Assembly (NCBI GenBank): GCA_049303675.1
Contig: JBAQNJ010000001.1
Span: 472,711 to 536,710, forward strand
DNA length: 64,000 nt
From: Microgenomates group bacterium
GTDB lineage: Bacteria > Patescibacteriota > Microgenomatia > UBA12405
Direction: 5' to 3'
Positions 1-64,000 of the stretch are shown here, in pieces. The notes under the pieces were generated by a model, which was not told the DNA's origin, searched no databases, and worked only from the letters and a program-made list of their open reading frames with translations. Position numbers and translations under genes: made by a program. Numbering within the stretch: position 1 is the first letter of the stretch; every line of letters starts with the position of its first letter.

Positions 1-162
1 CTTGCCCAGAAAGTAATTGCTGACAATCCCAAGGCTATCACCGATTATCAAAAAAACCCTCAGAGTATTGGTTTTCTAGTCGGTTGTCTCATGCGCGAGT
101 CCAAAGGCAGTGCCAACCCTCAAGTCGCCAAAGAAATTTTGGAAAAGTTATTGACCCAATAA
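1..162 (+). CDS. gatB: Asp/Glu-tRNA amidotransferase subunit B, C-terminal end (5'-truncated by the window edge)
   Basis: Frame-1 translation ...FLVGCLMRESKGSANPQVAKEILEKLLTQ* matches the GatB/YqeY C-terminal domain (FLVGQVMK..KGKANP pattern). Open at the window start; stop TAA at 160-162. Confidence 0.7.
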   Translation, partial: LAQKVIADNPKAITDYQKNPQSIGFLVGCLMRESKGSANPQVAKEILEKLLTQ

Positions 163-360
163 GTTTTTTGGATCTATCGGCAGTTTTCTCACGGACAGCA
201 CTGCCGCAGTTGGTAGCTTCATTGTCACCCTCCATTTCTCCGACTGACTGTTGATATTATTTCTTCGATAAATCTCGTCTAATCCATCGTTTAAACCCAA
301 CTCAATTACTTCTCGTGCTGCTTTCAAATATTTATCTGGCTGAATATTAGCTCCAAGCAT
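148..360 (-). CDS. hypothetical small protein (70 aa)
   Basis: ORF only; no recognisable motif. Overlaps the gatB 3' end by 15 nt. Confidence 0.25.
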   Translation of the reverse strand: MLGANIQPDKYLKAAREVIELGLNDGLDEIYRRNNINSQSEKWRVTMKLPTAAVLSVRKLPIDPKNLLGQ

Positions 361-382
361 AACAATTACATATTATATCAAT

Positions 383-412
383 AAAATACCGAGTGTCGCC
401 ACTCGGTATTTT
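383..412. terminator. bidirectional intrinsic terminator hairpin
   Basis: Perfect 13-bp inverted repeat aaaataccgagtg-tcgc-cactcggtatttt, with an A-run on the 5' side and a T-run on the 3' side. It sits between the convergent gatB (+) and the 431..751 (-) genes. Confidence 0.6.
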
Positions 413-430
413 ATTATCTTTAAAAACAAT

Positions 431-751
431 CTATAATTTACCCTTTATAGTAGGTTCTCTTTTCGCTGGTGTAGAGGTGGCAGCACTCTTTTTTGGTCCT
501 GCTGTTCCTCCCTGTCTTAGTCTAGTGTCACTCTCTTTGCTTCCGCCTATTTTTATCGCTGGCACTGTCGGATAACCGTTCTTCCTTCCAGTTGCCCCGC
601 TTTGAGTATCCAAAGACCTATTCATATTCATTAACACCGCAATCAAAATTACCAGGCTGATTACCAACAGTCCTAGCAACATTGTCAAGTTGTTTTTTGG
701 TGCCACACTACTAACTTTGTGGACTACTTTCTTCGATTTTGTTTTTTTCAT
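431..751 (-). CDS. hypothetical membrane protein (one TM helix, basic N-terminus, Ser/Thr/Pro-rich tail)
   Basis: ORF with hydrophobic stretch LTMLLGLLVISLVILIAVLM; no family recognised. Confidence 0.5.
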   Translation of the reverse strand: MKKTKSKKVVHKVSSVAPKNNLTMLLGLLVISLVILIAVLMNMNRSLDTQSGATGRKNGYPTVPAIKIGGSKESDTRLRQGGTAGPKKSAATSTPAKREPTIKGKL

Positions 752-825
752 TTTATTGAATAATTAATATTTCTAATTTAAATTTAGGCCTTTTTATCCA
801 AAAATCAAGAGTATAATAGCCTTCT

Positions 826-1125
826 ATGGCCAAAGCCTATGATGTAGAAATTAAAACAAGGCGTCAGCGGGAGACCGGTGGGGTCATCGCTCTTCGTGAT
901 CTTCATGATATTCGTGCTGCCCTCGATATTGGTCTACCTATTTTTGCAGGGCTCGAAGTGACTATCACCGGTCAAAATAGACAGAGACAAATATTGGCTG
1001 TAGTTGATGCCCGAAAAGACAATCTTCTAATCCCGTTTGTCGACAAATCTGCCGCTCGCGTTATCGCCGATAAAATAAATTTCCAAGCCAATCTTCAGAG
1101 ACGTCCTGCCCAGCCACTCAAATAA
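826..1125 (+). CDS. hypothetical protein (99 aa)
   Basis: ORF with coding-like composition; no motif recognised. Confidence 0.45.
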   Translation: MAKAYDVEIKTRRQRETGGVIALRDLHDIRAALDIGLPIFAGLEVTITGQNRQRQILAVVDARKDNLLIPFVDKSAARVIADKINFQANLQRRPAQPLK

Positions 1126-1140
1126 CTGATATTATTAACT

Positions 1141-1716
1141 ATGTGGTGGAAAGTATTGTTATCGATAATTATTGTTGACCTAGTTTATTTAAACTATCAT
1201 TCATTTCAAATCAACCAACCAGTTGACAACACCCCAGTTTCTGAGGACAGTTGCGGTCCCGCCTGTCAGAAATATATTGACTCCAAAATTGTAGTTCCAA
1301 CTCTCATCCCCACCCCAAAACCAATTTATGCACCCAGAACTAGGGTTCGCGCTGTTTCTTATGTACCTATCCCAGGTGCTGGTATCACTACCTCCAATAC
1401 TTGGGCGAATCTATCTGGCACCGATTTTTATTTTGACACTGCCGATTATCTGGGGTTAAAAGAAATTTATTTTGAAGTCAACGCCCATCTTTTCAATGGT
1501 AACGGTACAGCCTTCATCCGACTTTACGATGTGACTCATAGTGTTTGGATTACCGGCTCAGAAATCACTACCAACAATCAGTCAGATACTGCCCTAGTAT
1601 CCAGCAAAGTTCTGTTTGCCTCCGGTCGCAATCTTATCCGTGTCCAAGCCAAGAGCTTGACCGCCGATACTACTGTCTTTACTTCGGGCCGACTCAAAAT
1701 CATTGTCGAAAATTAA
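1141..1716 (+). CDS. hypothetical membrane-anchored or secreted protein (N-terminal TM, beta-rich C-terminal domain)
   Basis: N-terminal hydrophobic helix WWKVLLSIIIVDLVYL followed by a Thr/Ser/Gly-rich domain. Confidence 0.5.
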   Translation: MWWKVLLSIIIVDLVYLNYHSFQINQPVDNTPVSEDSCGPACQKYIDSKIVVPTLIPTPKPIYAPRTRVRAVSYVPIPGAGITTSNTWANLSGTDFYFDTADYLGLKEIYFEVNAHLFNGNGTAFIRLYDVTHSVWITGSEITTNNQSDTALVSSKVLFASGRNLIRVQAKSLTADTTVFTSGRLKIIVEN

Positions 1717-1983
1717 CTATTGCCTGTTTTGGTATCTCCCCATCCTACCTTTTATACCCACCGCCCATGATCGTATTTTACTCATTGTATTGTGTGTCTC
1801 TCTGCTTAATTTAGCCATTTTGTCGATGGCCACAGTATAAGTTATTTCTTTTATCTCCTTATCATTTAAATTAAATCTTCTCATTGATGCCATCAAATCA
1901 TCTCTCGTCAAAGTGGCTACTTTTTCACTAGACATTTCATTTAAAAAATTATACGCTTGCTCTTTTTCCTCAACTGTCGACAT
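1717..1983 (-). CDS. hypothetical small protein (88 aa)
   Basis: ORF only. Confidence 0.35.
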   Translation of the reverse strand: MSTVEEKEQAYNFLNEMSSEKVATLTRDDLMASMRRFNLNDKEIKEITYTVAIDKMAKLSRETHNTMSKIRSWAVGIKGRMGRYQNRQ

Positions 1984-2044
1984 GTCATATTATATCAATT
2001 AACATCATATCCTTATTAGGATATTTTTTAAGTTAAAATAGGTA

Positions 2045-5000
2045 GTGGAACTAAACCAGCAGCAACAGCAAGCAGTCGATACTATCGAGGGACCAGTGAT
2101 GGTCATTGCCGGCGCTGGTACCGGTAAAACCCAAGTCATTGCCCACCGTATCGCCAATATTTTACAAAAAACCCAAACATCACCTTCATCAATTTTATGT
2201 CTGACATTTACCGACAATGCTGCGACCAACATGCGCACCCGCCTTATCAGTCTGATTGGCCCTACTGCCTATTCAGTTCGTATTCATACCTTCCATTCAT
2301 TTTGCCAAGAAATCATCCAATCACATCCGGATTATTTTATTTTTGCCCCCAAACTAATCGCTATCGAAGAACTCGACAAAATCCAAATTATTCGTGGTTT
2401 ATTGGACAAGTTGCCGGACAACTCAACTATTAGGCCATGGGGAGATCATTATTTTTATCAGCGTGATATTATTTCTGCCATTCAGACTCTTAAGCGCGAA
2501 AACATTTCTGTTGATAAATTATCAACCCTAATTTCCGATCAAGAAAAATTTATCTCACTAATCACTGATCACTATTCACTGCTCAAATCACTCCGTGTCA
2601 ACGTCGACCTCGACAATCAAATTACCAGCATTTCTCAAAAATTACTTAATTTACCAAATATATCATCATCAATCTTGTCACTAATCACTTATCACTCTTC
2701 ACTATATAAAAATGGTGGCTACAATTTAGGAGCAGCTAAAAATCCAGCTATCAACTATAAAAATGCTCTCCTTAAATTTATTGATAATTTAATTCGCGAT
2801 ATCCCCAAACAAAAAGATTTACAAACCATCTATCTAGGCTACCAATCTGCTTTGCAGACAAATGGTTATTACGATTTTGACGATATGATTTTGTTTGTTA
2901 TCCGTGCCTTTGAGGCACACCCTGATCTACTGTTAGAACATCAAGAACAATCCCAATATTTTCTAGTTGATGAATATCAGGACACCAACTCCGCCCAGAA
3001 CAAAATCATCAATCAATTAGCCTCCTATTATGATCAGCCCAATTTATTTGTAGTTGGAGACGACGATCAGTCTATTTTCAGATTCCAAGGAGCCAGTACC
3101 GCCAATATCCTCGATTTTTATAATCAATATCATCCGACAGTTATTGTTCTTCAAAATAATTATCGTAGCCATCAGCTAATTCTCGACTCTGCCTCCTCAG
3201 TTATCCGCCGTAACCAAAATCAATTGGTAAATTACATCAAAAATATTGACAAGTCTTTGGTGTCTGCGCTCACTCTGGACACCGATCCTATAAATATAAT
3301 CACCCCCCAAACCACGATTGAAGAAAATTATTTTATCAGTATCAAAATCCGCCAATTATTAGATCAGGGGACACCGCCTAGCGAAATTGCCATTTTATTT
3401 CGTAATAATTCCGATATCGCCGATCTAGTGGAGCATTTATCAGTTGCCAAAATAAAATATTTTCTCTCCTCTGATCAAAATATTTTAGATCTACCTCTAA
3501 TCCGTCAGATGATCTATTTGCTTACTCTAATTGACGACCAGTCCAGAAAGGATCTCGTTTACCATCTGCTTTGTGCCCCCTTTATCAATCTAAATTCCAA
3601 TGATATCAATACTCTCTTACTTGGCCGTGATTTACTGAATTACAAGGCAAAGGGTATTTCCCAAACATCAAAAATAAAAATCAAAAATTTGATTCTCCGA
3701 CTCAATCTAGCCCGCAAATGGGTAGTAAATTTACCACTAGATAGATTTTTCGACAAGATTATCCGTAAATTCAAAATACTTAAATCTGTGCTGGCTACCC
3801 ACGACCCCCACTTATTAAACGCCCTCAATACTTTTTATCAGCATCTGCGCCACCAATTCGACCTTTCAGATTTGACTCTCCACCAATTTGTCTTGTATCT
3901 TCAGTCACTCTCAGACAACAATTTACCACTAGTCGCTCCCCAACTACCCGAAGATTCGGCAAATTCTATTCAGCTCCTCACCGTTCATCGAGCCAAAGGA
4001 CTCGAATTTTCCCATGTTTTTTTGTACAAAGTTGTCGACAAAAAATGGGGTAATAGTGTTGACAGGAATCACTTGCACTTGCCTCTGGGTATTATTAACA
4101 CCTCAGTTTCCTCAGAACTGGATGACCAGAACGAAGAGGAACGTCGTTTATTCTATGTCGCTCTGACCCGAGCCAAATCACAAATCTATATTTCCTATAG
4201 TCAACAAAACCAAAATGGTCGGCCACAATTGCCTTCCCAATTTATCAGTGAAATAGATCCGCAGTTAATTCAACCGGTCCTCCTGCCGGATAATTTATAC
4301 CAAAATTCGTTGTCGAGTCTTTTTTCCGACAAAAATATTTTTCATCGTCAGGATCACGCTTTCACCAATTATCTAAAAACTTTTTTGACTACTGATTATA
4401 TTTTCAATGTCACCCACCTCAATTCTTATCTACGCTGTCCACTTTGTTTTTATTATCAAACTATTTTACGTCTACCCGCTGTTCGTGACAAATTCAGTAG
4501 TTTCGGTACCGCCATTCACGAAGCCTTGTCTTTTGCCTACACCATTTCTTCTTCACAACCAGACATTAAAAACATTTTTGAGAAGTCATTAAAACACCAA
4601 CATTTATCCCAAAATGATTTTAATGAAAGTCTCGCTAGGGGATTTCAAACTTTAGTTGAGTATGTTGATTTTTATCGTGTTAAGCCCAGCAAAAATTATC
4701 AAGTCGACTATGACTTCAAAAAAGAGCATCAGTATTTGGACAATATTCCACTAACCGGCAAAATAGATTTGATCGAGAAAATAGGGGATAAGCTGAATCT
4801 ATATGATTTCAAGACAGGAAACCCCGATTCCAAAAGTACGGAGTTGGGTCCGGACGGGGAGTATTTTCGTCAAATCGCTTTTTACCATTTACTAATTTCC
4901 AGTAGCAGTCGTCTACCTCACCAGATCATTAGTTCATATATTGATTTTGTCCAAAAAAGCAAAACCAAAGATACCTTTATTCGCAAAGAAATAACCATTA

Positions 5001-5149
5001 CACCCGAAGATATCCAGAAATTAGAAGTCCAAATAAGAGAGGTCTATCAGAAAATTCTCGCTCTGGAATTTAATAATATCGGCTCTGGGTGTCAGGACAA
5101 ACATCATTTACATTATTTATTTGGCAATTCCGTTTCTGAAAAATATTAA
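2045..5149 (+). CDS. UvrD/PcrA-family superfamily-1 DNA helicase fused to a C-terminal PD-(D/E)XK (Cas4/AddB-like) nuclease domain
   Basis: Helicase motifs: Walker A GAGTGKT, motif II DEYQDTN, motif III VGDDDQSIFRFQGA, and C-terminal helicase motifs VHRAKGLEF and LFYVALTRAK. The C-terminus carries GKIDLIEK...LYDFKTG, a RecB-type nuclease signature. GTG start. Confidence 0.85.
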   Translation: MELNQQQQQAVDTIEGPVMVIAGAGTGKTQVIAHRIANILQKTQTSPSSILCLTFTDNAATNMRTRLISLIGPTAYSVRIHTFHSFCQEIIQSHPDYFIFAPKLIAIEELDKIQIIRGLLDKLPDNSTIRPWGDHYFYQRDIISAIQTLKRENISVDKLSTLISDQEKFISLITDHYSLLKSLRVNVDLDNQITSISQKLLNLPNISSSILSLITYHSSLYKNGGYNLGAAKNPAINYKNALLKFIDNLIRDIPKQKDLQTIYLGYQSALQTNGYYDFDDMILFVIRAFEAHPDLLLEHQEQSQYFLVDEYQDTNSAQNKIINQLASYYDQPNLFVVGDDDQSIFRFQGASTANILDFYNQYHPTVIVLQNNYRSHQLILDSASSVIRRNQNQLVNYIKNIDKSLVSALTLDTDPINIITPQTTIEENYFISIKIRQLLDQGTPPSEIAILFRNNSDIADLVEHLSVAKIKYFLSSDQNILDLPLIRQMIYLLTLIDDQSRKDLVYHLLCAPFINLNSNDINTLLLGRDLLNYKAKGISQTSKIKIKNLILRLNLARKWVVNLPLDRFFDKIIRKFKILKSVLATHDPHLLNALNTFYQHLRHQFDLSDLTLHQFVLYLQSLSDNNLPLVAPQLPEDSANSIQLLTVHRAKGLEFSHVFLYKVVDKKWGNSVDRNHLHLPLGIINTSVSSELDDQNEEERRLFYVALTRAKSQIYISYSQQNQNGRPQLPSQFISEIDPQLIQPVLLPDNLYQNSLSSLFSDKNIFHRQDHAFTNYLKTFLTTDYIFNVTHLNSYLRCPLCFYYQTILRLPAVRDKFSSFGTAIHEALSFAYTISSSQPDIKNIFEKSLKHQHLSQNDFNESLARGFQTLVEYVDFYRVKPSKNYQVDYDFKKEHQYLDNIPLTGKIDLIEKIGDKLNLYDFKTGNPDSKSTELGPDGEYFRQIAFYHLLISSSSRLPHQIISSYIDFVQKSKTKDTFIRKEITITPEDIQKLEVQIREVYQKILALEFNNIGSGCQDKHHLHYLFGNSVSEKY

Positions 5150-5156
5150 TTGAGGC

Positions 5157-5516
5157 GTGTTTTGTCCAACTGGGGTAAAATACGTAATGGCCGAAAAATA
5201 CTCTCACTGTTTTGACTATGTATGTCGAGAATTTGGTATAAAAGAGGAAGACAGTCTTGATATACCTACTCTCGAAGAATTGACAAGAGTTTTTGATATC
5301 TTACCCGATGCTAATGGAGCTGATGCCTTAGCTGTATATAATCCATTTATAAACGCAGCCGTTCACATGTCAAAAATAGACAAACAGCATTCTAGGATGG
5401 TCTGGGAGCTGGAGGGAATAGGTAAAAAACCAAGGAATGTTTCCATTGACAAAGCGACGGAGTTTTATCTTTCTTTATCTCCAGAAATCACCGTCAAGTA
5501 TTTAAAAAAGAAATAA
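5157..5516 (+). CDS. hypothetical protein (true start may be the ATG at 5187)
   Basis: ORF only. Confidence 0.4.
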   Translation: MFCPTGVKYVMAEKYSHCFDYVCREFGIKEEDSLDIPTLEELTRVFDILPDANGADALAVYNPFINAAVHMSKIDKQHSRMVWELEGIGKKPRNVSIDKATEFYLSLSPEITVKYLKKK

Positions 5517-5519
5517 TCC

Positions 5520-6137
5520 ATGAAATATCTAATTTTCGATTTCAACGGGACCATTGTGGACGATTTACCTCTGGTGGTGGAAATTATGACCGAATCGCTA
5601 AAAACCAAAGAAATAGATTTATCGAAATATTCGATTGAATATCTCAGGCGAAAGGGAGTAAGGAAATTTATGGAAGAAATCAATATTTCTAAAATAGAGT
5701 TACTTTGGATATACAAAGAAGTTAAACAAAAAATAAAAGCTAGACAATCAAGTTGTCCAATTGTCAAAGACTTGAAAAAATATTTATCAGAATTATCAAG
5801 CAAGTATAAATTATTAATATTTAGTAATAATTCACCCGAAGTCATTAAAGATTATTTAGTAAAAAATAGTATTGATAAATATTTTAGTGGTGTTTATGAA
5901 GATAATTCATATTTTGGCAAGGATGTTGGTCTAACGAAAATACTAAAAGAATTAAAAATCGATAAAAACGATGTCACCTATTTTGGTGACGAATCACGCG
6001 ACATTGTTGCTGCCAAAAAAGCTGGCATAAAATCTGTTGCCGTCACTTGGGGTTTTGAAGGTGAAATTCCACTCTCTACAGCCAATCCCGATTTTTTAAT
6101 TAATAAGCCTGAAGAGTTATTAAATATAGATTATTGA
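5520..6137 (+). CDS. HAD-superfamily hydrolase (phosphoglycolate-phosphatase-like)
   Basis: N-terminal IFDFNGTIVDD (HAD motif I variant, DxN instead of DxD) and C-terminal YFGDESRDIVAAKKAGIKSVAVTWGF (HAD motifs III/IV). Confidence 0.6.
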   Translation: MKYLIFDFNGTIVDDLPLVVEIMTESLKTKEIDLSKYSIEYLRRKGVRKFMEEINISKIELLWIYKEVKQKIKARQSSCPIVKDLKKYLSELSSKYKLLIFSNNSPEVIKDYLVKNSIDKYFSGVYEDNSYFGKDVGLTKILKELKIDKNDVTYFGDESRDIVAAKKAGIKSVAVTWGFEGEIPLSTANPDFLINKPEELLNIDY

Positions 6138-6146
6138 TTTTTTTTA

Positions 6147-6213
6147 CCTCGCCCTGCCTGTGCCCATATGGGTATCAAGGGGAGGTGGTCGGCCACGGCC
6201 GACCGGAGGGGTT
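6147..6213. repeat. GC-rich structured intergenic element (nested hairpins)
   Basis: cctcgccctgcctgtgcccatatgggtatcaaggggaggtggtcggccacggccgaccggagggg contains a perfect hairpin ggtcggcc-ac-ggccgacc and the palindrome cccatatggg. GC content stands out against an ~38% GC background. Confidence 0.4.
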
Positions 6214-6235
6214 AAAAATAAGATAGAATACTGAT

Positions 6236-7276
6236 ATGACTCTCATCTACATCTTGCTATTAATCATCCTCGCCACCCTTGGCTACTTTATATATCGTCA
6301 AAGTCAGATCAAAGCTATCGAGCCAGATTTATCCAAAGCCATTGATACTCTGGTCAAATTGAGTAATGAAAAATTAGATGATAAAACCAAACAGATTTCA
6401 GTCGATCTAGCAGGCAAAAAAGACGCCATCGAAAAAATGGTCCGCGACATCAGTGAAAATTTAACCAAGGTTGAGAAAGAACGAGTTGGCAGTTTTACCA
6501 ATTTACGTGATGCCATCGAAAACAATGTCAAATTAACCAAAGAATTGTCGGTTACTACCGAAGGTCTAAAACGTGTTTTAAGTAACAACCAACAGCGTGG
6601 TGCTTTTGGCGAAAAAGTCGCCGAGGATTTGTTAAAAATGTCGGGTTTCGTCATCGGCACTGACTACACCCGTCAAGAAACAACCGGGGACGCCCGACCC
6701 GATTTTACCCTATATTTACCCGATAAAACAAAGATTAATATTGATTCTAAATTTCCTTATTCCAACATTGTCAATATGAGTGAGGCTCCTGAAACAGATC
6801 AAAAAAATCATTTTAAAAAGTTATTTGAACAAGATATCAAAAAGAAAATTAATGATGTCACCTCCAGAAATTATATTAATCCCGAGGACAATACTGTTGA
6901 TTTTGTGATTTTGTTTATCCCTAACGAAATGATTTTTAGTTTTATTTACGAAAGTTTCCCCAATGTCTGGCAAGACGCCCTCAACCGAAAAGTCGTCATG
7001 ACCGGTCCATTTTCTTTTACCGCTATTTTGCGCATGGTCAAGCAAGCCTATGAAAATTTTAGATTTCAAAAAAATGTTCAGGGAATTATTACTCAAATCA
7101 AAATTTTTGGTACCGAGTTTGAAAAGTACAATGAAGAGTTTGTCAAAATCGGGGATAGGATCGACAGTCTCCACAAGCAATACGATGAGGTAGGTGCCAC
7201 TCGTACCAAGAAGCTGCAAAAAGTTATTGACAAGATAAATCTTGAAGACAGCACCCATCATGCACTCCCTCTATAG
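6236..7276 (+). CDS. rmuC: DNA recombination protein RmuC
   Basis: N-terminal TM helix, a long coiled-coil, then the conserved RmuC block LSNNQQRGAFGEKVAEDLL and a C-terminal nuclease-like domain. Confidence 0.7.
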   Translation: MTLIYILLLIILATLGYFIYRQSQIKAIEPDLSKAIDTLVKLSNEKLDDKTKQISVDLAGKKDAIEKMVRDISENLTKVEKERVGSFTNLRDAIENNVKLTKELSVTTEGLKRVLSNNQQRGAFGEKVAEDLLKMSGFVIGTDYTRQETTGDARPDFTLYLPDKTKINIDSKFPYSNIVNMSEAPETDQKNHFKKLFEQDIKKKINDVTSRNYINPEDNTVDFVILFIPNEMIFSFIYESFPNVWQDALNRKVVMTGPFSFTAILRMVKQAYENFRFQKNVQGIITQIKIFGTEFEKYNEEFVKIGDRIDSLHKQYDEVGATRTKKLQKVIDKINLEDSTHHALPL

Positions 7277-7564
7277 TGTTTTTGTTTTTACTTTTTACTT
7301 TTTACTTTTAATTTTTATCAACGTCTTTGCCCCCACCTCACCTCTACTTATTGCCACATTTTTTCTCTTATTATTCTGCGCTATTTTTTGTACGCTAAAT
7401 ATATTTTTAAAAAACATTAAAAAAAGCCTACTAATAGGGCTATTTTTTATAGCCTTACTTCTACTCCATTTTTTTCAGCAGATTTCGATATTAAATATTG
7501 TCCTAGTGTTTTTACTTTTTATTTTTGGATTTTGGATTTAGGTTTTTGCCTCTCATTTCCCCTC

Positions 7565-7594
7565 TTGACACCTGTTAGCACTCTATGTAATATA
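7565..7594 (+). promoter_or_regulatory. sigma-70-type promoter of hrcA (TTGACA-N17-TAATAT)
   Basis: TTGACA at 7565-7570, a 17-nt spacer, TAATAT at 7588-7593. The predicted TSS is about 7600-7603, at or next to the hrcA ATG (7603), so the transcript is leaderless. Confidence 0.5.
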
Positions 7595-7601
7595 TTGCTA
7601 A
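7575..7601. promoter_or_regulatory. CIRCE-like HrcA operator (TTAGCACTC-N9-TATTGCTAA)
   Basis: The left arm matches the CIRCE consensus TTAGCACTC exactly, the spacer is 9 nt, and the right arm matches 6 of 9 positions of GAGTGCTAA. It overlaps the spacer and -10 of the hrcA promoter. Confidence 0.55.
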
Positions 7602-7602
7602 C

Positions 7603-8328
7603 ATGGCAGATTTAACTCAGAGACAAATCAAGATTCTCAAATGTATCACCGAAGAATTTATCGACAGTGCTGGTCCAGTTGGATCGGAAAACTTAGAGCG
7701 TAAATTCAATCTCGGTATTTCCTCGGCCACCATCCGCAACGAAATGTCCTCGCTCACTCAACTCGGTTATCTCAAAAAATCTCACCTCTCCGCTGGTCGC
7801 ATGCCCACCAGTATGGGTCTCAAATACTATGTCCGCAATCTGATGACTCCTAAAAACATGAGTACTACCGACGAAATTGGTGTCAAAGAAAAGGTTTGGG
7901 ACTATCGCAACGAGTTTGAGAGGTTACTCAAAGAAACCACCCGTGAACTCGCTATTCGTACTCGATCTATGGCTGTTTCGACCACCGATCATGGCACTAT
8001 CTATAGTTATGGCGCCAGCAATCTATTAGAAGAGCCAGAGTTTTACAACATCGATGTGACTAAAACAGTTTTATCGCTCATCGATAACACCAATTTCTGG
8101 TTTGACATCGTTTCTCGTGCTGGTACCACCGAAGAAATAATCCATCTTTTAATTGGCGAAGATTTAGGTATGGAGCACCTCGAACCCTGCGGATTCATTT
8201 ACCAAACTTACGAAGCCGGCCCTCATCGCGGTATTGTTGGCATTATTGGACCTGCACGCTGTCATTACCAAAGTGTCATCCCAGTAGTCGACTATTTTGC
8301 CGACCTCCTCTCCACTATTAGTCGTTAA
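7603..8328 (+). CDS. hrcA: heat-inducible transcription repressor HrcA (compact, 241 aa)
   Basis: N-terminal winged helix RQIKILKCITEEFIDSAGPVGSENL...SSATIRNEMSSLTQLGYLKKSHLSAGRMPTSMGLKYYV is the canonical HrcA signature. hrcA-grpE-dnaK synteny supports the call. Confidence 0.8.
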   Translation: MADLTQRQIKILKCITEEFIDSAGPVGSENLERKFNLGISSATIRNEMSSLTQLGYLKKSHLSAGRMPTSMGLKYYVRNLMTPKNMSTTDEIGVKEKVWDYRNEFERLLKETTRELAIRTRSMAVSTTDHGTIYSYGASNLLEEPEFYNIDVTKTVLSLIDNTNFWFDIVSRAGTTEEIIHLLIGEDLGMEHLEPCGFIYQTYEAGPHRGIVGIIGPARCHYQSVIPVVDYFADLLSTISR

Positions 8329-8334
8329 TTTTTT

Positions 8335-8772
8335 ATGAAAACCAAAAGTTCAAAAACTCCACTAGTCAACTCTGAGGTCAAAGATCTTAGAGATCAACTT
8401 GCCCGTTCTCTGGCTGACTACTCCAATCTGGAGAAACGCATCGAAGCCCAACGGCAAATGTTTGTCACCCTAGCCACTATGAGTATTATCAACAAAATGG
8501 TGGATGTTCTCGATGACCTTTATCTGACCAACTCCCATCTCAATGATGATGGTCTCCAAATGACTATCAACAAATTTATCAATGTATTATCGTCCGAAGG
8601 ATTAGCCGAAATTGCTACCAATGTCCCCTTCAACCCCGAGACCATGGAATGTGTTAGTACTGTTGATGGTGAAGATAATGTTATTATTTCAGTCCACAAA
8701 AAGGGATATACCCTCAATGGACAAGTTATTCGTCCCGCCCAAGTAATTGTCGGCAAAAAAATTACAAATTAA
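8335..8772 (+). CDS. grpE: nucleotide exchange factor GrpE
   Basis: Coiled-coil N-terminus ([16 protein letters not shown]) and C-terminal beta domain. Positioned between hrcA and dnaK. Confidence 0.8.
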
Positions 8773-8789
8773 TATTTATTAAAAAAACT

Positions 8790-10727
8790 ATGTCAAACTC
8801 AAACAAAATCATCGGTATCGATTTAGGCACCACCAATTCTTGTGTCGCTGTCATGGAAGGCGGCACCGCCAAAGTTATTTTTAGTTCTGAGGGTCGCAAC
8901 ACCATCCCCTCCATTGTCGAAGTGGTCAAAAAACTCGTTGGTGATTTGGCCAAACGACAAATGGTCCTCAACTCCAAAAACACTGTCTTTTCAGTTAAAC
9001 GTCTTATGGGTCGACGCATCGATGATCCCGAGGTAGTCAAAACCATTCAAATAGCTCCCTACAAAATTGTCGCCGGCAAGGACAAAATGGCTTGTGTCGA
9101 AATAGAAGGCAAGATCTATACTCCTCAGGAAATCTCCAGTATGATTTTAGCCAAATGTAAGGCCGATGCCGAAAAATATTTAGGTGAAAAAGTCGAACGG
9201 GCAGTCATTACCGTTCCTGCCTACTTTGATGATTCTCAGCGTCAGGCTACCAAGCAAGCTGGAGAAATCGCTGGGCTCAAGGTTGAGCGTATCGTCAACG
9301 AACCCACTGCTTCTGCCCTCGCCTATGGACTAGATAAAAAGAAAAAGGGAATGGTGGCCGTTTACGATTTAGGTGGAGGTACTTTTGACATATCTGTCCT
9401 CGAAATTGGTGATGGTGTTTTTGAGGTGAAGGCCACCAATGGTGACACCTTTTTAGGCGGCGATGATTTTGATCAAAAGATTTTACATTGGCTAATCGAT
9501 AACTTCAAAAAAGACCAAGGAGTTGATTTGGGTAAAGATCCCCAAGCACTCCAACGTCTGCGTGAAGCTGCCGAAAAAGCCAAAATTGAATTATCCTCGG
9601 CTCAAGAGACCGACATTAATTTACCTTTTATCACTCAACGTGACGGCAACCCCCTCCATCTGACAGTCAAACTGACTCGCTCGGAAATGGAAAAATTAGT
9701 TGATGATCTAATTCAAAAAACTATCGGTCCGGTGGAAAAGTGTCTTAAAGACGCTGGCGTTAGCAAATCCGATATCACCGACGTTGTCATGGTTGGTGGT
9801 ATGACTCGTATGCCCAAGGTTCAACAAGTGGTCAAAGATTTCTTCGGCAAAGATCTGGATACTACTGTTAATCCCGATGAGGTGGTCGCCATTGGTGCTG
9901 CCGTGCAGGGTGCCGTCCTCACTGGTGAAGTCAAAGACATCGTCTTACTCGACGTTACTCCACTAACTTTTGGTATCGAGACCGCCGGTGGTGTTCGCAC
10001 ACCTCTAATTGATCGTAATACTACCGTACCTACCAAGAAATCACAGATATTTACCACCTATTCCGATTCTCAGCCTCAGGTGGAAATCAATGTCTTGCAA
10101 GGTGAGCGTCCTATGGCCGCGGACAACAAGTCTCTTGGTAGATTTGTATTAGATGGTATTCCCCCAGCCCCTCGCGGTACTCCTCAAATCGAAGTCACTT
10201 TTGATATTGATAGCAATGGTATTTTATCTGTCTCTGCCAAAGACAAGGGCACTGGCAAAGAGCAAAAAATCACCATTCAAAATGCTACCAACTTGAAAGA
10301 TGAAGAAATCGAGCAAATGAAAAAGGATGCTGAATCTCATGCTCGTGAAGACGAAGAAAAGCATGGCCTAGCGGAGAGTCGCAACAAGCTTGATGGCACC
10401 ATTTTCTCGGGAGAGAAAACTCTCAAAGATTTTGAGAACAAGGTCAAACCAGAAGATAAAACTATTATTGAGGACAAAATCAAGGCCGGTAAAGAATTGC
10501 TGGCCAAAACCGATGTCAAAAAAGACGAGTTTGATAAGTTCTCTGAAGAATTTAATCAAATCCTCCAAACCATTGGCGCTGCCATATACCAACAGCAACA
10601 ACCCCCACAGGGAGGTCCTGCAGGTGAGCCTACGGCCGAACCATCAGCCGAAGAGCCTGCCTCAGACAAAAAAAAGAAGTCTGCCAAAACTGATGAAAAA
10701 GTTGAGGAAGGTGAGGTTGTTAAATAA
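8790..10727 (+). CDS. dnaK: molecular chaperone DnaK (Hsp70)
   Basis: [39 protein letters not shown] and an acidic C-terminal tail ending ...EEGEVVK. Confidence 0.97.
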
Positions 10728-10737
10728 TAATTACGTC

Positions 10738-10790
10738 ATTGCGAGGTCCGGCTCCGGCCGGACCGCGGCAATCTTTAACAACGTGATTTT
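10738..10790. repeat. dispersed intergenic repeat, copy 1 (tcattgcgagg - hairpin - cgcggcaatctttaacaacgtga)
   Basis: 12-nt and 23-nt conserved arms are shared with 62868-62920. The internal part is a GC hairpin ggtccggc-tccg-gccggacc. It lies directly 3' of the dnaK stop. Confidence 0.5.
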
Positions 10791-10804
10791 AAAAAAATAA
10801 AAAC

Positions 10805-11248
10805 ATGCCAATCGATTTAATTAGAGAAAAACAAGTTAATAGCGAAACAGATTCTTTTTCTGTCAACATAAAACCTCTCAAGATTGAAGGTGCCCCAAAA
10901 CGTCAACTAGATGCACTCGCAAATCATGCGCTAGGTGAAAATAGAGGTGAACTTGCCTTCAAAAGTGTCCATCCATATTTAATCGGACTTAATGGAGACA
11001 ATCCAGAAAACGTTGAAAAACTCTCTGTAGCAGCCATTGATTTTCTTGCAAAAAATTTTCCAGTAAATATCCCCAGTCTATCATTTACTCTGATCCGTCA
11101 TGAAACTATGGCTCGGGTTGGTATACAAAATGCACCAAACTTTGCCATTATGGCGGTACAGGATTTTAGTACTATTATACCCGCTATAAATACTGTGAAG
11201 GAACCTTTTTATGGTACATTTAATCAATTTCTTGAAACGCTAAAATAA
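10805..11248 (+). CDS. hypothetical protein (147 aa), cassette gene 1 of 5 between dnaK and dnaJ
   Basis: ORF with no recognisable domain, tightly packed with the next four ORFs. Confidence 0.5.
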   Translation: MPIDLIREKQVNSETDSFSVNIKPLKIEGAPKRQLDALANHALGENRGELAFKSVHPYLIGLNGDNPENVEKLSVAAIDFLAKNFPVNIPSLSFTLIRHETMARVGIQNAPNFAIMAVQDFSTIIPAINTVKEPFYGTFNQFLETLK

Positions 11249-11249
11249 T

Positions 11250-11603
11250 ATGTCCGACGAATCAATGGAATTTTCTGAAAGGACACCAAAATCAAAGCCA
11301 TCAGCAAAAGTTAATCATATGACTCTGGAAAGAGCCATAGAATTGGGAGAATATGATGAAAAGTTTTTGGAAACTTTTCGAGACTGGGCAGATCTCAGTC
11401 AAAATATTCGCTTCAATTATATTTTGCGAGCTATCAAAAACCGGCGCCAATTTTTACGTCTCAATTATGCTGAAACCTTTAATGTTCTCGACTACAGTCA
11501 AAAGCCAGAACTAAAAAATGTTCTCGAAGCAATCAACAAAAGATTAATTGAACTACAGTTGGAAGAAGAAAAAATTAGAGTAGAATACTCATCACGGTTA
11601 TAA
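11250..11603 (+). CDS. hypothetical protein (117 aa), cassette gene 2
   Basis: ORF starting 2 nt after the previous stop; no domain recognised. Confidence 0.5.
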   Translation: MSDESMEFSERTPKSKPSAKVNHMTLERAIELGEYDEKFLETFRDWADLSQNIRFNYILRAIKNRRQFLRLNYAETFNVLDYSQKPELKNVLEAINKRLIELQLEEEKIRVEYSSRL

Positions 11604-11649
11604 ACTATGAGATGTGCCACCAGCGCGTCTCTACAAAAAATAATAAAAT

Positions 11650-12078
11650 ATGACATCGAAACCAGCAGAAGAAAGTCAAACTCCATTTTTTGAAGATAAA
11701 AACAAAGGCCCTTTGTGGAAAAAACTCAGTGATTCTGAACGCCAAAAATTAATAGATAGAGACAAACAAAAATTTAATGGGTATTTAAGCATTTTACCCG
11801 AAGTCATATATTACCCAAAAGGTGATGAATCATATATTTTACACAAGAAGCTCTTTGGTGAATATTTTAGCGATCATAGCCATGAACTTAGGATTAATTC
11901 AATGATAAAAACCGTAAAAAGAAATGACGAAAGTATAATTCTATACTTTGGTTGTAGTAACGCTAGACCAACAAACGAAATGGAATTTATAAAATCTCTT
12001 ATCAAAGCAACTGGCCATGTTAATGAACTACTGCAAACAGTAGGCGCTACAAAATTAATCTCAGCAAACAAATTATAG
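11650..12078 (+). CDS. hypothetical protein (142 aa), cassette gene 3
   Basis: ORF only. Confidence 0.5.
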   Translation: MTSKPAEESQTPFFEDKNKGPLWKKLSDSERQKLIDRDKQKFNGYLSILPEVIYYPKGDESYILHKKLFGEYFSDHSHELRINSMIKTVKRNDESIILYFGCSNARPTNEMEFIKSLIKATGHVNELLQTVGATKLISANKL

Positions 12079-12081
12079 TTT

Positions 12082-12339
12082 ATGAAAAATCCAGAATTCC
12101 AAATCAACCAGCTTCGGCTTGACAAAATAATTTATGCTGTCGAGGCCGTAGCCATAAACATCACCTGTTTTTCGGTTACTATTTTAGTCGGCAATTTTCT
12201 TGGCGAAAAAAGTTTTGACGCTGGTTACAATCTCATCACTCCCGCCATCTTATCCATTGGTATTATATTTACTCTCTATGCCCTCATTGGCAATCTCCTA
12301 CGGTTGCGTAAAATAAGACAATTAGAAAAATCTATATAA
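12082..12339 (+). CDS. hypothetical small membrane protein (two TM helices), cassette gene 4
   Basis: Two hydrophobic helices: AVEAVAINITCFSVTILVGNFL and ITPAILSIGIIFTLYALIGNLL. Confidence 0.45.
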   Translation: MKNPEFQINQLRLDKIIYAVEAVAINITCFSVTILVGNFLGEKSFDAGYNLITPAILSIGIIFTLYALIGNLLRLRKIRQLEKSI

Positions 12340-12385
12340 TTTGCCTGTTTTACGATATAATACAAACTATATAAATTAAAACACA

Positions 12386-12760
12386 ATGTCAAAACTAAAT
12401 ATCATGTGGAACGAAGTCAGACAGCCAGAGAGACAAATATTAATGGATGAATATACTAAGCTAAACCAACAGTTAGTTCTCAATGGTTTTCCCTTGGTGT
12501 CTTTTCAAACAATTACCAGCTACTCTGAGCAAGAAGACCAATTACGTTTTTTTGCCGGTGACTTACATACAGCAATTAGCAAAAAGTTACCACAGAATGA
12601 AAAAATATTTTTCGAATTACCAGTCAGAAAATCACCTGACAGTGGTATTGCCAGAATGTATGTTTCTTGTGCATCAGGAAAATTAGACTTAATCGAAGAT
12701 GCATTAGATGAAGTAGCTCATGAAAACCCCACAGTTCCACAACGACGAAAAAGGTTATGA
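12386..12760 (+). CDS. hypothetical protein (124 aa), cassette gene 5
   Basis: ORF whose stop overlaps the dnaJ start (ATGA-type junction at 12757-12760). Confidence 0.5.
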   Translation: MSKLNIMWNEVRQPERQILMDEYTKLNQQLVLNGFPLVSFQTITSYSEQEDQLRFFAGDLHTAISKKLPQNEKIFFELPVRKSPDSGIARMYVSCASGKLDLIEDALDEVAHENPTVPQRRKRL

Positions 12761-13617
12761 AAAAAGATTTTTACGAAACATTAGGGGTCCAAAAAGGTGC
12801 CGGCAAGGACGAAATCAAATCGGCCTATCGTAAAATGGCGATGCAAAATCATCCCGATCGCAACAAGGCTCCCGATGCCGAAGAAAAATTCAAGGAAATC
12901 AACGAAGCCTACGAAGTTCTCAGTAACGATCAAAAAAAGCAGGCCTACGACCAGTTTGGTCACGCCGCTTTTGACCCATCTTCGGGCGGATTTGGTGGTC
13001 AGACCCACAGTACTCAAAACGGACCCTTTAGCTATACCTGGCAGAGTAGCGGTGGCAGTAACCCTTTTGGTGGCCAAGAGTTTGACTTTGGCGGATTTAG
13101 CAACCCTTTTGATATTTTCGAATCATTCTTCGGCGGCAATATGGGCGGAGGTCGTCAACGAGCCCAAATCCCGACCTACAAAATTCAAATTAGTTTCCTC
13201 GATGCTGCCAACGGCGTTGAAAAAGAAGTCGATATCAATGGCCACCGCAAAAAAATAAAAATTCCTGCCGGTGTTGATGATGGCCAGCGTATCCGCTTTA
13301 ATGAGTTTATTTTATATATCGACGTTTTACCGGATAATACCTTTAAAAGAGATGGTAATGATGTCTATGTCAATGTCGACATTACTTTTGTTGATGCCGC
13401 TCTTGGTACCGAGCTGGAAGTCCCCACCCTTCATGATCCGATTACTATCAAAGTCAAAGCCGGCACCCAGCCCAACACTCTTGTTCGACTTCGTGGGCAG
13501 GGAATCAAGGATGTCAACGGCTACGGACAGGGAGACCTCTATATCCGACTATCTGTTGTTGTCCCTATCAAACTAACCAGCCATCAAAAAGATCTGTTGA
13601 GAGAATTGGACTTTTAA
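12757..13617 (+). CDS. dnaJ: J-domain co-chaperone DnaJ/CbpA type (no zinc-finger domain)
   Basis: J domain DFYETLGVQKGAGKDEIKSAYRKMAMQNHPDRN with the HPD motif, a Gly/Phe-rich linker and C-terminal substrate-binding domains. There are no cysteines at all, so the CxxCxGxG repeats are absent. Confidence 0.8.
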   Translation: MKKDFYETLGVQKGAGKDEIKSAYRKMAMQNHPDRNKAPDAEEKFKEINEAYEVLSNDQKKQAYDQFGHAAFDPSSGGFGGQTHSTQNGPFSYTWQSSGGSNPFGGQEFDFGGFSNPFDIFESFFGGNMGGGRQRAQIPTYKIQISFLDAANGVEKEVDINGHRKKIKIPAGVDDGQRIRFNEFILYIDVLPDNTFKRDGNDVYVNVDITFVDAALGTELEVPTLHDPITIKVKAGTQPNTLVRLRGQGIKDVNGYGQGDLYIRLSVVVPIKLTSHQKDLLRELDF

Positions 13618-13650
13618 TGTATAATCTATCCATTAATTAGTGTTAAATGG

Positions 13651-13677
13651 AATGGGGCGGTAAAACGTCCCATTTTT
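13651..13677 (+). terminator. intrinsic terminator-like hairpin between dnaJ and nusA
   Basis: aatggggcg-gtaaaa-cgtcccatt followed by TTTTT. A TGTATAAT promoter-like motif at 13619-13626 lies just upstream. Confidence 0.4.
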
Positions 13678-13693
13678 ATTAATAAAAGAAATT

Positions 13694-14677
13694 ATGGATA
13701 TTAAAAAACTACCAAAAACCGAATTTGCCTCTGCTGTAGCTCAAATTGCAGGTGAACGCAACATTGATCCTCAGGAGATTCTTGATGCTATCGAACAAGG
13801 TTTAATTTCTGCCTACAAACGTGACCAAAAAGAGCATGGCAATCTCATTGACGATGAAGCCCTGTTTGAAGTCGAAATTACTCCTGCTAGTGGTTCATTT
13901 TTAATTTTTGCCATTGATGGTGACAATAGAAAAGATGTTACTCCTCCAGGTTTTGGCCGCATTGCTGCCATGACCGCCAAACAAGTCATCGACCAAAAAA
14001 TTCGCGAAGCCGAGCGTGGCACCGTTATTGCCGAGTATCAACGCAAAATTGGCTCATTAGTTGCTGGTGTAGTTCTCCATATTGATCCCTACAAAATTAA
14101 TGTCGGTATCGGTAAAACAGAAGCAATTTTACCCAAAGATGAGCAAATTCGTAACGAAAATCTCAACTTAGGTGACAAAAAACAATTTTTGCTCAAAGCC
14201 ATCATCGAAGATGACACTGGCCGTAAAGAAATCATTCTCTCCCGCAAGGATCCTGAATTTATCAAGGAGTTATTTTCTCGAGAGGTTCCTGAAGTCGGTA
14301 ATCGTACTGTGGTTATCGAAAAAGTCGCCCGCTCTTCAGGTGAACGCACCAAAATCGCCGTTTCTAGCTCCCAGCCGGGAGTCGATCCAGTTGGTTCTTG
14401 TATTGGTCAAAAGGGTAGCCGCATCCAAGCTGTATTAGGTGAATTACCTAGTTTTGAAAAGGTTGACGTTATCGCTTATTCCAAGAGTTTACAGCAATTT
14501 ATTGCCAATGCCTTGTCCCCCGCTGAAAACGTCAAAATAGTTTCCATCAAAGATGGCCTAGCAGTTGTTGATGTCCCTGAGGATCAATTAGCCCTAGCCA
14601 TAGGTGCCGGTGGTGAAAACGTCCGTCTAGCTGGTATTCTCTGTGATCTGGAAATCAAAGTTCAGGGCGCAAAATAA
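13694..14677 (+). CDS. nusA: transcription termination/antitermination factor NusA (compact; no C-terminal acidic repeats)
   Basis: N-terminal domain, S1 domain and two KH domains (IGQKGSRIQAV..., AIGAGGENVRLA). Confidence 0.9.
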   Translation: MDIKKLPKTEFASAVAQIAGERNIDPQEILDAIEQGLISAYKRDQKEHGNLIDDEALFEVEITPASGSFLIFAIDGDNRKDVTPPGFGRIAAMTAKQVIDQKIREAERGTVIAEYQRKIGSLVAGVVLHIDPYKINVGIGKTEAILPKDEQIRNENLNLGDKKQFLLKAIIEDDTGRKEIILSRKDPEFIKELFSREVPEVGNRTVVIEKVARSSGERTKIAVSSSQPGVDPVGSCIGQKGSRIQAVLGELPSFEKVDVIAYSKSLQQFIANALSPAENVKIVSIKDGLAVVDVPEDQLALAIGAGGENVRLAGILCDLEIKVQGAK

Positions 14678-14685
14678 TTTTTATT

Positions 14686-14721
14686 GTAGAGTCGCCATAT
14701 ATGGCGACTCTACTTTTTTTT
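14686..14721 (+). terminator. strong rho-independent terminator after nusA
   Basis: Perfect 28-nt palindrome gtagagtcgccata/tatggcgactctac (14686-14713) followed by T8 (14714-14721). Confidence 0.8.
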
Positions 14722-14804
14722 ATATCATCATTCCAGTATTCCCAGTTTTAGGTATATAATTCAGAGATTTTACTAAAACTATTTTTTTAATCAAAATATG
14801 TTTT

Positions 14805-14856
14805 ACCCTCGATGTCTTGGGAGGGTCGTCCCGACAAAGTCGGGACGGGGTTGGGT
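14805..14856 (+). other. pair of GC-rich hairpins upstream of infB (possible leader or attenuator structure)
   Basis: accctc-gatgtcttg-ggaggg, then gtcccgac-aaa-gtcgggac (a perfect 8-bp stem) followed by ggggttgggtttta. Confidence 0.35.
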
Positions 14857-14889
14857 TTTATTAAAATTTTAAATTAAAAATTAAAAATT

Positions 14890-16308
14890 ATGACCTTATT
14901 TCGTCCCCCAATCGTCGCTGTCATGGGTCATATTGATCATGGCAAAACCTCTCTCTTAGATCGGATCCGCAACGCCTCGGTAGCCAAAAAAGAAGCTGGC
15001 GGCATTACTCAACATATCAACTCTTATCAAACAGAAGTCAAGACAAAATCTGGTAAAACCGGTAAAATAACTTTCATTGATACTCCGGGACACGCTGCTT
15101 TTTCCAACATGCGCGTCCGTGGTGCCAATATCACTGATATTGTCGTTCTGGTAGTTTCTGCTGTCGATGGAGTCATGGTTCAGACCAAGGAATGTATCGC
15201 CGAAATCAAAAAATCCAATCTGCCTTGCATTGTGGCCATGAACAAGTCTGATCTCGTGGGTAGTTCCCCCGAAAAAATTAAAGGCCAATTAGTCGAGGCC
15301 GATTTAACCCCCGAAGATTATGGCGGCCAAATTCCTGTCATTCCCGTCTCCGCCAAAACCGGCCAAGGAATTGACGAGCTCTTAGACAGTATTCTCCTTC
15401 ACGCCGAAATCATGGAACTCCAGAGTGAGCCTGCTGAACTCCTTGAAGCCACCATTATCGAATCCAAATTAGACAAAGCCCGTGGCCCAGTCGCTGCTGT
15501 TATTGTCAAAAAGGGAACACTACGTCTCGGTGATATTGTTTATTCCCAAGATATATATTGCAAGGTCAAAGCCATGCTCGACTCTTCCGGCAAAAATATC
15601 ACCGAGGCCATTCCCTCTACTCCGGTTGAGATTCTCGGTTTTGAGAAAGTCCCTGCCGTAGGATCACTAATTACGCCCATAAAACAGGACAAAATAGTAT
15701 CAACTGCCAGAACTACTTCTAGCCCGATTACTGATCTAATCCAACTACCAGTAGTTATCAAGGCTGATGTTGAGGGGACTCTCGAAGCCCTCAAAAATAG
15801 TTTTAGTGATGATGTTCGGGTAATTTCTGCCAGTGTTGGTGGGGTGACTGACAATGACATTTTCTTGGCCGCTGCCGGTCATGCCCAAGTTTATGCTTTC
15901 AATGTCACTGTCCCCAAGTTTATTCAAAATTTGGCCGACAACCAAAAAGTAACTATCGTTCAGTCCAAAATAATCTATGAAATAATTGAAGACATCCAGT
16001 CCAAAGTCCTAAAAATGATGGATCCTACCATCGAAGAAACAATCACTGGTGAGGGGATTATCATAGCCGAGTTCAAAATTGATAAAGTTAGAATTGCTGG
16101 CATCAAGGTCACCAAAGGTGAGTTCAACAAAGGAGATTTGATCCATCTGCGTCATGATGAAAAAATCACCAAAGATACCAAGGTTGATGGTATCCACCAA
16201 GCCAAAAACATTGTGGAGCATGTCAAGCTCGGTGCCGAATGTGGTATGACTTTCAAGCCTTATGTTGACTTTAAATTAAATGATGTTATAATAGCCTATA
16301 AGAAATAG
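14890..16308 (+). CDS. infB: translation initiation factor IF-2 (short form: G domain and C-terminal domains only)
   Basis: PPIVAVMGHIDHGKTSLLD (G1), DTPGHAAF (G3), NKSD (G4), and C-terminal beta-barrel domains. Synteny with nusA. Confidence 0.9.
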   Translation: MTLFRPPIVAVMGHIDHGKTSLLDRIRNASVAKKEAGGITQHINSYQTEVKTKSGKTGKITFIDTPGHAAFSNMRVRGANITDIVVLVVSAVDGVMVQTKECIAEIKKSNLPCIVAMNKSDLVGSSPEKIKGQLVEADLTPEDYGGQIPVIPVSAKTGQGIDELLDSILLHAEIMELQSEPAELLEATIIESKLDKARGPVAAVIVKKGTLRLGDIVYSQDIYCKVKAMLDSSGKNITEAIPSTPVEILGFEKVPAVGSLITPIKQDKIVSTARTTSSPITDLIQLPVVIKADVEGTLEALKNSFSDDVRVISASVGGVTDNDIFLAAAGHAQVYAFNVTVPKFIQNLADNQKVTIVQSKIIYEIIEDIQSKVLKMMDPTIEETITGEGIIIAEFKIDKVRIAGIKVTKGEFNKGDLIHLRHDEKITKDTKVDGIHQAKNIVEHVKLGAECGMTFKPYVDFKLNDVIIAYKK

Positions 16309-16310
16309 TA

Positions 16311-17204
16311 ATGAGCAGATTAAATACCAATCTAATCATTTCTAATCCAGTTAATAATTATTCAATTGACAAGCAGGCCAATATGAAAAATTATAATGTA
16401 ACCGACATCAAAAATTTAGTAAATACCGCCAAAACCGCTCTAATCGTCGTGCCCACTATGAGTGTCGATAGTATTGGTGCCGCTCTTGGCTTAGCCATCG
16501 CCCTTAAAAAACGCCAGATTGAATCCAAGGTTTATTGTCCTACCAAAACCGACCAAAACTATTCCAAGCTCAGTGGCTTAGAATTACTCACCGACACTGT
16601 TTCGACCTCAGATCTTATGGTTTCCCTCGAATATCCCTTAGACCAAATCGAGCAAGTGTCTTACAACGATGATGGAGGTAGACTCAACTTGGTCGTCAAG
16701 ACCAAATCCGGCGCTCCCAAAATAGAAAATAATAAAATCATTATCAACAACGATGGTGCCTCTGCCGACGTTTGCTTTATGCTCGGTGATGAAACTGCCC
16801 TCGGCGCCAATTCTAGTATTACAAGTAAGGGTAACTGGATCTTTATTTCTCCGACCAACGTCGCTAAAACATGGGCCAAAGCTACTCTCGTCGATCCAGA
16901 TGCACCTTTTTCTGAGATATTTACCTTCTTATTGCCCATGATTGGGCTAGAATTAGACATTGATTCTGGAAAAGACTTGCTCATTGGTCTACGTGTTGCC
17001 ACTCAGTCTTTCTCCGTCAATGTCTCGCCTGAATCATTTGAAGCTGGAGCCATCTGTTTACGCGCTACCCAGCCTGCCGAGACTCCAACTACACCAGTTG
17101 AACCTATGCCAATTGAAAATGTGGAAAAATCTGGCGGCATGCCCCTGAACTCCACCACCGCTCCTTCAACCCAACCTAATCCAAACTTTACCCCTACAGC
17201 CTAA
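16311..17204 (+). CDS. hypothetical protein with a weak DHH-phosphoesterase-like N-terminus and a Pro/Thr-rich C-terminus (motifs degenerate)
   Basis: ALIVVPTMSVDSIGAALGLAIAL resembles the DHH motif I region (hhhhH.PDPDA.GS..GL), but the catalytic D.D and DHH residues are not conserved. It occupies the slot where rbfA/truB/ribF normally sit. Confidence 0.3.
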   Translation: MSRLNTNLIISNPVNNYSIDKQANMKNYNVTDIKNLVNTAKTALIVVPTMSVDSIGAALGLAIALKKRQIESKVYCPTKTDQNYSKLSGLELLTDTVSTSDLMVSLEYPLDQIEQVSYNDDGGRLNLVVKTKSGAPKIENNKIIINNDGASADVCFMLGDETALGANSSITSKGNWIFISPTNVAKTWAKATLVDPDAPFSEIFTFLLPMIGLELDIDSGKDLLIGLRVATQSFSVNVSPESFEAGAICLRATQPAETPTTPVEPMPIENVEKSGGMPLNSTTAPSTQPNPNFTPTA

Positions 17205-17225
17205 TAATTAATAATCCTAAATAAT

Positions 17226-17522
17226 ATGACAGGACACAAACGTACATTAGTAGAAGATTTATCTCATGTCGGTCATGTATTTAGAGATGCAGCCATTCGA
17301 GTTGATATTCAAGTAAATACTGCCCCGAAACGAACTAAAATCATTGCAGGAGCGGCCTCACTAGGACAAGTTGTCCTAAATACTGCGCTTACTGGAGACT
17401 TTGGCTTGGCTGTTTTGCCTGGTTATCGATTACCAAAAATACTGACCGCTAGTTGTCATGTTGCAGAAGATTTTGGCCGGGCACAAGGTGAGAAGATGTG
17501 GGTAGCAAGGCAAAAAAAATAG
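17226..17522 (+). CDS. hypothetical protein (98 aa)
   Basis: ORF only. Confidence 0.4.
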   Translation: MTGHKRTLVEDLSHVGHVFRDAAIRVDIQVNTAPKRTKIIAGAASLGQVVLNTALTGDFGLAVLPGYRLPKILTASCHVAEDFGRAQGEKMWVARQKK

Positions 17523-17570
17523 TTTTAACATCTGATAAAATATAATATATCTTTAATATCACTTCCAAGT

Positions 17571-17687
17571 ATGGAAAAGAAAATTCAAACAACCATAGGT
17601 GATCCAAAACCAGAACCAAAAACCCCGGATACAGGCACAGGTCCTGCCCAGCCAAGTAGTGGTGCTCCCAGTAGTGACAAAAAATAA
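17571..17687 (+). CDS. possible small ORF (38 aa, Pro/Thr/Ser-rich)
   Basis: ATG...TAA ORF below the 60-aa cutoff of the ORF track; low complexity. Confidence 0.2.
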   Translation: MEKKIQTTIGDPKPEPKTPDTGTGPAQPSSGAPSSDKK

Positions 17688-17690
17688 CCC

Positions 17691-17712
17691 AGTGCTATAA
17701 TCCGCGCATTAA
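17691..17712 (+). promoter_or_regulatory. extended -10 promoter module A (aGTGcTATAATccgcgcattaa)
   Basis: TGnTATAAT with TATAAT at 17696-17701. This 22-mer is 21/22 identical to module B. Confidence 0.45.
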
Positions 17713-17732
17713 ATATACATTATTTACCTACT

Positions 17733-17963
17733 ATGGATATTTTTCCCGCCAAGAAAACAGTCGAGCCAGATTGTAAGAAAAAAAGGGGGTATCCAACAGC
17801 CGATCAAAAACAGACAACAGTTCACATAATATTGGAAGGGCATGTTCCCTGCGGTGGATGTCATTATGTTCGGACAAACTTAAGTCAAGACTTTCAGTTA
17901 GACAGTTGGGATCCGGATAGAAAGTGTCTACTTAGTATTCCTCCTGTAGGAAGAAAATTATAA
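17733..17963 (+). CDS. hypothetical small Cys-containing protein (76 aa)
   Basis: ORF 33 nt downstream of promoter module A; contains PCGGCH. Confidence 0.4.
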   Translation: MDIFPAKKTVEPDCKKKRGYPTADQKQTTVHIILEGHVPCGGCHYVRTNLSQDFQLDSWDPDRKCLLSIPPVGRKL

Positions 17964-17966
17964 TTT

Positions 17967-17988
17967 AGTGCTATAATCCACGCATTAA
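17967..17988 (+). promoter_or_regulatory. extended -10 promoter module B (aGTGcTATAATccacgcattaa)
   Basis: Near-identical copy of module A (21/22). Confidence 0.45.
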
Positions 17989-18004
17989 TATTTTTATAAA
18001 CATC

Positions 18005-18229
18005 ATGCCACAACACTCAAGTATAACCGAAGTAGAGGTTAATTTTATGGTAGAGCATGGCAGAATGACTGTAGCTGAAGGCCAAAAATATCTTGACACT
18101 GCTGCTAGAAATAAAAATAACAATGTTTTAGACAAACTCGATACCAAACCCAGAATCTTTGCCGTTGAACATTCTGACCATATGGCTTCACGGAAACAAT
18201 TATCCAATAATATTGTTTGGAGAGAATAA
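18005..18229 (+). CDS. hypothetical small protein (74 aa)
   Basis: ORF 17 nt downstream of promoter module B. Confidence 0.4.
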   Translation: MPQHSSITEVEVNFMVEHGRMTVAEGQKYLDTAARNKNNNVLDKLDTKPRIFAVEHSDHMASRKQLSNNIVWRE

Positions 18230-18236
18230 TTAATTT

Positions 18237-18260
18237 TGTGTTATAATCCTCCTGTACTAA
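18237..18260 (+). promoter_or_regulatory. promoter module C upstream of rpsO (tGTGtTATAATcctcctgtactaa)
   Basis: Third, more diverged copy of the TGnTATAAT module. Confidence 0.4.
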
Positions 18261-18322
18261 TTACGGTCTTTGAGTAGCCATTCTCAAACATTATATTTTC
18301 ACCGAAATTAGCACTAATAATC

Positions 18323-18592
18323 ATGGCATTAACTACCGAAGAAAAAAAAGACATTATTACCAAGTACTCCCAAGCCAAAGGTGACACTGGTTCTCCTGAA
18401 ATTCAGGTCGCAATTTTAAGTAAAGAAATCGAAAAACTTCAGGGTCATTTGGGCGACAATAAACACGATTCTCCTGCCAAGCGTGGACTTCTCAGTAAAA
18501 TCGCCAAGCGCCGTCGTCTACTTCGTTATCTCACTGCTCACAATCCTGAACGTTATACCAAGATCATCAAAGACCTCGGCCTGAAGAAATAG
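18323..18592 (+). CDS. rpsO: 30S ribosomal protein S15
   Basis: 89 aa with LTTEEKKDIITKY...GDTGSPEIQVA...HL..H..D..S.RGLL, the canonical S15. Located upstream of pnp. Confidence 0.92.
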   Translation: MALTTEEKKDIITKYSQAKGDTGSPEIQVAILSKEIEKLQGHLGDNKHDSPAKRGLLSKIAKRRRLLRYLTAHNPERYTKIIKDLGLKK

Positions 18593-18627
18593 GATACAAT
18601 TAAGGATATTATTAAATTTATTTTTAC

Positions 18628-20832
18628 ATGGACAAGATTCAACATACCGTTACCTTAGGTGACAAAACCCTTATTCTTTCAACCGGCGTTCTCGCTCCCC
18701 AAACAAATGCCTCAGTTACCGCCCAAATAGGTAATACTATTATTTTGGCAACTGTCGTCTTAGGCAAACTCGATACCACCAAAGACTATTTCCCTTTATC
18801 AGTCGAATTCCAGGACAAACTTTATTCTGGCGGTCAAATCAAAGGTGGCAAATGGATGAAGCGAGATGGTGGACCATCAGATGGTGCCATTCTCAATGGT
18901 CGTATTATTGATCGTTCTATCCGCCCACTTTTCCCTGCCGGATTCAAAAACGAAGTTCAAGTCATCATTACGGTTCTCAGTAATGACAAGGAAACAGATA
19001 TAATTATTCCCGCATTTACCGCAGTTTCAGCAGCATTAGCTATTTCCAATATCCCATTTAGTGCTCCAGTCTCTGCTGTAAGAATGGGTTATGTCGATGG
19101 TCAATACATTGTTTTCCCCAATTTAGCTGAATTAGCCCAATCAGAATTAGATTTACTCATTTGTCATGATCCCGAGGGTGTCAATATGATTGAGGCTGAT
19201 GGCAATATAGTCAGCAACGACATTATGCTCGGAGCCATGAAACTGGCAATGGAATCAGGTATCAAGACCAATGAACAATTAATCGATTTTGCCAAAAAAT
19301 ACGGTAAAACAAAGCTAGATTTTGTCCCCCAATCACCCGATGAAAAATTAGTTGAAAAATTAGAAAAAATACTCATCAATGATATTGAAAAATTTTTGGC
19401 CGAAGGTGCCGATGGTGCCCACATCGCTGGTGAAGAAATCATCAAAGAAAAAGCTTTAGAATCAGTTGTTGCTGAAATCGAAAAAGAGGAACTAGCTGCC
19501 GCTACAGTTCTAGAAGCCGTCGACAAAATATTACAGAAACATATTCGCCAATCCACTCTTTCTGGTCAACGTTACGACAAGCGTGCCATGGACGAAGTTC
19601 GTCCTATTTCTGTTGAGGCCGGCTATCTACCTTGTACCCATGGATCTGCCTTATTTCAACGTGGTCTGACCCAAGCCCTAACGGTAGTCACTCTCGGATC
19701 TATTAGTGAACAACAATATTTACAAGACAGTTCCGGTGAGACTACCAAGCGCTATATTCACTACTATTCCGCTGGACCTTATTCCACTGGCCAAACTGGT
19801 CGCACCGGCCGCCCAGGTCGTCGCGAAGTTGGACATGGAGCTCTAGCCGAAAAAGCCCTAATTCCCGTAATTCCCACTGTTGACGAATTTCCCTATACCA
19901 TTATTTTGACATCAGAAGTCTTATCCCAAAATGGGTCTAGCTCTATGGCCTCTACTTGTGGCTCCACCATGTCCCTGATGGATGCTGGCGTGCCCATTAA
20001 AGACAAGGTTGCTGGTATTTCTGTGGGCATGATGTCCGATGATAAGGGTAAATATATATTACTCACCGACATCGCCGGACTCGAAGATCATTATGGTGAT
20101 ATGGATTTCAAAATTACTAGTACTCGTACCGGTATTACTGCTATCCAACTCGATATCAAGCGATCGGGACTCAGCTATCAAATGATCGAAGAAACTTTTG
20201 CTGCCTCAACCAAAGCACGCATGGGCATTCTCGACAAAATGGAAGCCGTTCTGGCCGCACCTCGTGCCCAACTTTCAGTTTATGCTCCCAAGATCAAAAT
20301 GATTCAGTTGCCCGAAGATAAAATTGGCGAAGTCATTGGCTCTGGTGGCAAAACCATCAAAGGTCTCATGGAAAAATTTGGAGTCAATATCGATATTGAT
20401 GACGAGGGACGTGCCTCTATCTCAGCCATAGATCAGGTCAAGATAGATGATTGTGTCTACGAAATTGAAGCCATGATTAAGGAAGTCCAAATCGGTGAAG
20501 AGTACGACGGAGTCGTCACTCGAGTTGAGGCCTATGGTGCCTTTGTCGAGTTTCTCCCCGGACGTGAGGCCTTACTTCATGTTTCCGAAATGAGTGGTGG
20601 CTTTTTATCTGACCCCAGTGCCATCATCAAGGTAGGGGATACTCTCAAAGTAGTTATCGCTGGATTCAACGATAATCATCAAATAAAACTAGCCTCCCCC
20701 GAATTCAAAAATGCTCATCCTGGTGATCCCAGTGCCATGCCCAATCGGGAACGACCCCAATTTGATCGTCCACCCCGATCCGGTGGTTTTCGCAACTTTG
20801 CCTCATCCGGTCCCCAACGACCAAGGAGATAA
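18628..20832 (+). CDS. pnp: polyribonucleotide nucleotidyltransferase (PNPase)
   Basis: Two RNase PH domains (GQTGRTGRPGRREVGHG), KH and S1 domains, and an Arg/Gly/Pro-rich tail. Confidence 0.95.
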   Translation: MDKIQHTVTLGDKTLILSTGVLAPQTNASVTAQIGNTIILATVVLGKLDTTKDYFPLSVEFQDKLYSGGQIKGGKWMKRDGGPSDGAILNGRIIDRSIRPLFPAGFKNEVQVIITVLSNDKETDIIIPAFTAVSAALAISNIPFSAPVSAVRMGYVDGQYIVFPNLAELAQSELDLLICHDPEGVNMIEADGNIVSNDIMLGAMKLAMESGIKTNEQLIDFAKKYGKTKLDFVPQSPDEKLVEKLEKILINDIEKFLAEGADGAHIAGEEIIKEKALESVVAEIEKEELAAATVLEAVDKILQKHIRQSTLSGQRYDKRAMDEVRPISVEAGYLPCTHGSALFQRGLTQALTVVTLGSISEQQYLQDSSGETTKRYIHYYSAGPYSTGQTGRTGRPGRREVGHGALAEKALIPVIPTVDEFPYTIILTSEVLSQNGSSSMASTCGSTMSLMDAGVPIKDKVAGISVGMMSDDKGKYILLTDIAGLEDHYGDMDFKITSTRTGITAIQLDIKRSGLSYQMIEETFAASTKARMGILDKMEAVLAAPRAQLSVYAPKIKMIQLPEDKIGEVIGSGGKTIKGLMEKFGVNIDIDDEGRASISAIDQVKIDDCVYEIEAMIKEVQIGEEYDGVVTRVEAYGAFVEFLPGREALLHVSEMSGGFLSDPSAIIKVGDTLKVVIAGFNDNHQIKLASPEFKNAHPGDPSAMPNRERPQFDRPPRSGGFRNFASSGPQRPRR

Positions 20833-20849
20833 TAGCTCATTGTCGGATC

Positions 20850-20884
20850 ACTGTTTACTATCAACTGAAAACTGTTAACTGAAT
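20850..20884 (+). repeat. tandem heptamer array (ACTGTTT ACTATCA ACTGAAA ACTGTTA ACTGAAT), 16 nt upstream of the lon-like start
   Basis: Five contiguous 7-nt units sharing the ACTG core. The array is homologous along its whole 35 nt to those at 26263 and 28443. Confidence 0.6.
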
Positions 20885-20900
20885 ATAGTATACTTTTTCT

Positions 20901-21962
20901 ATGGATTCTGCTGCCCTGACACCCCAATCAGCCATCGCCAAACTTACAGAAAAATCACAATCAGTCAAATTACCCGATGGTATGGCTGACAAATTAAGTG
21001 AGCTTTTTTCTCAACTCCAAATCAACGCTCGATCCGAGGATACATTTTGGCAATATTATCAATCAGTTTCCAAATATGTCGACTGGGTAATATCTTTGCC
21101 ATGGTACAAGGAAAGTGCTGATATTCTCGACCTCCAACATACCATGGAAAAATTGAATGAAGGTCATTATGGCCTCCAAATGGTCAAAGATCGCCTTCTC
21201 GAATATATCTCTGTATTAGCCCTGCAAAAAGCCCGTCATCCCGACCAAAAGCTACGCTCACCCATCTTATTATTTGTCGGGCTAGTCGGTACCGGCAAGA
21301 CCACTATGGCCAAATCAATTGCTACAGTCATGGGTCGGGAGCTTATCCGCATTCCTTTTGGTGGACTGGGTGACCCACTTTATCTTCGTGGTCAGTCCCG
21401 CATTCACCCCGAAGCCGAGCCGGGAGCCATCATCAGGGGATTGGCCAGTGCCAAGACCCGCAATCCGGTCATTTTATTAGACGAGATAGACCGTGTCGCC
21501 GATGAAGCCCTCAACACCATTATGGGAGTCCTCGTAGAATTATTAGATCCCGAGCAAAACGATCGTTTTACCGACCATTATGTCGATTTTCCCTTTGATC
21601 TCTCCCAAGCTTTTTTCGTGGCTACTTGCAACAATACTACCCGTATTGCCACCGCCGTCATGGATCGTCTCGAACCAATTCAAATGCCCTCCTACAATGA
21701 CGAGGAAAAGATTGGTATTGGTAGGGACTATCTCTTGCCTCGAGCTCTCAAGGATGCTGGTTTATCATCTGATGATTTATCTATTGCCGATGGTGTCTGG
21801 ACCAACATTGTTCGTCCACTAGGTTTTGACTCAGGAGTCCGGACACTTAAAAGAAATATCGAAGGATTATGCCGCAAAGTCGCCTTATTGATTTTATCCG
21901 GCAAAGAAAAAAAAGTTGTTGTCGACGAATCCAATGTTAAATTTTATCTCCCCCAATGGTAA
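20901..21962 (+). CDS. Lon-family AAA+ ATPase module without the S16 peptidase domain
   Basis: LNEGHYGLQMVKDRLLEYISVLA (Lon-specific pre-AAA motif), Walker A GLVGTGKTT, Walker B ILLDEIDR, and a GVRTLKRNIEGLCRKVA lid helix. The ORF stops exactly where the protease domain would begin, and no DGPSAG motif lies downstream. Confidence 0.7.
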   Translation: MDSAALTPQSAIAKLTEKSQSVKLPDGMADKLSELFSQLQINARSEDTFWQYYQSVSKYVDWVISLPWYKESADILDLQHTMEKLNEGHYGLQMVKDRLLEYISVLALQKARHPDQKLRSPILLFVGLVGTGKTTMAKSIATVMGRELIRIPFGGLGDPLYLRGQSRIHPEAEPGAIIRGLASAKTRNPVILLDEIDRVADEALNTIMGVLVELLDPEQNDRFTDHYVDFPFDLSQAFFVATCNNTTRIATAVMDRLEPIQMPSYNDEEKIGIGRDYLLPRALKDAGLSSDDLSIADGVWTNIVRPLGFDSGVRTLKRNIEGLCRKVALLILSGKEKKVVVDESNVKFYLPQW

Positions 21963-22217
21963 AAGCCTCAGTCAAAGAATCATATCCAGTCCTCGTGCTA
22001 GTCATGTTAGCCCTAGCCTTTGTAGTTTTACTCATGACACTTTATCCCTACTTTAGGTAAAATATGCCAATCTATTTGCAATTCAAATATCCTTCTGTTA
22101 CACTCTCTTCACAGCTATTGAATATATTTACTGCCAAGGAAGTTAGTTTTACCGCTTTTTATGTGTATCAAAATTTCCTCTCACAGTTTTTCACTGGCCG
22201 ATTATTAGGTATAAATT

Positions 22218-23993
22218 ATGTTAAATAACAATTTTAAACCAAAAACAAATGTCCGCTTACCAGTTCCAGCCCAATTTTCTGGCGCCCAGTCTCAAGTCCG
22301 CCAGTTCAACCACAAACTAGATTCCCTGCGTATTGTCTCCCTCGGAGGCTTTGGTGATGTCACCCAAAACATGTATGTCTACGAGTACATCCCCAATGGC
22401 GATGAGTCCAAGAGTCAGATCATCATTGTCGACTGCGGAGTCGGCTTTCCCGAAGAAGATGATTTTGGTGTCGATCTCCAAATCCCTGATACCAAATATC
22501 TTGACAACAAAAAGGACCGAATTCTCGGTATTTTTATCACTCATGGTCACGAGGATCATATTGGTGCTCTTCGATTTATTCTCCCCATTATTGGTACCAA
22601 TATTCCTATCCATGCCCCTCGTATGGCTGCCGCTTTTATCGAAGGCAGGTTAGTTGAGGCTAACATTCGATCCAAAATGACTGTTTATGAATCCGGTGAC
22701 ATCATCACTGCTGGTCCCTTTACAGTTGAAACAATCCGCGTCAACCATTCCGTTCCCGATACCAATCATTTTGCCATTACCTCTCCAGTGGGAGTTGTCT
22801 ACCATGGCTCAGATTTTAAATTTGATTTGTTCCCTCTCGATGGCAAACCCACTGACTACGGCCGCATTGCCCGCACCGGAGAGAAGAAGGTTATTGCCCT
22901 ACTCTCCGATTGTCTCGGTTCTGATCATCCGGGTTTTTCCCCTTCTGAAAGTTCTATCGCCGAAGCCTTTGAACATGAAATCAAGACAGCTAAGGGCCGT
23001 ATTTTTGTAACAACTATTTCCTCCAACATTGTTCGTTGGGGGCAGGCTATAGATTACGCCAAACGCGCCGGTCGCAAGATCGTCACTGTCGGCTACTCAG
23101 TCGATAAAGCTATCAAAATTGGCCAAGAATTGGGCTATATCAATATCACTGATGCCGACATTGTCCCTATCGAACGGGTCAAAAACTTTGCTGAAAATAA
23201 ATTAATTTTTTTGGTGGCTGGTTTTGCCGCTCAGGCCAATTCTGCCCTCTCCAAAATGGTCATGGGTAAGCATCGGGTCAAAATCAAGTCAGGGGACAAG
23301 GTTATCTTTTCTTCACCAGACTATATTCCGGGCACCACCTCCAAAATCTTTGAATTAATTGATGTACTCTCCAAACTTGGGGCCGATGTGGTCTCTGGTG
23401 ATGGTCAGGAAATCCATGTCTCCGGCCACGGTTTTCAAAAAGAGCACGCCATGTTGATCAATTTGGTCAGGCCAAAATATTTACTACCTATTGGTGGAAA
23501 TTACCGCCATATCAAAAGCTATTTCAAAATGGCCAAAGCCATGGGTATGAAGGATGAACAGTTTATCAACCCTGACAGTGATTCCATCATCACCTTTTAT
23601 AGCAATGGCACCTATGATCAAAAATCCCACAATCCCATTCGCAAAGTCCTGATTGATGGACTAGGCATTGGCGATGTCGGGGCTACAGTTTTGCGGGATC
23701 GAAAATTATTAGCCGAGGAGGGAATGTTCTCTGTGGTTCTGATGGTCAACAAGGCCTCGGGCAAGTTGGTCAAGGAGCCTGAGATTCTCTCCCGTGGGTT
23801 TGTCTTTGTTAAGGACAACACCGACCTAATTGACTATTTGAAACAAGAGATCAATCGCAAGTTCACCGAAGTTAGCAGTGCTCCTGCCAACTTTGAATAT
23901 ATCCGTCAACAGCTTCAGGGCCATATCGAACAGGTGATTATGGACAAGACCGGTCGCCAGCCCATGGTTCTACCGTTGGTGATGGAGGTATAA
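22218..23993 (+). CDS. rnj: ribonuclease J (metallo-beta-lactamase / beta-CASP RNase)
   Basis: HGHEDHIG zinc-binding motif, beta-CASP motifs and a C-terminal domain. 591 aa. Confidence 0.9.
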   Translation: MLNNNFKPKTNVRLPVPAQFSGAQSQVRQFNHKLDSLRIVSLGGFGDVTQNMYVYEYIPNGDESKSQIIIVDCGVGFPEEDDFGVDLQIPDTKYLDNKKDRILGIFITHGHEDHIGALRFILPIIGTNIPIHAPRMAAAFIEGRLVEANIRSKMTVYESGDIITAGPFTVETIRVNHSVPDTNHFAITSPVGVVYHGSDFKFDLFPLDGKPTDYGRIARTGEKKVIALLSDCLGSDHPGFSPSESSIAEAFEHEIKTAKGRIFVTTISSNIVRWGQAIDYAKRAGRKIVTVGYSVDKAIKIGQELGYINITDADIVPIERVKNFAENKLIFLVAGFAAQANSALSKMVMGKHRVKIKSGDKVIFSSPDYIPGTTSKIFELIDVLSKLGADVVSGDGQEIHVSGHGFQKEHAMLINLVRPKYLLPIGGNYRHIKSYFKMAKAMGMKDEQFINPDSDSIITFYSNGTYDQKSHNPIRKVLIDGLGIGDVGATVLRDRKLLAEEGMFSVVLMVNKASGKLVKEPEILSRGFVFVKDNTDLIDYLKQEINRKFTEVSSAPANFEYIRQQLQGHIEQVIMDKTGRQPMVLPLVMEV

Positions 23994-23999
23994 AAAGTT

Positions 24000-24257
24000 A
24001 TGCCAGCCGGAGTTAGAGTAATCATAGGTGATACCCAATCCTATTTTGATATAGGTAAAGAGCGTGAAGAATTAGTTCCAGTTTATTCAACAGATGAAAA
24101 TGGAATTACAGCTCAAGTTATGTCTGTCCGAGCAACTCCAACTGGATCTACACAAGTAACCTTTTTTTCACCATCTGGTTTAGTAGATAGGATGACTCCA
24201 AATAAAATGAGGGTTACATTGCCTGATAAAACAATAGTTCTAACTGGAATTCGTTAA
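24000..24257 (+). CDS. hypothetical small protein (85 aa)
   Basis: ORF only. Confidence 0.4.
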   Translation: MPAGVRVIIGDTQSYFDIGKEREELVPVYSTDENGITAQVMSVRATPTGSTQVTFFSPSGLVDRMTPNKMRVTLPDKTIVLTGIR

Positions 24258-24349
24258 TCAATCAAAATTTGTTACAATAATCCCAAGCCCGCTTTTGTTA
24301 TAAATTTATTTATGGCATAGCGGGTGTTTTTTGGTGTATAATAAATCCA

Positions 24350-24500
24350 AACCTAAGAAACGGTATCCCGCCGTGGAGGTCCCCGACAAAATATCGGGGC
24401 GGAACTGAACCGTATAAATTCACCAGAGATTAAGAAGGGTGGTACCGTTTCGATTTATCGAGACCCCTTAAAAATTATTTATAGTTTTTAGGAGGTCAAT
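24350..24500 (+). promoter_or_regulatory. T-box riboswitch-like leader (compact) upstream of the tRNA-binding-protein/proS operon
   Basis: A TATAAT at 24337-24342 lies upstream. The T-box consensus AAGGGUGGUACCG is at 24435-24447. It folds as a canonical antiterminator: A1 helix AAGGG/CCCUU (24435-39 with 24465-69), a 7-nt bulge UGGUACC, and A2 helix GUUUCGA-UUUA-UCGAGAC. An F-box-like CCGTAT is at 24408-13 and an AGAGA at 24425-29. A GC-rich stem-I-like hairpin spans 24368-24404. CCU-A lies near the 5' end (24352-55). An SD AGGAGG sits at 24490-95. Confidence 0.5.
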
Positions 24501-24836
24501 ATGGCAACATATGATGATTTTGTAAAACTCGATGTTCGAGTTGGTAAAGTAGTTTTAGTCGAAGATTTTCCTGAGGCCAAAAAACCCGCCTACAAACTAA
24601 CTATCGATTTTGGTAATGAAATCGGGATTAAACATTCTAGCGTTCAAATTGTAAAATTTTATAAAAAAGAAGAATTAAAAGATAAATTGGTTTTAGGTGT
24701 TGTCAATTTTCCACCTCGTCAAATTGGCCCATTTGTATCCGAATCCCTAACCTTGGGCGTTCCTGATGTTAATGGTGATTGTATCTTAATTACTCCTGAC
24801 AAGTCTCAAGCCATAATTGGTGGTAAGCTATTTTAA
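24501..24836 (+). CDS. tRNA-binding domain protein (CsaA/Trbp111/EMAP-II-like OB fold)
   Basis: LDVRVGKVVLVEDFPEAKKPAYKLTIDFG....VVNFPPRQIG..SE.L.LG matches the MetRS C-terminal-type tRNA-binding domain. Confidence 0.7.
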   Translation: MATYDDFVKLDVRVGKVVLVEDFPEAKKPAYKLTIDFGNEIGIKHSSVQIVKFYKKEELKDKLVLGVVNFPPRQIGPFVSESLTLGVPDVNGDCILITPDKSQAIIGGKLF

Positions 24837-24840
24837 TCAT

Positions 24841-26256
24841 ATGCAACAATTACCTGATTTCAAAACAAACTTGTCCGAATGGTTTAATGAAATTGTCCTC
24901 AAGGCTGAATTAGCCGACTATGCCCCAGTCAAGGGATGTATGGTCATCCGCCCTTATGGCTATGCCCTCTGGGAAAACATCCAGCAATTCATGGACAAAT
25001 TGATCAAAGAGCATGGAGTTCAAAATGCCTATTTTCCCTTGTTTATTCCCATGTCTTATTTTCAAAAAGAAAAAGAGCATGTTGAAGGTTTTTCTCCCCA
25101 GCTGGCTATCGTGACTATTGGTGGTGGCAAAGAATTATCTGAAAAACTAGTAGTTCGACCCACCTCCGAAATGATGATGTACGAAATGTACAAAAAATGG
25201 TTTGGCTCGTGGCGCGATTTACCTGTCCAAATGAATCAATGGTGCAACATTGTCCGTTGGGAAAAACGAACGTATCTTTTCTTGCGTACTTCTGAGTTTT
25301 TATGGCAGGAGGGTCACTGTGCCCATTTGACCCACGAAGAATCTATTGCGGAAGTTGAGTGGGCCATCAAAATGTATGGCCAGACTTATAATGAGTTGAT
25401 GGCTATGTATGGAATAATTGGCTACAAGAGTGACTCAGAAAAGTTCGCTGGCGGATACAAAACAATCACTTTCGAATCTCTTATGCCCAATGGTAAATCA
25501 CTCCAAGCTTGTACTTCCCATGATCTAGGTCAAAACTTTTCTCATTCAATCGACTGGACTGTTCAGGACAAAGAAGGCCAGAAAGCCTACCCATGGCAAA
25601 ATTCGTGGGGTTTTTCTACCCGTAGTATCGGCGGATTAATTATGTCTCATGGCGATTCAAAAGGATTAGTCTTACCTCCAAATATCGCGCCAACTCAAGT
25701 GGTCATTGTGCCTATTCCCAATCACGCCACAGCTCTTCATAAATCCCAAGAATTATTTGACCAACTAAAAGCTAATTATCGGGTCAAACTCGACACACTC
25801 GAGGGAGAAACAGCAGGCTACAAATTTAACAAATGGGAAATACAGGGTATTCCTCTCCGAATCGAGCTAGGCGATCGCGATGTCTCCACTGGTACAGTTA
25901 TTATTTATCGTCGGGACACTGGAGAAAAAGTAATAACTGACTTTGATGATGTTAAAAATACTATTCAAAAATTATTAGTTGAAATACAAAAAAATCTTTT
26001 TGAGAAGCATAAAAAATTTACTATTGACCATACATTCAAAGCCGATACTTATGACGAATTCAAAAAAATAATGGTCACCAGTCGTGGGTTTATTTCTGCC
26101 CACTGGTGCGAACAAAAAGATTGCGAGGCCACCATCAAAACCGACACCAAGGCTACCACTCGTTGTCTGCCTCTTGATGTACCTGAGGAATCAGGCAAGT
26201 GTGTCCGTTGTGGCGCGCCCTCTTCTCACCGCTGGCTCTTTGGCCTTAGTTACTAA
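24841..26256 (+). CDS. proS: proline--tRNA ligase (archaeal/eukaryote-like class II form, no INS editing domain, C-terminal Zn-binding domain)
   Basis: Class II motifs and a C-terminal CEQKDCE...CVRCG. The start is taken at the ATG at 24841, immediately after the upstream stop. The ORF-track start at 24817 would overlap the previous gene. Confidence 0.9.
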   Translation: MQQLPDFKTNLSEWFNEIVLKAELADYAPVKGCMVIRPYGYALWENIQQFMDKLIKEHGVQNAYFPLFIPMSYFQKEKEHVEGFSPQLAIVTIGGGKELSEKLVVRPTSEMMMYEMYKKWFGSWRDLPVQMNQWCNIVRWEKRTYLFLRTSEFLWQEGHCAHLTHEESIAEVEWAIKMYGQTYNELMAMYGIIGYKSDSEKFAGGYKTITFESLMPNGKSLQACTSHDLGQNFSHSIDWTVQDKEGQKAYPWQNSWGFSTRSIGGLIMSHGDSKGLVLPPNIAPTQVVIVPIPNHATALHKSQELFDQLKANYRVKLDTLEGETAGYKFNKWEIQGIPLRIELGDRDVSTGTVIIYRRDTGEKVITDFDDVKNTIQKLLVEIQKNLFEKHKKFTIDHTFKADTYDEFKKIMVTSRGFISAHWCEQKDCEATIKTDTKATTRCLPLDVPEESGKCVRCGAPSSHRWLFGLSY

Positions 26257-26262
26257 CTAATT

Positions 26263-26297
26263 ACTGTTCACTGTTCACTCTTAACTGTATACTGAAT
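26263..26297 (+). repeat. tandem heptamer array (ACTGTTC ACTGTTC ACTCTTA ACTGTAT ACTGAAT), ending 2 nt before the ftsK ATG
   Basis: Five contiguous heptamers; same 35-nt architecture as the 20850 and 28443 arrays. Confidence 0.6.
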
Positions 26298-26299
26298 AT

Positions 26300-28399
26300 A
26301 TGCCACGTGGACGCAAAAAGAAGGGGATCTTTCCCACTGTTAAATTAAAACCAGAAACCAGTAAAACTATTCTTTTTGTTTTCTTTTTTGTACTGGCACT
26401 TTTTTCGGTCGCGTCGTTTCTTCAGGTCGGGACCATTACCACTCAATACAACAATATTCTCACCCAATATTTTGGCTACGCCGCTGTCATGGTGCCATTT
26501 CTACTCCTGCTCATTTCCTTTTCTTTTTCCAAACTAAAGTTCCCTCTCAAAGAGGCCAATGTTCCTCTTGGTTTTACTGTCATGTTTATCGCTATTATTG
26601 GATTATTTTCCCAAGGAGTTGTCGGCAGCTTCTTTTGGTTCCAACTTATTACCATGTTTGGTTCTGTGGCTACATTATTAATTTTAATTCTCTCTTTTGT
26701 CATCGGTTTCGTCGTTTTATTTGACACCGATATTGCCACCATCATTAAGTTTATAATCAAAGTTTTTTTGGCAATCAAAAAAATTACAGTTGGTGATGGC
26801 ACTAGGTTTAGTAAAACCAAAAAATCAAAACTCGATAATGAGCCAATCTACATTCAGGATCAATCAAAATTAACCAAAGAAAAAGATGAAATTGGTGTAG
26901 CCCATATTGCCCCCATCTTCAAGTCTCCCACTCCGGCAATGAATCTCAGTCACAACTCAGGCTCTTCCCTCAAATCCAAAGACAACCAAATTTGGCAGTA
27001 TCCTACCCTAGATATTTTTGATAATACCCCAGGTGCCAAAGCCGACAGGGGAGATGTTCGCAAAAATGCCCAAACTATCGAAAAAACTCTCGAGTCATTT
27101 GGTATCACCGCCAGAGTTGCCGATGTCAACAATAGTCCTTCGGTCACTCAATATGCGCTTGAAGTAGCCCTTGGCACCAAGCTCGCCAAAATCGTTAGTC
27201 TCAGCAACGACCTAGCTATGGCTCTTGCTGCTCCGGGCGGTCAAATCCGCGTCGAAGCCCCCATCCCTGGTAAATCATTGGTCGGTATCGAGGTCCCCAA
27301 CCGATCTCTCGAAGTTGTCCCCATACGAACTATTTTGGCCTCCGACGTCATGAGCTCAGCCAAGTCCAAGATTTCTGTACCCTTAGGCTTGGACGTTGCC
27401 GGACAACCCCGTATTGCTGATATCGCCAAAATGCCACATGTTTTAATTGCTGGCCAGACAGGTTCGGGAAAATCAGTTTGTGTTAATTCTTGGATTTCCA
27501 CTATGTTATATCGGTCTTCACCCTCGGAGCTGCGTCTTATTATGGTCGATCCCAAACGTGTCGAGTTGACTCCCTACAATGGTATTCCCCACTTGTTAAC
27601 CCCAGTCATTGTCGAGCCGGAAAAAGTTCTCTCCGCTCTCAAATGGGCGGTCAAAGAAATGGAGGAGCGGTACAAGAGATTTACCGAAGTTGGCGCCAAA
27701 AACATTGAGAGCTACAATAACATGGCCGGTTTTCAGTCAATGTACTATATTATTATTGTCATCGACGAATTAGCTGAAATTATGCTTTTCTCCCCCTCAG
27801 AAGTCGAGGACAATATTTGTCGTATCGCCCAAATGGCTCGAGCAGTAGGAATACATCTTGTTCTGGCCACTCAGCGTCCCTCTGTCAATGTTATTACTGG
27901 TCTTATCAAGGCCAATATTCCTACCCGTATTGCCTTTGCTGTTTCTTCAATGACCGACTCGCGGGTAATATTGGACAGCCCTGGTGCCGAGAAACTCCTC
28001 GGTAGGGGAGATATGTTATATATTCCCCCAGAGTTAGCCAAGCCGGTTCGAGTTCAAGGATGCTTCATCTCCGACAAAGAAATTGAAAAGTTGATCAATC
28101 ATCTCAAATCTCAAAAAGTGACCGACTACAATGATGAGATTACCTCCCAACCAGTCAATATCCCAGGGTCAAAAAACAACAATATCGTCAAAGTAGACGG
28201 CGAAAATCACGACGCCCTGTTTAGCGAGGCAGTCGCTTATATCAAGGAAACCCGCACCGCCTCCGCCACCAATCTCCAAACCCATTTCACTATTGGTTTT
28301 GCTCGTGCCCGTCGAATTCTCAACGAGTTGGAATCAGCTGGTGTTGTTGGTCCAGTCAACGGTGCCAAGCCCCGTGAAATACTTGTTCCTCGTAATTGA
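26300..28399 (+). CDS. ftsK: DNA translocase FtsK/SpoIIIE
   Basis: N-terminal polytopic membrane domain, motor domain with GQTGSGKS Walker A and VIDELAE Walker B, and a C-terminal winged-helix gamma domain. Confidence 0.9.
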   Translation: MPRGRKKKGIFPTVKLKPETSKTILFVFFFVLALFSVASFLQVGTITTQYNNILTQYFGYAAVMVPFLLLLISFSFSKLKFPLKEANVPLGFTVMFIAIIGLFSQGVVGSFFWFQLITMFGSVATLLILILSFVIGFVVLFDTDIATIIKFIIKVFLAIKKITVGDGTRFSKTKKSKLDNEPIYIQDQSKLTKEKDEIGVAHIAPIFKSPTPAMNLSHNSGSSLKSKDNQIWQYPTLDIFDNTPGAKADRGDVRKNAQTIEKTLESFGITARVADVNNSPSVTQYALEVALGTKLAKIVSLSNDLAMALAAPGGQIRVEAPIPGKSLVGIEVPNRSLEVVPIRTILASDVMSSAKSKISVPLGLDVAGQPRIADIAKMPHVLIAGQTGSGKSVCVNSWISTMLYRSSPSELRLIMVDPKRVELTPYNGIPHLLTPVIVEPEKVLSALKWAVKEMEERYKRFTEVGAKNIESYNNMAGFQSMYYIIIVIDELAEIMLFSPSEVEDNICRIAQMARAVGIHLVLATQRPSVNVITGLIKANIPTRIAFAVSSMTDSRVILDSPGAEKLLGRGDMLYIPPELAKPVRVQGCFISDKEIEKLINHLKSQKVTDYNDEITSQPVNIPGSKNNNIVKVDGENHDALFSEAVAYIKETRTASATNLQTHFTIGFARARRILNELESAGVVGPVNGAKPREILVPRN

Positions 28400-28442
28400 T
28401 TTTCATGAAAAATCTCCATAATCTCCAATCATTCACCTATCT

Positions 28443-28477
28443 ACTGTTCACTGTTAACTATTAACTGATAACTGATC
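28443..28477 (+). repeat. tandem heptamer array (ACTGTTC ACTGTTA ACTATTA ACTGATA ACTGATC), ending 1 nt before the rodZ-like ATG
   Basis: Five contiguous heptamers; homologous to the arrays at 20850 and 26263. Confidence 0.6.
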
Positions 28478-28478
28478 A

Positions 28479-29090
28479 ATGTTTCGCACTTCTATTATTC
28501 TCAAAAACGCCCGCGAAGATAAGGATTTGACAGTTGCCGAGGTTAGCAAAAAACTAAAAATTTCCCAAAAATATATCGAGGCAATTGAAAATGAAAACCG
28601 TTCCCTTTTCCCTTCAGAACCATATTGTTCACTCATAATTAAGGACTACGCCAGTTTTTTGGGACTATCTCCAGATGATATTTTATCTCTTTTCCGACGA
28701 GATTTCGCTGCTAACCCCTGTCAAACTAACCCTACTCCTGTAAAATTTTTTTTGACTCCTCAAACCACCTTCAGAGTAGCTGTCGTGGCCACAATTTTTA
28801 TTTTTGTTGTCTATGTCGTTACTGAATATTTCAAATACAACCAAGCCCCTCCACTTAAAATAAATTGGCCCAGTGATGCAGGGCTCACCCTCGCTTCCAA
28901 GATTGAGATTACTGGTTCAACCGATGCTGAGTCGACCGTCAGAGTCGACAACGATTTAATTATTGTCGATCAATTCGGCAATTTCAAAAAAATAATCAGC
29001 TTGATTAAGTCGGATCAAATAATTGCCATCGAGTCTCGTTCCCACAGTGGCAAAACCACCCGTGTCGAAAAAACCTACCATCCCCAATAA
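28479..29090 (+). CDS. RodZ-like membrane protein (N-terminal XRE-type HTH, TM helix, extracytoplasmic C-domain)
   Basis: LTVAEVSKKLKISQKYIEAIENEN HTH; TM helix VAVVATIFIFVVYVV. Confidence 0.5.
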   Translation: MFRTSIILKNAREDKDLTVAEVSKKLKISQKYIEAIENENRSLFPSEPYCSLIIKDYASFLGLSPDDILSLFRRDFAANPCQTNPTPVKFFLTPQTTFRVAVVATIFIFVVYVVTEYFKYNQAPPLKINWPSDAGLTLASKIEITGSTDAESTVRVDNDLIIVDQFGNFKKIISLIKSDQIIAIESRSHSGKTTRVEKTYHPQ

Positions 29091-29122
29091 CACTTTTTTC
29101 TAATTTAGTTTATACTTTTCTT

Positions 29123-29377
29123 ATGGACATAACCCAAATATTTATTATTATTAGTCTGACAATTATTTCTCTAGCAATTGCCTTTTCAACATATTATCTC
29201 ATCGGGTTAATTAAGGAATTATCCACAGCTACCAGCAAAATTACCCAAATTCTCGACGACACCCACAAAATAACTCAGTCTGTCTCACGTCCAGTCTCTT
29301 CTTTTTCCGACTTTCTCATGGGATTCCAAAATGGATTCAAAATCTTTAACAACTTTTTTGATAAGAAGGAGAAATAG
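29123..29377 (+). CDS. hypothetical small membrane protein (84 aa)
   Basis: N-terminal TM helix IFIIISLTIISLAIAF. Confidence 0.4.
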   Translation: MDITQIFIIISLTIISLAIAFSTYYLIGLIKELSTATSKITQILDDTHKITQSVSRPVSSFSDFLMGFQNGFKIFNNFFDKKEK

Positions 29378-29379
29378 TT

Positions 29380-29679
29380 ATGTGTGATTGTGATCACGAC
29401 CATCAAAATAGTAGTGGTTTTATTTTTGGAATATTTTTAGGAGCAATAATTGGGGCTGTCGTGGCTATTTATATTTATAAAAATAACCAGACAGATATTT
29501 TTGAAAATCTCAAATCCAAATTAGCTAAGTATTTCCAAGATTTTACAGCCCCATCTAAACCCCAAAAATCAAAAAAAATAAAGTCATCAAAAATCTCTGT
29601 TTCCATTCCCTCAAAAGTCGAATCTCTCGATTTGACTCCACCCAAAATCTCCAAACCCCAGAAAATGTTCAAAAAATAG
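29380..29679 (+). CDS. hypothetical small membrane protein (99 aa, Gly-zipper TM, Lys-rich tail)
   Basis: GFIFGIFLGAIIGAVVAIYIY TM helix. Confidence 0.4.
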   Translation: MCDCDHDHQNSSGFIFGIFLGAIIGAVVAIYIYKNNQTDIFENLKSKLAKYFQDFTAPSKPQKSKKIKSSKISVSIPSKVESLDLTPPKISKPQKMFKK

Positions 29680-29704
29680 CGCTGTCTCTTGATATAATCC
29701 CTCT

Positions 29705-31411
29705 ATGAACGCCCGCGAATTAAAAAACAAATATATTAAATTCTTTGTCAGCAAAGGCCATGTTGAAATTCCCTCAGCCTCACTCGTCCCCGACAATGAC
29801 CCCACCACTCTTTTTATTTCTGCCGGTATGCACCCGTTAGTTCCCTTTTTGTTGGGCCAGCCTCATCCACTTGGCAATAGACTGGTTGACGTTCAAAAAT
29901 GTGTCCGCACCGGTGACATCGACGAAGTCGGCGATACCACCCATCATACTTTCTTTGAGATGCTTGGCAACTGGTCTCTCGGCGACTATTTTAAAAATGA
30001 AGCTCTGAATTGGAGCTATGAGTTTATCACCCAGCATCTTAGTCTCGATAAATCACGCTTATCAGTAACTTGTTTTGCTGGTAATCAAGATTCGCCCAAA
30101 GATACCCAAAGTTCAGACATTTGGGAAAAGATAGGTATTTCAAAAGATAAAATCAGATTTTTACCCAAAGAAGATAATTGGTGGGGCCCAGCCGGTACTA
30201 CCGGTCCCTGTGGTCCCGATTCGGAAATGTTTATTGATGGAGTCGAAATTTGGAATGACGTCTTTATGCAGTTTAATAAAAATTCACAAGGCGAATACGA
30301 ATCTTTAGTCAAACCAAATGTTGATACCGGTATGGGAGTCGAGCGCACTACTGCCCTATTACAGGGACTTAGTGACAACTATTTGTCCACTATCTGGCTG
30401 CCCATTATCCATCGAATTGAAGAATTATCCAATCAAAAATATCCAGATAACTCGCGTTCTTTTAGGATAATTGCCGATCATTTACGGGCTTCTGTTTTCA
30501 TTATCGCCGATGGAGTCGAGCCCTCCAACAAAGAAGCTGGTTATGTCCTCCGTCGCCTCATTCGTCGTGCAATTCGTCAAGGAAAACTCCTTGGTATAGA
30601 GACAAATTTTTGTTCAATAATAGCTCAATCTATTTTGGGTAATCAAGACAATTACGCTGGTGTTTACCCAGAGCTAAATGAAAATCAGGAGAAGATAAAA
30701 CAAATTTTAGACGCCGAAGAAAATAAGTTCAGAAAAACCTTAGATAGGGGATTAAATGAAATCAATAAATTAATCAGTCGTCAACATAATGTCTCCGGTA
30801 AAGAGGCTTTTGATCTTTATCAGTCCTCAGGATTCCCAGTTGAAATGGTCGAAGAAGAATTGGCCAAAAACAATCTGTCCTTAGATAAGGATGAATTTCA
30901 AAAATTCAAAGACGAACACATCAAGCTCTCTCAGACACTCTCTGCTGGCAAATTCAAGTCTGGATTAGCAGACCATAGTGAAATAATTACCCGCTATCAC
31001 ACTGCTACCCACTTGTTACATGCAAGTTTGCGTAAAATCTTGGGAGATCATGTCCAGCAATCAGGCTCCAATATCACTGGTGAGAGATTGAGATTTGATT
31101 TCAGCCATCCCCAAAAACTTACACCTGAGCAAATATCAAGCATAGAAAACATGGTCAATGACCAAATTGACAGAAGTTTAGAGGTTACCCGTAACGAAAT
31201 GAAATTTACTGAGGCTCAAAAATCCGGCGCTCTTGCTTTTTTTGGCACCAAATACCCCGAGGTAGTCAGTGTTTACACAATTGGAGATTTTAGTAAAGAA
31301 GTCTGTACCGGACCTCATGTCGAAAATATTGGAAAATTAGGTAAATTCAAAATCACCAAAGAAGAGTCAGCTAGCTCCGGCCGTCGGCGCATCTATGCTG
31401 TTTTAGAATAG
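29705..31411 (+). CDS. alaS: alanine--tRNA ligase, compact form (catalytic and editing-like domains, no C-Ala domain)
   Basis: N-terminal class II AlaRS core (FFVSKGH..PSASLVP.NDPTTLFISAGM, WGPAGTTGPCGPDSE) and a C-terminal editing-domain zinc motif HTATHLLH...CTGPHV. 568 aa versus about 870 aa typical. Confidence 0.85.
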   Translation: MNARELKNKYIKFFVSKGHVEIPSASLVPDNDPTTLFISAGMHPLVPFLLGQPHPLGNRLVDVQKCVRTGDIDEVGDTTHHTFFEMLGNWSLGDYFKNEALNWSYEFITQHLSLDKSRLSVTCFAGNQDSPKDTQSSDIWEKIGISKDKIRFLPKEDNWWGPAGTTGPCGPDSEMFIDGVEIWNDVFMQFNKNSQGEYESLVKPNVDTGMGVERTTALLQGLSDNYLSTIWLPIIHRIEELSNQKYPDNSRSFRIIADHLRASVFIIADGVEPSNKEAGYVLRRLIRRAIRQGKLLGIETNFCSIIAQSILGNQDNYAGVYPELNENQEKIKQILDAEENKFRKTLDRGLNEINKLISRQHNVSGKEAFDLYQSSGFPVEMVEEELAKNNLSLDKDEFQKFKDEHIKLSQTLSAGKFKSGLADHSEIITRYHTATHLLHASLRKILGDHVQQSGSNITGERLRFDFSHPQKLTPEQISSIENMVNDQIDRSLEVTRNEMKFTEAQKSGALAFFGTKYPEVVSVYTIGDFSKEVCTGPHVENIGKLGKFKITKEESASSGRRRIYAVLE

Positions 31412-31436
31412 AGACCATTTGTAGTATTCTTATACT

Positions 31437-33518
31437 GTGGATAACAAGTCATTTTGGTTAGCAAACATTGGTCTCGATACTCTCTCTATCTCCCTAGTCA
31501 CCTATGATCAAAATTTTCAAGTCTCTTCCCTTGGCCCAGTAACTCCCTATAAATTAGACCCAGTTGATTTTTCTGCTGCGGTCGACCTCTCTCTTTCTAC
31601 CGCCGCTGAAAACATTTCCTTGTTACCAGAACTAGAGCCAGATACTATTGCTTTGATAATTCCTCCCTATTGGGTGGGCAATGATGGCAAGATTATGGCG
31701 GAAAAGCTAAAATTGTTTGAAGAATTATTTAAGAGTCTGAAATTACGTCCTATGGGTTTTATCTGTTACGATGATGCCATCGCCGAAGCCAACAATCAAA
31801 TTGAAGGATATCCGGCTAGCTTTGTACTGGTCAATTTTTCCACTTCAATCATGACGGTATCTCTCGTTTATCTGGGTAAAGTAATTGAGAGAATCCAGAA
31901 AAACGCCGATCAAAATTTTAACTCAAATCTACTGGAATCAACTCTCATCGAATTTGAGAGCGAATCGACCCTGCCGCCCCAAATTATTGTTACCGGTGAC
32001 TATTCCGAAATGACACTGGAAAGTATCAAGTCTTATCCCTGGATCAATCGAAAAGACGTTGAAACATTCCTCCATTTTCCCGATATAAAATCCTATTCTC
32101 CCAAAGAGCTTGCCAGCATTTATCTCAAAGCTGTCACTAATCAATTTGAAAACTTGCCCCCTGCCCCATTATCAAAACCACCTCAACCGGAGGTGGCTGT
32201 TGAAGAGCTTATAATTGAAAACCCTTCTTCCCCTTTAGTTGGTGTCGATCCCGAAGACGTCGGTTTTGGACCAGTTGATACCAATTTTGCCACTCCGTCA
32301 GTCGAGATCGAAACGGTGACAAATGAATTTACTCCCCCAGCGCCAACTCTCCCCAAGACAAAGTTTTCCTTTCCCAAACTAAGCTTTAGGTTCCCCTCAT
32401 TTCCCAAAATATCCCACAATATTTTTTTTATACCACTCACTCTCTCTCCTCTCCTAATTTTGATTCCATTCTTCTTTTCCACTGCCCAAATCACTCTCTA
32501 TCTCACTCCCTATGTCTTTACCAAAACTATCCCTGCCACATTTGACTCCACTATTTCTTCAGTTGATTTACCCAATAATCGATTTCCCATCACTAGCCAA
32601 TCAAAAGAACTTACCACCTCTGTTTCTGTTGCTGCCACTGGCCAAAAAACTACTGGCGATCGGGCCGGAGGCGAGGTAACTATTTTCAATAAATCTGACA
32701 AGGCAATCAGTTTAACTAGGGGGACAATCCTCTCCGACTCCGCTACCCATAAATTTGAGTTGGAATCTGCTGTTCAAATAGCTGCTAGTAGTTCTGACCT
32801 TACTATGGGTGTAATTACTCTCGGACAGACAAAGGCCATGATAAAGGCACTCGATATTGGTCCAGAATATAATCTGGAGAAAGATGTTCGACTGCAAATC
32901 AAAGATTATTCTGATGCAATTATAATTGTCAAAGTTAACTCATCTTTGGCAGGGGGGACTCGTCGTCAAATAACTGCAGTTTCCGCCACCGACAAAAATA
33001 ATCTTGACAACAAATTAAAGGAATCTATCAACTCCACTATTTCCCAATATACCCAACAAATTTCTACAGATACAAAGATAATTCCCGAGCTTACCAAAAC
33101 CACCAGGGGTCGAGTCGAGTATAATCGTGAAGTTGGTGAGGAAGCAGATGAACTCAGTACCACCGTTATCACCACCATCACCACCTATTTTTTCACCGAC
33201 ACTCAAAAATCAATTATTTCTGAGGCACTTTTTTCCACAGACCCAGATTACAGTTCCACTTCCTCAAATTTTAACCAATTTTCAGTTGGCTTTTTACCCA
33301 ACAAGCAGACTATATTTACTGTTCAATATTTACCCAAAGTGGCTGTCGCTACTATTGCCAAGCTGGCTACTGGCAAAAGCCAAGCTCGTGCCATTTCCCT
33401 AATTAAAAAAAGTTTACCAAGGGTTTACAATTATCAAATTAGTACCAATTTCTCTGCCATCACCCTTATCAACCCATTACCTCTCCGGTCAGAAAATATT
33501 TCTGTTACCATCAAATAG
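31437..33518 (+). CDS. hypothetical bitopic membrane protein with a PilM/FtsA-like (actin-fold) cytoplasmic N-domain and a large extracytoplasmic C-domain
   Basis: N-terminal LANIGLDTLSISLV...ALIIPPYWV...GFICYDDAIAEA resembles PilM/FtsA phosphate-1/2 regions. The central TM is NIFFIPLTLSPLLILIPFFF. GTG start. Confidence 0.35.
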   Translation: MDNKSFWLANIGLDTLSISLVTYDQNFQVSSLGPVTPYKLDPVDFSAAVDLSLSTAAENISLLPELEPDTIALIIPPYWVGNDGKIMAEKLKLFEELFKSLKLRPMGFICYDDAIAEANNQIEGYPASFVLVNFSTSIMTVSLVYLGKVIERIQKNADQNFNSNLLESTLIEFESESTLPPQIIVTGDYSEMTLESIKSYPWINRKDVETFLHFPDIKSYSPKELASIYLKAVTNQFENLPPAPLSKPPQPEVAVEELIIENPSSPLVGVDPEDVGFGPVDTNFATPSVEIETVTNEFTPPAPTLPKTKFSFPKLSFRFPSFPKISHNIFFIPLTLSPLLILIPFFFSTAQITLYLTPYVFTKTIPATFDSTISSVDLPNNRFPITSQSKELTTSVSVAATGQKTTGDRAGGEVTIFNKSDKAISLTRGTILSDSATHKFELESAVQIAASSSDLTMGVITLGQTKAMIKALDIGPEYNLEKDVRLQIKDYSDAIIIVKVNSSLAGGTRRQITAVSATDKNNLDNKLKESINSTISQYTQQISTDTKIIPELTKTTRGRVEYNREVGEEADELSTTVITTITTYFFTDTQKSIISEALFSTDPDYSSTSSNFNQFSVGFLPNKQTIFTVQYLPKVAVATIAKLATGKSQARAISLIKKSLPRVYNYQISTNFSAITLINPLPLRSENISVTIK

Positions 33519-33519
33519 C

Positions 33520-34254
33520 ATGGGTTATATTTATCTCAAAAATGACGACAAACCCAAAGTCGCCGTCCTCAGTTTTACTCAGAAAAAAGTAATCGCCGGA
33601 ATTCTTTTTGCCCTAGGTATATTTTTATTTTCCTCTGCCCTATTACCTATCATCACTTTTCAAATCGAATATTCTTCCAAGTTTGGACAAATAATCAACC
33701 CTCTTTCTGCCAAGTATTACAACAATACTGGTGGAGTTTTAGGTGATGTCGCTGGCAATGATTACACTCAGCTCAGTAATTGGTTTATCAGTGATGGGCA
33801 TACTGATACCAACTCACTCATCCCCCAAAGTTCTTCACCGTTACAAACATACCATCTCTCTATTCCCAAGCTCAATATTACCGATGCTGTGGTCACTCTG
33901 GGTAGTATGGATCTCAAAAAAAGTTTAATTCAGTATCCCCAGACTGCCCTCCCTGGACAGCTGGGTAGCGGGGTAGTCTTCGGCCATTCTGTCCTGCCTC
34001 AGTTTTTCAATCCAAAATCATATTTAACCATATTTTCCACGCTTTATCGGCTAAAACAAGGTGACGAAATTTTTATCGACTTCGACAACATTCATTATCG
34101 TTATTTGGTCGAAGAAATGTATGAAGTCCAACCCACCGATCTCTCAGTTCTGGAACAAAGATTCGATGGCAGATATTTCACCCTCATAACCTGCAGCCCG
34201 CCAGGTACCTACCTCCGTCGGCTAGTTATTCGTTCTCGGATTGATACTTTATGA
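33520..34254 (+). CDS. sortase (transpeptidase)
   Basis: N-terminal TM anchor, catalytic His region (GHS), and the conserved LITC motif in FTLITCSPPGT with Arg downstream (RRLVIRS). Confidence 0.75.
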   Translation: MGYIYLKNDDKPKVAVLSFTQKKVIAGILFALGIFLFSSALLPIITFQIEYSSKFGQIINPLSAKYYNNTGGVLGDVAGNDYTQLSNWFISDGHTDTNSLIPQSSSPLQTYHLSIPKLNITDAVVTLGSMDLKKSLIQYPQTALPGQLGSGVVFGHSVLPQFFNPKSYLTIFSTLYRLKQGDEIFIDFDNIHYRYLVEEMYEVQPTDLSVLEQRFDGRYFTLITCSPPGTYLRRLVIRSRIDTL

Positions 34255-34637
34255 ACTACTTAGCCATTGACTACGGTACTAAAAATATCGGATTAGCCTA
34301 CTCAGTCTTGGGGATAATTTCCACATTAGATGCCATTCCCAATAGTCCTCAAACCATAACTAAAATACAAAAAATTATTATCGATTATCAAATATCTAAA
34401 ATATATGTTGGCCTAAGTGAAGGTGTCATGGCCAAAAAAACTTTAGCCTTCGTCGTCCAGCTTCGATCCATGCTAAACTTAACTATTGAAACGGTGGAGG
34501 AAGCTGTTTCAACGATCGAGGCTACCTCAATTTATCAACAAAACAAGTTGCCTCGCAAAAAATATAAAAAACTAGTTGATTCAATTTCTGCAGCCGTAAT
34601 TTTAAATCGCGTTATTAGTTCATCATCATATGATTAA
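34251..34637 (+). CDS. ruvX: RuvX/YqgF Holliday-junction resolvase-like protein (putative pre-16S rRNA nuclease)
   Basis: MNYLAIDYGTKNIGLAYS N-terminal RNase H-like motif; 128 aa. Sits in the alaS...ruvX...mltG neighbourhood. Confidence 0.85.
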   Translation: MNYLAIDYGTKNIGLAYSVLGIISTLDAIPNSPQTITKIQKIIIDYQISKIYVGLSEGVMAKKTLAFVVQLRSMLNLTIETVEEAVSTIEATSIYQQNKLPRKKYKKLVDSISAAVILNRVISSSSYD

Positions 34638-34827
34638 AAGTTTAATTAGTCCAATTCAAGCGTGGTTATTATCCCAAAGTCGTTGTGTGGCTTGCGGTGA
34701 GTCACTGTTGTCTGGCAGGGTCAATGGTGTCAGAGGCCAAGAATTAGTTACTTGTCGTTGTGGTCGTGTATTCGTCCACGACACCAAAAAAGATCTTTAT
34801 CGTCGTGCCTTGTTTGACGAAATCTAA
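34630..34827 (+). CDS. hypothetical small zinc-ribbon-like protein (65 aa)
   Basis: CVACG...CRCG cysteine pairs. Confidence 0.4.
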   Translation: MIKSLISPIQAWLLSQSRCVACGESLLSGRVNGVRGQELVTCRCGRVFVHDTKKDLYRRALFDEI

Positions 34828-35738
34828 TGAAGAAGTACTCAATCCTCTTTACTATTCTCGGTCTGGTCATTTTTACTTTTTGGTTTATCAACACCAGTAT
34901 GTTGCCAGTCAGTAGTGACACTACCATTTCCCAATTTGTCATCAATCAAGGTGAAGGTGTCAATCAAATTAGTACTAGATTAGCCAAAAATAAGTTAATT
35001 AGAAACAAATACACCTTTCTTTTTTTAGCTCACAAGCTCGGTCTAAACAATTATCTCCAAGCCGGTTTATTTAAATTATCTCCCTCACTTTCGACAGAGG
35101 ATATAATCAATAGGCTGAGCTCTGGTGGCAACTCTGACTATTGGCTCAAAATTATCGATGGCCAGAGAATTGCCCAAATTCAGCCGTTATTTGATAATAG
35201 TCTTGAGGGATATATTTTCCCTGACAGTTATTTGATTCCCCAAGATTATTCTACCGACCAAATTCTCACTATTATTAAAGACAATTTTGACAAGAAGTAC
35301 CAAGAGGCATCAATCAATGCTACCTCCAAGTTGACTCAAAAAGAGATTATCATTTTGGCATCGCTATTGGAACGTGAGGCTCGGACCCTAGTTTCCAAGC
35401 AAATGGTAGCTGGGATACTCATGAACCGTCTCTCCATAAATATGGCTCTGCAATTAGATGCCACCGCCCAGTACGCCCGCGATTCCAAAAACCCTCCAGC
35501 CAAGTACTGGTTGCCGGCCACCATCAAAAATCTAGATATTAAATCAGCCTACAACACTTATCATCAACCTGGCCTACCCCCCGGTCCAATTTGTAATCCA
35601 GGCTATGATTCTATTTATGCTGCCCTCCATCCCACCGAATCAGATTATATGTACTATCTCACTGGCACCGACAATCAAATGCATTACGCTAAATCATTGG
35701 CGCAGCACAACGACAACATTGCCAAATATTTAAAATGA
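34827..35738 (+). CDS. mltG: endolytic murein transglycosylase MltG (YceG-like)
   Basis: N-terminal TM, a YceG domain with LASLLEREA and a C-terminal YYLTGTDNQMHYAKSLAQHN motif. Confidence 0.85.
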   Translation: MKKYSILFTILGLVIFTFWFINTSMLPVSSDTTISQFVINQGEGVNQISTRLAKNKLIRNKYTFLFLAHKLGLNNYLQAGLFKLSPSLSTEDIINRLSSGGNSDYWLKIIDGQRIAQIQPLFDNSLEGYIFPDSYLIPQDYSTDQILTIIKDNFDKKYQEASINATSKLTQKEIIILASLLEREARTLVSKQMVAGILMNRLSINMALQLDATAQYARDSKNPPAKYWLPATIKNLDIKSAYNTYHQPGLPPGPICNPGYDSIYAALHPTESDYMYYLTGTDNQMHYAKSLAQHNDNIAKYLK

Positions 35739-35758
35739 TTTATAGTGTAAAATAAACT

Positions 35759-35929
35759 ATGGCTAAGAATAAGAACCGCAAATCAACTATTGTTACTGAA
35801 ATTACTCTCGGCGGCAAAAAAATCAAAATAGGTAAAGATGCAGTCAAAAGTACCAAAGGAGGATCTTTTGAAGAACTAGTGAAGGGTTTAAAGAAATTAG
35901 CCAAAAAAAACATATTTGAATATACCTAG
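35759..35929 (+). CDS. small basic protein (56 aa), candidate antitoxin partner of the downstream PIN protein
   Basis: ATG..TAG ORF below the track cutoff; Lys-rich. Its stop lies 5 nt before the PIN gene start. Confidence 0.3.
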   Translation: MAKNKNRKSTIVTEITLGGKKIKIGKDAVKSTKGGSFEELVKGLKKLAKKNIFEYT

Positions 35930-35934
35930 TGTAA

Positions 35935-36444
35935 ATGAACATTAATGGGAATGTCCTCTTAGATACAAACATTGTCCAGTATTTAGCCAGTGCTCCAACA
36001 AGTCTCTCCTTCATAAACATGATTGTAGACTTAAACAAAAAGGGTTGTACTATGTCTGTTTCAGAATATTCAATATTTGAACTAATTCGTGGCGCAAGAC
36101 TAAAAACTGAAACTGACTTATCGAATACATTTAATATTTTCAAAAAATATTCCGTGAGCATTGAAGTGCTCTATGCCGCAGCCAGACTTGAGACTCTATA
36201 CCGGATGGAGAATATCCAGTGTGACAAGATAAGCGATGGGGACAAGATAATTGCTGCTACTTCAATATTAACAAACTCGACAATACTGACGACTAACGGA
36301 CGGGATTTCCCTTGGCCGTACTACCAAGAAACGGATCGAGACCCAGTTATTTTTTCTGAAAAAAATATTTCAAAATCAATATTAGTTTCTAGCTTTGTTC
36401 CCGATCAAACATATATATTTAAAAGATTTTCGGAGAGAGTCTAG
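35935..36444 (+). CDS. PIN-domain protein (VapC-like putative toxin / RNase)
   Basis: VLLDTNIV N-terminal acidic motif and DGDKIIAATSILTNSTILTTNGRDF C-terminal PIN signature. Confidence 0.6.
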   Translation: MNINGNVLLDTNIVQYLASAPTSLSFINMIVDLNKKGCTMSVSEYSIFELIRGARLKTETDLSNTFNIFKKYSVSIEVLYAAARLETLYRMENIQCDKISDGDKIIAATSILTNSTILTTNGRDFPWPYYQETDRDPVIFSEKNISKSILVSSFVPDQTYIFKRFSERV

Positions 36445-37526
36445 TCTTTTTTATTCACCAACTCATTTAGTCTTACCCATCGTTCTTTTTTAACTTTCAT
36501 TGATACATCGTTTGGCATTAGTTTGGCCGAGACAGTCCCTAGTCTGGGTGAGTATTTATTAAGATAAGCTATTTCAAATCCAACCTTTTGACACACATCC
36601 ACAGTATCTTCAAATTGGGCATCTGTTTCGCTAGGGAACCCGATAATTATATCTGTACTAAATTTTACTCCAGTCACTTTTGACTTAATATTTTTTACCA
36701 GATCCAAATAATCTTTTTTGGTATAGGCTCGATTCATCTTCTTCAATATTTCATCATTACCCGATTGAAAGGGGAGATGGAGGAGTCGATCAATATTTTT
36801 GTGTTTGGCGATCACCTCAATTAGTTCATCGGAAAAATCCCATGGATTACTACTCACAAAAGATATCTTTTGTAAATTTCTTTTGGCGACATTTTGTAGT
36901 AACTCTGGAAATCTACTTTTAATTCTCTTTTTACCCATATGGACATAACTATCTGTCTCAAAATCACTCCCATAGCTATTTACATTTTGACCAATCAAGA
37001 CTACTTCTGAGAAACCGCTCTCTACTGCCCTATCCACCTCCGCCAATATATCCGCCATAGTTCTCGATCTCTCTACTCCCCTAGCCTTGGGTACAATACA
37101 AAAAGTACAATGGTTATTACAACCGGTACTTATTGAGACTAGGGCCGCCCCTTTTTTGGCTCTAATTGGCTCCCACACCAAATATTTATCAATTCTCACC
37201 CATTCATCTACCCCTTTGATATCTTTTTGACCATACGCCCCTACCGCACAACCCGTAATTATTACTCTTGGACTAGAATTCGTAATTCGTAATTTGTAAT
37301 TTTTAATTAATTCAACCAGTCCGTAAGCTCTATTTTCAGCACTTTCCCGAACTATACAGGTATTGATTACTACTTCACTTGCATCCTGCCATTTATTGAC
37401 TACATCATATCCTTTTTCCCAATAATACGCCTTAATCCGTTCTGAATCAGCTACATTCTGGGCACAGCCAAAAGTTTTGATAAATACTTTTTTATTCGCG
37501 GTTGACATTAAAGACCATTTTACCAC
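36441..37526 (-). CDS. radical-SAM methylthiotransferase of the MiaB/RimO family (no TRAM domain)
   Basis: MTTase N-domain VFIKTFGCAQNVADSE, radical-SAM cluster motif ISTGCNNHCTFC, 361 aa. The true start is probably MSTANKK at 37508. Confidence 0.8.
   Translation of the reverse strand: MVKWSLMSTANKKVFIKTFGCAQNVADSERIKAYYWEKGYDVVNKWQDASEVVINTCIVRESAENRAYGLVELIKNYKLRITNSSPRVIITGCAVGAYGQKDIKGVDEWVRIDKYLVWEPIRAKKGAALVSISTGCNNHCTFCIVPKARGVERSRTMADILAEVDRAVESGFSEVVLIGQNVNSYGSDFETDSYVHMGKKRIKSRFPELLQNVAKRNLQKISFVSSNPWDFSDELIEVIAKHKNIDRLLHLPFQSGNDEILKKMNRAYTKKDYLDLVKNIKSKVTGVKFSTDIIIGFPSETDAQFEDTVDVCQKVGFEIAYLNKYSPRLGTVSAKLMPNDVSMKVKKERWVRLNELVNKKD
37280..37307 (+). repeat. tandem heptamer array (TCGTAAT x2, TTGTAAT, TTTTAAT) embedded antisense in the miaB-like CDS
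   Basis: Near-identical to the array upstream of fusA (60711-60738). On the coding (-) strand it is read in frame as ...LIKNYKLRITN... Confidence 0.5.
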
Positions 37527-38001
37527 CCATTCCCACTATCAATAAGCCACCTAGTCCCATCATGATCGTTGGCCAACTCGTCCCCACAGTTGGCATAGTT
37601 GCTGCCGAGCCACTCCCCACCGCCTCCCAATTCACATTTTCATTACCAATAGTCAGAGTAAATTTAATAGTTGATCCATCACTGGTAAAAGTTATTTGAT
37701 GATCACCGCCAGCCAATGTAGTTGAGGGCTGATAGTCCCAGTTACCCGATGAATCAGCGGCAATTTGTTGGACTGTCCCATCTATATCGGCATCAATATT
37801 TGCTCCTGGCAAGGCTTCACCATGGAATACTATGTTTGGGCTACTGTACCACCAGTGGGAAATCTGTTGTCCGCCCGTATCAACACTACCAATTTTAGAG
37901 AGATGAAATCCCGATGCCAGTACACTCCTACTATTTCCGATTATTAACAACCCCCAAAACAGCCACATGTATAGTTGCTTCATACAAAAAATATAGCACA
38001 A
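37492..38001 (-). CDS. hypothetical secreted protein with an N-terminal signal peptide and a C-terminal hydrophobic anchor plus charged tail
   Basis: Signal-like MKQLYMWLFWGLLIIGNSRSVLA. The C-terminus MPTVGTSWPTIMMGLGGLLIVGMGGKMVFNVNRE has the layout of a sorting signal but no canonical LPXTG. Confidence 0.45.
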   Translation of the reverse strand: MCYIFCMKQLYMWLFWGLLIIGNSRSVLASGFHLSKIGSVDTGGQQISHWWYSSPNIVFHGEALPGANIDADIDGTVQQIAADSSGNWDYQPSTTLAGGDHQITFTSDGSTIKFTLTIGNENVNWEAVGSGSAATMPTVGTSWPTIMMGLGGLLIVGMGGKMVFNVNRE

Positions 38002-38022
38002 ATTTGACAGTGTTGATTAGAG

Positions 38023-38889
38023 ATGCCATTATTATTCATGGATACAATAGACCCAAAGCCAACTGATCAAATTAGTGAAGATACTGATTTAGCCAAACAA
38101 TATCAGGAAATCCTCAACCAATATTCCCAAGAGCTCCAGCCTACTCCACCCACATCTGCCGATTCGCCACCTTCCCCATCACAACCAACGCTTACCCTCC
38201 CTCCCGAAACAATAAGTACGCCACCCCACAACTTTTTCAAGTATTTTTTCTACCTATCCTTGGCCATCTTTTTAGTAGTTTTTTCTATGGTTGTCTATTC
38301 TTTTGTTAAAACCCCCAATTCTACTATTGTTGACAATCCTCAATCTGTCCCCACTATCCCTGCCGAGCCTACAGCAGTTGTTAGTTATTGTCAGACCAAC
38401 GACAAAAATATTCCGGTCGGCGAGTCATTTCCTGCCGCAGATGGCTGCAATACATGTTCCTGCACGTCTGATTTGACCATAGTCTGTACCCAAAAAGCGT
38501 GTGAGGCCACCCCCACAGTCAAATCTACACCAACATCAAAAATTACTCCAAAATTATCCCCCACCGCAGTTTCACTCAAGACTTACACCAATTCCGTCTA
38601 CTTATACTCCTTTGAGTACCCAGCCACTTGGACCCTGGCTGTAGATCCCAATGTAGACAACCGGGAGTTTTCATTTAACTTACCAAACAACGAAGTCGTT
38701 AACGGTGTAATTTTCAAAAACACCGGTGCCAAGAATAGATCAGAAAGCACTTTTAAAGAATTTACTCTCCCCAATAACTACCAACTCCTAGTAAGTTATA
38801 TATCGGGGGATGAGAGGATGAGTATCCCAGGGAAGAGTGACTTGGCCGGATTCAAGAGTTTTCTGTCTACATTTAAATTGACAAAATAA
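38023..38889 (+). CDS. hypothetical Pro/Thr-rich membrane-anchored protein with a Cys-rich extracellular module; paralog 1 of 3 (FLSTFKL motif)
   Basis: TM helix FFYLSLAIFLVVFSMVVYSF and C-terminal ...FKSFLSTFKLTK. Confidence 0.5.
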   Translation: MPLLFMDTIDPKPTDQISEDTDLAKQYQEILNQYSQELQPTPPTSADSPPSPSQPTLTLPPETISTPPHNFFKYFFYLSLAIFLVVFSMVVYSFVKTPNSTIVDNPQSVPTIPAEPTAVVSYCQTNDKNIPVGESFPAADGCNTCSCTSDLTIVCTQKACEATPTVKSTPTSKITPKLSPTAVSLKTYTNSVYLYSFEYPATWTLAVDPNVDNREFSFNLPNNEVVNGVIFKNTGAKNRSESTFKEFTLPNNYQLLVSYISGDERMSIPGKSDLAGFKSFLSTFKLTK

Positions 38890-39824
38890 TGTCTACAGAA
38901 TCAAAGAATCATCAAATATTGATATTACTATCAATTTTATTTGTCACTATATTGGGGATAATCTATTTGTACGTCAATAGATCACCAATAGTCACTTTTA
39001 CTCCACCATCACCAGAAATCAATAAAAATAAATTATTTACAAATGGTAAATTTGAATTTACTTATCCTACTACTCTCGAGCTACTTCAGGGCCAAGATCA
39101 AATAACCTTCAAGACTCCCTTAAATAATCAGATTCAAATTCAGGAAGTGACCGACAATTCCAAAACAATTGCTGACTATTTGGCCAAGAGAGACAAGGAG
39201 TCCCAAGCCAGTTGGGAGGGGATGCCCTCAGTTGATGTCGTTTCTATGAAAAAAACAGTTATCAACGGTCTAAATTGTATCCGGCGTGAAGAGCATCTGT
39301 TGGCAGCCGACATTACTCAAACATCAACCTATTTTAAGCAAGGCGATTTATTAGTAATTATCACTTTATTACCAATACCTGGCAATACCAGAGGGGACGA
39401 CCAAGCCATCTACGATCAAATCCTCTCCACCTTCAAATTTATTGATATCACCAACACTCAAACAGTCAAAATATATTTTCACAATCCCGCCATCGATCCC
39501 AATTTCGATGATCCGAATGCCAATGATTATAAATTAGTTACTATTCCCAAAACAAATACCCCCTTAAAAGATTCACTAGACGAATTAATCAAATTATTTA
39601 TCACCGAAGATGAAAAAGCTTATGGTTCACGTGTATTAAATTTCAGGTTAAAATCGGCCATCATCAGTAGCGGCGTCGCCAAATTAGTTTTTGAGGATCC
39701 TGAGTTTTATACCAGTGGTGGATCTACTCGTGTTGGTTTACTATATTCACAAATTGAAAAAACTGCACTCCAATTTCCATCAGTTAAAAAAGTCGAAATT
39801 TCCGGAGCTACTTTTCAACCATAA
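38889..39824 (+). CDS. membrane-anchored protein with a C-terminal GerMN-like domain; paralog 2 (DQILSTFKF motif)
   Basis: N-terminal TM helix. The C-terminal LVFEDPEFYTSGGSTRVGLLYSQIEKTALQFPSVKKVEISG resembles the GerMN (spore-germination/envelope) domain. Confidence 0.5.
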   Translation: MSTESKNHQILILLSILFVTILGIIYLYVNRSPIVTFTPPSPEINKNKLFTNGKFEFTYPTTLELLQGQDQITFKTPLNNQIQIQEVTDNSKTIADYLAKRDKESQASWEGMPSVDVVSMKKTVINGLNCIRREEHLLAADITQTSTYFKQGDLLVIITLLPIPGNTRGDDQAIYDQILSTFKFIDITNTQTVKIYFHNPAIDPNFDDPNANDYKLVTIPKTNTPLKDSLDELIKLFITEDEKAYGSRVLNFRLKSAIISSGVAKLVFEDPEFYTSGGSTRVGLLYSQIEKTALQFPSVKKVEISGATFQP

Positions 39825-39825
39825 T

Positions 39826-40902
39826 ATGCAGGACAACAAGCCAAATTATCTAATACTTGCTTCAATCTCGCTTATATTTGTTTCATTAATGCTTGGTGCT
39901 TTCTATTTAGGCAGACAGACCAAATCTCTACCATCCAGTGGCTGTACCATGGAGGCGAAAGTTTGCCCTGATGGTTCTGCCGTTGGCAGGAGTGGTCCAA
40001 AATGTGAATTTGCACCGTGTCCCGAAGTTACCACCGTTCCCCTTATGGTTGATAATGACACCTCAGATTGGAAAACCTATACAAATAGTAAACTGAACTT
40101 CTCCTTTAAATATCCAGCAGACTTATCATTATCCGCCAATCAAAAGGTTCCAGATAATTACACCATAAAAAATTCTTCAACTTTTATTGCCTTCAACATT
40201 CAAAGCACATGTCTCAATACCCAGTGTCTATCAATCCAAAGTTTAGACGAAATCGCCAACAATATGCTCAGTCTTGATGTTTTGTCTTCTTTTAGAATTG
40301 GTAGTTCCAAAGGTATAAAAATAACCAATGGATTTATGGTCGAGATTCCGAATTCTAATAATTTCCTTTTATTAAATTCAGGTCAAAATACACCAATAGT
40401 CGACCAAATCCTCTCTACTTTCAAATTTACCGAAACTAAGGCAATTAAGTCAATCAAATATGACCTACCTGCAAATTGGCTATCTGTCCGTGATAATTCC
40501 CAATTATTTGAAGTTGGATACAATCCTGCTACTCAAGATATTAAAATGGACAAACAATCCATTTCGATAATTTACAAAAATTTAAACAATAACCCATATT
40601 ACTCTAACTATGCATCATCTCAACTTTTTCAGATTTTACCCTACAATAATGGTTCACGCCACGCATTTATTGAAAAACAGTTAGGTGAAACGATTAATAG
40701 TGGCAACAAGTTTCCAGATTATTTCGAATCAGACATAAATATTGACGGTAAAAGTTGCCTCGTACTGCATGGAATATCTATCTCTCAATTTTATCCAATT
40801 TGGGGTATGTGTGCCATCAATTCCCAGCAAGCATTGCTTTTTAATTCATTTAATTATGCAGATTTATCCCCACATCTTAGTTCATTAAAGTTTACTCCCT
40901 AA
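39826..40902 (+). CDS. hypothetical membrane-anchored Cys-containing protein; paralog 3 (DQILSTFKF motif)
   Basis: Start placed at the ATG at 39826, directly after the upstream stop. TM helix LILASISLIFVSLMLGAFYL; CPDGSAVGRSGPKCEFAPC module. Confidence 0.5.
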   Translation: MQDNKPNYLILASISLIFVSLMLGAFYLGRQTKSLPSSGCTMEAKVCPDGSAVGRSGPKCEFAPCPEVTTVPLMVDNDTSDWKTYTNSKLNFSFKYPADLSLSANQKVPDNYTIKNSSTFIAFNIQSTCLNTQCLSIQSLDEIANNMLSLDVLSSFRIGSSKGIKITNGFMVEIPNSNNFLLLNSGQNTPIVDQILSTFKFTETKAIKSIKYDLPANWLSVRDNSQLFEVGYNPATQDIKMDKQSISIIYKNLNNNPYYSNYASSQLFQILPYNNGSRHAFIEKQLGETINSGNKFPDYFESDINIDGKSCLVLHGISISQFYPIWGMCAINSQQALLFNSFNYADLSPHLSSLKFTP

Positions 40903-40928
40903 TCATCTTCTTGCTCTAGGTAGCAAAT

Positions 40929-40977
40929 GCGTATATAATCGACTATTCGCGAGCGGTTGGAACATAACTCGCTTTTT
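40929..40977 (+). promoter_or_regulatory. TATAAT promoter-like motif plus hairpin/T-run in the rpoB upstream region
   Basis: gTATATAAT at 40930-40937, a short hairpin gcgag...ctcgc, then TTTTT (40973-40977). Could be a leader attenuator or the terminator of the upstream gene. Confidence 0.3.
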
Positions 40978-41001
40978 AATTAGTAATTAACCAATTTTCT
41001 G

Positions 41002-44000
41002 ATGCCTACCGCAAAAAGAATCGTCTGGGGTAAAAAACGCCCTAATCTTCCTAAATTAGAATTAATTAAAATCCAAACCGAATCTTGGTCCCAATTCCTC
41101 GAAAAAGAGCTCTCTGACACCATCCAAACCATTTCTCCTATTTCTGATTATACTGGCAACAACTGGCAACTCGAACTCGGCCAAATGCACATTGACTCTA
41201 CCCCAATTACCCCTGACACTGCCAAGAAAAAAGGTCTCAACTACGTCGTCCCCATCCGTATTAATGCCAAATTAACCAACAAAAGAACTGGCGATATTCG
41301 CGAAGAAAATGTTTTCTTTTTAAATTTACCCACCATGACCACCGAGGGTACCTTTATTGTCAACGGTATCGAAAGAGGTGTCATCAACCAATTAGTTCGC
41401 TCTCCAGGAGTTTATTTTACTGGTGAATCCGATCCTGCTACTGGTAAAACACTTTACAATGCTGAAATCCGCCCTGTTCGTGGCTCTTGGCTCGAATTCT
41501 TTATAGGTAAAAAAGACGTTATTTTTGCCCGCATCGACCGTAAGAAAAAGTTTCCCGCTACTATCATGCTCCGTGCTGCCTGCCAAATGGGCGACAAGCA
41601 ATTGATAGCCGAATTCTCAGATTACATCAACAATACCATTTCTGCCGACAATACCAAGACATCCGAAGAGGCTATTCTCGAATTTTATCGCAAACTCCGT
41701 CCAGGTGAGCCAGTCGTCCTCGAAAATGCTCAAAAGTTTTTCACTGAGCGATTCTTTGATCTGCGCACCTACGAAATTGGTAACGTTGGCCGTTACAAAA
41801 TCAACAAAAAATTTGGATTCAAATTTGACGACACCAAAAAAGAAAACTGGGTCCTACGCAAAGAAGATCTCGTGGCTGCTATCAAGTACTTAATTCAATT
41901 ACAAAAAGGTGAAGTTACTCGTCTCGATGATATCGATTCACTCGCCAACCGTCGTCTGCGTCGTTCCGGCGAAATCGTCTCTCAAATTGCCATTCGCCCC
42001 GCCCTCGCTCGTTTTGAACGCATGGTCAAAGAGCGCATGTCACTTATCTCCACCAAAGAAAAACCCCTTCCCTCCCAAATGATCAATCCTCAACCATTGA
42101 TCTCTTCACTCAACACTTTTTTTCGCAGCAACCAATTATCAGCCATTCTCGACCAAACCAATCCATTGTCAGAAATTGATTTATTGCGTCGGGTTACTGT
42201 TGTCGGTATTGGCGGTCTGACTCGTGAGCGGGCAGCATTTTCTATCCGCGACGTTCATTCCAGTCAATACGGTCGTATTTGTACTGTCCGTTCTCCAGAA
42301 GGCCCCAATATTGGTTTGGTTACCTACCTTGCTCTCTATGCCCAAGTCAACAAATATGGTTTTATCGAATCTCCTTTTAGAAAGGTCGTTAAATCAGGCA
42401 AAAAATTAACTATCGCTCCAGAAATTTTCTTCTTGGATGCCGACGATGAATACAGTGCCCATATCACCCATTTGGGTGTTGGCATGGATGACAAAGATAA
42501 CATCACCCAAGAGTGGTTGCCAATTCGTCATGAGGGCGAATTTATCGAAGGGCCAGCCGAGCTCGTCGATTATATTGACATGGTTCCCAACGAAATTGTC
42601 GGTACCTCCGCTTCTTTGATTCCTTTTGTCGACCACGATGACGCTACCCGTGCCCTGATGGGATCGCACATGCAGACCCAAGCAGTTCCTTTGATTAGCC
42701 CCCAATCACCTATTATTGGTACCGGCATGGAAGGCGCCATTGCCACTGCCATGAATCGGACAATTTGTGCCAACAATTCAGGAAAAGTTACTTACGTCGA
42801 TGGTGAGAAAGTTATTGTTACTCTCGATAAAAAATTAGACAAAGGCTCAGAAGGTAATCACAGTACTATTAGTACAGATGGTAAGACTGAGACCTATTTT
42901 GTCGTCAAATTTGACCGTACCTCACCTTATGGTACCTGTTACAACCAAAAAGCCGCCGTCAATGTCGGTGATGTTGTCAAAAAAGGTGATTTATTAATCG
43001 ACGGACCTTCCACTGATGGTGGTGAACTCTCAATTGGCCGCAATATTTTAGTTGCCTATGCCTCTATTGATGGTTTATCTTACGAAGATTCTTTCCTTAT
43101 TTCTGACCGTTTGGTCAAACAAGATGTCCTCACCAACATTCAAATCTATGAGAATGTCGCCCAAGTCGTCGAGACCAAGCTCGGTACCGAGGAATTAACC
43201 AAAGATATCCCCAACGTCTCCGAAGCCGAATTGGCCAAACTTACCGATGATGGTGTGGTGATGATTGGTGCTACAGTTGGCCCCAACGATATTTTGGTTG
43301 GTAAAGTCGAGCCTCGCGGTGAAAAAGAATTGTCCGCCGAAGAAAGATTATTACGAGCTATTTTTGGTGAAAAAGCCCGCGAAGTCAAAGACACTTCTTT
43401 GCGTGTTGCCAATGGCGAGAGTGGAGTCGTCATCAAAGTTGATATTTTAGACAAAGAAAAAGGCGACGAACTCGATCCTGGTGTCAACAAAGTAGTCAAA
43501 GTTTATGTTGCTCAAATCCGCCGCATTCAGGAAGGGGACAAGATCGCCGGCCGCCATGGAAACAAGGGTGTTATCTGCCGCATTATGCCCGAATACGATA
43601 TGCCACATTTGGCCGACGGTACCCCAGTTGATTTAGTTATGTCTCCACTTTCAGTTATCGCCCGTATGAATTTGGGTCAGATTCTCGAAGTTACTCTTGG
43701 TTATGCCGGCTACAAACTTGACAAAAAATTTGCCGTTCCTGTTTTTGAAAAATATACTGAAGCCCAAATCGCTGATGAACTAAAAAATGCCGGTCTTTCG
43801 GTCAATGGTAAGACTCAATTATATGATGGCCGCACCGGTGACGCTTATGACCAGCCATCAGTTGTCGGGGTTGGCTATATTGTCAAATTAGTTCACATGG
43901 TCGACGACAAGGTCCATGCTCGGTCTACTGGACCATACTCCCTCGTCACTCAGCAACCACTTGGTGGAAAAGCCCGCATGGGTGGACAGCGTTTGGGAGA

Positions 44001-44340
44001 AATGGAAGTCTGGGCTCTCGAAGCTCATCGTGCTGCTCACACCTTACAAGAAATGTTGACTATCAAGTCAGATGATATTGAGGGCCGAACTCATGCCTTC
44101 CAAGCCATCATCAAAGGATTACCGATTCCCGAGCCAGCTATCCCCGAGTCATTCAAAGTTTTGACCAAAGAATTGGCCGGACTAGCTATCGAAATCTCTC
44201 CTGTTGGTGTCAAGGAAATGTTGATCGAAGACAGTCCTGATACTACTCCAGTTGAAATTGATCAATCCGTTACCAACAGTCCATCGTCTACCCCTACCTC
44301 AGACGATACCACTGATACCAAAGAGGAGGAGGAAAACTAA
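41002..44340 (+). CDS. rpoB: DNA-directed RNA polymerase subunit beta
   Basis: 1112 aa with a full set of RpoB conserved blocks (...GDKIAGRHGNKGVI..., PLGGKARMGGQRLGEMEVWALEAH...) and an acidic C-terminal tail. Confidence 0.97.
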   Translation: MPTAKRIVWGKKRPNLPKLELIKIQTESWSQFLEKELSDTIQTISPISDYTGNNWQLELGQMHIDSTPITPDTAKKKGLNYVVPIRINAKLTNKRTGDIREENVFFLNLPTMTTEGTFIVNGIERGVINQLVRSPGVYFTGESDPATGKTLYNAEIRPVRGSWLEFFIGKKDVIFARIDRKKKFPATIMLRAACQMGDKQLIAEFSDYINNTISADNTKTSEEAILEFYRKLRPGEPVVLENAQKFFTERFFDLRTYEIGNVGRYKINKKFGFKFDDTKKENWVLRKEDLVAAIKYLIQLQKGEVTRLDDIDSLANRRLRRSGEIVSQIAIRPALARFERMVKERMSLISTKEKPLPSQMINPQPLISSLNTFFRSNQLSAILDQTNPLSEIDLLRRVTVVGIGGLTRERAAFSIRDVHSSQYGRICTVRSPEGPNIGLVTYLALYAQVNKYGFIESPFRKVVKSGKKLTIAPEIFFLDADDEYSAHITHLGVGMDDKDNITQEWLPIRHEGEFIEGPAELVDYIDMVPNEIVGTSASLIPFVDHDDATRALMGSHMQTQAVPLISPQSPIIGTGMEGAIATAMNRTICANNSGKVTYVDGEKVIVTLDKKLDKGSEGNHSTISTDGKTETYFVVKFDRTSPYGTCYNQKAAVNVGDVVKKGDLLIDGPSTDGGELSIGRNILVAYASIDGLSYEDSFLISDRLVKQDVLTNIQIYENVAQVVETKLGTEELTKDIPNVSEAELAKLTDDGVVMIGATVGPNDILVGKVEPRGEKELSAEERLLRAIFGEKAREVKDTSLRVANGESGVVIKVDILDKEKGDELDPGVNKVVKVYVAQIRRIQEGDKIAGRHGNKGVICRIMPEYDMPHLADGTPVDLVMSPLSVIARMNLGQILEVTLGYAGYKLDKKFAVPVFEKYTEAQIADELKNAGLSVNGKTQLYDGRTGDAYDQPSVVGVGYIVKLVHMVDDKVHARSTGPYSLVTQQPLGGKARMGGQRLGEMEVWALEAHRAAHTLQEMLTIKSDDIEGRTHAFQAIIKGLPIPEPAIPESFKVLTKELAGLAIEISPVGVKEMLIEDSPDTTPVEIDQSVTNSPSSTPTSDDTTDTKEEEEN

Positions 44341-44342
44341 CT

Positions 44343-47300
44343 ATGTTTAAATTCAAAAGCATGACCGACTTCACTGGTCTTCAAATCAAGCTCTCGTCTC
44401 CCGCCGATATTTTATCTTGGTCCAACGGCGAAGTCCTCAAACCAGAGACCATTAACTATCGTAGTTGGCGTCCCGAAAAAGATGGACTTTTTTGCGAAAA
44501 AATCTTTGGACCATCACACGATTATGAATGTTATTGCGGTAAGTACAAAAAAATCCGATTCAAAGGCATAATTTGCGACAAGTGCGGTGTTGAGGTCACC
44601 ACCAGCAAAGTTCGTCGTGAACGCATGGGTCATATTGCTCTAGCTGCCCCTGTCACTCATCTTTGGTATCTACGCAATACTCCCTCACCCTTGAGTATTA
44701 TTCTCGATGTTCCTCAAAAAGATTTGGAGTCAGTTGTCTATTTCACCAAATATCTGATAACCTCCGTCGACAATGACCAGCGCAAAGAAGCCTTGGCCAA
44801 TTTAAGTGCCAATGCCAAATCCCGAGTTACTCAAATTGATATTGATACCAAAAAATTGGTTGCCGACAAAACCGAAGCTACCAATGAAGAGAAAAAGACT
44901 CTCAAGACTAAAATTAAAAATAAAGATCAGCTCTTAATCGCCACCGAAGAACGCGATGTTCGTCTCAAACAAGACATCCAAAAGTTGGAAAACAAAGCCA
45001 CCACGGAGAAGAATCGCATCGAAAGTTTAATCAAATTTTTGGAAGATAAGATTCGCTCTATTGAAATTCTCTCCACTCTCAGCGACGAGGAAAGCTTTTA
45101 TTTGTCCCAATTCAAGGCAGATATTTTCTATGTTGCCCGTATGGGTGCCGAGGCTATTGCCGAAGTCTTACTCAATCTCGATTTACCCAAAACAGTTGTC
45201 AATCTCAAGAAAGAATTAGCCAAGACCAGTAGCAAGATCAAGAAGAAGAAAATCATGTATAAAATCCGTATTCTCAACGGCATGATCGACAACGCCATTG
45301 AGCCATCATGGATGGTACTCAAAAATGTACCTGTCATTCCACCAGATTTACGACCTATGGTCCAATTAACAGGCGGTAGATTTGCTACCTCAGATTTAAA
45401 CGACTTATATCGTCGTCTGATTAATCGCAATAATCGTCTCAAGAAACTACTCAAATTGGGTGCCCCCGAAATTATTTTGCGCAACGAAAAACGCATGTTG
45501 CAGGAATCTGTCGATACTCTGATTGATGCCCAAAAAAGTTCCAAAAACAAGCGTAAATCTCAAAAAAGAGTTCCTCGAGCTCTCTCTGATTTGCTTCGCG
45601 GCAAAAAAGGACGTTTCCGTCGCAATTTGCTCGGTAAGCGCGTCGATTATTCCGGTCGTTCTGTTATCGTCGTTGGTCCAGATCTCAAGCTAAATCAGGT
45701 TGGTTTACCCAAGGAAATTGCTCTAGAAATTTATCGTCCCTTTGTCTTGCGCGAACTTATCGTCAGTGGACTAGCGGCCAACATCAAAAGTGCCAAAAAC
45801 CTCATTGACCATCGTGTTTCCGAGGTCTACGACATTCTCGAGAGAATCACCAAGGGTAGTTTTGTCCTCCTCAATCGTGCTCCCACTCTCCACAAGCTGT
45901 CTATCCAAGCCTTTAAACCAATTTTAACCGATGGTTTGGCAATTAGATTGCACCCTTGTATGTGTGCCGGCTTCAATGCCGACTTTGATGGAGACCAAAT
46001 GGGTGTCCACTTACCTCTATCAGTGGCATCGCTGCGTGAAGCCAAAACTTTGATGTTGCCCTCCCACAACCTACTCAAGCCCTCCGATGGTAGCCCTATT
46101 TCCATCCCAGGCCAAGAAATGGCAGTCGGTTGTTATTACGTCACCTCGATTCAGGTACAGGATCAAAAATTATTTGATCAAGATGGTTATGAAGGCCTCT
46201 CGATTTTTTCCGACAAAGATGAGGCACTTTTGGCCTATCAATCAGGAAAAATTACCCTCCGCCAATTAATCACCGTTCGTATTGAAGGGAAATTAATTAA
46301 AACAACTTATGGTCGTCTTTGGTTCAACACCATTGTCCCCAAGGAGTTTGGTTATATGAACGAAGCCATGGCCGGCAAGAAATCAGTCTCAGATCTGGTT
46401 ATTCGCACCATGGAACAAGTCGGCCGGATGCGAGCAGTCAAGCTAATCGATGATCTCAAAGATATTGGTTTTGCTGGTTTCACCCTCTCCGGTATTTCCC
46501 TGTCTATGGCTGATTGTGGCTATTTACCGGGTAAGGAAGGCATTATTAAGGCGGCTAATGCCCGCGTTGCTGAAATCGAAGACAATTTCAAAATGGGACT
46601 TATTAGTAATGACGAGAAAAAACGTCTCTCTCAGTCCGTCTGGATGGAAATAACCGAGGATATTGCGGAGAAAACTTGGGCTACCCTTGACTCTGATACT
46701 CCTATCAAGATCGTTGCTGCCGCCGGTATCAAGCGGGCTTCCAAAGATCAAATCAAACAGTTGTCAGGTATGCGCGGACTAATGGTTGATCCTATGGGTC
46801 ATATCGTCCCGCTTCCCACCAAGTCCAACTTTAGAGAAGGCTTGTCAGTCTTCGAGTACATTACCGGTGCCCGCGGTACCCGCAAAGGTTTGGCTGACAC
46901 CGCTCTGCGAACTGCTGATGCTGGTTACCTCACTCGTCGTTTAGTTGATGCCGCTCATACCTGTATCACTCGTGAAGAAGACTGTGGTACCACCAAATTT
47001 ATTACCATCAGCAAGACCGACAAAAATCGTGAACGTTACTTTGGCCGCCGTATTCTTGGACGTGTTTTGGCTACCGATGTCCTCGACTCCAAATCCAAAG
47101 TCATTTTGACCAAAGGTACTCTCTTGGACAATGACATGGTTACTACTATCGAGAAAAGCGATGCAGTCAGTGTCGATATTCGTTCACCTCTCACCTGCAA
47201 GGCTACCGTGGGTATTTGTAACCAATGCTATGGTTGGGATCTCAGCAACCGCAAAATGGTCCGCATTGGTGTCCCTGTGGGTGTGGTCGCCGCTCAATCA

Positions 47301-48095
47301 ATTGGTGAACCTGGTACTCAGCTCACTCTCCGTACCAAGCACACTGGAGGAGTCGTTGGTGTTGACGTTACCCAAGGTTTGCCCCGTATTCAGGAACTAT
47401 TTGAAGTTCGTATGCCCAAGATTCCTTCACCTCTCGCCGAAATTAGTGGCAAGGTCAAGGTCAAGGAAAATATTGATGGCTACGAGATTAAATTAACTGG
47501 CAAAGATGAGAATAAAGTCACCAAAAATATTACCTACCTCCTCCCCAGCAACGCTACCATTTTGGTGGCCGATGGCGACTTAGTTGCCCAGGGTGCCCAG
47601 TTATGTACTGGCTCACTTGATGTTCGCGAAATTATGGAAGTCAAGGGAATTGAGGCCGCTCAGAAATACTTGATTGATTCAATTCAATCGGTGTATGAAT
47701 CTCAGGGTATCTCGGTCCACGACAAGCACGTTGAGGTTATGGTCAAAGAGATGAGCGACAAAATCAAAATTGAAGACCCAGGTGATACCAATTTCCTCTA
47801 TGGTCAAATTGTCACCAAAGCTGTCTACAACTCTGAAAACGACAAAGCCAAAGCCAAGAACAAAGATGCCAAGCCCTCTCGCGGTAAGAAGATACTTTTG
47901 GGTCTGATCCAAGCCGCTTTGTCTACAGGCTCATGGCTTTCCGCCTCTTCCTTCCAGCAAACCACTTCAGTTTTGACCGAAGCATCCTTACTTGCCGAAG
48001 TCGACAACTTGATTGGTCTCAAGGAAAATGTTATTATCGGACGTCTCATCCCTGTCAACAGGAGACAAATTAAATTACAAAATGCCAACCTCTAA
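44343..48095 (+). CDS. rpoC: DNA-directed RNA polymerase subunit beta'
   Basis: Zinc-finger [20 protein letters not shown], catalytic NADFDGDQM and the trigger-loop region. 1250 aa. Confidence 0.97.
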
Positions 48096-48504
48096 TCAAC
48101 TAATCAGAAAAGGCCGCAAGGTCCGTAGTATCAAGCTAAAGGCTGGTGCTCTACGCAACAACTTCAACAGTATCAAAAATCGTACTGTCAAAAGTTTCAA
48201 TCCCTTCAAAAAAGGGGTGGTTACTGTGGTCAAGACCATGACTCCCAAAAAGCCTCATTCTGCTCTTCGTAAAGTGGCTAGGATCAAGCTTAGTAACCAC
48301 ACCACGGTTACTGCTTATATCCCTGGGATTGGCCACAATTTGGCCGAGCATGGTATCGTCGCTATCCGCGGCGGACGTGTCCGAGATTTACCCGGTATTC
48401 GTTATCATGTTCTCCGTGGTAAGTTTGATGCCTCAGGTGTTACAGGCCGACTCCAGTCTCGCTCCAAATATGGCGCCAAGCGTCCCGCCAAAACCGCCGC
48501 TTAA
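48082..48504 (+). CDS. rpsL: 30S ribosomal protein S12
   Basis: [13 protein letters not shown]...KSFNPFKKG...[16 protein letters not shown]...[23 protein letters not shown]. The start at 48082 overlaps the rpoC stop by 14 nt. Confidence 0.9.
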
Positions 48505-48545
48505 CTTTATTAACTTTTAACTTTATAAACTTTACAAACTAAATT
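48502..48545 (+). repeat. AACTTT-type short tandem repeats filling the rpsL-rpsG spacer
   Basis: TAACTTTAT TAACTTT TAACTTTATA AACTTTACA AACTAAATT, with a period of about 7-9 nt, ending at the rpsG ATG. Confidence 0.4.
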
Positions 48546-49028
48546 ATGTCACGCAAAGGTCAAAGTAAACCCAGAGTCGTCGCTCCCGACACCCTCTACA
48601 ACAGTATTACCGTCAGTAAAATAATAAATTACTGCATGATTGGAGGCAAAAAATCTGCCGCTACTACCGAGATTTATCGGGCTATGGAAATTTTGCAAAA
48701 AGAAACCAAGTCAGATGATGTCGTCACTACTCTCGAACAAGCTCTGGATAATATCAAGCCCAAAGTCGAAGTCCGTCCCAAGAGAATTGGTGGCGCTGTT
48801 TATCAGGTCCCCACTCCAGTCCGTGGCAATCGCCAATCGTCCCTCGCTGTCCGCTGGCTGATTACTGCTTCACGGGCTCTACCCAACAAGCAATATCACT
48901 TCTTTGGTCAAAAAGTTGCCGTCGAATTATTGGCAGCTCTCAAAAACGAGGGATCATCTGTCAACAAGCGTGCCGAAGTCGAACGTATGGCCGAGGCCAA
49001 CAAAGCCTTTTCCCATATGAGGTGGTAG
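48546..49028 (+). CDS. rpsG: 30S ribosomal protein S7
   Basis: 160 aa, canonical S7 (...PKVEVRPKRIGGAVYQVPTPVRGNRQSSLAVRWLI...). Confidence 0.9.
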   Translation: MSRKGQSKPRVVAPDTLYNSITVSKIINYCMIGGKKSAATTEIYRAMEILQKETKSDDVVTTLEQALDNIKPKVEVRPKRIGGAVYQVPTPVRGNRQSSLAVRWLITASRALPNKQYHFFGQKVAVELLAALKNEGSSVNKRAEVERMAEANKAFSHMRW

Positions 49029-49063
49029 TGGAAACTATCCTATAGTTGTGATATACTATCACT

Positions 49064-49495
49064 ATGAAATTTTCCCTTGATACGAGTCTTCAAAGAGGTT
49101 ATTACGCGGTTCTAATTCAGACTGCTGAAGCTCTTAATACCAAATTAACAGAACTAAACTCTCGTAAATTTCCTATAGAAAATGTAACTTTAGATCTAAA
49201 TGATGGTTATAAAGTTAGTTTTGAGACTGGAGATAAAAAGCTTGCCAATTCCATTGAAACAGCGATGAAAACAGCAGCAAGTGTCGGCCAATTACTTACC
49301 AGTTACCAATGTGAACAGATATCTGGTCGAACAATCCACCAGAATGACGGCGAAATACGACCTCCTGTCACCAATGAAGAAATTGCTGCCCGTATAAAAA
49401 GTTGTGTTTCAACTACAATCGACAGAGAAATTGGTACTGGGTATACTGCTAGGCTAAAAAGTCAGGCCAGAAATTCACTTAGTAGAATTAAATAA
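49064..49495 (+). CDS. hypothetical protein (143 aa)
   Basis: ORF only; first gene of the insertion between rpsG and fusA. Confidence 0.45.
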   Translation: MKFSLDTSLQRGYYAVLIQTAEALNTKLTELNSRKFPIENVTLDLNDGYKVSFETGDKKLANSIETAMKTAASVGQLLTSYQCEQISGRTIHQNDGEIRPPVTNEEIAARIKSCVSTTIDREIGTGYTARLKSQARNSLSRIK

Positions 49496-49553
49496 TATTT
49501 CTTTGTTTACTTTTTAAGTTTAGTATTTTTCTTGGTTGTGCTAACATTAATCA

Positions 49554-50960
49554 ATGTCATTGTTTAGTAAACCACGCGTCGTTATCTGGCCCAGGGTCAA
49601 TAGTCTTAGTCTTTATTTTGACAGATCCGAAAACAATATTTTTTCCCTCGATGTTTGTTTGTGGAAACCACTTTCCGAGTCCGACACTGCCGCCTTCAAA
49701 GGGCTGATCAAAGAGCAGGGGATCGACACCGCCACGGTTCTCGTCCCCGATGATGTTGTTTTCACCAAATCATTTATCTACGATTCCGAAATCACAGAAA
49801 TCGACAAAAACGAAGTCATTGGCCTAGCCAAGAGTTTTATTACCTTCAAAATTAGCCCCGAATCAATCGACTACAATTTAGTCCAAGCGTCCGGCAAAAC
49901 TATTATTCAGGCTCGTATTTTCGATCAGTCAAAATTCTCAGTTCTCCAAACAAATCTCAGCCTTTTAGGAATCAACTTATCCTTTGAGTCTGTCTCTCAA
50001 TCTATTGCCAATCTCATTTCTCACAATTTTACCGATCAGTATTTTCTCATTTATCCCCACGATACCAACGAATATTTATTGATGCTGGCTGCTGGCAGCT
50101 CAGTTTATCTGACCAATATTATCAAGGGCAAGGATTTAGAAATCCAAAAAATAATCAATTACTCCAAGCTATATTTTCCCGACATTGTTACCAAAATATT
50201 TACCCCCTCGGATATCACCGCCGAGATTATTGCCACTACCAAACTCGACAAATTACCCTATAACCAGTCAGTCCTTGCCACCGATTTCAAAAAAACTTCC
50301 AACCTGCCTCTGCCAGTTACCGGAATCCTTGTCTCAAAACCAGTTCCACCTGCTATAATCAATTCTATAGATACAAATTCACCAACCCCTACTATGGAAA
50401 ACAAAAAAAATATTCTCCCTTTTATTGCCGTCTTTGTCATTACCGCCGCTCTCGCCTCAATTATTATCTATTTTGTCCTCAACAAAAATACTTCTGCCCC
50501 GGAAACACCAGTAGTTACCGATATTACTCCCACAATTGAAGTTCCCACTTCTACCCCAGTTCCTACTTTAGCTGAAATTAGCAAAAAGATAAAACTTCAG
50601 GTCCTCAATGCCACCGAAATCAATGGTCAGGCCGCGGTTCTCAAGGAAAAATTAGTCAATCTAGGATTTACGAGTGTGACAGTTGGTAACAGTAAAGACA
50701 AATTAACTGAGAACAAACTCCAAATCAAAGCCTCAATCACTGGCGCTGATTCATATTTCACCCAACAATTGGCTGGATTCTTTGATGTCGTCCCTACCAT
50801 GGATTTACCCGAGACATCCACCTATGATGCCGTCTTTTCTATTGGCGTCAAATTGGTTGCCCTTACCGCCGAGGCTAGTCCTACCGCCAAGGTGACTACT
50901 GCTGCCACCTCTGCTACTCCCACCGCCAAGGCGAGTGGTACCGCCACCCCAACCGAATAA
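49554..50960 (+). CDS. membrane protein with a PilM-like N-domain, a TM helix and a C-terminal LytR_C (LCP-associated) domain
   Basis: TM helix ILPFIAVFVITAALASIIIYFV. The C-terminal LQVLNATEINGQAAVLKEKLVNLGFTSVTVGNS....ASITGADSYFTQQLAGFF matches the LytR C-terminal domain pattern. Confidence 0.45.
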   Translation: MSLFSKPRVVIWPRVNSLSLYFDRSENNIFSLDVCLWKPLSESDTAAFKGLIKEQGIDTATVLVPDDVVFTKSFIYDSEITEIDKNEVIGLAKSFITFKISPESIDYNLVQASGKTIIQARIFDQSKFSVLQTNLSLLGINLSFESVSQSIANLISHNFTDQYFLIYPHDTNEYLLMLAAGSSVYLTNIIKGKDLEIQKIINYSKLYFPDIVTKIFTPSDITAEIIATTKLDKLPYNQSVLATDFKKTSNLPLPVTGILVSKPVPPAIINSIDTNSPTPTMENKKNILPFIAVFVITAALASIIIYFVLNKNTSAPETPVVTDITPTIEVPTSTPVPTLAEISKKIKLQVLNATEINGQAAVLKEKLVNLGFTSVTVGNSKDKLTENKLQIKASITGADSYFTQQLAGFFDVVPTMDLPETSTYDAVFSIGVKLVALTAEASPTAKVTTAATSATPTAKASGTATPTE

Positions 50961-50964
50961 AATT

Positions 50965-51693
50965 ATGAAAGGTATCGTATTATCAGGAGGCAAAGCCACT
51001 AGACTACGTCCACTTACTTGGGTTATTAGTAAGCAGCTATTGCCGGTTTACGATAAACCCATGGTTTTTTATCCTATTGAAACTTTAGTCAAGGCCAATA
51101 TTAGAGATATTCTAGTTATAGTCTCGCCCGAAAATTCAGGAATGTTTTTAAATTTGCTTGGAGACGGGAGTCAATTTGGAGTCAAGCTCAGCTATACCGT
51201 TCAAAAAGAGCCACGTGGGTTGGCGGACGCATTTATAGTCGGTGAAAATTTTATAGGTAACGATTCTGTAACTATGATTTTAGGTGATAATATTTTCGAA
51301 GAGGATTTCTCAGAACATATAAACAACTTTAAATCTGGTGCTCAAATATATATCAAAGAGTACGATGAACCTCGGAGATTAGGAGTCGTAGAAATCGACA
51401 GTCATGGAAATGTTCTCTCAATTGAAGAAAAGCCTGTAAATCCAAAAAGTAACTTTGTTTCTGTCGGGTTGTACACTTATGACAACCGCGTAGTAGAAAT
51501 TGCCAAAAGTTTGACTCCATCTGCTAGAGGAGAACTTGAGATAAGCGGTGACCCAAGCATAAACAACACCTATTTGCAGATGGGTGAAATAAAGGCAATA
51601 AAATTTAATAGTTATTGGCAGGATGCTGGTACATTTGATTCACTATTGGATGCAGGAAATTATATGTTTGCAAAATCAAAAAATATATTATGA
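50965..51693 (+). CDS. rfbA: glucose-1-phosphate thymidylyltransferase (RmlA/RfbA-like sugar nucleotidyltransferase, short form)
   Basis: MKGIVLSGGKATRLRPLT N-terminal signature of sugar-phosphate nucleotidyltransferases. Start taken at the ATG at 50965, after the upstream stop. Confidence 0.75.
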   Translation: MKGIVLSGGKATRLRPLTWVISKQLLPVYDKPMVFYPIETLVKANIRDILVIVSPENSGMFLNLLGDGSQFGVKLSYTVQKEPRGLADAFIVGENFIGNDSVTMILGDNIFEEDFSEHINNFKSGAQIYIKEYDEPRRLGVVEIDSHGNVLSIEEKPVNPKSNFVSVGLYTYDNRVVEIAKSLTPSARGELEISGDPSINNTYLQMGEIKAIKFNSYWQDAGTFDSLLDAGNYMFAKSKNIL

Positions 51694-52709
51694 AACTACT
51701 AGTCACAGGCGGGTGTGGATTTATTGGCTGTAATTTTATTAAATATTGGTTTGAATCACACCCAAATGATTCTATTGTAAATTTAGATAAACTAACATAT
51801 GCAGCCAATCCCAAGAGTTTATATGAATTTAAAAGTAATCCAAACTATACTTTTATACAGGGTGATATTTTAGACACAAATCTACTAGATCGAATCATGC
51901 CAGGAATCGAACTAATTGTTCATTTTGCCGCCGAATCTCACGTCGACCGCTCTATCGATGATCCTCTATTGTTTGTCAAGTCAAATGTTCTTGGTACCTA
52001 CACCCTCCTCAATGCCGCCAGAAAACACGGCAATATCCGCTTTCACCATATTTCAACCGACGAAGTTTTTGGCTCGATACCTTTTGGCTCAACCTCTGAA
52101 TTCTCCGAAGTTACCCCATATGACCCTTCTTCACCTTATTCATCATCGAAGGCGTCCTCAGATCACTTTGTACGATCTTTCTGTAAGACATTTGGACTTC
52201 CTATTACTATCTCTAACTGTTCTAACAACTATGGACCATATCAACATCCAGAAAAAATGATACCTAGAATGATTACAAATTTGATAGATAATTACAAAGT
52301 TCCTGTTTATGGCGAAGGAAAAAATTTTCGAGACTGGATTTATGTTGTCGATCATTGCCGTGCTATTGAGGCAATTATAAACAAGGGTATTATTGGCGAA
52401 ACTTATTGTGTTGGAGGACTCAAGGAAACTTCCAAAAATATAGATTTGGTTCATCAGGTTATCAAATTAATGGGTAAATCCAACGACCAGCTGGAATTTG
52501 TCACCGATCGTCCTTCACACGACAATTATGCGGTCAGCTGGGACAAAATCAACAAAGAACTAGGATGGGTACCTCAGGAAACTCTTGAATCTGGACTCAA
52601 AAAAACTATTGATTGGTATATCCAAAACGAATCTTGGTGGCGCGCCTCCAAAGCCGACGCCGAAGAGTTTTATGTTAAACTGAACAATTATAAAAATATA
52701 AACAAATAA
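51690..52709 (+). CDS. rfbB: dTDP-glucose 4,6-dehydratase
   Basis: MKLLVTGGCGFIGCNFIKY Rossmann motif, YSSSKASSDHFVRSF (catalytic YxxxK), and HPEKMIPRMI. Confidence 0.88.
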   Translation: MKLLVTGGCGFIGCNFIKYWFESHPNDSIVNLDKLTYAANPKSLYEFKSNPNYTFIQGDILDTNLLDRIMPGIELIVHFAAESHVDRSIDDPLLFVKSNVLGTYTLLNAARKHGNIRFHHISTDEVFGSIPFGSTSEFSEVTPYDPSSPYSSSKASSDHFVRSFCKTFGLPITISNCSNNYGPYQHPEKMIPRMITNLIDNYKVPVYGEGKNFRDWIYVVDHCRAIEAIINKGIIGETYCVGGLKETSKNIDLVHQVIKLMGKSNDQLEFVTDRPSHDNYAVSWDKINKELGWVPQETLESGLKKTIDWYIQNESWWRASKADAEEFYVKLNNYKNINK

Positions 52710-53663
52710 ATGAGCGATAAAATTTTAATCTTCGGTAATGGACAGATTGGTCATTTTTATTTAGATTTCTTTGGCAAACAGGGGATAGAATCCAAAATTG
52801 CAGTTGGTGTCGACATTACTCAAAAAGATCAAATCGAACAAGTAGTCGCCGAATATGCTCCGACTGTAGTTATCAACACTGCCGCCAAGACCAGTCTCGA
52901 ATGGTGCACTCTCAATCGCCTTGAAACTTTCAATATCAATGTTCTTGGTGCCGACAATATCGCTCAGGTTTGTGATGTCAACAAAATTTATTTTATTCAT
53001 TTCTCATCTGGCTGTATTTTTGAGAGTAAAGACGAGAACGATGTCAAGTTAGAGACCACTATCCCCAACCCTGCCGCTTTTTACAGCTGGTCCAAGGTCT
53101 GGGCTGAACAGCTAATTCCTTGCTACAAATCTGCCGATTTCAAATGTCTTATCCTTCGTCCACGTCAGCCAGTTTCTGCCCAGGTTTCCCACAAAAACAT
53201 GTTGATTAAATTGTTAACCTACACTCAGTTTATCGACACTGCTAATGCTGGTACAGTTATCGAGGATTTAATGAATTGGACCAAGATACTAATTGAACAG
53301 CGTTACACTGGAGTTCTCCATGTCGCCAACGAGGGTTGGAGCACTCCCTACAGAATTGCTCAATTGCTCCAGAAACATGTCTTGCCAAGTTTGCCTATCG
53401 AGAAAATTACCAAGGCCAAGCTCGATACCATCACTCCCAACAAGCGTGTCGATACTATTCTCAATATTAATAAATTAAAAGCCATTCCAGGGATCGTCGT
53501 CGAATCTTTTGAGAAGAGACTTGAAGAAATCATTATCGAGTTGGCCACCAATCTCAAAACCGCCGACAAAGATTTAGTCAATGAGACTCTCAATTCCACT
53601 GCCGAGTCGAGTAAGCAGCGTGCCGTCACCAATGATGCATGGAAGACATTACTTCGCCAGTAG
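52710..53663 (+). CDS. rfbD: dTDP-4-dehydrorhamnose reductase-like SDR (RmlD family)
   Basis: ILIFGNGQIGHF Rossmann motif, VINTAAKTSLEWCT, and YSWSKVWAEQ (YxxxK). Confidence 0.65.
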   Translation: MSDKILIFGNGQIGHFYLDFFGKQGIESKIAVGVDITQKDQIEQVVAEYAPTVVINTAAKTSLEWCTLNRLETFNINVLGADNIAQVCDVNKIYFIHFSSGCIFESKDENDVKLETTIPNPAAFYSWSKVWAEQLIPCYKSADFKCLILRPRQPVSAQVSHKNMLIKLLTYTQFIDTANAGTVIEDLMNWTKILIEQRYTGVLHVANEGWSTPYRIAQLLQKHVLPSLPIEKITKAKLDTITPNKRVDTILNINKLKAIPGIVVESFEKRLEEIIIELATNLKTADKDLVNETLNSTAESSKQRAVTNDAWKTLLRQ

Positions 53664-53846
53664 TATCTTTGCTAACTCTTTCCACGACCATACACCGGTA
53701 ATGCCAGCAGGCACTTCATCATTTTTATTGTATTCCCAAGAGAATAAATATAAGTGAGGGATCTTACCAATTAACAGATACTCGCCAACTTATGAATACT
53801 ATCTATAGCTCCGGTAACTGGATTCACGTTCATGGATAACTCTGTT

Positions 53847-54287
53847 TCATACAACTTTTACTAGTTCTTGGTATTGAAATTCAGTCAATTTATAATGATC
53901 TACGGCAGTGTCGCGTTTTGAATTCTCCCTTGTCATTATGTAACCATATTCTGGCAGAGACAAATCAGTCTTAAGTTTTCTTGGATCACTAATCACTCCG
54001 CCAAAGTCAAGGCAAAATCGAGTTATATTTTTCATCTATAGTTTGACAATGTCCAAAGCTTGTAATCTCCCAAATATTGCCAATAAAAACGAATCAGCCA
54101 CCGACCCGAAAAATTCATAAAACTTATCAATTGGGATAATCTCAATCATAAAACTATATCCTTTATCGTCAATAGTTTTACCACCATGTTGGCATAAAAA
54201 TATTGTGTTTAACTCAAAACACGGCTTTTGCAGAATATGCTCTGTTACCCGAGTTAAAGAATTATCAGTCATATACACTGGATTCAT
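53847..54287 (-). pseudogene. cupin-fold sugar-nucleotide isomerase/epimerase-like gene (FdtA/WxcM- or RmlC-like) interrupted by an in-frame TAG
   Basis: Two same-frame ORFs (54287..54036 and 54035..53847) are separated only by TAG at 54036-54038 (...IVKL*MKNITRF...). There is weak similarity to dTDP-sugar 3,4-isomerase cupins (IFLCQHGGKTIDDKG vs VLVCLNGSCRVILDDG). The 3' flank (53664-53846) carries stops in all frames. Confidence 0.3.
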
Positions 54288-54559
54288 TTGATCTTAGTGA
54301 ATTTGATATTATTGGGGTCACCGATTATATGGACGCACTCCTTACTGAAATATCAAGTAATTTAAAAGTTCAAACCGACTCATGTCCAAAGAGACTTAAC
54401 TGTTATCGCGGCAATCGAACCATAAAAGTCTCCAATTCATTTATCGCTAGATTCAAGGAATTTCATTCACAAGACTATCAGATTTACGAAATGGTCAAAA
54501 AACAAAAAGTATATCGAGGTAATAGCTACAGTAGTAAATTAACAGCAAAAATGATATAA
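54203..54559 (+). CDS. hypothetical protein (118 aa; overlaps the antisense pseudogene, so doubtful)
   Basis: ORF only. Confidence 0.25.
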   Translation: MCLTQNTAFAEYALLPELKNYQSYTLDSFDLSEFDIIGVTDYMDALLTEISSNLKVQTDSCPKRLNCYRGNRTIKVSNSFIARFKEFHSQDYQIYEMVKKQKVYRGNSYSSKLTAKMI

Positions 54560-54572
54560 TATAGGCCAAAAT

Positions 54573-56090
54573 ATGGCCCTGGATCAACAACACTTTTATC
54601 CTCTCGTCCCAACAGCTGAACAGTCAGAAAATCTGATTAGATCGGGAGATTGGGAGATGCAAGTTATCCTCCAAGATCTACAAGCCCCTCCCATCGATAG
54701 AGTCACCTCACTCGAGGCTTATAACTCATATATAAAATCCAAAATTACTTTTGATCCAGCTAATGGACCCAAGATAATTGAGGGCTATATGTCAAATGAT
54801 CCTCTGGGTGATGGTAATCAGGGGGTAGTGGTTATGGGAAACAGTCTCAAATTAGTCGATCAAGGTTGGTCGCTGATTGCCTCTACCCAATTAACTGATA
54901 ATTCCCTTATTGTTTCCATTATTGAGCAGCCAAGAGGCACTATCGATATGAAGGGCTGGACCGCCGGAGTTGTTCGCGGATTTAATGAACCGCACATTGA
55001 TGAAGCAGATATGGCCGCACTTGAGGCATTCCAAGAAACTGGATTCCAACACGTTGATAAATTTATCCGTGAGTTGGGCATGCCTACCAATATGATGCCC
55101 ACATTTATGCTATCGCGCCTCCGCGGCGGCGCCAACTCATTCTCTATCGAATTTCCTTCAGAAATATTAGAATTAATTGATGTCCCCAGAAAACGTTGGC
55201 ATATTCGACAGGGAATATTCCAAACTGAAGCACCTCAAGCCGAAGTCGAGAAGGTCACCGCCAGTGTCTTTACCGACATTATGGAAGTTTTATCACAACG
55301 AATTTGGTCGGGTACAGTAGATGGATATAGTCTGATTTCTTCTGCCAGAATTCTAACTAGTAAAAGCAATCTTGATTTTTCTGGATATTGGCAACGTTTG
55401 GTCAGTCCCAAATCCCTTAGTCAAACTCACCACAACTATCCCATCACTCCACTAACACTCGATCGCTATCCAGAATTAACCGGAGGAACTCCAACTTGGC
55501 AAATTACTCTCAACAATCAATTGATTGTTCCTCGTCAGATGTGGTTCCATAATATTCGTACCGGTGCTGAAATTGTCCATGGTATCAAGCCCGAGGCAAA
55601 CATCTATGATGGCTTTGCTATTCATACCGACGAGATGGTAGTTATGGCCACAGTTGAAATTAATGGTCAGTTGTATGTCGGCGGACAATTTGGCTCAGTC
55701 GACCATATTGCCGAGCCAAATATTTTTCATTCACCATCTAGTACCATCAATCTAGAAAATTATTCAGATCAAGAGGCAGAAAAACTATTTTATGAGAATC
55801 TCGGATGCACCAGTGCCGAAAGTGATGGGACAGTATTGGCCCTTGCCCAGTCCGGTGGTCCCATCAATCCCAATTCTGCTCATTTTACGGGAACACTCAA
55901 AACAGTTTTTGTTCAAATAAATCCCGAAAAAGTAATTCAGATAACACCCGACAAATATGTTATCCCCAACTCAAATCCAAATTTTGTTTTTGTACCAATT
56001 AAAGAAGCTATTATGAATACTTCCCATGGCCCCACCGCTCTGGCCGCTGCCGTCCTCTGTGGTTCTGCCAAAATTATTTCTCTAAGATAA
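54573..56090 (+). CDS. hypothetical soluble protein (505 aa) with no recognisable domain
   Basis: Long ORF with good coding composition, no TM helix and no known motif. Confidence 0.5.
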   Translation: MALDQQHFYPLVPTAEQSENLIRSGDWEMQVILQDLQAPPIDRVTSLEAYNSYIKSKITFDPANGPKIIEGYMSNDPLGDGNQGVVVMGNSLKLVDQGWSLIASTQLTDNSLIVSIIEQPRGTIDMKGWTAGVVRGFNEPHIDEADMAALEAFQETGFQHVDKFIRELGMPTNMMPTFMLSRLRGGANSFSIEFPSEILELIDVPRKRWHIRQGIFQTEAPQAEVEKVTASVFTDIMEVLSQRIWSGTVDGYSLISSARILTSKSNLDFSGYWQRLVSPKSLSQTHHNYPITPLTLDRYPELTGGTPTWQITLNNQLIVPRQMWFHNIRTGAEIVHGIKPEANIYDGFAIHTDEMVVMATVEINGQLYVGGQFGSVDHIAEPNIFHSPSSTINLENYSDQEAEKLFYENLGCTSAESDGTVLALAQSGGPINPNSAHFTGTLKTVFVQINPEKVIQITPDKYVIPNSNPNFVFVPIKEAIMNTSHGPTALAAAVLCGSAKIISLR

Positions 56091-56100
56091 CCCTAGCCAT

Positions 56101-56607
56101 CTATTTTTCGGCTTCGATTATTTCTTCCATCGTCATCGTCTTAAACTTAGCATTGGCCGCGTCTTCAAACCTTACGCCCACATCAGCCCCTATTGGTCTA
56201 TTTATCGAATTTACATTCCATGTCACGTTTGGATATCTCGAGACAAATTCTGTCAAACTTATGTTGATTACAAACTCTGCATGTTCTAAGCCATTGTTAT
56301 ATTTGTCGCCTTCAGCCGGAGCCATTACTTCAAAATATTTTATTTTATACTGATGGTACTCCAGTGGTTGATCTAGTTCGTACATGTCCACAGGTCTGTT
56401 CTTAAAAATAACCTGTGTTACTCTTTTTCCAAAAGATCTCATATAAGCAGACACCTCCCTATAATCATTATCAGTCTCAGTTCTACAGGCGATGTGGTCA
56501 ATCTTAAATTGGCTGACATCAATTTTTACGCGACTTAAATTAATAAATACCTTATCTAGAAAATTAACATAGTCGTATTTAAAGTTAATCATAAATTTAT
56601 TATTCAT
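56101..56607 (-). CDS. hypothetical protein, possibly VOC/YecM-like metal-binding fold
   Basis: KIDHIACRTE ... LEHAEFVINI resemble the paired His/Glu metal-ligand blocks of YecM/VOC proteins. Confidence 0.35.
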   Translation of the reverse strand: MNNKFMINFKYDYVNFLDKVFINLSRVKIDVSQFKIDHIACRTETDNDYREVSAYMRSFGKRVTQVIFKNRPVDMYELDQPLEYHQYKIKYFEVMAPAEGDKYNNGLEHAEFVINISLTEFVSRYPNVTWNVNSINRPIGADVGVRFEDAANAKFKTMTMEEIIEAEK

Positions 56608-57845
56608 TAATCAGATGACATGATTCTCGCCACCCTCTCCCCCTCCCTGACCGCAAAATTAGTCCCCCGATCTTCCGGATATATCATCGCAAAATTCGCC
56701 TGATATATTTTGTTTTTTACTAACTCGTAACTGCTAACTCCTAACTTATAACTTGTTGTTACCAAGTGTTGTGCATTTCTAAATTTCCACACCCAACTAT
56801 CCTCGATAAGTTTTTTATTAAATTTGGGAAATATTTTTAGTAAATAATCAAAAAATATTTTTTTAATTTCGGCTTCACTTTTATCCATCAACCCACCCTC
56901 ATTGGGAATATATGTGCCCATGTAATACACCTGTTTGCCACCATAATATTTTTTATCAACCATATTGGTATGTTGAATAAAGCAGAGAATAGGGGAGTCA
57001 ATATCATTTATATTATGCCAATAATATTTACTCAAGCTCTGGGTACTAGTAAACACCACATTTATCGCCCCCAAATATTCCACCTCTTTACTCGGACCAG
57101 TGTACAGTATTTTGTCAAAATCTTTTAATTCTTTCATCTCTATTTTTTTATTTAAAATAATTTTCCCATTTATTTTTTTGGCCAATGCGTCGGCAATTAT
57201 TCTAAATCCCCCCTCAAAATATCCGAGTTTACTCGAATTTCCTCGAGTATGAATCCGCGCCCACAGCCACGCCATACTGATTTCTTTGTATTTATCTCCA
57301 AATTTTCCATGCAATAATGGTTGCCAAATTACTTCATAGGCTCTCCTCCCGCACCACTTTTTCATCCACTCTGTTGCCAACTCATTTTCATATTTATGCC
57401 AGTTATTATCATATTGTAGCCAAATTTTGACCAGTCCTAGTCTAACTTTATCCCCAATTCCCAAAGGTTTGAATTTTAGTAAATCCGTAGCCCCCATAAA
57501 TGGATACATTTTGTGGTCAAAATAAAGTGCTGTTTTCTCATCGTGCCATTTTAATTTATCAATTAGTCCCAATTCTTTGGTCAATTCTATAATATATTTA
57601 TCAGTCGAAAAAATATGATGATAGGCCTTTTCTAGGTTGGTGTTGGCAATTTTAAACCCACCTGCCAGACCTCCAATATCAGCAGATTTTTCAAAAATAG
57701 TTATCTCATGTCCCTTTTGTGACAATCTATATCCAGCCACCAATCCCGTCATGCCGGCACCTATAATCGCTATCTTTAACTTCCCCTCTTTCGTCAAAGA
57801 GGGGGTTGGGGGTGATTTTTTCTTCCCCACAATTGCAATTTTCAT
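56607..57845 (-). CDS. FAD-dependent oxidoreductase, UDP-galactopyranose-mutase (Glf)-like / amine-oxidase-like
   Basis: N-terminal dinucleotide-binding KIAIIGAGMTGLVAGYRL...IFEKSADIGG, HHIFSTDKYIIE (Glf-like HIFHTNDKYIW), and ILYTGP. The first codons MKIAIVGKKK duplicate the KIAIIG motif. Confidence 0.55.
   Translation of the reverse strand: MKIAIVGKKKSPPTPSLTKEGKLKIAIIGAGMTGLVAGYRLSQKGHEITIFEKSADIGGLAGGFKIANTNLEKAYHHIFSTDKYIIELTKELGLIDKLKWHDEKTALYFDHKMYPFMGATDLLKFKPLGIGDKVRLGLVKIWLQYDNNWHKYENELATEWMKKWCGRRAYEVIWQPLLHGKFGDKYKEISMAWLWARIHTRGNSSKLGYFEGGFRIIADALAKKINGKIILNKKIEMKELKDFDKILYTGPSKEVEYLGAINVVFTSTQSLSKYYWHNINDIDSPILCFIQHTNMVDKKYYGGKQVYYMGTYIPNEGGLMDKSEAEIKKIFFDYLLKIFPKFNKKLIEDSWVWKFRNAQHLVTTSYKLGVSSYELVKNKIYQANFAMIYPEDRGTNFAVREGERVARIMSSD
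56721..56755 (+). repeat. tandem heptamer array (TAACTCG TAACTGC TAACTCC TAACTTA TAACTTG) embedded antisense in the flavoprotein CDS
   Basis: Five contiguous TAACTNN units. On the coding strand they are read in frame as ...VTTSYKLGVSSYELVKN... Confidence 0.5.
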
Positions 57846-57865
57846 AGATTATTATATCCTAGCCT

Positions 57866-58111
57866 ATGGATCCCAAAAAACCTAACATCATATCTGCTGA
57901 AAACAAAGAAATTTTAATCAAAGAGTTAGTTGATTATTTTTCCGCCGAGCACGATATTAATGTTGGGATTATTGCTGCTGGTGAGATATTGGACAAAATA
58001 TTAGAAAAAGTTGATAAATCAATCTACAATCAAGCTATCGAAGACGCCCAAAAAATAATCCGTCAGGGCCATGAAAGCATTATTGTCAATGTCGGTGCCT
58101 TATCTAAGTAA
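57866..58111 (+). CDS. hypothetical small protein (81 aa)
   Basis: ORF only. Confidence 0.4.
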   Translation: MDPKKPNIISAENKEILIKELVDYFSAEHDINVGIIAAGEILDKILEKVDKSIYNQAIEDAQKIIRQGHESIIVNVGALSK

Positions 58112-58140
58112 ATTTATATTTCAAGGTATAGAATTAATTT

Positions 58141-60132
58141 ATGGGGGTGTTAACTGGCCTAAAAATAATAGATTTGACCAAAGTATTTAGCGGACCTTTG
58201 ACCACTCGTCATTTTGCTGATTTAGGTGCCAGGGTAATCAAAATAGAACCGGCCTCGGGTGACGATAGCCGTCAGTTCCCTCCACTCATCGGCAACTGGA
58301 GTGGATATTTTGAGGTCCTTAATCGTGGCAAAGAGTCGCTCGTTCTCGATCTGCGACAGTCTAGTGATCTAAATTCGTTTTACAAATTGTGCACCGATGC
58401 CGACGTAGTCGTGGAAAATTTTAGTCCAAATGTCAAAAAACACCTAAAGATAGACTACACATACGTCAAGAAATATAACCCCAAAATAATTTATGCCTCT
58501 ATCAGTGGCATTAGTCAAAACGTAAATCGTAAATACTATGATGTCCTGGCTCAGGCCGAGTCTGGACTAATGTCCTTAAACGGTATTCATGGCGATATGA
58601 AAAACGCCACCTCAATTGTTGATGCTTTTACTGGCGTAAAGTTGGCTTTTGCCATATCCACAGCACTTTATACACGCCAAAAAACTGGTCGCGGCTGTCA
58701 GATAGACGTCTCCATGCTGGGTTCTGCTTTCGACCTTCTCGAGCAAAACTTAATTGCCGCCTCGATTTCTCATCAAAACCCATCCAAAACTGGCAATCAC
58801 GACAACGCCATTGCTCCATTTGGCATTTTTCAGTCTGGGGACAAATCAGTGGTCTTGGCCATAGGTAACGCTGTTCAGTGGCAGGCATTTTCTAAATTTA
58901 TTCTCAAAGTAAATCCCCAATTGAACCTCGAGTTCTTTGCTACCAATCATTTACGTCTTCAAAATTTCTCCCAACTAGAAAAGTTTATTAATGAAGTCTT
59001 TTCTGATTACCCTGCCGCCAAGTTAATCAAAATCTTGCAGAAGCTGGGTATACCCTGTGCTCTAGTAAACACCATGTCAGATGTCTTGGCCGATTCAAAA
59101 AATTATCAGCAGAATTTATTGCTCAAATTAAATCACCCTACAGCGGGTAAAATAGTTGTCCCGACTGGCGGGATTACTTTTTCAAATCAGCCAGTTCTGA
59201 GTTACCTTCCATCTCCCACGCTCGATACTACAATAAAATTTTTACCCTATGACTCTTCACATGAAAACGGGGTAGTTGATCTCCTCAACCTCTGTTTTCC
59301 CAGTAAAAATATTTCCCCAAGTTCATTTGTGTGGAAACACTTTGACAAATTCTTTAATAGCCAGAGCATTGCCTATGTCGCCATTTGCGGGCAGACTATT
59401 TGTTCTTTTGTCTGTTTTACTCCAATTGAAATACAGGCAGCCAATCAGTCAGTACACCACTTCTATTCTTGCGCTGTTCAGGCAACTCATCCTAATTTTC
59501 GCCGCCTAGGTTTGGTCGGTCAACTCACCAAAATGATTGAATCCCAATTGGGGAATGATGTTAAATACTTAGGTTTTTCCAATGAGAGTGGTGTCCAAAT
59601 TGACAAGCACTCTCGTCAAATAAATTATCAAATAGTTGGCCAGTTTGCTCGTCAGTATGTTCCCTGCATTCCTCAGATACAATCAAAAATATTTTTTACC
59701 AAAATCAAGACTTTATCCTCAGATAAGTGGCCGCACCAACATATTCATATTCACAAGTCAGCCGATTATCTCGACTGGCGCTATCTTCGCAATCCCAAAA
59801 ATTCTTATGTCTACTATTCTATAAATAATTCAGATCAGGTAGTTGGCTATCTGACTTGTACTCAATCAAAATATCGGGTCGAGGTGGTTGATATCATTTT
59901 CGATGATATTCAAATTAGGTTAAAAGATATTATGAGAGCCTTTTCAAATTATGCCTTTCATCAGGGAAAATTAATTACTACCTACACCTACCTTCCCAAC
60001 ATCCTCTGGCGTGACGCATTTCCTCTGATATCCTTTACCAAAAGATTAGGAATTTACCTGACCATAAAATCAAAGTCCTTAGAATTTCTCAACCATACCC
60101 GTTGGTTTCTCCAGTCTGGAGACATCCAATAA
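58141..60132 (+). CDS. family III CoA-transferase (CaiB/BaiF-like) fused to a C-terminal GNAT/FemAB-like acyltransferase region
   Basis: N-terminal LKIIDLTKVFSGPLTTRHFADLGARVIKIEP...GDDSR...RGKES..LDL is the CaiB/BaiF signature. The C-terminal ~290 aa contains a GNAT motif A-like HPNFRRLGLVGQL. Confidence 0.55.
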   Translation: MGVLTGLKIIDLTKVFSGPLTTRHFADLGARVIKIEPASGDDSRQFPPLIGNWSGYFEVLNRGKESLVLDLRQSSDLNSFYKLCTDADVVVENFSPNVKKHLKIDYTYVKKYNPKIIYASISGISQNVNRKYYDVLAQAESGLMSLNGIHGDMKNATSIVDAFTGVKLAFAISTALYTRQKTGRGCQIDVSMLGSAFDLLEQNLIAASISHQNPSKTGNHDNAIAPFGIFQSGDKSVVLAIGNAVQWQAFSKFILKVNPQLNLEFFATNHLRLQNFSQLEKFINEVFSDYPAAKLIKILQKLGIPCALVNTMSDVLADSKNYQQNLLLKLNHPTAGKIVVPTGGITFSNQPVLSYLPSPTLDTTIKFLPYDSSHENGVVDLLNLCFPSKNISPSSFVWKHFDKFFNSQSIAYVAICGQTICSFVCFTPIEIQAANQSVHHFYSCAVQATHPNFRRLGLVGQLTKMIESQLGNDVKYLGFSNESGVQIDKHSRQINYQIVGQFARQYVPCIPQIQSKIFFTKIKTLSSDKWPHQHIHIHKSADYLDWRYLRNPKNSYVYYSINNSDQVVGYLTCTQSKYRVEVVDIIFDDIQIRLKDIMRAFSNYAFHQGKLITTYTYLPNILWRDAFPLISFTKRLGIYLTIKSKSLEFLNHTRWFLQSGDIQ

Positions 60133-60197
60133 ATACTTGTCTTATAATATATTTTTGCTATAATAATACCCATTAATACCATTCTATCTATATATTT

Positions 60198-60620
60198 ATG
60201 GCAGTTGACATCGCCCGCGTCTCCGATTTTGGATTATTAACTATTCATGGCGCCACTGTAGATTATGCCCATGATACTCCAAATACGCGGTTTCAGTTTT
60301 TTCAAATTCTCAAACTTATAGAACGTCCTGAGACTATAACTCTAAAATCATTTATTGATACAAATACATTTATTCTAGAAATAGACTCGGGTACAGACAA
60401 GTTTATCGAAAATGCAGTCACAAACTATCCTATTCGGACAGGTGAGTTGTCCCACAAATTATTTATTCGTGATATGCAACCTGATTACATCGTTAGGTTT
60501 AACTCACGCCAAACTCTACCTGTCGTCGAAATTCACTTTACTCCTTTTGATAGTTTTCAGACCCGCAGGATACCCTATCTTTTGGCCAACGAAAATACCA
60601 TCCCCATTCCCCTTCGATAG
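60198..60620 (+). CDS. hypothetical protein (140 aa)
   Basis: ORF only. Confidence 0.4.
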   Translation: MAVDIARVSDFGLLTIHGATVDYAHDTPNTRFQFFQILKLIERPETITLKSFIDTNTFILEIDSGTDKFIENAVTNYPIRTGELSHKLFIRDMQPDYIVRFNSRQTLPVVEIHFTPFDSFQTRRIPYLLANENTIPIPLR

Positions 60621-60655
60621 TTTAGGGTTTTTGTGTTATCATATTTCACGTAAAA

Positions 60656-60687
60656 CCTGCCTGCCGGCAGGCAGGGCAGCATTTTTT
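60656..60687 (+). terminator. intrinsic terminator (perfect GC palindrome plus T-run)
   Basis: cctgcctgcc/ggcaggcagg, a 20-nt perfect palindrome at 60656-60675, followed by gcagcATTTTTT. Confidence 0.6.
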
Positions 60688-60703
60688 ATTATTTATTATT
60701 TAT

Positions 60704-60745
60704 TCATAAATCGTAATTCGTAATTCATAATTCGTAATTAATTTT
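60704..60745 (+). repeat. tandem heptamer array (TCATAAA TCGTAAT TCGTAAT TCATAAT TCGTAAT TAATTTT), ending 2 nt before the fusA ATG
   Basis: Homologous to the array inside the miaB-like gene (37273-37313). Preceded by TTATTTA repeats at 60688-60703. Confidence 0.55.
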
Positions 60746-60747
60746 CT

Positions 60748-62853
60748 ATGGCTGATGCTATTAAACTCTCCAAAAATCGCGATGTTAGCATGGATCATGT
60801 CCGTAACATCGGTATTATTGCTCATATTGATGGTGGTAAGACCACTACTACCGAACGTCTCTTGTTCTACACTGGTAAAATTCACAAAATTGGCTCAGTT
60901 GACGCTGGTACCACTACTACTGATACCATGGTCCAAGAGAGGGAGAGAGGAATTACCATTCAATCCGCCTGTGTCACCACTTTTTGGCACGATTATCGTA
61001 TCAATATAATCGATACTCCGGGTCACGTCGATTTTACTGCCGAGGTCGAGCGCTCACTCCGAGTACTCGATGGCGCTATTATGATTTTCGATGGCAATGC
61101 TGGAGTTCAGGCCCAATCAGAAACTGTCTGGCGCCAAGCTGACAAATATGGCGTACCTCGGATTGCTTTTGTCAATAAAATGGACAAAGTCGGTGCCTCC
61201 TTCCAAGGGACACTCGATTCTATTACGGCCAAGCTCCGTGCGCCAATTATTGCTATGGTCCTGCCAGTGGGCGAGGAGCATGCCCATGTCGGTGTCATCG
61301 ATCTCATGGAAATGAAGATGATTGTCTACGACAAGGATCCAGAAGGTATGGAATTTACCGTAAAACCAGTAACAGAAGATTATATGAAGGCGGCCACTGC
61401 CGCCCGTGCCAAAATGGTCGAACAAATTGCCGGTGAAGATGAACATCTCATGGAGAAATTCCTCAATGATGAGGAAATTTCTATTCCCGAGCTCAAAAAA
61501 GCTCTCCGTCGGGCTACAATCGATCGCAAACTCTTCCCAGTATTCTGTGGTGCCGCTTGGCGCAACAAGGGGATTCATCCCATTTTGGATGCCATTGTTG
61601 ACTATTTACCCTCTCCTACCGATTTACCACCCATTGAAGGTTATGACGTGGTCACTCAAGACAAAATTTATCGCAATCCCGAGAAATCAGCTCCCTTATC
61701 GGCCATGCTCTTCAAGGTCCAATCAGATGCCCATGTCGGTACTTTGTCCTATGTTAGGGTATATTCTGGTACTATCCGCTCTGGTTCAGATGTCTACAAT
61801 GCTACCAAACAGAAAACCGAACGTATTGGTCGTCTGCTTTTAATGCACGCCGACAAACGTGAGGGAATTGAAGAAGGTTATGCTGGAGAAATTATTGCCT
61901 GTATTGGCCTCAAAGAATCAACTACTGGCGATACACTTTGCGACAAATCAGCTCCAATTTCTCTCTCCCCAATTCAGTTCTCCGATCCAGTTATTTCGCT
62001 CTCAATTGAGCCAGAAACTGCCGATGATCAGGAAAAAATGGGCGCCGCCCTCAATCGTCTGGCCATTGAAGACCCTACCTTTAAAGTTAGTTACAATCAC
62101 GAAACTGGTCAAACAATTATCGCTGGTATGGGCGAACTTTACCTCGATATTATCGTCGATCGTCTCCGTCGTGAATTCAATGTCGGTGTCAAAACCGGTG
62201 CTCCCCAAGTCGCTTATCGTGAGACAATCTCAGAAAATGCCGATGGTGAGGGTAAATACATTCATCAATCCGGTGGTCATGGACAATATGGTCATTGTAA
62301 AGTCAAAGTTGAGCCCAAAAATCGCGGTGAAGGTGTTGAGTTTGTCAATGGCATCAAGGGAGGTGTTATTCCCGCCAACTTTATTCCGGCTATTGAAAAG
62401 GGAGTCAAAGAATCACTCCAAAAGGGTATTATCGCCGGTTATCCTTGCACCGATATCAAGGTCACTGTTTACGACGGATCCTACCATGATGTTGATTCAT
62501 CCGAGGCCGCCTTCAAATTAGCTGGTAATTATGCCATCAAAGACGCCTTTACCAAGGCCAGACCTCTAATTCTCGAGCCTATCATGAAGATGGAGGTCGC
62601 CACCCCCTCAGAATTTCAGGGAACTGTTATTGGAGATTTGGCTTCTCGTCGCGGTCAGGTGAGTGGGACTACCGATTCACTCGGTTACACTACTATTACT
62701 GCCCTCATCCCTCTAGAAATGGTCCGAGGTTACGCTACTGTTATTAGATCTCTGACTCAAGGTCGCGGATCTTTTTACATGGAGCCATCCCACTATGATC
62801 CCGTTCCTCGTGATGTCCAAGAAAAATTGACCATCAAACCAGGTAAAGAATAA
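60748..62853 (+). CDS. fusA: elongation factor G
   Basis: NIGIIAHIDGGKTTTTE, DTPGHVDF, NKMD, and all five EF-G domains. 701 aa. Confidence 0.96.
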   Translation: MADAIKLSKNRDVSMDHVRNIGIIAHIDGGKTTTTERLLFYTGKIHKIGSVDAGTTTTDTMVQERERGITIQSACVTTFWHDYRINIIDTPGHVDFTAEVERSLRVLDGAIMIFDGNAGVQAQSETVWRQADKYGVPRIAFVNKMDKVGASFQGTLDSITAKLRAPIIAMVLPVGEEHAHVGVIDLMEMKMIVYDKDPEGMEFTVKPVTEDYMKAATAARAKMVEQIAGEDEHLMEKFLNDEEISIPELKKALRRATIDRKLFPVFCGAAWRNKGIHPILDAIVDYLPSPTDLPPIEGYDVVTQDKIYRNPEKSAPLSAMLFKVQSDAHVGTLSYVRVYSGTIRSGSDVYNATKQKTERIGRLLLMHADKREGIEEGYAGEIIACIGLKESTTGDTLCDKSAPISLSPIQFSDPVISLSIEPETADDQEKMGAALNRLAIEDPTFKVSYNHETGQTIIAGMGELYLDIIVDRLRREFNVGVKTGAPQVAYRETISENADGEGKYIHQSGGHGQYGHCKVKVEPKNRGEGVEFVNGIKGGVIPANFIPAIEKGVKESLQKGIIAGYPCTDIKVTVYDGSYHDVDSSEAAFKLAGNYAIKDAFTKARPLILEPIMKMEVATPSEFQGTVIGDLASRRGQVSGTTDSLGYTTITALIPLEMVRGYATVIRSLTQGRGSFYMEPSHYDPVPRDVQEKLTIKPGKE

Positions 62854-62867
62854 AGAGTTTACCCGCC

Positions 62868-62920
62868 GTGGCGGGTCATTGCGAGGAGCATAGCGACGCG
62901 GCAATCTTTAACAACGTGAC
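62868..62920. repeat. dispersed intergenic repeat, copy 2 (gtcattgcgagg-N20-cgcggcaatctttaacaacgtga)
   Basis: Same conserved arms as 10738-10790. Preceded by a small hairpin cccgcc-gt-ggcggg at 62858-62871. Lies immediately 3' of fusA. Confidence 0.5.
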
Positions 62921-62929
62921 TTAAATACA

Positions 62930-62958
62930 ATATCCCCCAGAAATGGGGGATATTTTTA
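62930..62958 (+). terminator. terminator hairpin, copy 1 (atatccccc-agaaat-gggggatat plus TTTT)
   Basis: Perfect 9-bp stem and T-run. Duplicated at 63362-63391. Confidence 0.6.
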
Positions 62959-62980
62959 ATTACTGTGATACAATCCCCAA

Positions 62981-63280
62981 ATGGATTCTAGCAGAAAGGA
63001 AAAAATTCAAAAAGCAGCTACAGACTTGTCTCAATCACCCAATTCAGAAAATTATAATGCCGATGATTGGAAAGCTCGTATAGCTGCCATCAGAAGTAGA
63101 TATGGTTTTAACACCGATGATATAGTCGATGTCCTCAAAATTGTAGTCCATGAAACCGACAAGCAGGTTATAGAAATTGCCAATACTCATGGAGTTCCTC
63201 TGCCTAAAAGAATTTCTTTAATCGCTGGACACTATCTAAAAACAATTCCCTCTAGAATAAAATTAAGGCATAAGACTTAA
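62981..63280 (+). CDS. hypothetical protein (99 aa) flanked by two copies of the same terminator hairpin
   Basis: ORF only; AT-rich. Confidence 0.4.
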   Translation: MDSSRKEKIQKAATDLSQSPNSENYNADDWKARIAAIRSRYGFNTDDIVDVLKIVVHETDKQVIEIANTHGVPLPKRISLIAGHYLKTIPSRIKLRHKT

Positions 63281-63361
63281 TCAATTTTCATTCTTGCAAA
63301 GCTATTTTCTTACCAACCCTGTCCTAAACTGACCATCAAAGTAGGAAAAGAATAAATAACA

Positions 63362-63391
63362 ACATCCCCCAGAAATGGGGGATATTTTTAA
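63362..63391 (+). terminator. terminator hairpin, copy 2 (acatccccc-agaaat-gggggatat plus TTTT)
   Basis: One mismatch relative to copy 1. Followed by tttaacaac, the same tail as the dnaK/fusA repeat. Confidence 0.55.
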
Positions 63392-63438
63392 CAACACCAT
63401 GCTTTACACAATTTACCAAAAATAAATTATACTCACCC

Positions 63439-64000
63439 ATGACCAGAAAAAGTGCCCAAATATTCGATCTAGATGGTACAGCCATAGACTCGCCGGTTCA
63501 TCAATTACCTAGTCAAAGGCTAATTAATGCTATTGCCCATCATCAGGATAAATACTATTTTTGTGCCGCCACCGGTCGCAGCTGGTCTTATGGTCAGGAA
63601 GTCTTACAAGCCCTAAATCTGACCGATCCTTGTGTTATTACCGCCGGCACTCAAATCTGCAATCCCCAAACAGGCGAAATAATTTGGCAGAAAAACATAG
63701 AACCGTCAGATGTTCTCCAAGTATTGGATATATTCAAACAGTACCCTGATTTGTACATGCTTCGCAATGATTATTCGCTCTCAGATTATGCCGAAAAAAA
63801 ATATCAAGTGAAGAGCTTTATCCCACCTGAAGAAATATTTTTTCTGGAGTTAGTGGATGTAGAAGCAGGGCTTGCCGACGAAATTAGTCAAAAACTAACT
63901 CAGATCTCTGGAATTGCTTGTTTAGTTTTAATTGCCCAAGATGACAATCGTAATCGAGATATCCATGTTCTAAACAAGGATGCCACCAAGGAACAGGCAG
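63439..64000 (+). CDS. HAD-IIB (Cof-type) hydrolase, 3'-truncated by the window end
   Basis: IFDLDGTAIDS is a perfect HAD motif I. The ORF is open to the end of the window. Confidence 0.6.
   Translation, partial: MTRKSAQIFDLDGTAIDSPVHQLPSQRLINAIAHHQDKYYFCAATGRSWSYGQEVLQALNLTDPCVITAGTQICNPQTGEIIWQKNIEPSDVLQVLDIFKQYPDLYMLRNDYSLSDYAEKKYQVKSFIPPEEIFFLELVDVEAGLADEISQKLTQISGIACLVLIAQDDNRNRDIHVLNKDATKEQA

Follow-up and report, generated by a model that had tools for sequence, protein, structure and literature searches.

A family III CoA-transferase fused to a tandem GNAT in CPR/Patescibacteria: a candidate two-step N-acylation module

The CPR/Patescibacteria represent a large share of bacterial diversity, and most of their non-housekeeping genes are without an assigned function. 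The window analyzed here, a stretch of 64,000 nucleotides from the genome of a tiny, uncultured Microgenomates group bacterium (contig JBAQNJ010000001.1), contains a gene of this kind. The initial annotation described its product as an uncommon fusion of a CaiB/BaiF CoA-transferase with a GNAT- or FemAB-like acyltransferase and suggested that one half could supply acyl-CoA to the other, with a cell-wall precursor or glycopolymer as the acceptor. Two questions follow: is the fusion real, and what would these two enzymes accomplish together in a single polypeptide? Searches of the literature on this architecture returned nothing relevant, and no characterized member of the family was found.

A continuous reading frame that begins with a CoA-transferase

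A single ATG-to-stop ORF of 663 amino acids fills the interval 58141–60132 of the forward strand exactly (ORF list). The identical 663-residue product is encoded on three public contigs, one of which is the 998,417-bp JBAQFH010000001.1 (GCA_049287145.1). When the same fusion was sought elsewhere, full-length fused homologues were recovered from independent assemblies, both at 53–65% identity (P0001–P0004) and, more distantly, at 36–40% identity (P0019, P0024, P0025, and P0037). The architecture is as uncommon as had been supposed, with only eight other fused clusters among the 5.8 billion searched. In most relatives, the two frames overlap by only 11–23 nt, such that one indel could fuse them. 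However, a sequencing or assembly error (missed stop or frameshift) joining two neighboring genes is effectively refuted, and we regard it as next to impossible, because the identical gene is present on three public contigs and the eight other fused clusters cover 36–65% identity; in addition, P0002 is found on six contigs and P0004 in two sources, and both the internal start and the overlap are gone from the fused forms. The junction in the window reads ...PTLDTTIKFLPYD..., where the split forms have ...stop/MxFxxY. The fusion is confirmed as a genuine continuous reading frame. Features of the gene are listed in Table 1.

Table 1. Features of the fused gene, numbered from the first nucleotide of the window
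Feature	Position	Strand	Basis
Whole fused gene, family III CoA-transferase plus tandem GNAT	58141..60132	+	663 aa plus stop; ORF list, three contigs, fused homologues
CoA_transf_3 (CaiB/BaiF) domain, residues 4–362	58150..59226	+	Pfam PF02515, E 1.9e-93
Codon of Asp161, predicted catalytic nucleophile, motif IVDAFTG	58621..58623	+	Alignment to YfdE and SUGCT
First GNAT domain, residues ~365–524, predicted acyl-CoA-binding catalytic lobe	59233..59712	+	Pfam, AF2, conservation
Motif A-like segment HPNFRRLGLVGQL, residues 450–462	59488..59526	+	β4-α3 junction of GNAT 1 in the model
G-F-S-N-x-x-G-x-x-x-D block, residues 478–488	59572..59604	+	β5/α4 of GNAT 1
Second GNAT-like domain, residues ~525–663, predicted acceptor-binding lobe	59713..60129	+	AF2, second β-α-β unit
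Fixed-length tail W655-F-L-Q-S-G660-D661-I-Q663-COOH	60103..60129	+	Conservation

By profile, the N-terminal half is a full-length family III CoA-transferase, as initially annotated. PF02515 matches with 314 bits (cut-off, 23.3) over profile positions 1–363 of 366. In the alignment, D161 falls on the conserved Asp of both YfdE (SLADLCGG) and SUGCT (AMTDLATG). This residue and 68 others in the N-terminal half do not vary among 17 homologues, fused and split. In family III CoA-transferases, the Asp forms acyl-aspartyl anhydride and CoA-thioester intermediates, and the enzyme is an interlocked homodimer with its active site at the interface. The Asp212Ala variant of SUGCT is inactive (PMC10871334). 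By sequence, YfdE (4hl6) and SUGCT (9br6) are the nearest solved relatives of the N-terminal half (both E ~1e-54), and the same two ranked first again when Foldseek was run with the full-length model. The acid specificity of neither enzyme can be transferred to the window protein, because its scores lie far under the NCBIfam equivalog cut-offs for both the YfdE-type CoA:oxalate enzymes (NF008511, 219 bits with a cut-off of 522) and the SUGCT-type succinate-glutarate enzymes (NF052585, 201 bits with a cut-off of 750). Structure prediction covered monomers only, and the predicted CoA-transferase half departs from the crystal dimers with an rmsd of ~21 Å; the authors of the SUGCT study report a similar deviation for AlphaFold (PMC10871334).

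A tandem GNAT with a C-terminal tail of fixed length

The C-terminal half is a GNAT by profile and predicted fold. Its 299 residues (365–663) were modeled by AF2 as two consecutive GNAT-like β-α-β units (pLDDT 91.4, pTM 0.87). The Pfam model Acetyltransf_9 matches residues 372–466 (E 5e-7; 30.2 bits against a curated cut-off of 25 in the full protein, 33.3 bits in the C-terminal half alone) and recognizes the first lobe in 101 of 105 family members. These matches set the domain boundaries together with that of CoA_transf_3, and no Pfam model matched residues ~470–663 of the window protein; the second lobe went unmatched in all 105 members. GNAT 1 has the predicted topology β1-α1-α2-β2-β3-β4-α3-β5-α4-β6 and holds most of the residues of this half that are invariant among the 17 homologues. 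The GNAT motif A-like segment singled out in the initial annotation does sit at the motif A position of GNAT 1 in the model, where a strand (residues 438–449) is followed by a helix (residues 458–470). R454 is invariant in the 17 homologues, and G457 is present in most of them. Compared with the motif A consensus, Q/R-x-x-G-x-G/A, the window sequence R454-R-L-G457-L-V459 retains the Arg and the first Gly, whereas the last position is Val or Ile in the family. In the G-F-S-N block that follows, G478, S480, N481, G484, and D488 are invariant in the 17 homologues, and N117 (numbered from the start of the half-protein) is conserved in at least 90% of the 105 diverse members. The second GNAT-like domain has no CoA-binding motif, and its few invariant positions in the same 17 homologues are W546, R547, and T641.

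Sequence and profile searches of the C-terminal half against PDB sequences gave nothing (best E 0.2–0.5, spurious). A fold search of the PDB with the model of this half returned 300 matches at E ≤ 1e-3, mostly GNAT enzymes. The best were the Eis-like proteins 2hv2, 3n7z, 2i00, and 2ozg (E ~1e-12 to 1e-13, TMq 0.62–0.70); others were N-myristoyltransferases (NMTs; E ~1e-9) and the tandem-GNAT glucosamine N-acetyltransferase 5kf1. The predicted fold of the GNAT half is closer to that of Eis-like proteins and NMTs than to that of FemABX. FemABX proteins have a duplicated GNAT-like fold and are aminoacyl-tRNA-dependent peptidyltransferases, whose donor is not acyl-CoA. Neither FemAB (PF02388) nor Acetyltransf_6 matched the window protein at E ≤ 1 or any of the 105 members at E ≤ 0.01, and there was no Fem protein among the top 50 structural matches to the C-terminal half. 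A Fem-like duplicated fold had been proposed for this region; the duplication stands, but a specific likeness to Fem is not supported. With a pTM of only 0.62, the model of the full-length fusion does not confidently predict how the halves meet or whether a channel joins them.

The protein ends in a tail in which W655, G660, and D661 are invariant in the 17 homologues. Among 104 diverse family representatives, 65 end in W-x4-G-D-x2 and 27 in W-x4-x-D-x4, and most of the other 12 have the same tail length too. In NMT, the C-terminal carboxylate serves as the general base, a mode of catalysis that a review of the GNAT superfamily calls unique to that enzyme (PMC4964394). The fixed tail suggests that the terminal carboxylate may be used here in an NMT-like manner.

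Conserved gene pairing and the proposed reaction

We define the CPR pair as a CoA_transf_3 domain immediately 5′ of, or fused to, a ~300-residue tandem GNAT ending in W-x4-G-D-x2; the window carries the fused form. In all 18 informative distinct CPR/Patescibacteria loci, the CoA_transf_3 gene is 5′ of the tandem-GNAT gene or fused to it: five loci are fused, 12 have adjacent genes, and one (L014) has a single VanW gene in between. The C-terminal half also exists by itself, in standalone homologues of ~300 residues; except at L014, their genes come immediately after a separate CoA_transf_3 gene. The 11–23 nt overlaps, which are frequent in adjacent pairs, suggest translational coupling. At one locus (L008), the CoA-transferase gene is without its first ~112 codons. 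Distant members of the family are paired as well (P0165, P0196, and P0224, with profile E values of 2e-47, 1e-33, and 1e-19, respectively). For the more distant subfamily that ends in W-x4-x-D-x4, the single locus examined (L016/L017) was too short to show the neighboring genes. In neighbor-joining analysis, the N- and C-terminal halves gave congruent trees, in which the fused forms fall into three separate clades beside split forms; fusion arose at least twice and probably three times. Counted as representatives at 50% identity, the family has at least 79 members when E ≤ 1e-30 is required and 265 when the limit is E ≤ 1e-10. Profile scans with the alignment of the close subfamily, which reach that subfamily only, gave 5 loci from GTDB genomes and 7 from metagenomes. 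The module spans the CPR classes Microgenomates, Parcubacteria, and Magasanikbacteria and is probably also present in an alternative-code lineage.

The wider neighborhood is not conserved in this way. None of the window neighbors sought in the other loci recurs, except for str-operon genes (L012) and the genes syntenic in L019/L020. The module is repeatedly found near fusA, tuf, dnaK/dnaJ, trigger factor, and secA genes. Small hypothetical proteins are encoded beside the fusions (140 aa in the window, 148 aa in L005, and 152 aa in L006); they showed no mutual homology and were rejected as a third component. PADLOC gave no defense-system match for the fusion and its small neighbors, and a promoter and terminator scan was not above its shuffled background.

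Because the two genes are neighbors in every related bacterium examined, the pair very probably works as one two-step acylation machine; the earlier idea that one half supplies acyl-CoA to the other gains strong backing from this comparative evidence. On balance, we lean towards a bifunctional enzyme of a CPR (Microgenomates/Shapirobacteria-like) bacterium, in which the CoA-transferase makes a non-acetyl acyl-CoA and the GNAT half passes the acyl group to an amine. In the first step, which we infer from family membership and the conserved Asp161, the N-terminal half, presumably as an interlocked homodimer, would take CoA from a common thioester (acetyl- or succinyl-CoA) and place it on a free carboxylic acid. 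The acid is most likely a small (di)carboxylate, because YfdE and SUGCT are the nearest characterized relatives. In the second step, to which the fold and the conservation of its motifs point, GNAT 1 would bind this special acyl-CoA and hand the acyl group to an amine held in the cleft between GNAT 1 and the second lobe, which has no CoA motif. The tail probably folds back into the site, where the terminal carboxylate would help to deprotonate the amine, as it does in N-myristoyltransferase. CoA-SH would then leave. Since a CoA-transferase cannot reuse free CoA-SH, a dedicated CoA-transferase would make sense only for an acyl group other than plain acetyl. Candidate acceptors are a protein amine, an amino sugar or cell-wall precursor, and a small metabolite.

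The acyl group could nevertheless be acetyl. The tandem GNAT would then be an ordinary N-acetyltransferase, either an Eis-like detoxifying or aminoglycoside-modifying enzyme or one that acts on amino sugars, and the role of the CoA-transferase, in a cell whose CoA metabolism is very limited, would be to turn acetate back into acetyl-CoA at the expense of a second thioester. We consider this possible but unlikely. The best fold matches (the Eis-like proteins and 5kf1) are acetyltransferases, as are the Pfam models matched, and YfdE, among the closest relatives of the N-terminal half, uses acetyl-CoA. Acetate-activating enzymes are, moreover, only patchily encoded in CPR bacteria (PMC13293708). 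However, linkage at 18 of 18 loci and repeated fusion would be unusual for a general metabolite needed by hundreds of other enzymes, and a CoA-transferase still needs a CoA thioester as donor, so it offers no cure for a shortage of activated CoA.

The initial annotation placed the gene in a glycan island and saw in it a Fem-like region that could acylate a cell-wall precursor or glycopolymer. On this reading, the substrate would be a precursor of peptidoglycan or a polymer derived from a dTDP-sugar. In the window, rml and LytR_C genes do lie 4.5–8.6 kb upstream of the fusion, past genes on the opposite strand, and in the nearest relative clade (L019/L020), the only one to share this arrangement, the gene is likewise a few kilobases downstream of LytR_C/rml and beside a conserved FAD oxidoreductase. 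The VanW-domain gene inside the pair at L014 and the amino-sugar N-acetyltransferase 5kf1 among the fold matches are also consistent with a glycan substrate. The island context does not extend beyond that clade, however: the 16 other loci have no glycan genes, and their neighbors are unrelated and mostly housekeeping, with ftsH, NUDIX, and HAD genes among them in addition to those named above. Fem signatures are missing from the 105 family members and from the top 50 structural matches, the CoA-binding motif is kept here whereas Fem enzymes use aminoacyl-tRNA, and the window cluster includes no sugar aminotransferase. We therefore judge this reading improbable as it was proposed. With an envelope amine as the acceptor, it becomes a special case of the bifunctional enzyme described above.

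A regulatory role, in the manner of Pat/YfiQ, appears distinctly improbable. In one version, the GNAT would acylate a lysine on the CoA-transferase itself or on its partner in the dimer; in the other, the GNAT would rely on the CoA-transferase-like half for acyl-CoA sensing or oligomerization. Pat offers a precedent in which a CoA-binding, enzyme-like domain joined to a GNAT has a regulatory, noncatalytic role. The Eis and NMT relatives also act on proteins (PMC4964394). However, the invariance of the catalytic Asp and of 68 further positions in fused and split forms alike argues for a working enzyme over a degenerate sensor. No conserved lysine was identified as a target, and most lineages, as the split forms show, produce the two halves as separate proteins.

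A bolder form of the bifunctional reading, to which we attach little probability, would make the tandem GNAT a bacterial, miniature NMT-like enzyme with its own C-terminal carboxylate. It would install a non-acetyl acyl group (e.g., dicarboxylyl or hydroxyacyl) on protein amines, possibly those of the translation or chaperone machinery, with the dedicated CoA-transferase producing that group in situ. If true, the metabolically minimal CPR bacteria would have, in this module, a self-contained writer system of their own for a novel acylation of proteins or of the envelope.

The two-enzyme module is found among core genes in several CPR classes, and it predicts, in concrete and testable form, a dedicated non-acetyl N-acylation in organisms with almost no CoA-dependent metabolism. 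The analysis also defines a sequence family of ~300-residue tandem GNATs, whose second domain and invariant tail are without a Pfam model or a solved relative. If the tail acts as it does in NMT, catalysis by a C-terminal carboxylate would extend to bacteria. In practical terms, the protein is a well-defined candidate for heterologous biochemistry.

Comparison with known CoA-transferases and acyltransferases

YfdE (acetyl-CoA:oxalate) and SUGCT (succinyl-CoA:glutarate), the best PDB matches to the N-terminal half by sequence and by fold, share with it a full-length CoA_transf_3 domain, ~32% identity, and the conserved catalytic Asp. Both occur as single enzymes to which no acyltransferase is fused or obligatorily tied, whereas the window protein is a fusion. 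Pat/YfiQ-type protein acetyltransferases do combine a large domain that resembles a CoA-thioester enzyme with a GNAT in one polypeptide. Their partner domain, however, belongs to another superfamily (NDP-forming acyl-CoA synthetase) and is regulatory, whereas the partner in the window protein keeps its catalytic residue.

The best fold match to the C-terminal half is the Eis family, which includes Eis of M. tuberculosis (E ~1e-13, TMq up to 0.70). In Eis, an N-terminal GNAT that matches Acetyltransf_9 is followed by a second GNAT without a CoA motif, and the C-terminal half has the same order; the first GNAT of Eis alone is active, and the second is inactive (PMC4964394). Eis proteins are larger (~400 residues) and have a third, SCP2-like domain, whereas the C-terminal half has 299 residues and two GNAT units only (TMt ~0.5), and there were no SCP2 or Acetyltransf_17 Pfam matches in the 105 members. 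Identity between the two is ~12%, with no match at the sequence level, and Eis genes are unlinked to a CoA-transferase. NMT is, like the C-terminal half, a tandem GNAT in a single chain (TMq 0.55–0.6). Weak, sub-threshold matches to the Pfam NMT N-domain were seen in 6 of 105 relatives (best E 2.5e-4); the window protein matched neither NMT nor NMT_C, and NMT_C matched none of the 105. The terminal carboxylate is the catalytic base of NMT (PMC4964394), and the fixed-length, invariant tail of the window family may have a corresponding catalytic role. NMT differs in being eukaryotic, ~100 residues larger, and specific for long-chain myristoyl-CoA, which is made by acyl-CoA synthetases.

A parallel in logic comes from E. 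coli, where the CoA-transferase YdiF supplies lactyl-CoA to the GNAT YiaC for lysine lactylation (PMC9636275). As proposed for the window protein, a free acid is converted to a non-acetyl acyl-CoA by a CoA-transferase and then transferred to an amine by a GNAT. YdiF, however, is a family I CoA-transferase and YiaC a single-domain GNAT, and the ydiF and yiaC genes are neither linked nor fused.

An uninterrupted reading frame with two folded halves

The fusion gene is one open reading frame in the ORF listing of the window, running from ATG to stop and encoding 663 residues, with exactly the boundaries of the initial annotation. Gene calls on three public contigs give the identical product; one of these contigs is the 998,417-bp JBAQFH010000001.1 (GCA_049287145.1). 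Searching other genomes for the same fusion recovered full-length fused homologues in independent assemblies, both at 53–65% identity (P0001–P0004, of which P0004 is annotated as Candidatus Magasanikbacteria) and at 36–40% identity (P0019, P0024, P0025, and P0037). On this evidence, an artefactual joining of two genes was rejected as having a negligible chance of being correct. EF-G places the host among the CPR/Patescibacteria: the window's copy is 100% identical to EF-G of a "Microgenomates group bacterium" MAG and shares 94% identity with that of Candidatus Shapirobacteria.

In the predicted structure of the full-length protein (mean pLDDT 90.3, pTM 0.62), each half is well folded and a short coil (residues ∼348–364) joins them, their relative orientation not being confidently predicted. 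Foldseek with this model found no PDB chain covering both halves. Family III CoA-transferases form an interlocked dimer (PMC10871334), and the rmsd of ∼21 Å between the model and crystal structures arises because a monomer model cannot reproduce it.

The CaiB/BaiF identity proposed for the N-terminal half was borne out by a complete CoA_transf_3 match in Pfam (residues 4–362, E = 1.9e-93, profile positions 1–363 of 366). Among solved structures, E. coli YfdE (4hl6) and human SUGCT (9br6) are nearest, each with E ∼1e-54 and ∼32% identity, followed by formyl-CoA transferases, BbsEF, Rv3272, mesaconyl-CoA transferases, and CaiB. Asp161 aligns with the conserved aspartate of family III CoA-transferases; the equivalent residue in SUGCT is Asp212, and its alanine variant is inactive (PMC10871334). 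Since D161 and 68 further positions are invariant in 17 homologues, fused and split, the N-half looks catalytically competent from its sequence. NCBIfam scores were far below every equivalog cut-off (219 against 522 for CoA:oxalate; 201 against 750 for succinate-glutarate), so the acid substrate is not assignable; sequence relationships only suggest a small (di)carboxylate.

A tandem GNAT half with an invariant terminus

The GNAT region recognized earlier in the C-half is supported by Acetyltransf_9 (residues 372–466, 30.2 bits against a curated Pfam cut-off of 25) and by the predicted structure. Residues ∼470–663 matched no model in Pfam or NCBIfam. Modeled from aligned fused and standalone homologues, the C-half contains two GNAT-like units in succession (mean pLDDT 91.4, pTM 0.87). 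The duplication that had been described is therefore real, but Fem-like does not fit it as a label; no Fem protein is among the best 50 PDB structural matches. The top Foldseek matches are Eis-type GNAT-GNAT-SCP proteins (2hv2, 3n7z, 2i00, and 2ozg; E ∼1e-12 to 1e-13, TMq 0.62–0.70), ahead of N-myristoyltransferases (NMT; E ∼1e-9) and then Eis2 and the ∼315-aa tandem GNATs 5kf1 (glucosamine N-acetyltransferase) and 3tt2. Sequence search found no solved relative.

An exhaustive profile search indicated a mostly standalone family of 300–315 aa, with 79, 265, and 2354 representatives at 50% identity for E ≤ 1e-30, 1e-10, and 1e-3, respectively. When 105 members were scanned singly, 101 matched Acetyltransf_9 in the first lobe, six matched the NMT N-domain weakly, and none matched FemAB, Acetyltransf_6, the Eis central domain, NMT_C, or SCP2. 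The second lobe and tail are thus undescribed at the level of family models.

Invariant residues concentrate in the first lobe (L381, L382, W398, K399, T449, R454, L462, G478, S480, N481, G484, D488, Y496, and G500). The second lobe contributes W546 and R547 at its start and T641 on its last strand, and the tail W655, G660, and D661. The protein ends in W-x4-G-D-x2-COOH in 65 of 104 diverse representatives and in W-x4-x-D-x4-COOH in 27 more distant ones; of the other 12, most retain the tail length with one substitution. An invariant length is expected if the terminal carboxylate itself sits in the active site. NMT positions its terminal carboxylate there, a feature described as unique to NMT, and in Eis the first GNAT is the sole active one (PMC4964394). 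By analogy with NMT, the carboxylate of the C-half may be placed likewise.

Conservation of the pair and its surroundings

In three of the comparison loci (L001, L002/L003, and L004), a standalone CoA_transf_3 gene lies directly 5′ of a C-half homologue, with frames overlapping by 11–23 nt; standalone homologues P0121–P0129 share 36–47% identity with the C-half. Using both halves as tblastn queries, we found the same order at all informative fetched loci. Distant members are also paired: P0165 (profile E = 2e-47, L012), P0196 (1e-33, L013), and P0224 (1e-19, L014, where one VanW gene intervenes). After duplicate removal, linkage held in 18 of 18 informative loci, five fused (the window, L019/20, L021, L005/7/22, and L006) and 13 split; L016/17 and L026, too short to tell, lie outside this count. 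Neighbor-joining trees of the two halves, built without bootstrap, are congruent. Fused forms occupy three clades in them (the window protein with P0001–P0003; P0004 beside split L009; P0019/24/25/37 beside split L012/L013), implying that the genes fused or split at least twice, and probably three times. Linkage, fusions, and congruent trees together argue, by Rosetta-stone logic, that the two proteins act together. No conserved third component was found across the compared loci, and the module appears self-contained.

The window's gene order is rpoB, rpoC, S12, S7, and then, interrupting the str operon before fusA, accessory genes encoding a LytR_C protein, RmlA, RmlB, an RmlD-like reductase, a protein without a match, YecM/VOC (−), a FAD oxidoreductase (−), DUF2164, the fusion, and a 140-aa protein without a match. 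The locus of P0002 (63% identity) has the same skeleton (S7, LytR_C, rmlB, rmlC, rmlD, FAD oxidoreductase (−), fusion, fusA), with 84%, 55%, and 41% identity for EF-G, the oxidoreductase, and LytR_C. L019/L020 conserve the insert in a shorter form (7.2 kb), whereas in L012 S7 and fusA are nearly adjacent and the pair follows fusA, before tuf. Elsewhere, the pair lies between dnaJ and dnaK (L013) or beside trigger factor (L005), secA (L011), or ftsH (L010).

L019 carries a canonical rmlB-rmlC-rmlD set, but no rmlC (dTDP-sugar isomerase) turned up in the window cluster; this and the weak RmlD score suggest that the window pathway may make a different 6-deoxy sugar. The oxidoreductase, divergent from the fusion, keeps its position in L019/L020 (55% identity) and is absent from all other loci; PADLOC matched it only to a carotenoid-desaturase-type model. 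The palindrome before fusA is likely a bidirectional terminator; it was called on the minus strand only, and the terminator scan overall was not above background.

Small phosphoesterase/hydrolase genes (HAD, NUDIX, His_Phos_1, HD, isochorismatase) often adjoin the pair in otherwise unrelated neighborhoods. Small genomes may produce such adjacency by chance, or it could point to CoA turnover or to a substrate that is phosphorylated or linked to a nucleotide. The truncated CoA-transferase of L008, the sole imperfect case in 18 loci, may reflect gene decay or faulty assembly. Translation of the P0224 gene suggests an alternative genetic code in that lineage, possibly Gracilibacteria or Absconditabacteria. 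The MAGs of L009 and L011 are labelled "uncultured Gammaproteobacteria", yet their low GC content (0.37–0.38) and the CPR-like genes around the pair indicate that these labels are probably wrong.

Coordinates of features in the window and comparison loci
Sequence	Position	Feature
Window	31437–33518 (+)	Large ORF, 693 aa, no Pfam match
Window	48546–49028	rpsG
Window	49029–60747	Accessory insert, ∼11.7 kb
Window	52710–53663 (+)	RmlD-like, 94 bits (rmlD cut-off 224)
Window	54573–56090 (+)	505 aa; no match in Pfam, NCBIfam, or PADLOC; no counterpart in L019
Window	56607–57845 (−)	FAD-dependent amine-oxidase/phytoene-desaturase-like; NCBIfam PRK07233, 377 bits (cut-off 252)
Window	58141–60132 (+)	Fusion gene
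Window	59488–59526	Segment quoted in the initial annotation, HPNFRRLGLVGQL, residues 450–462
Window	60656–60675	Perfect 20-nt palindrome CCTGCCTGCCGGCAGGCAGG, then T-rich run; between 140-aa ORF and fusA
Window	60748–62853	fusA
L001	2727–3278	Phosphoesterase/hydrolase
L002	8157–8831, 11510–12130	Phosphoesterase/hydrolase
L006	3344–3955	Phosphoesterase/hydrolase
L008	4543–5127, 6901–7428	Phosphoesterase/hydrolase
L009	3921–4400	Phosphoesterase/hydrolase
L010	4456–4884	Phosphoesterase/hydrolase
L008	5231–5998	CoA-transferase gene 5′ of tandem GNAT, lacking first ∼112 codons
L014 / L015	3458–4396 / 378–1316	P0224 gene; table 11 does not yield recorded protein

Proposed mechanism and alternatives

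A CoA-transferase is unable to use the free CoA-SH left by a GNAT; its sole sensible role beside one is therefore to make a special acyl-CoA from a common thioester. We lean, by a modest margin over even odds, toward the following sequence. The N-half, via Asp161, would convert an acid and a donor acyl-CoA into the special acyl-CoA; in the cleft that separates the GNAT lobes, an amine would then receive the acyl group, with the C-terminal carboxylate assisting; and fusion, or translational coupling in split forms, would keep both activities stoichiometric and close. A CoA-transferase confined to supplying acetyl groups seems unlikely to us. The cell-wall or glycan acceptor proposed in the initial annotation, a special case of this acyl-transfer sequence, is more doubtful: the glycan-island context exists in the window clade, where the P0002 locus shares LytR_C and rml genes, but glycan genes are absent around the pair in all loci outside it. 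A Pat-like regulatory relationship between the halves is slightly less probable again.

The superfamilies of both halves are well known, and there is precedent in kind for joining acyl-CoA-enzyme domains to GNATs. Literature searches found no description of a family III CoA-transferase combined with a tandem GNAT; the pair's strict conservation in different CPR lineages and the tandem-GNAT family with its invariant tail appear to be undescribed. The module is a solid, testable lead. The proposed acyl-transfer sequence has the same logic as E. coli YdiF, which provides lactyl-CoA for YiaC (PMC9636275), although those enzymes are unrelated and their genes unlinked.
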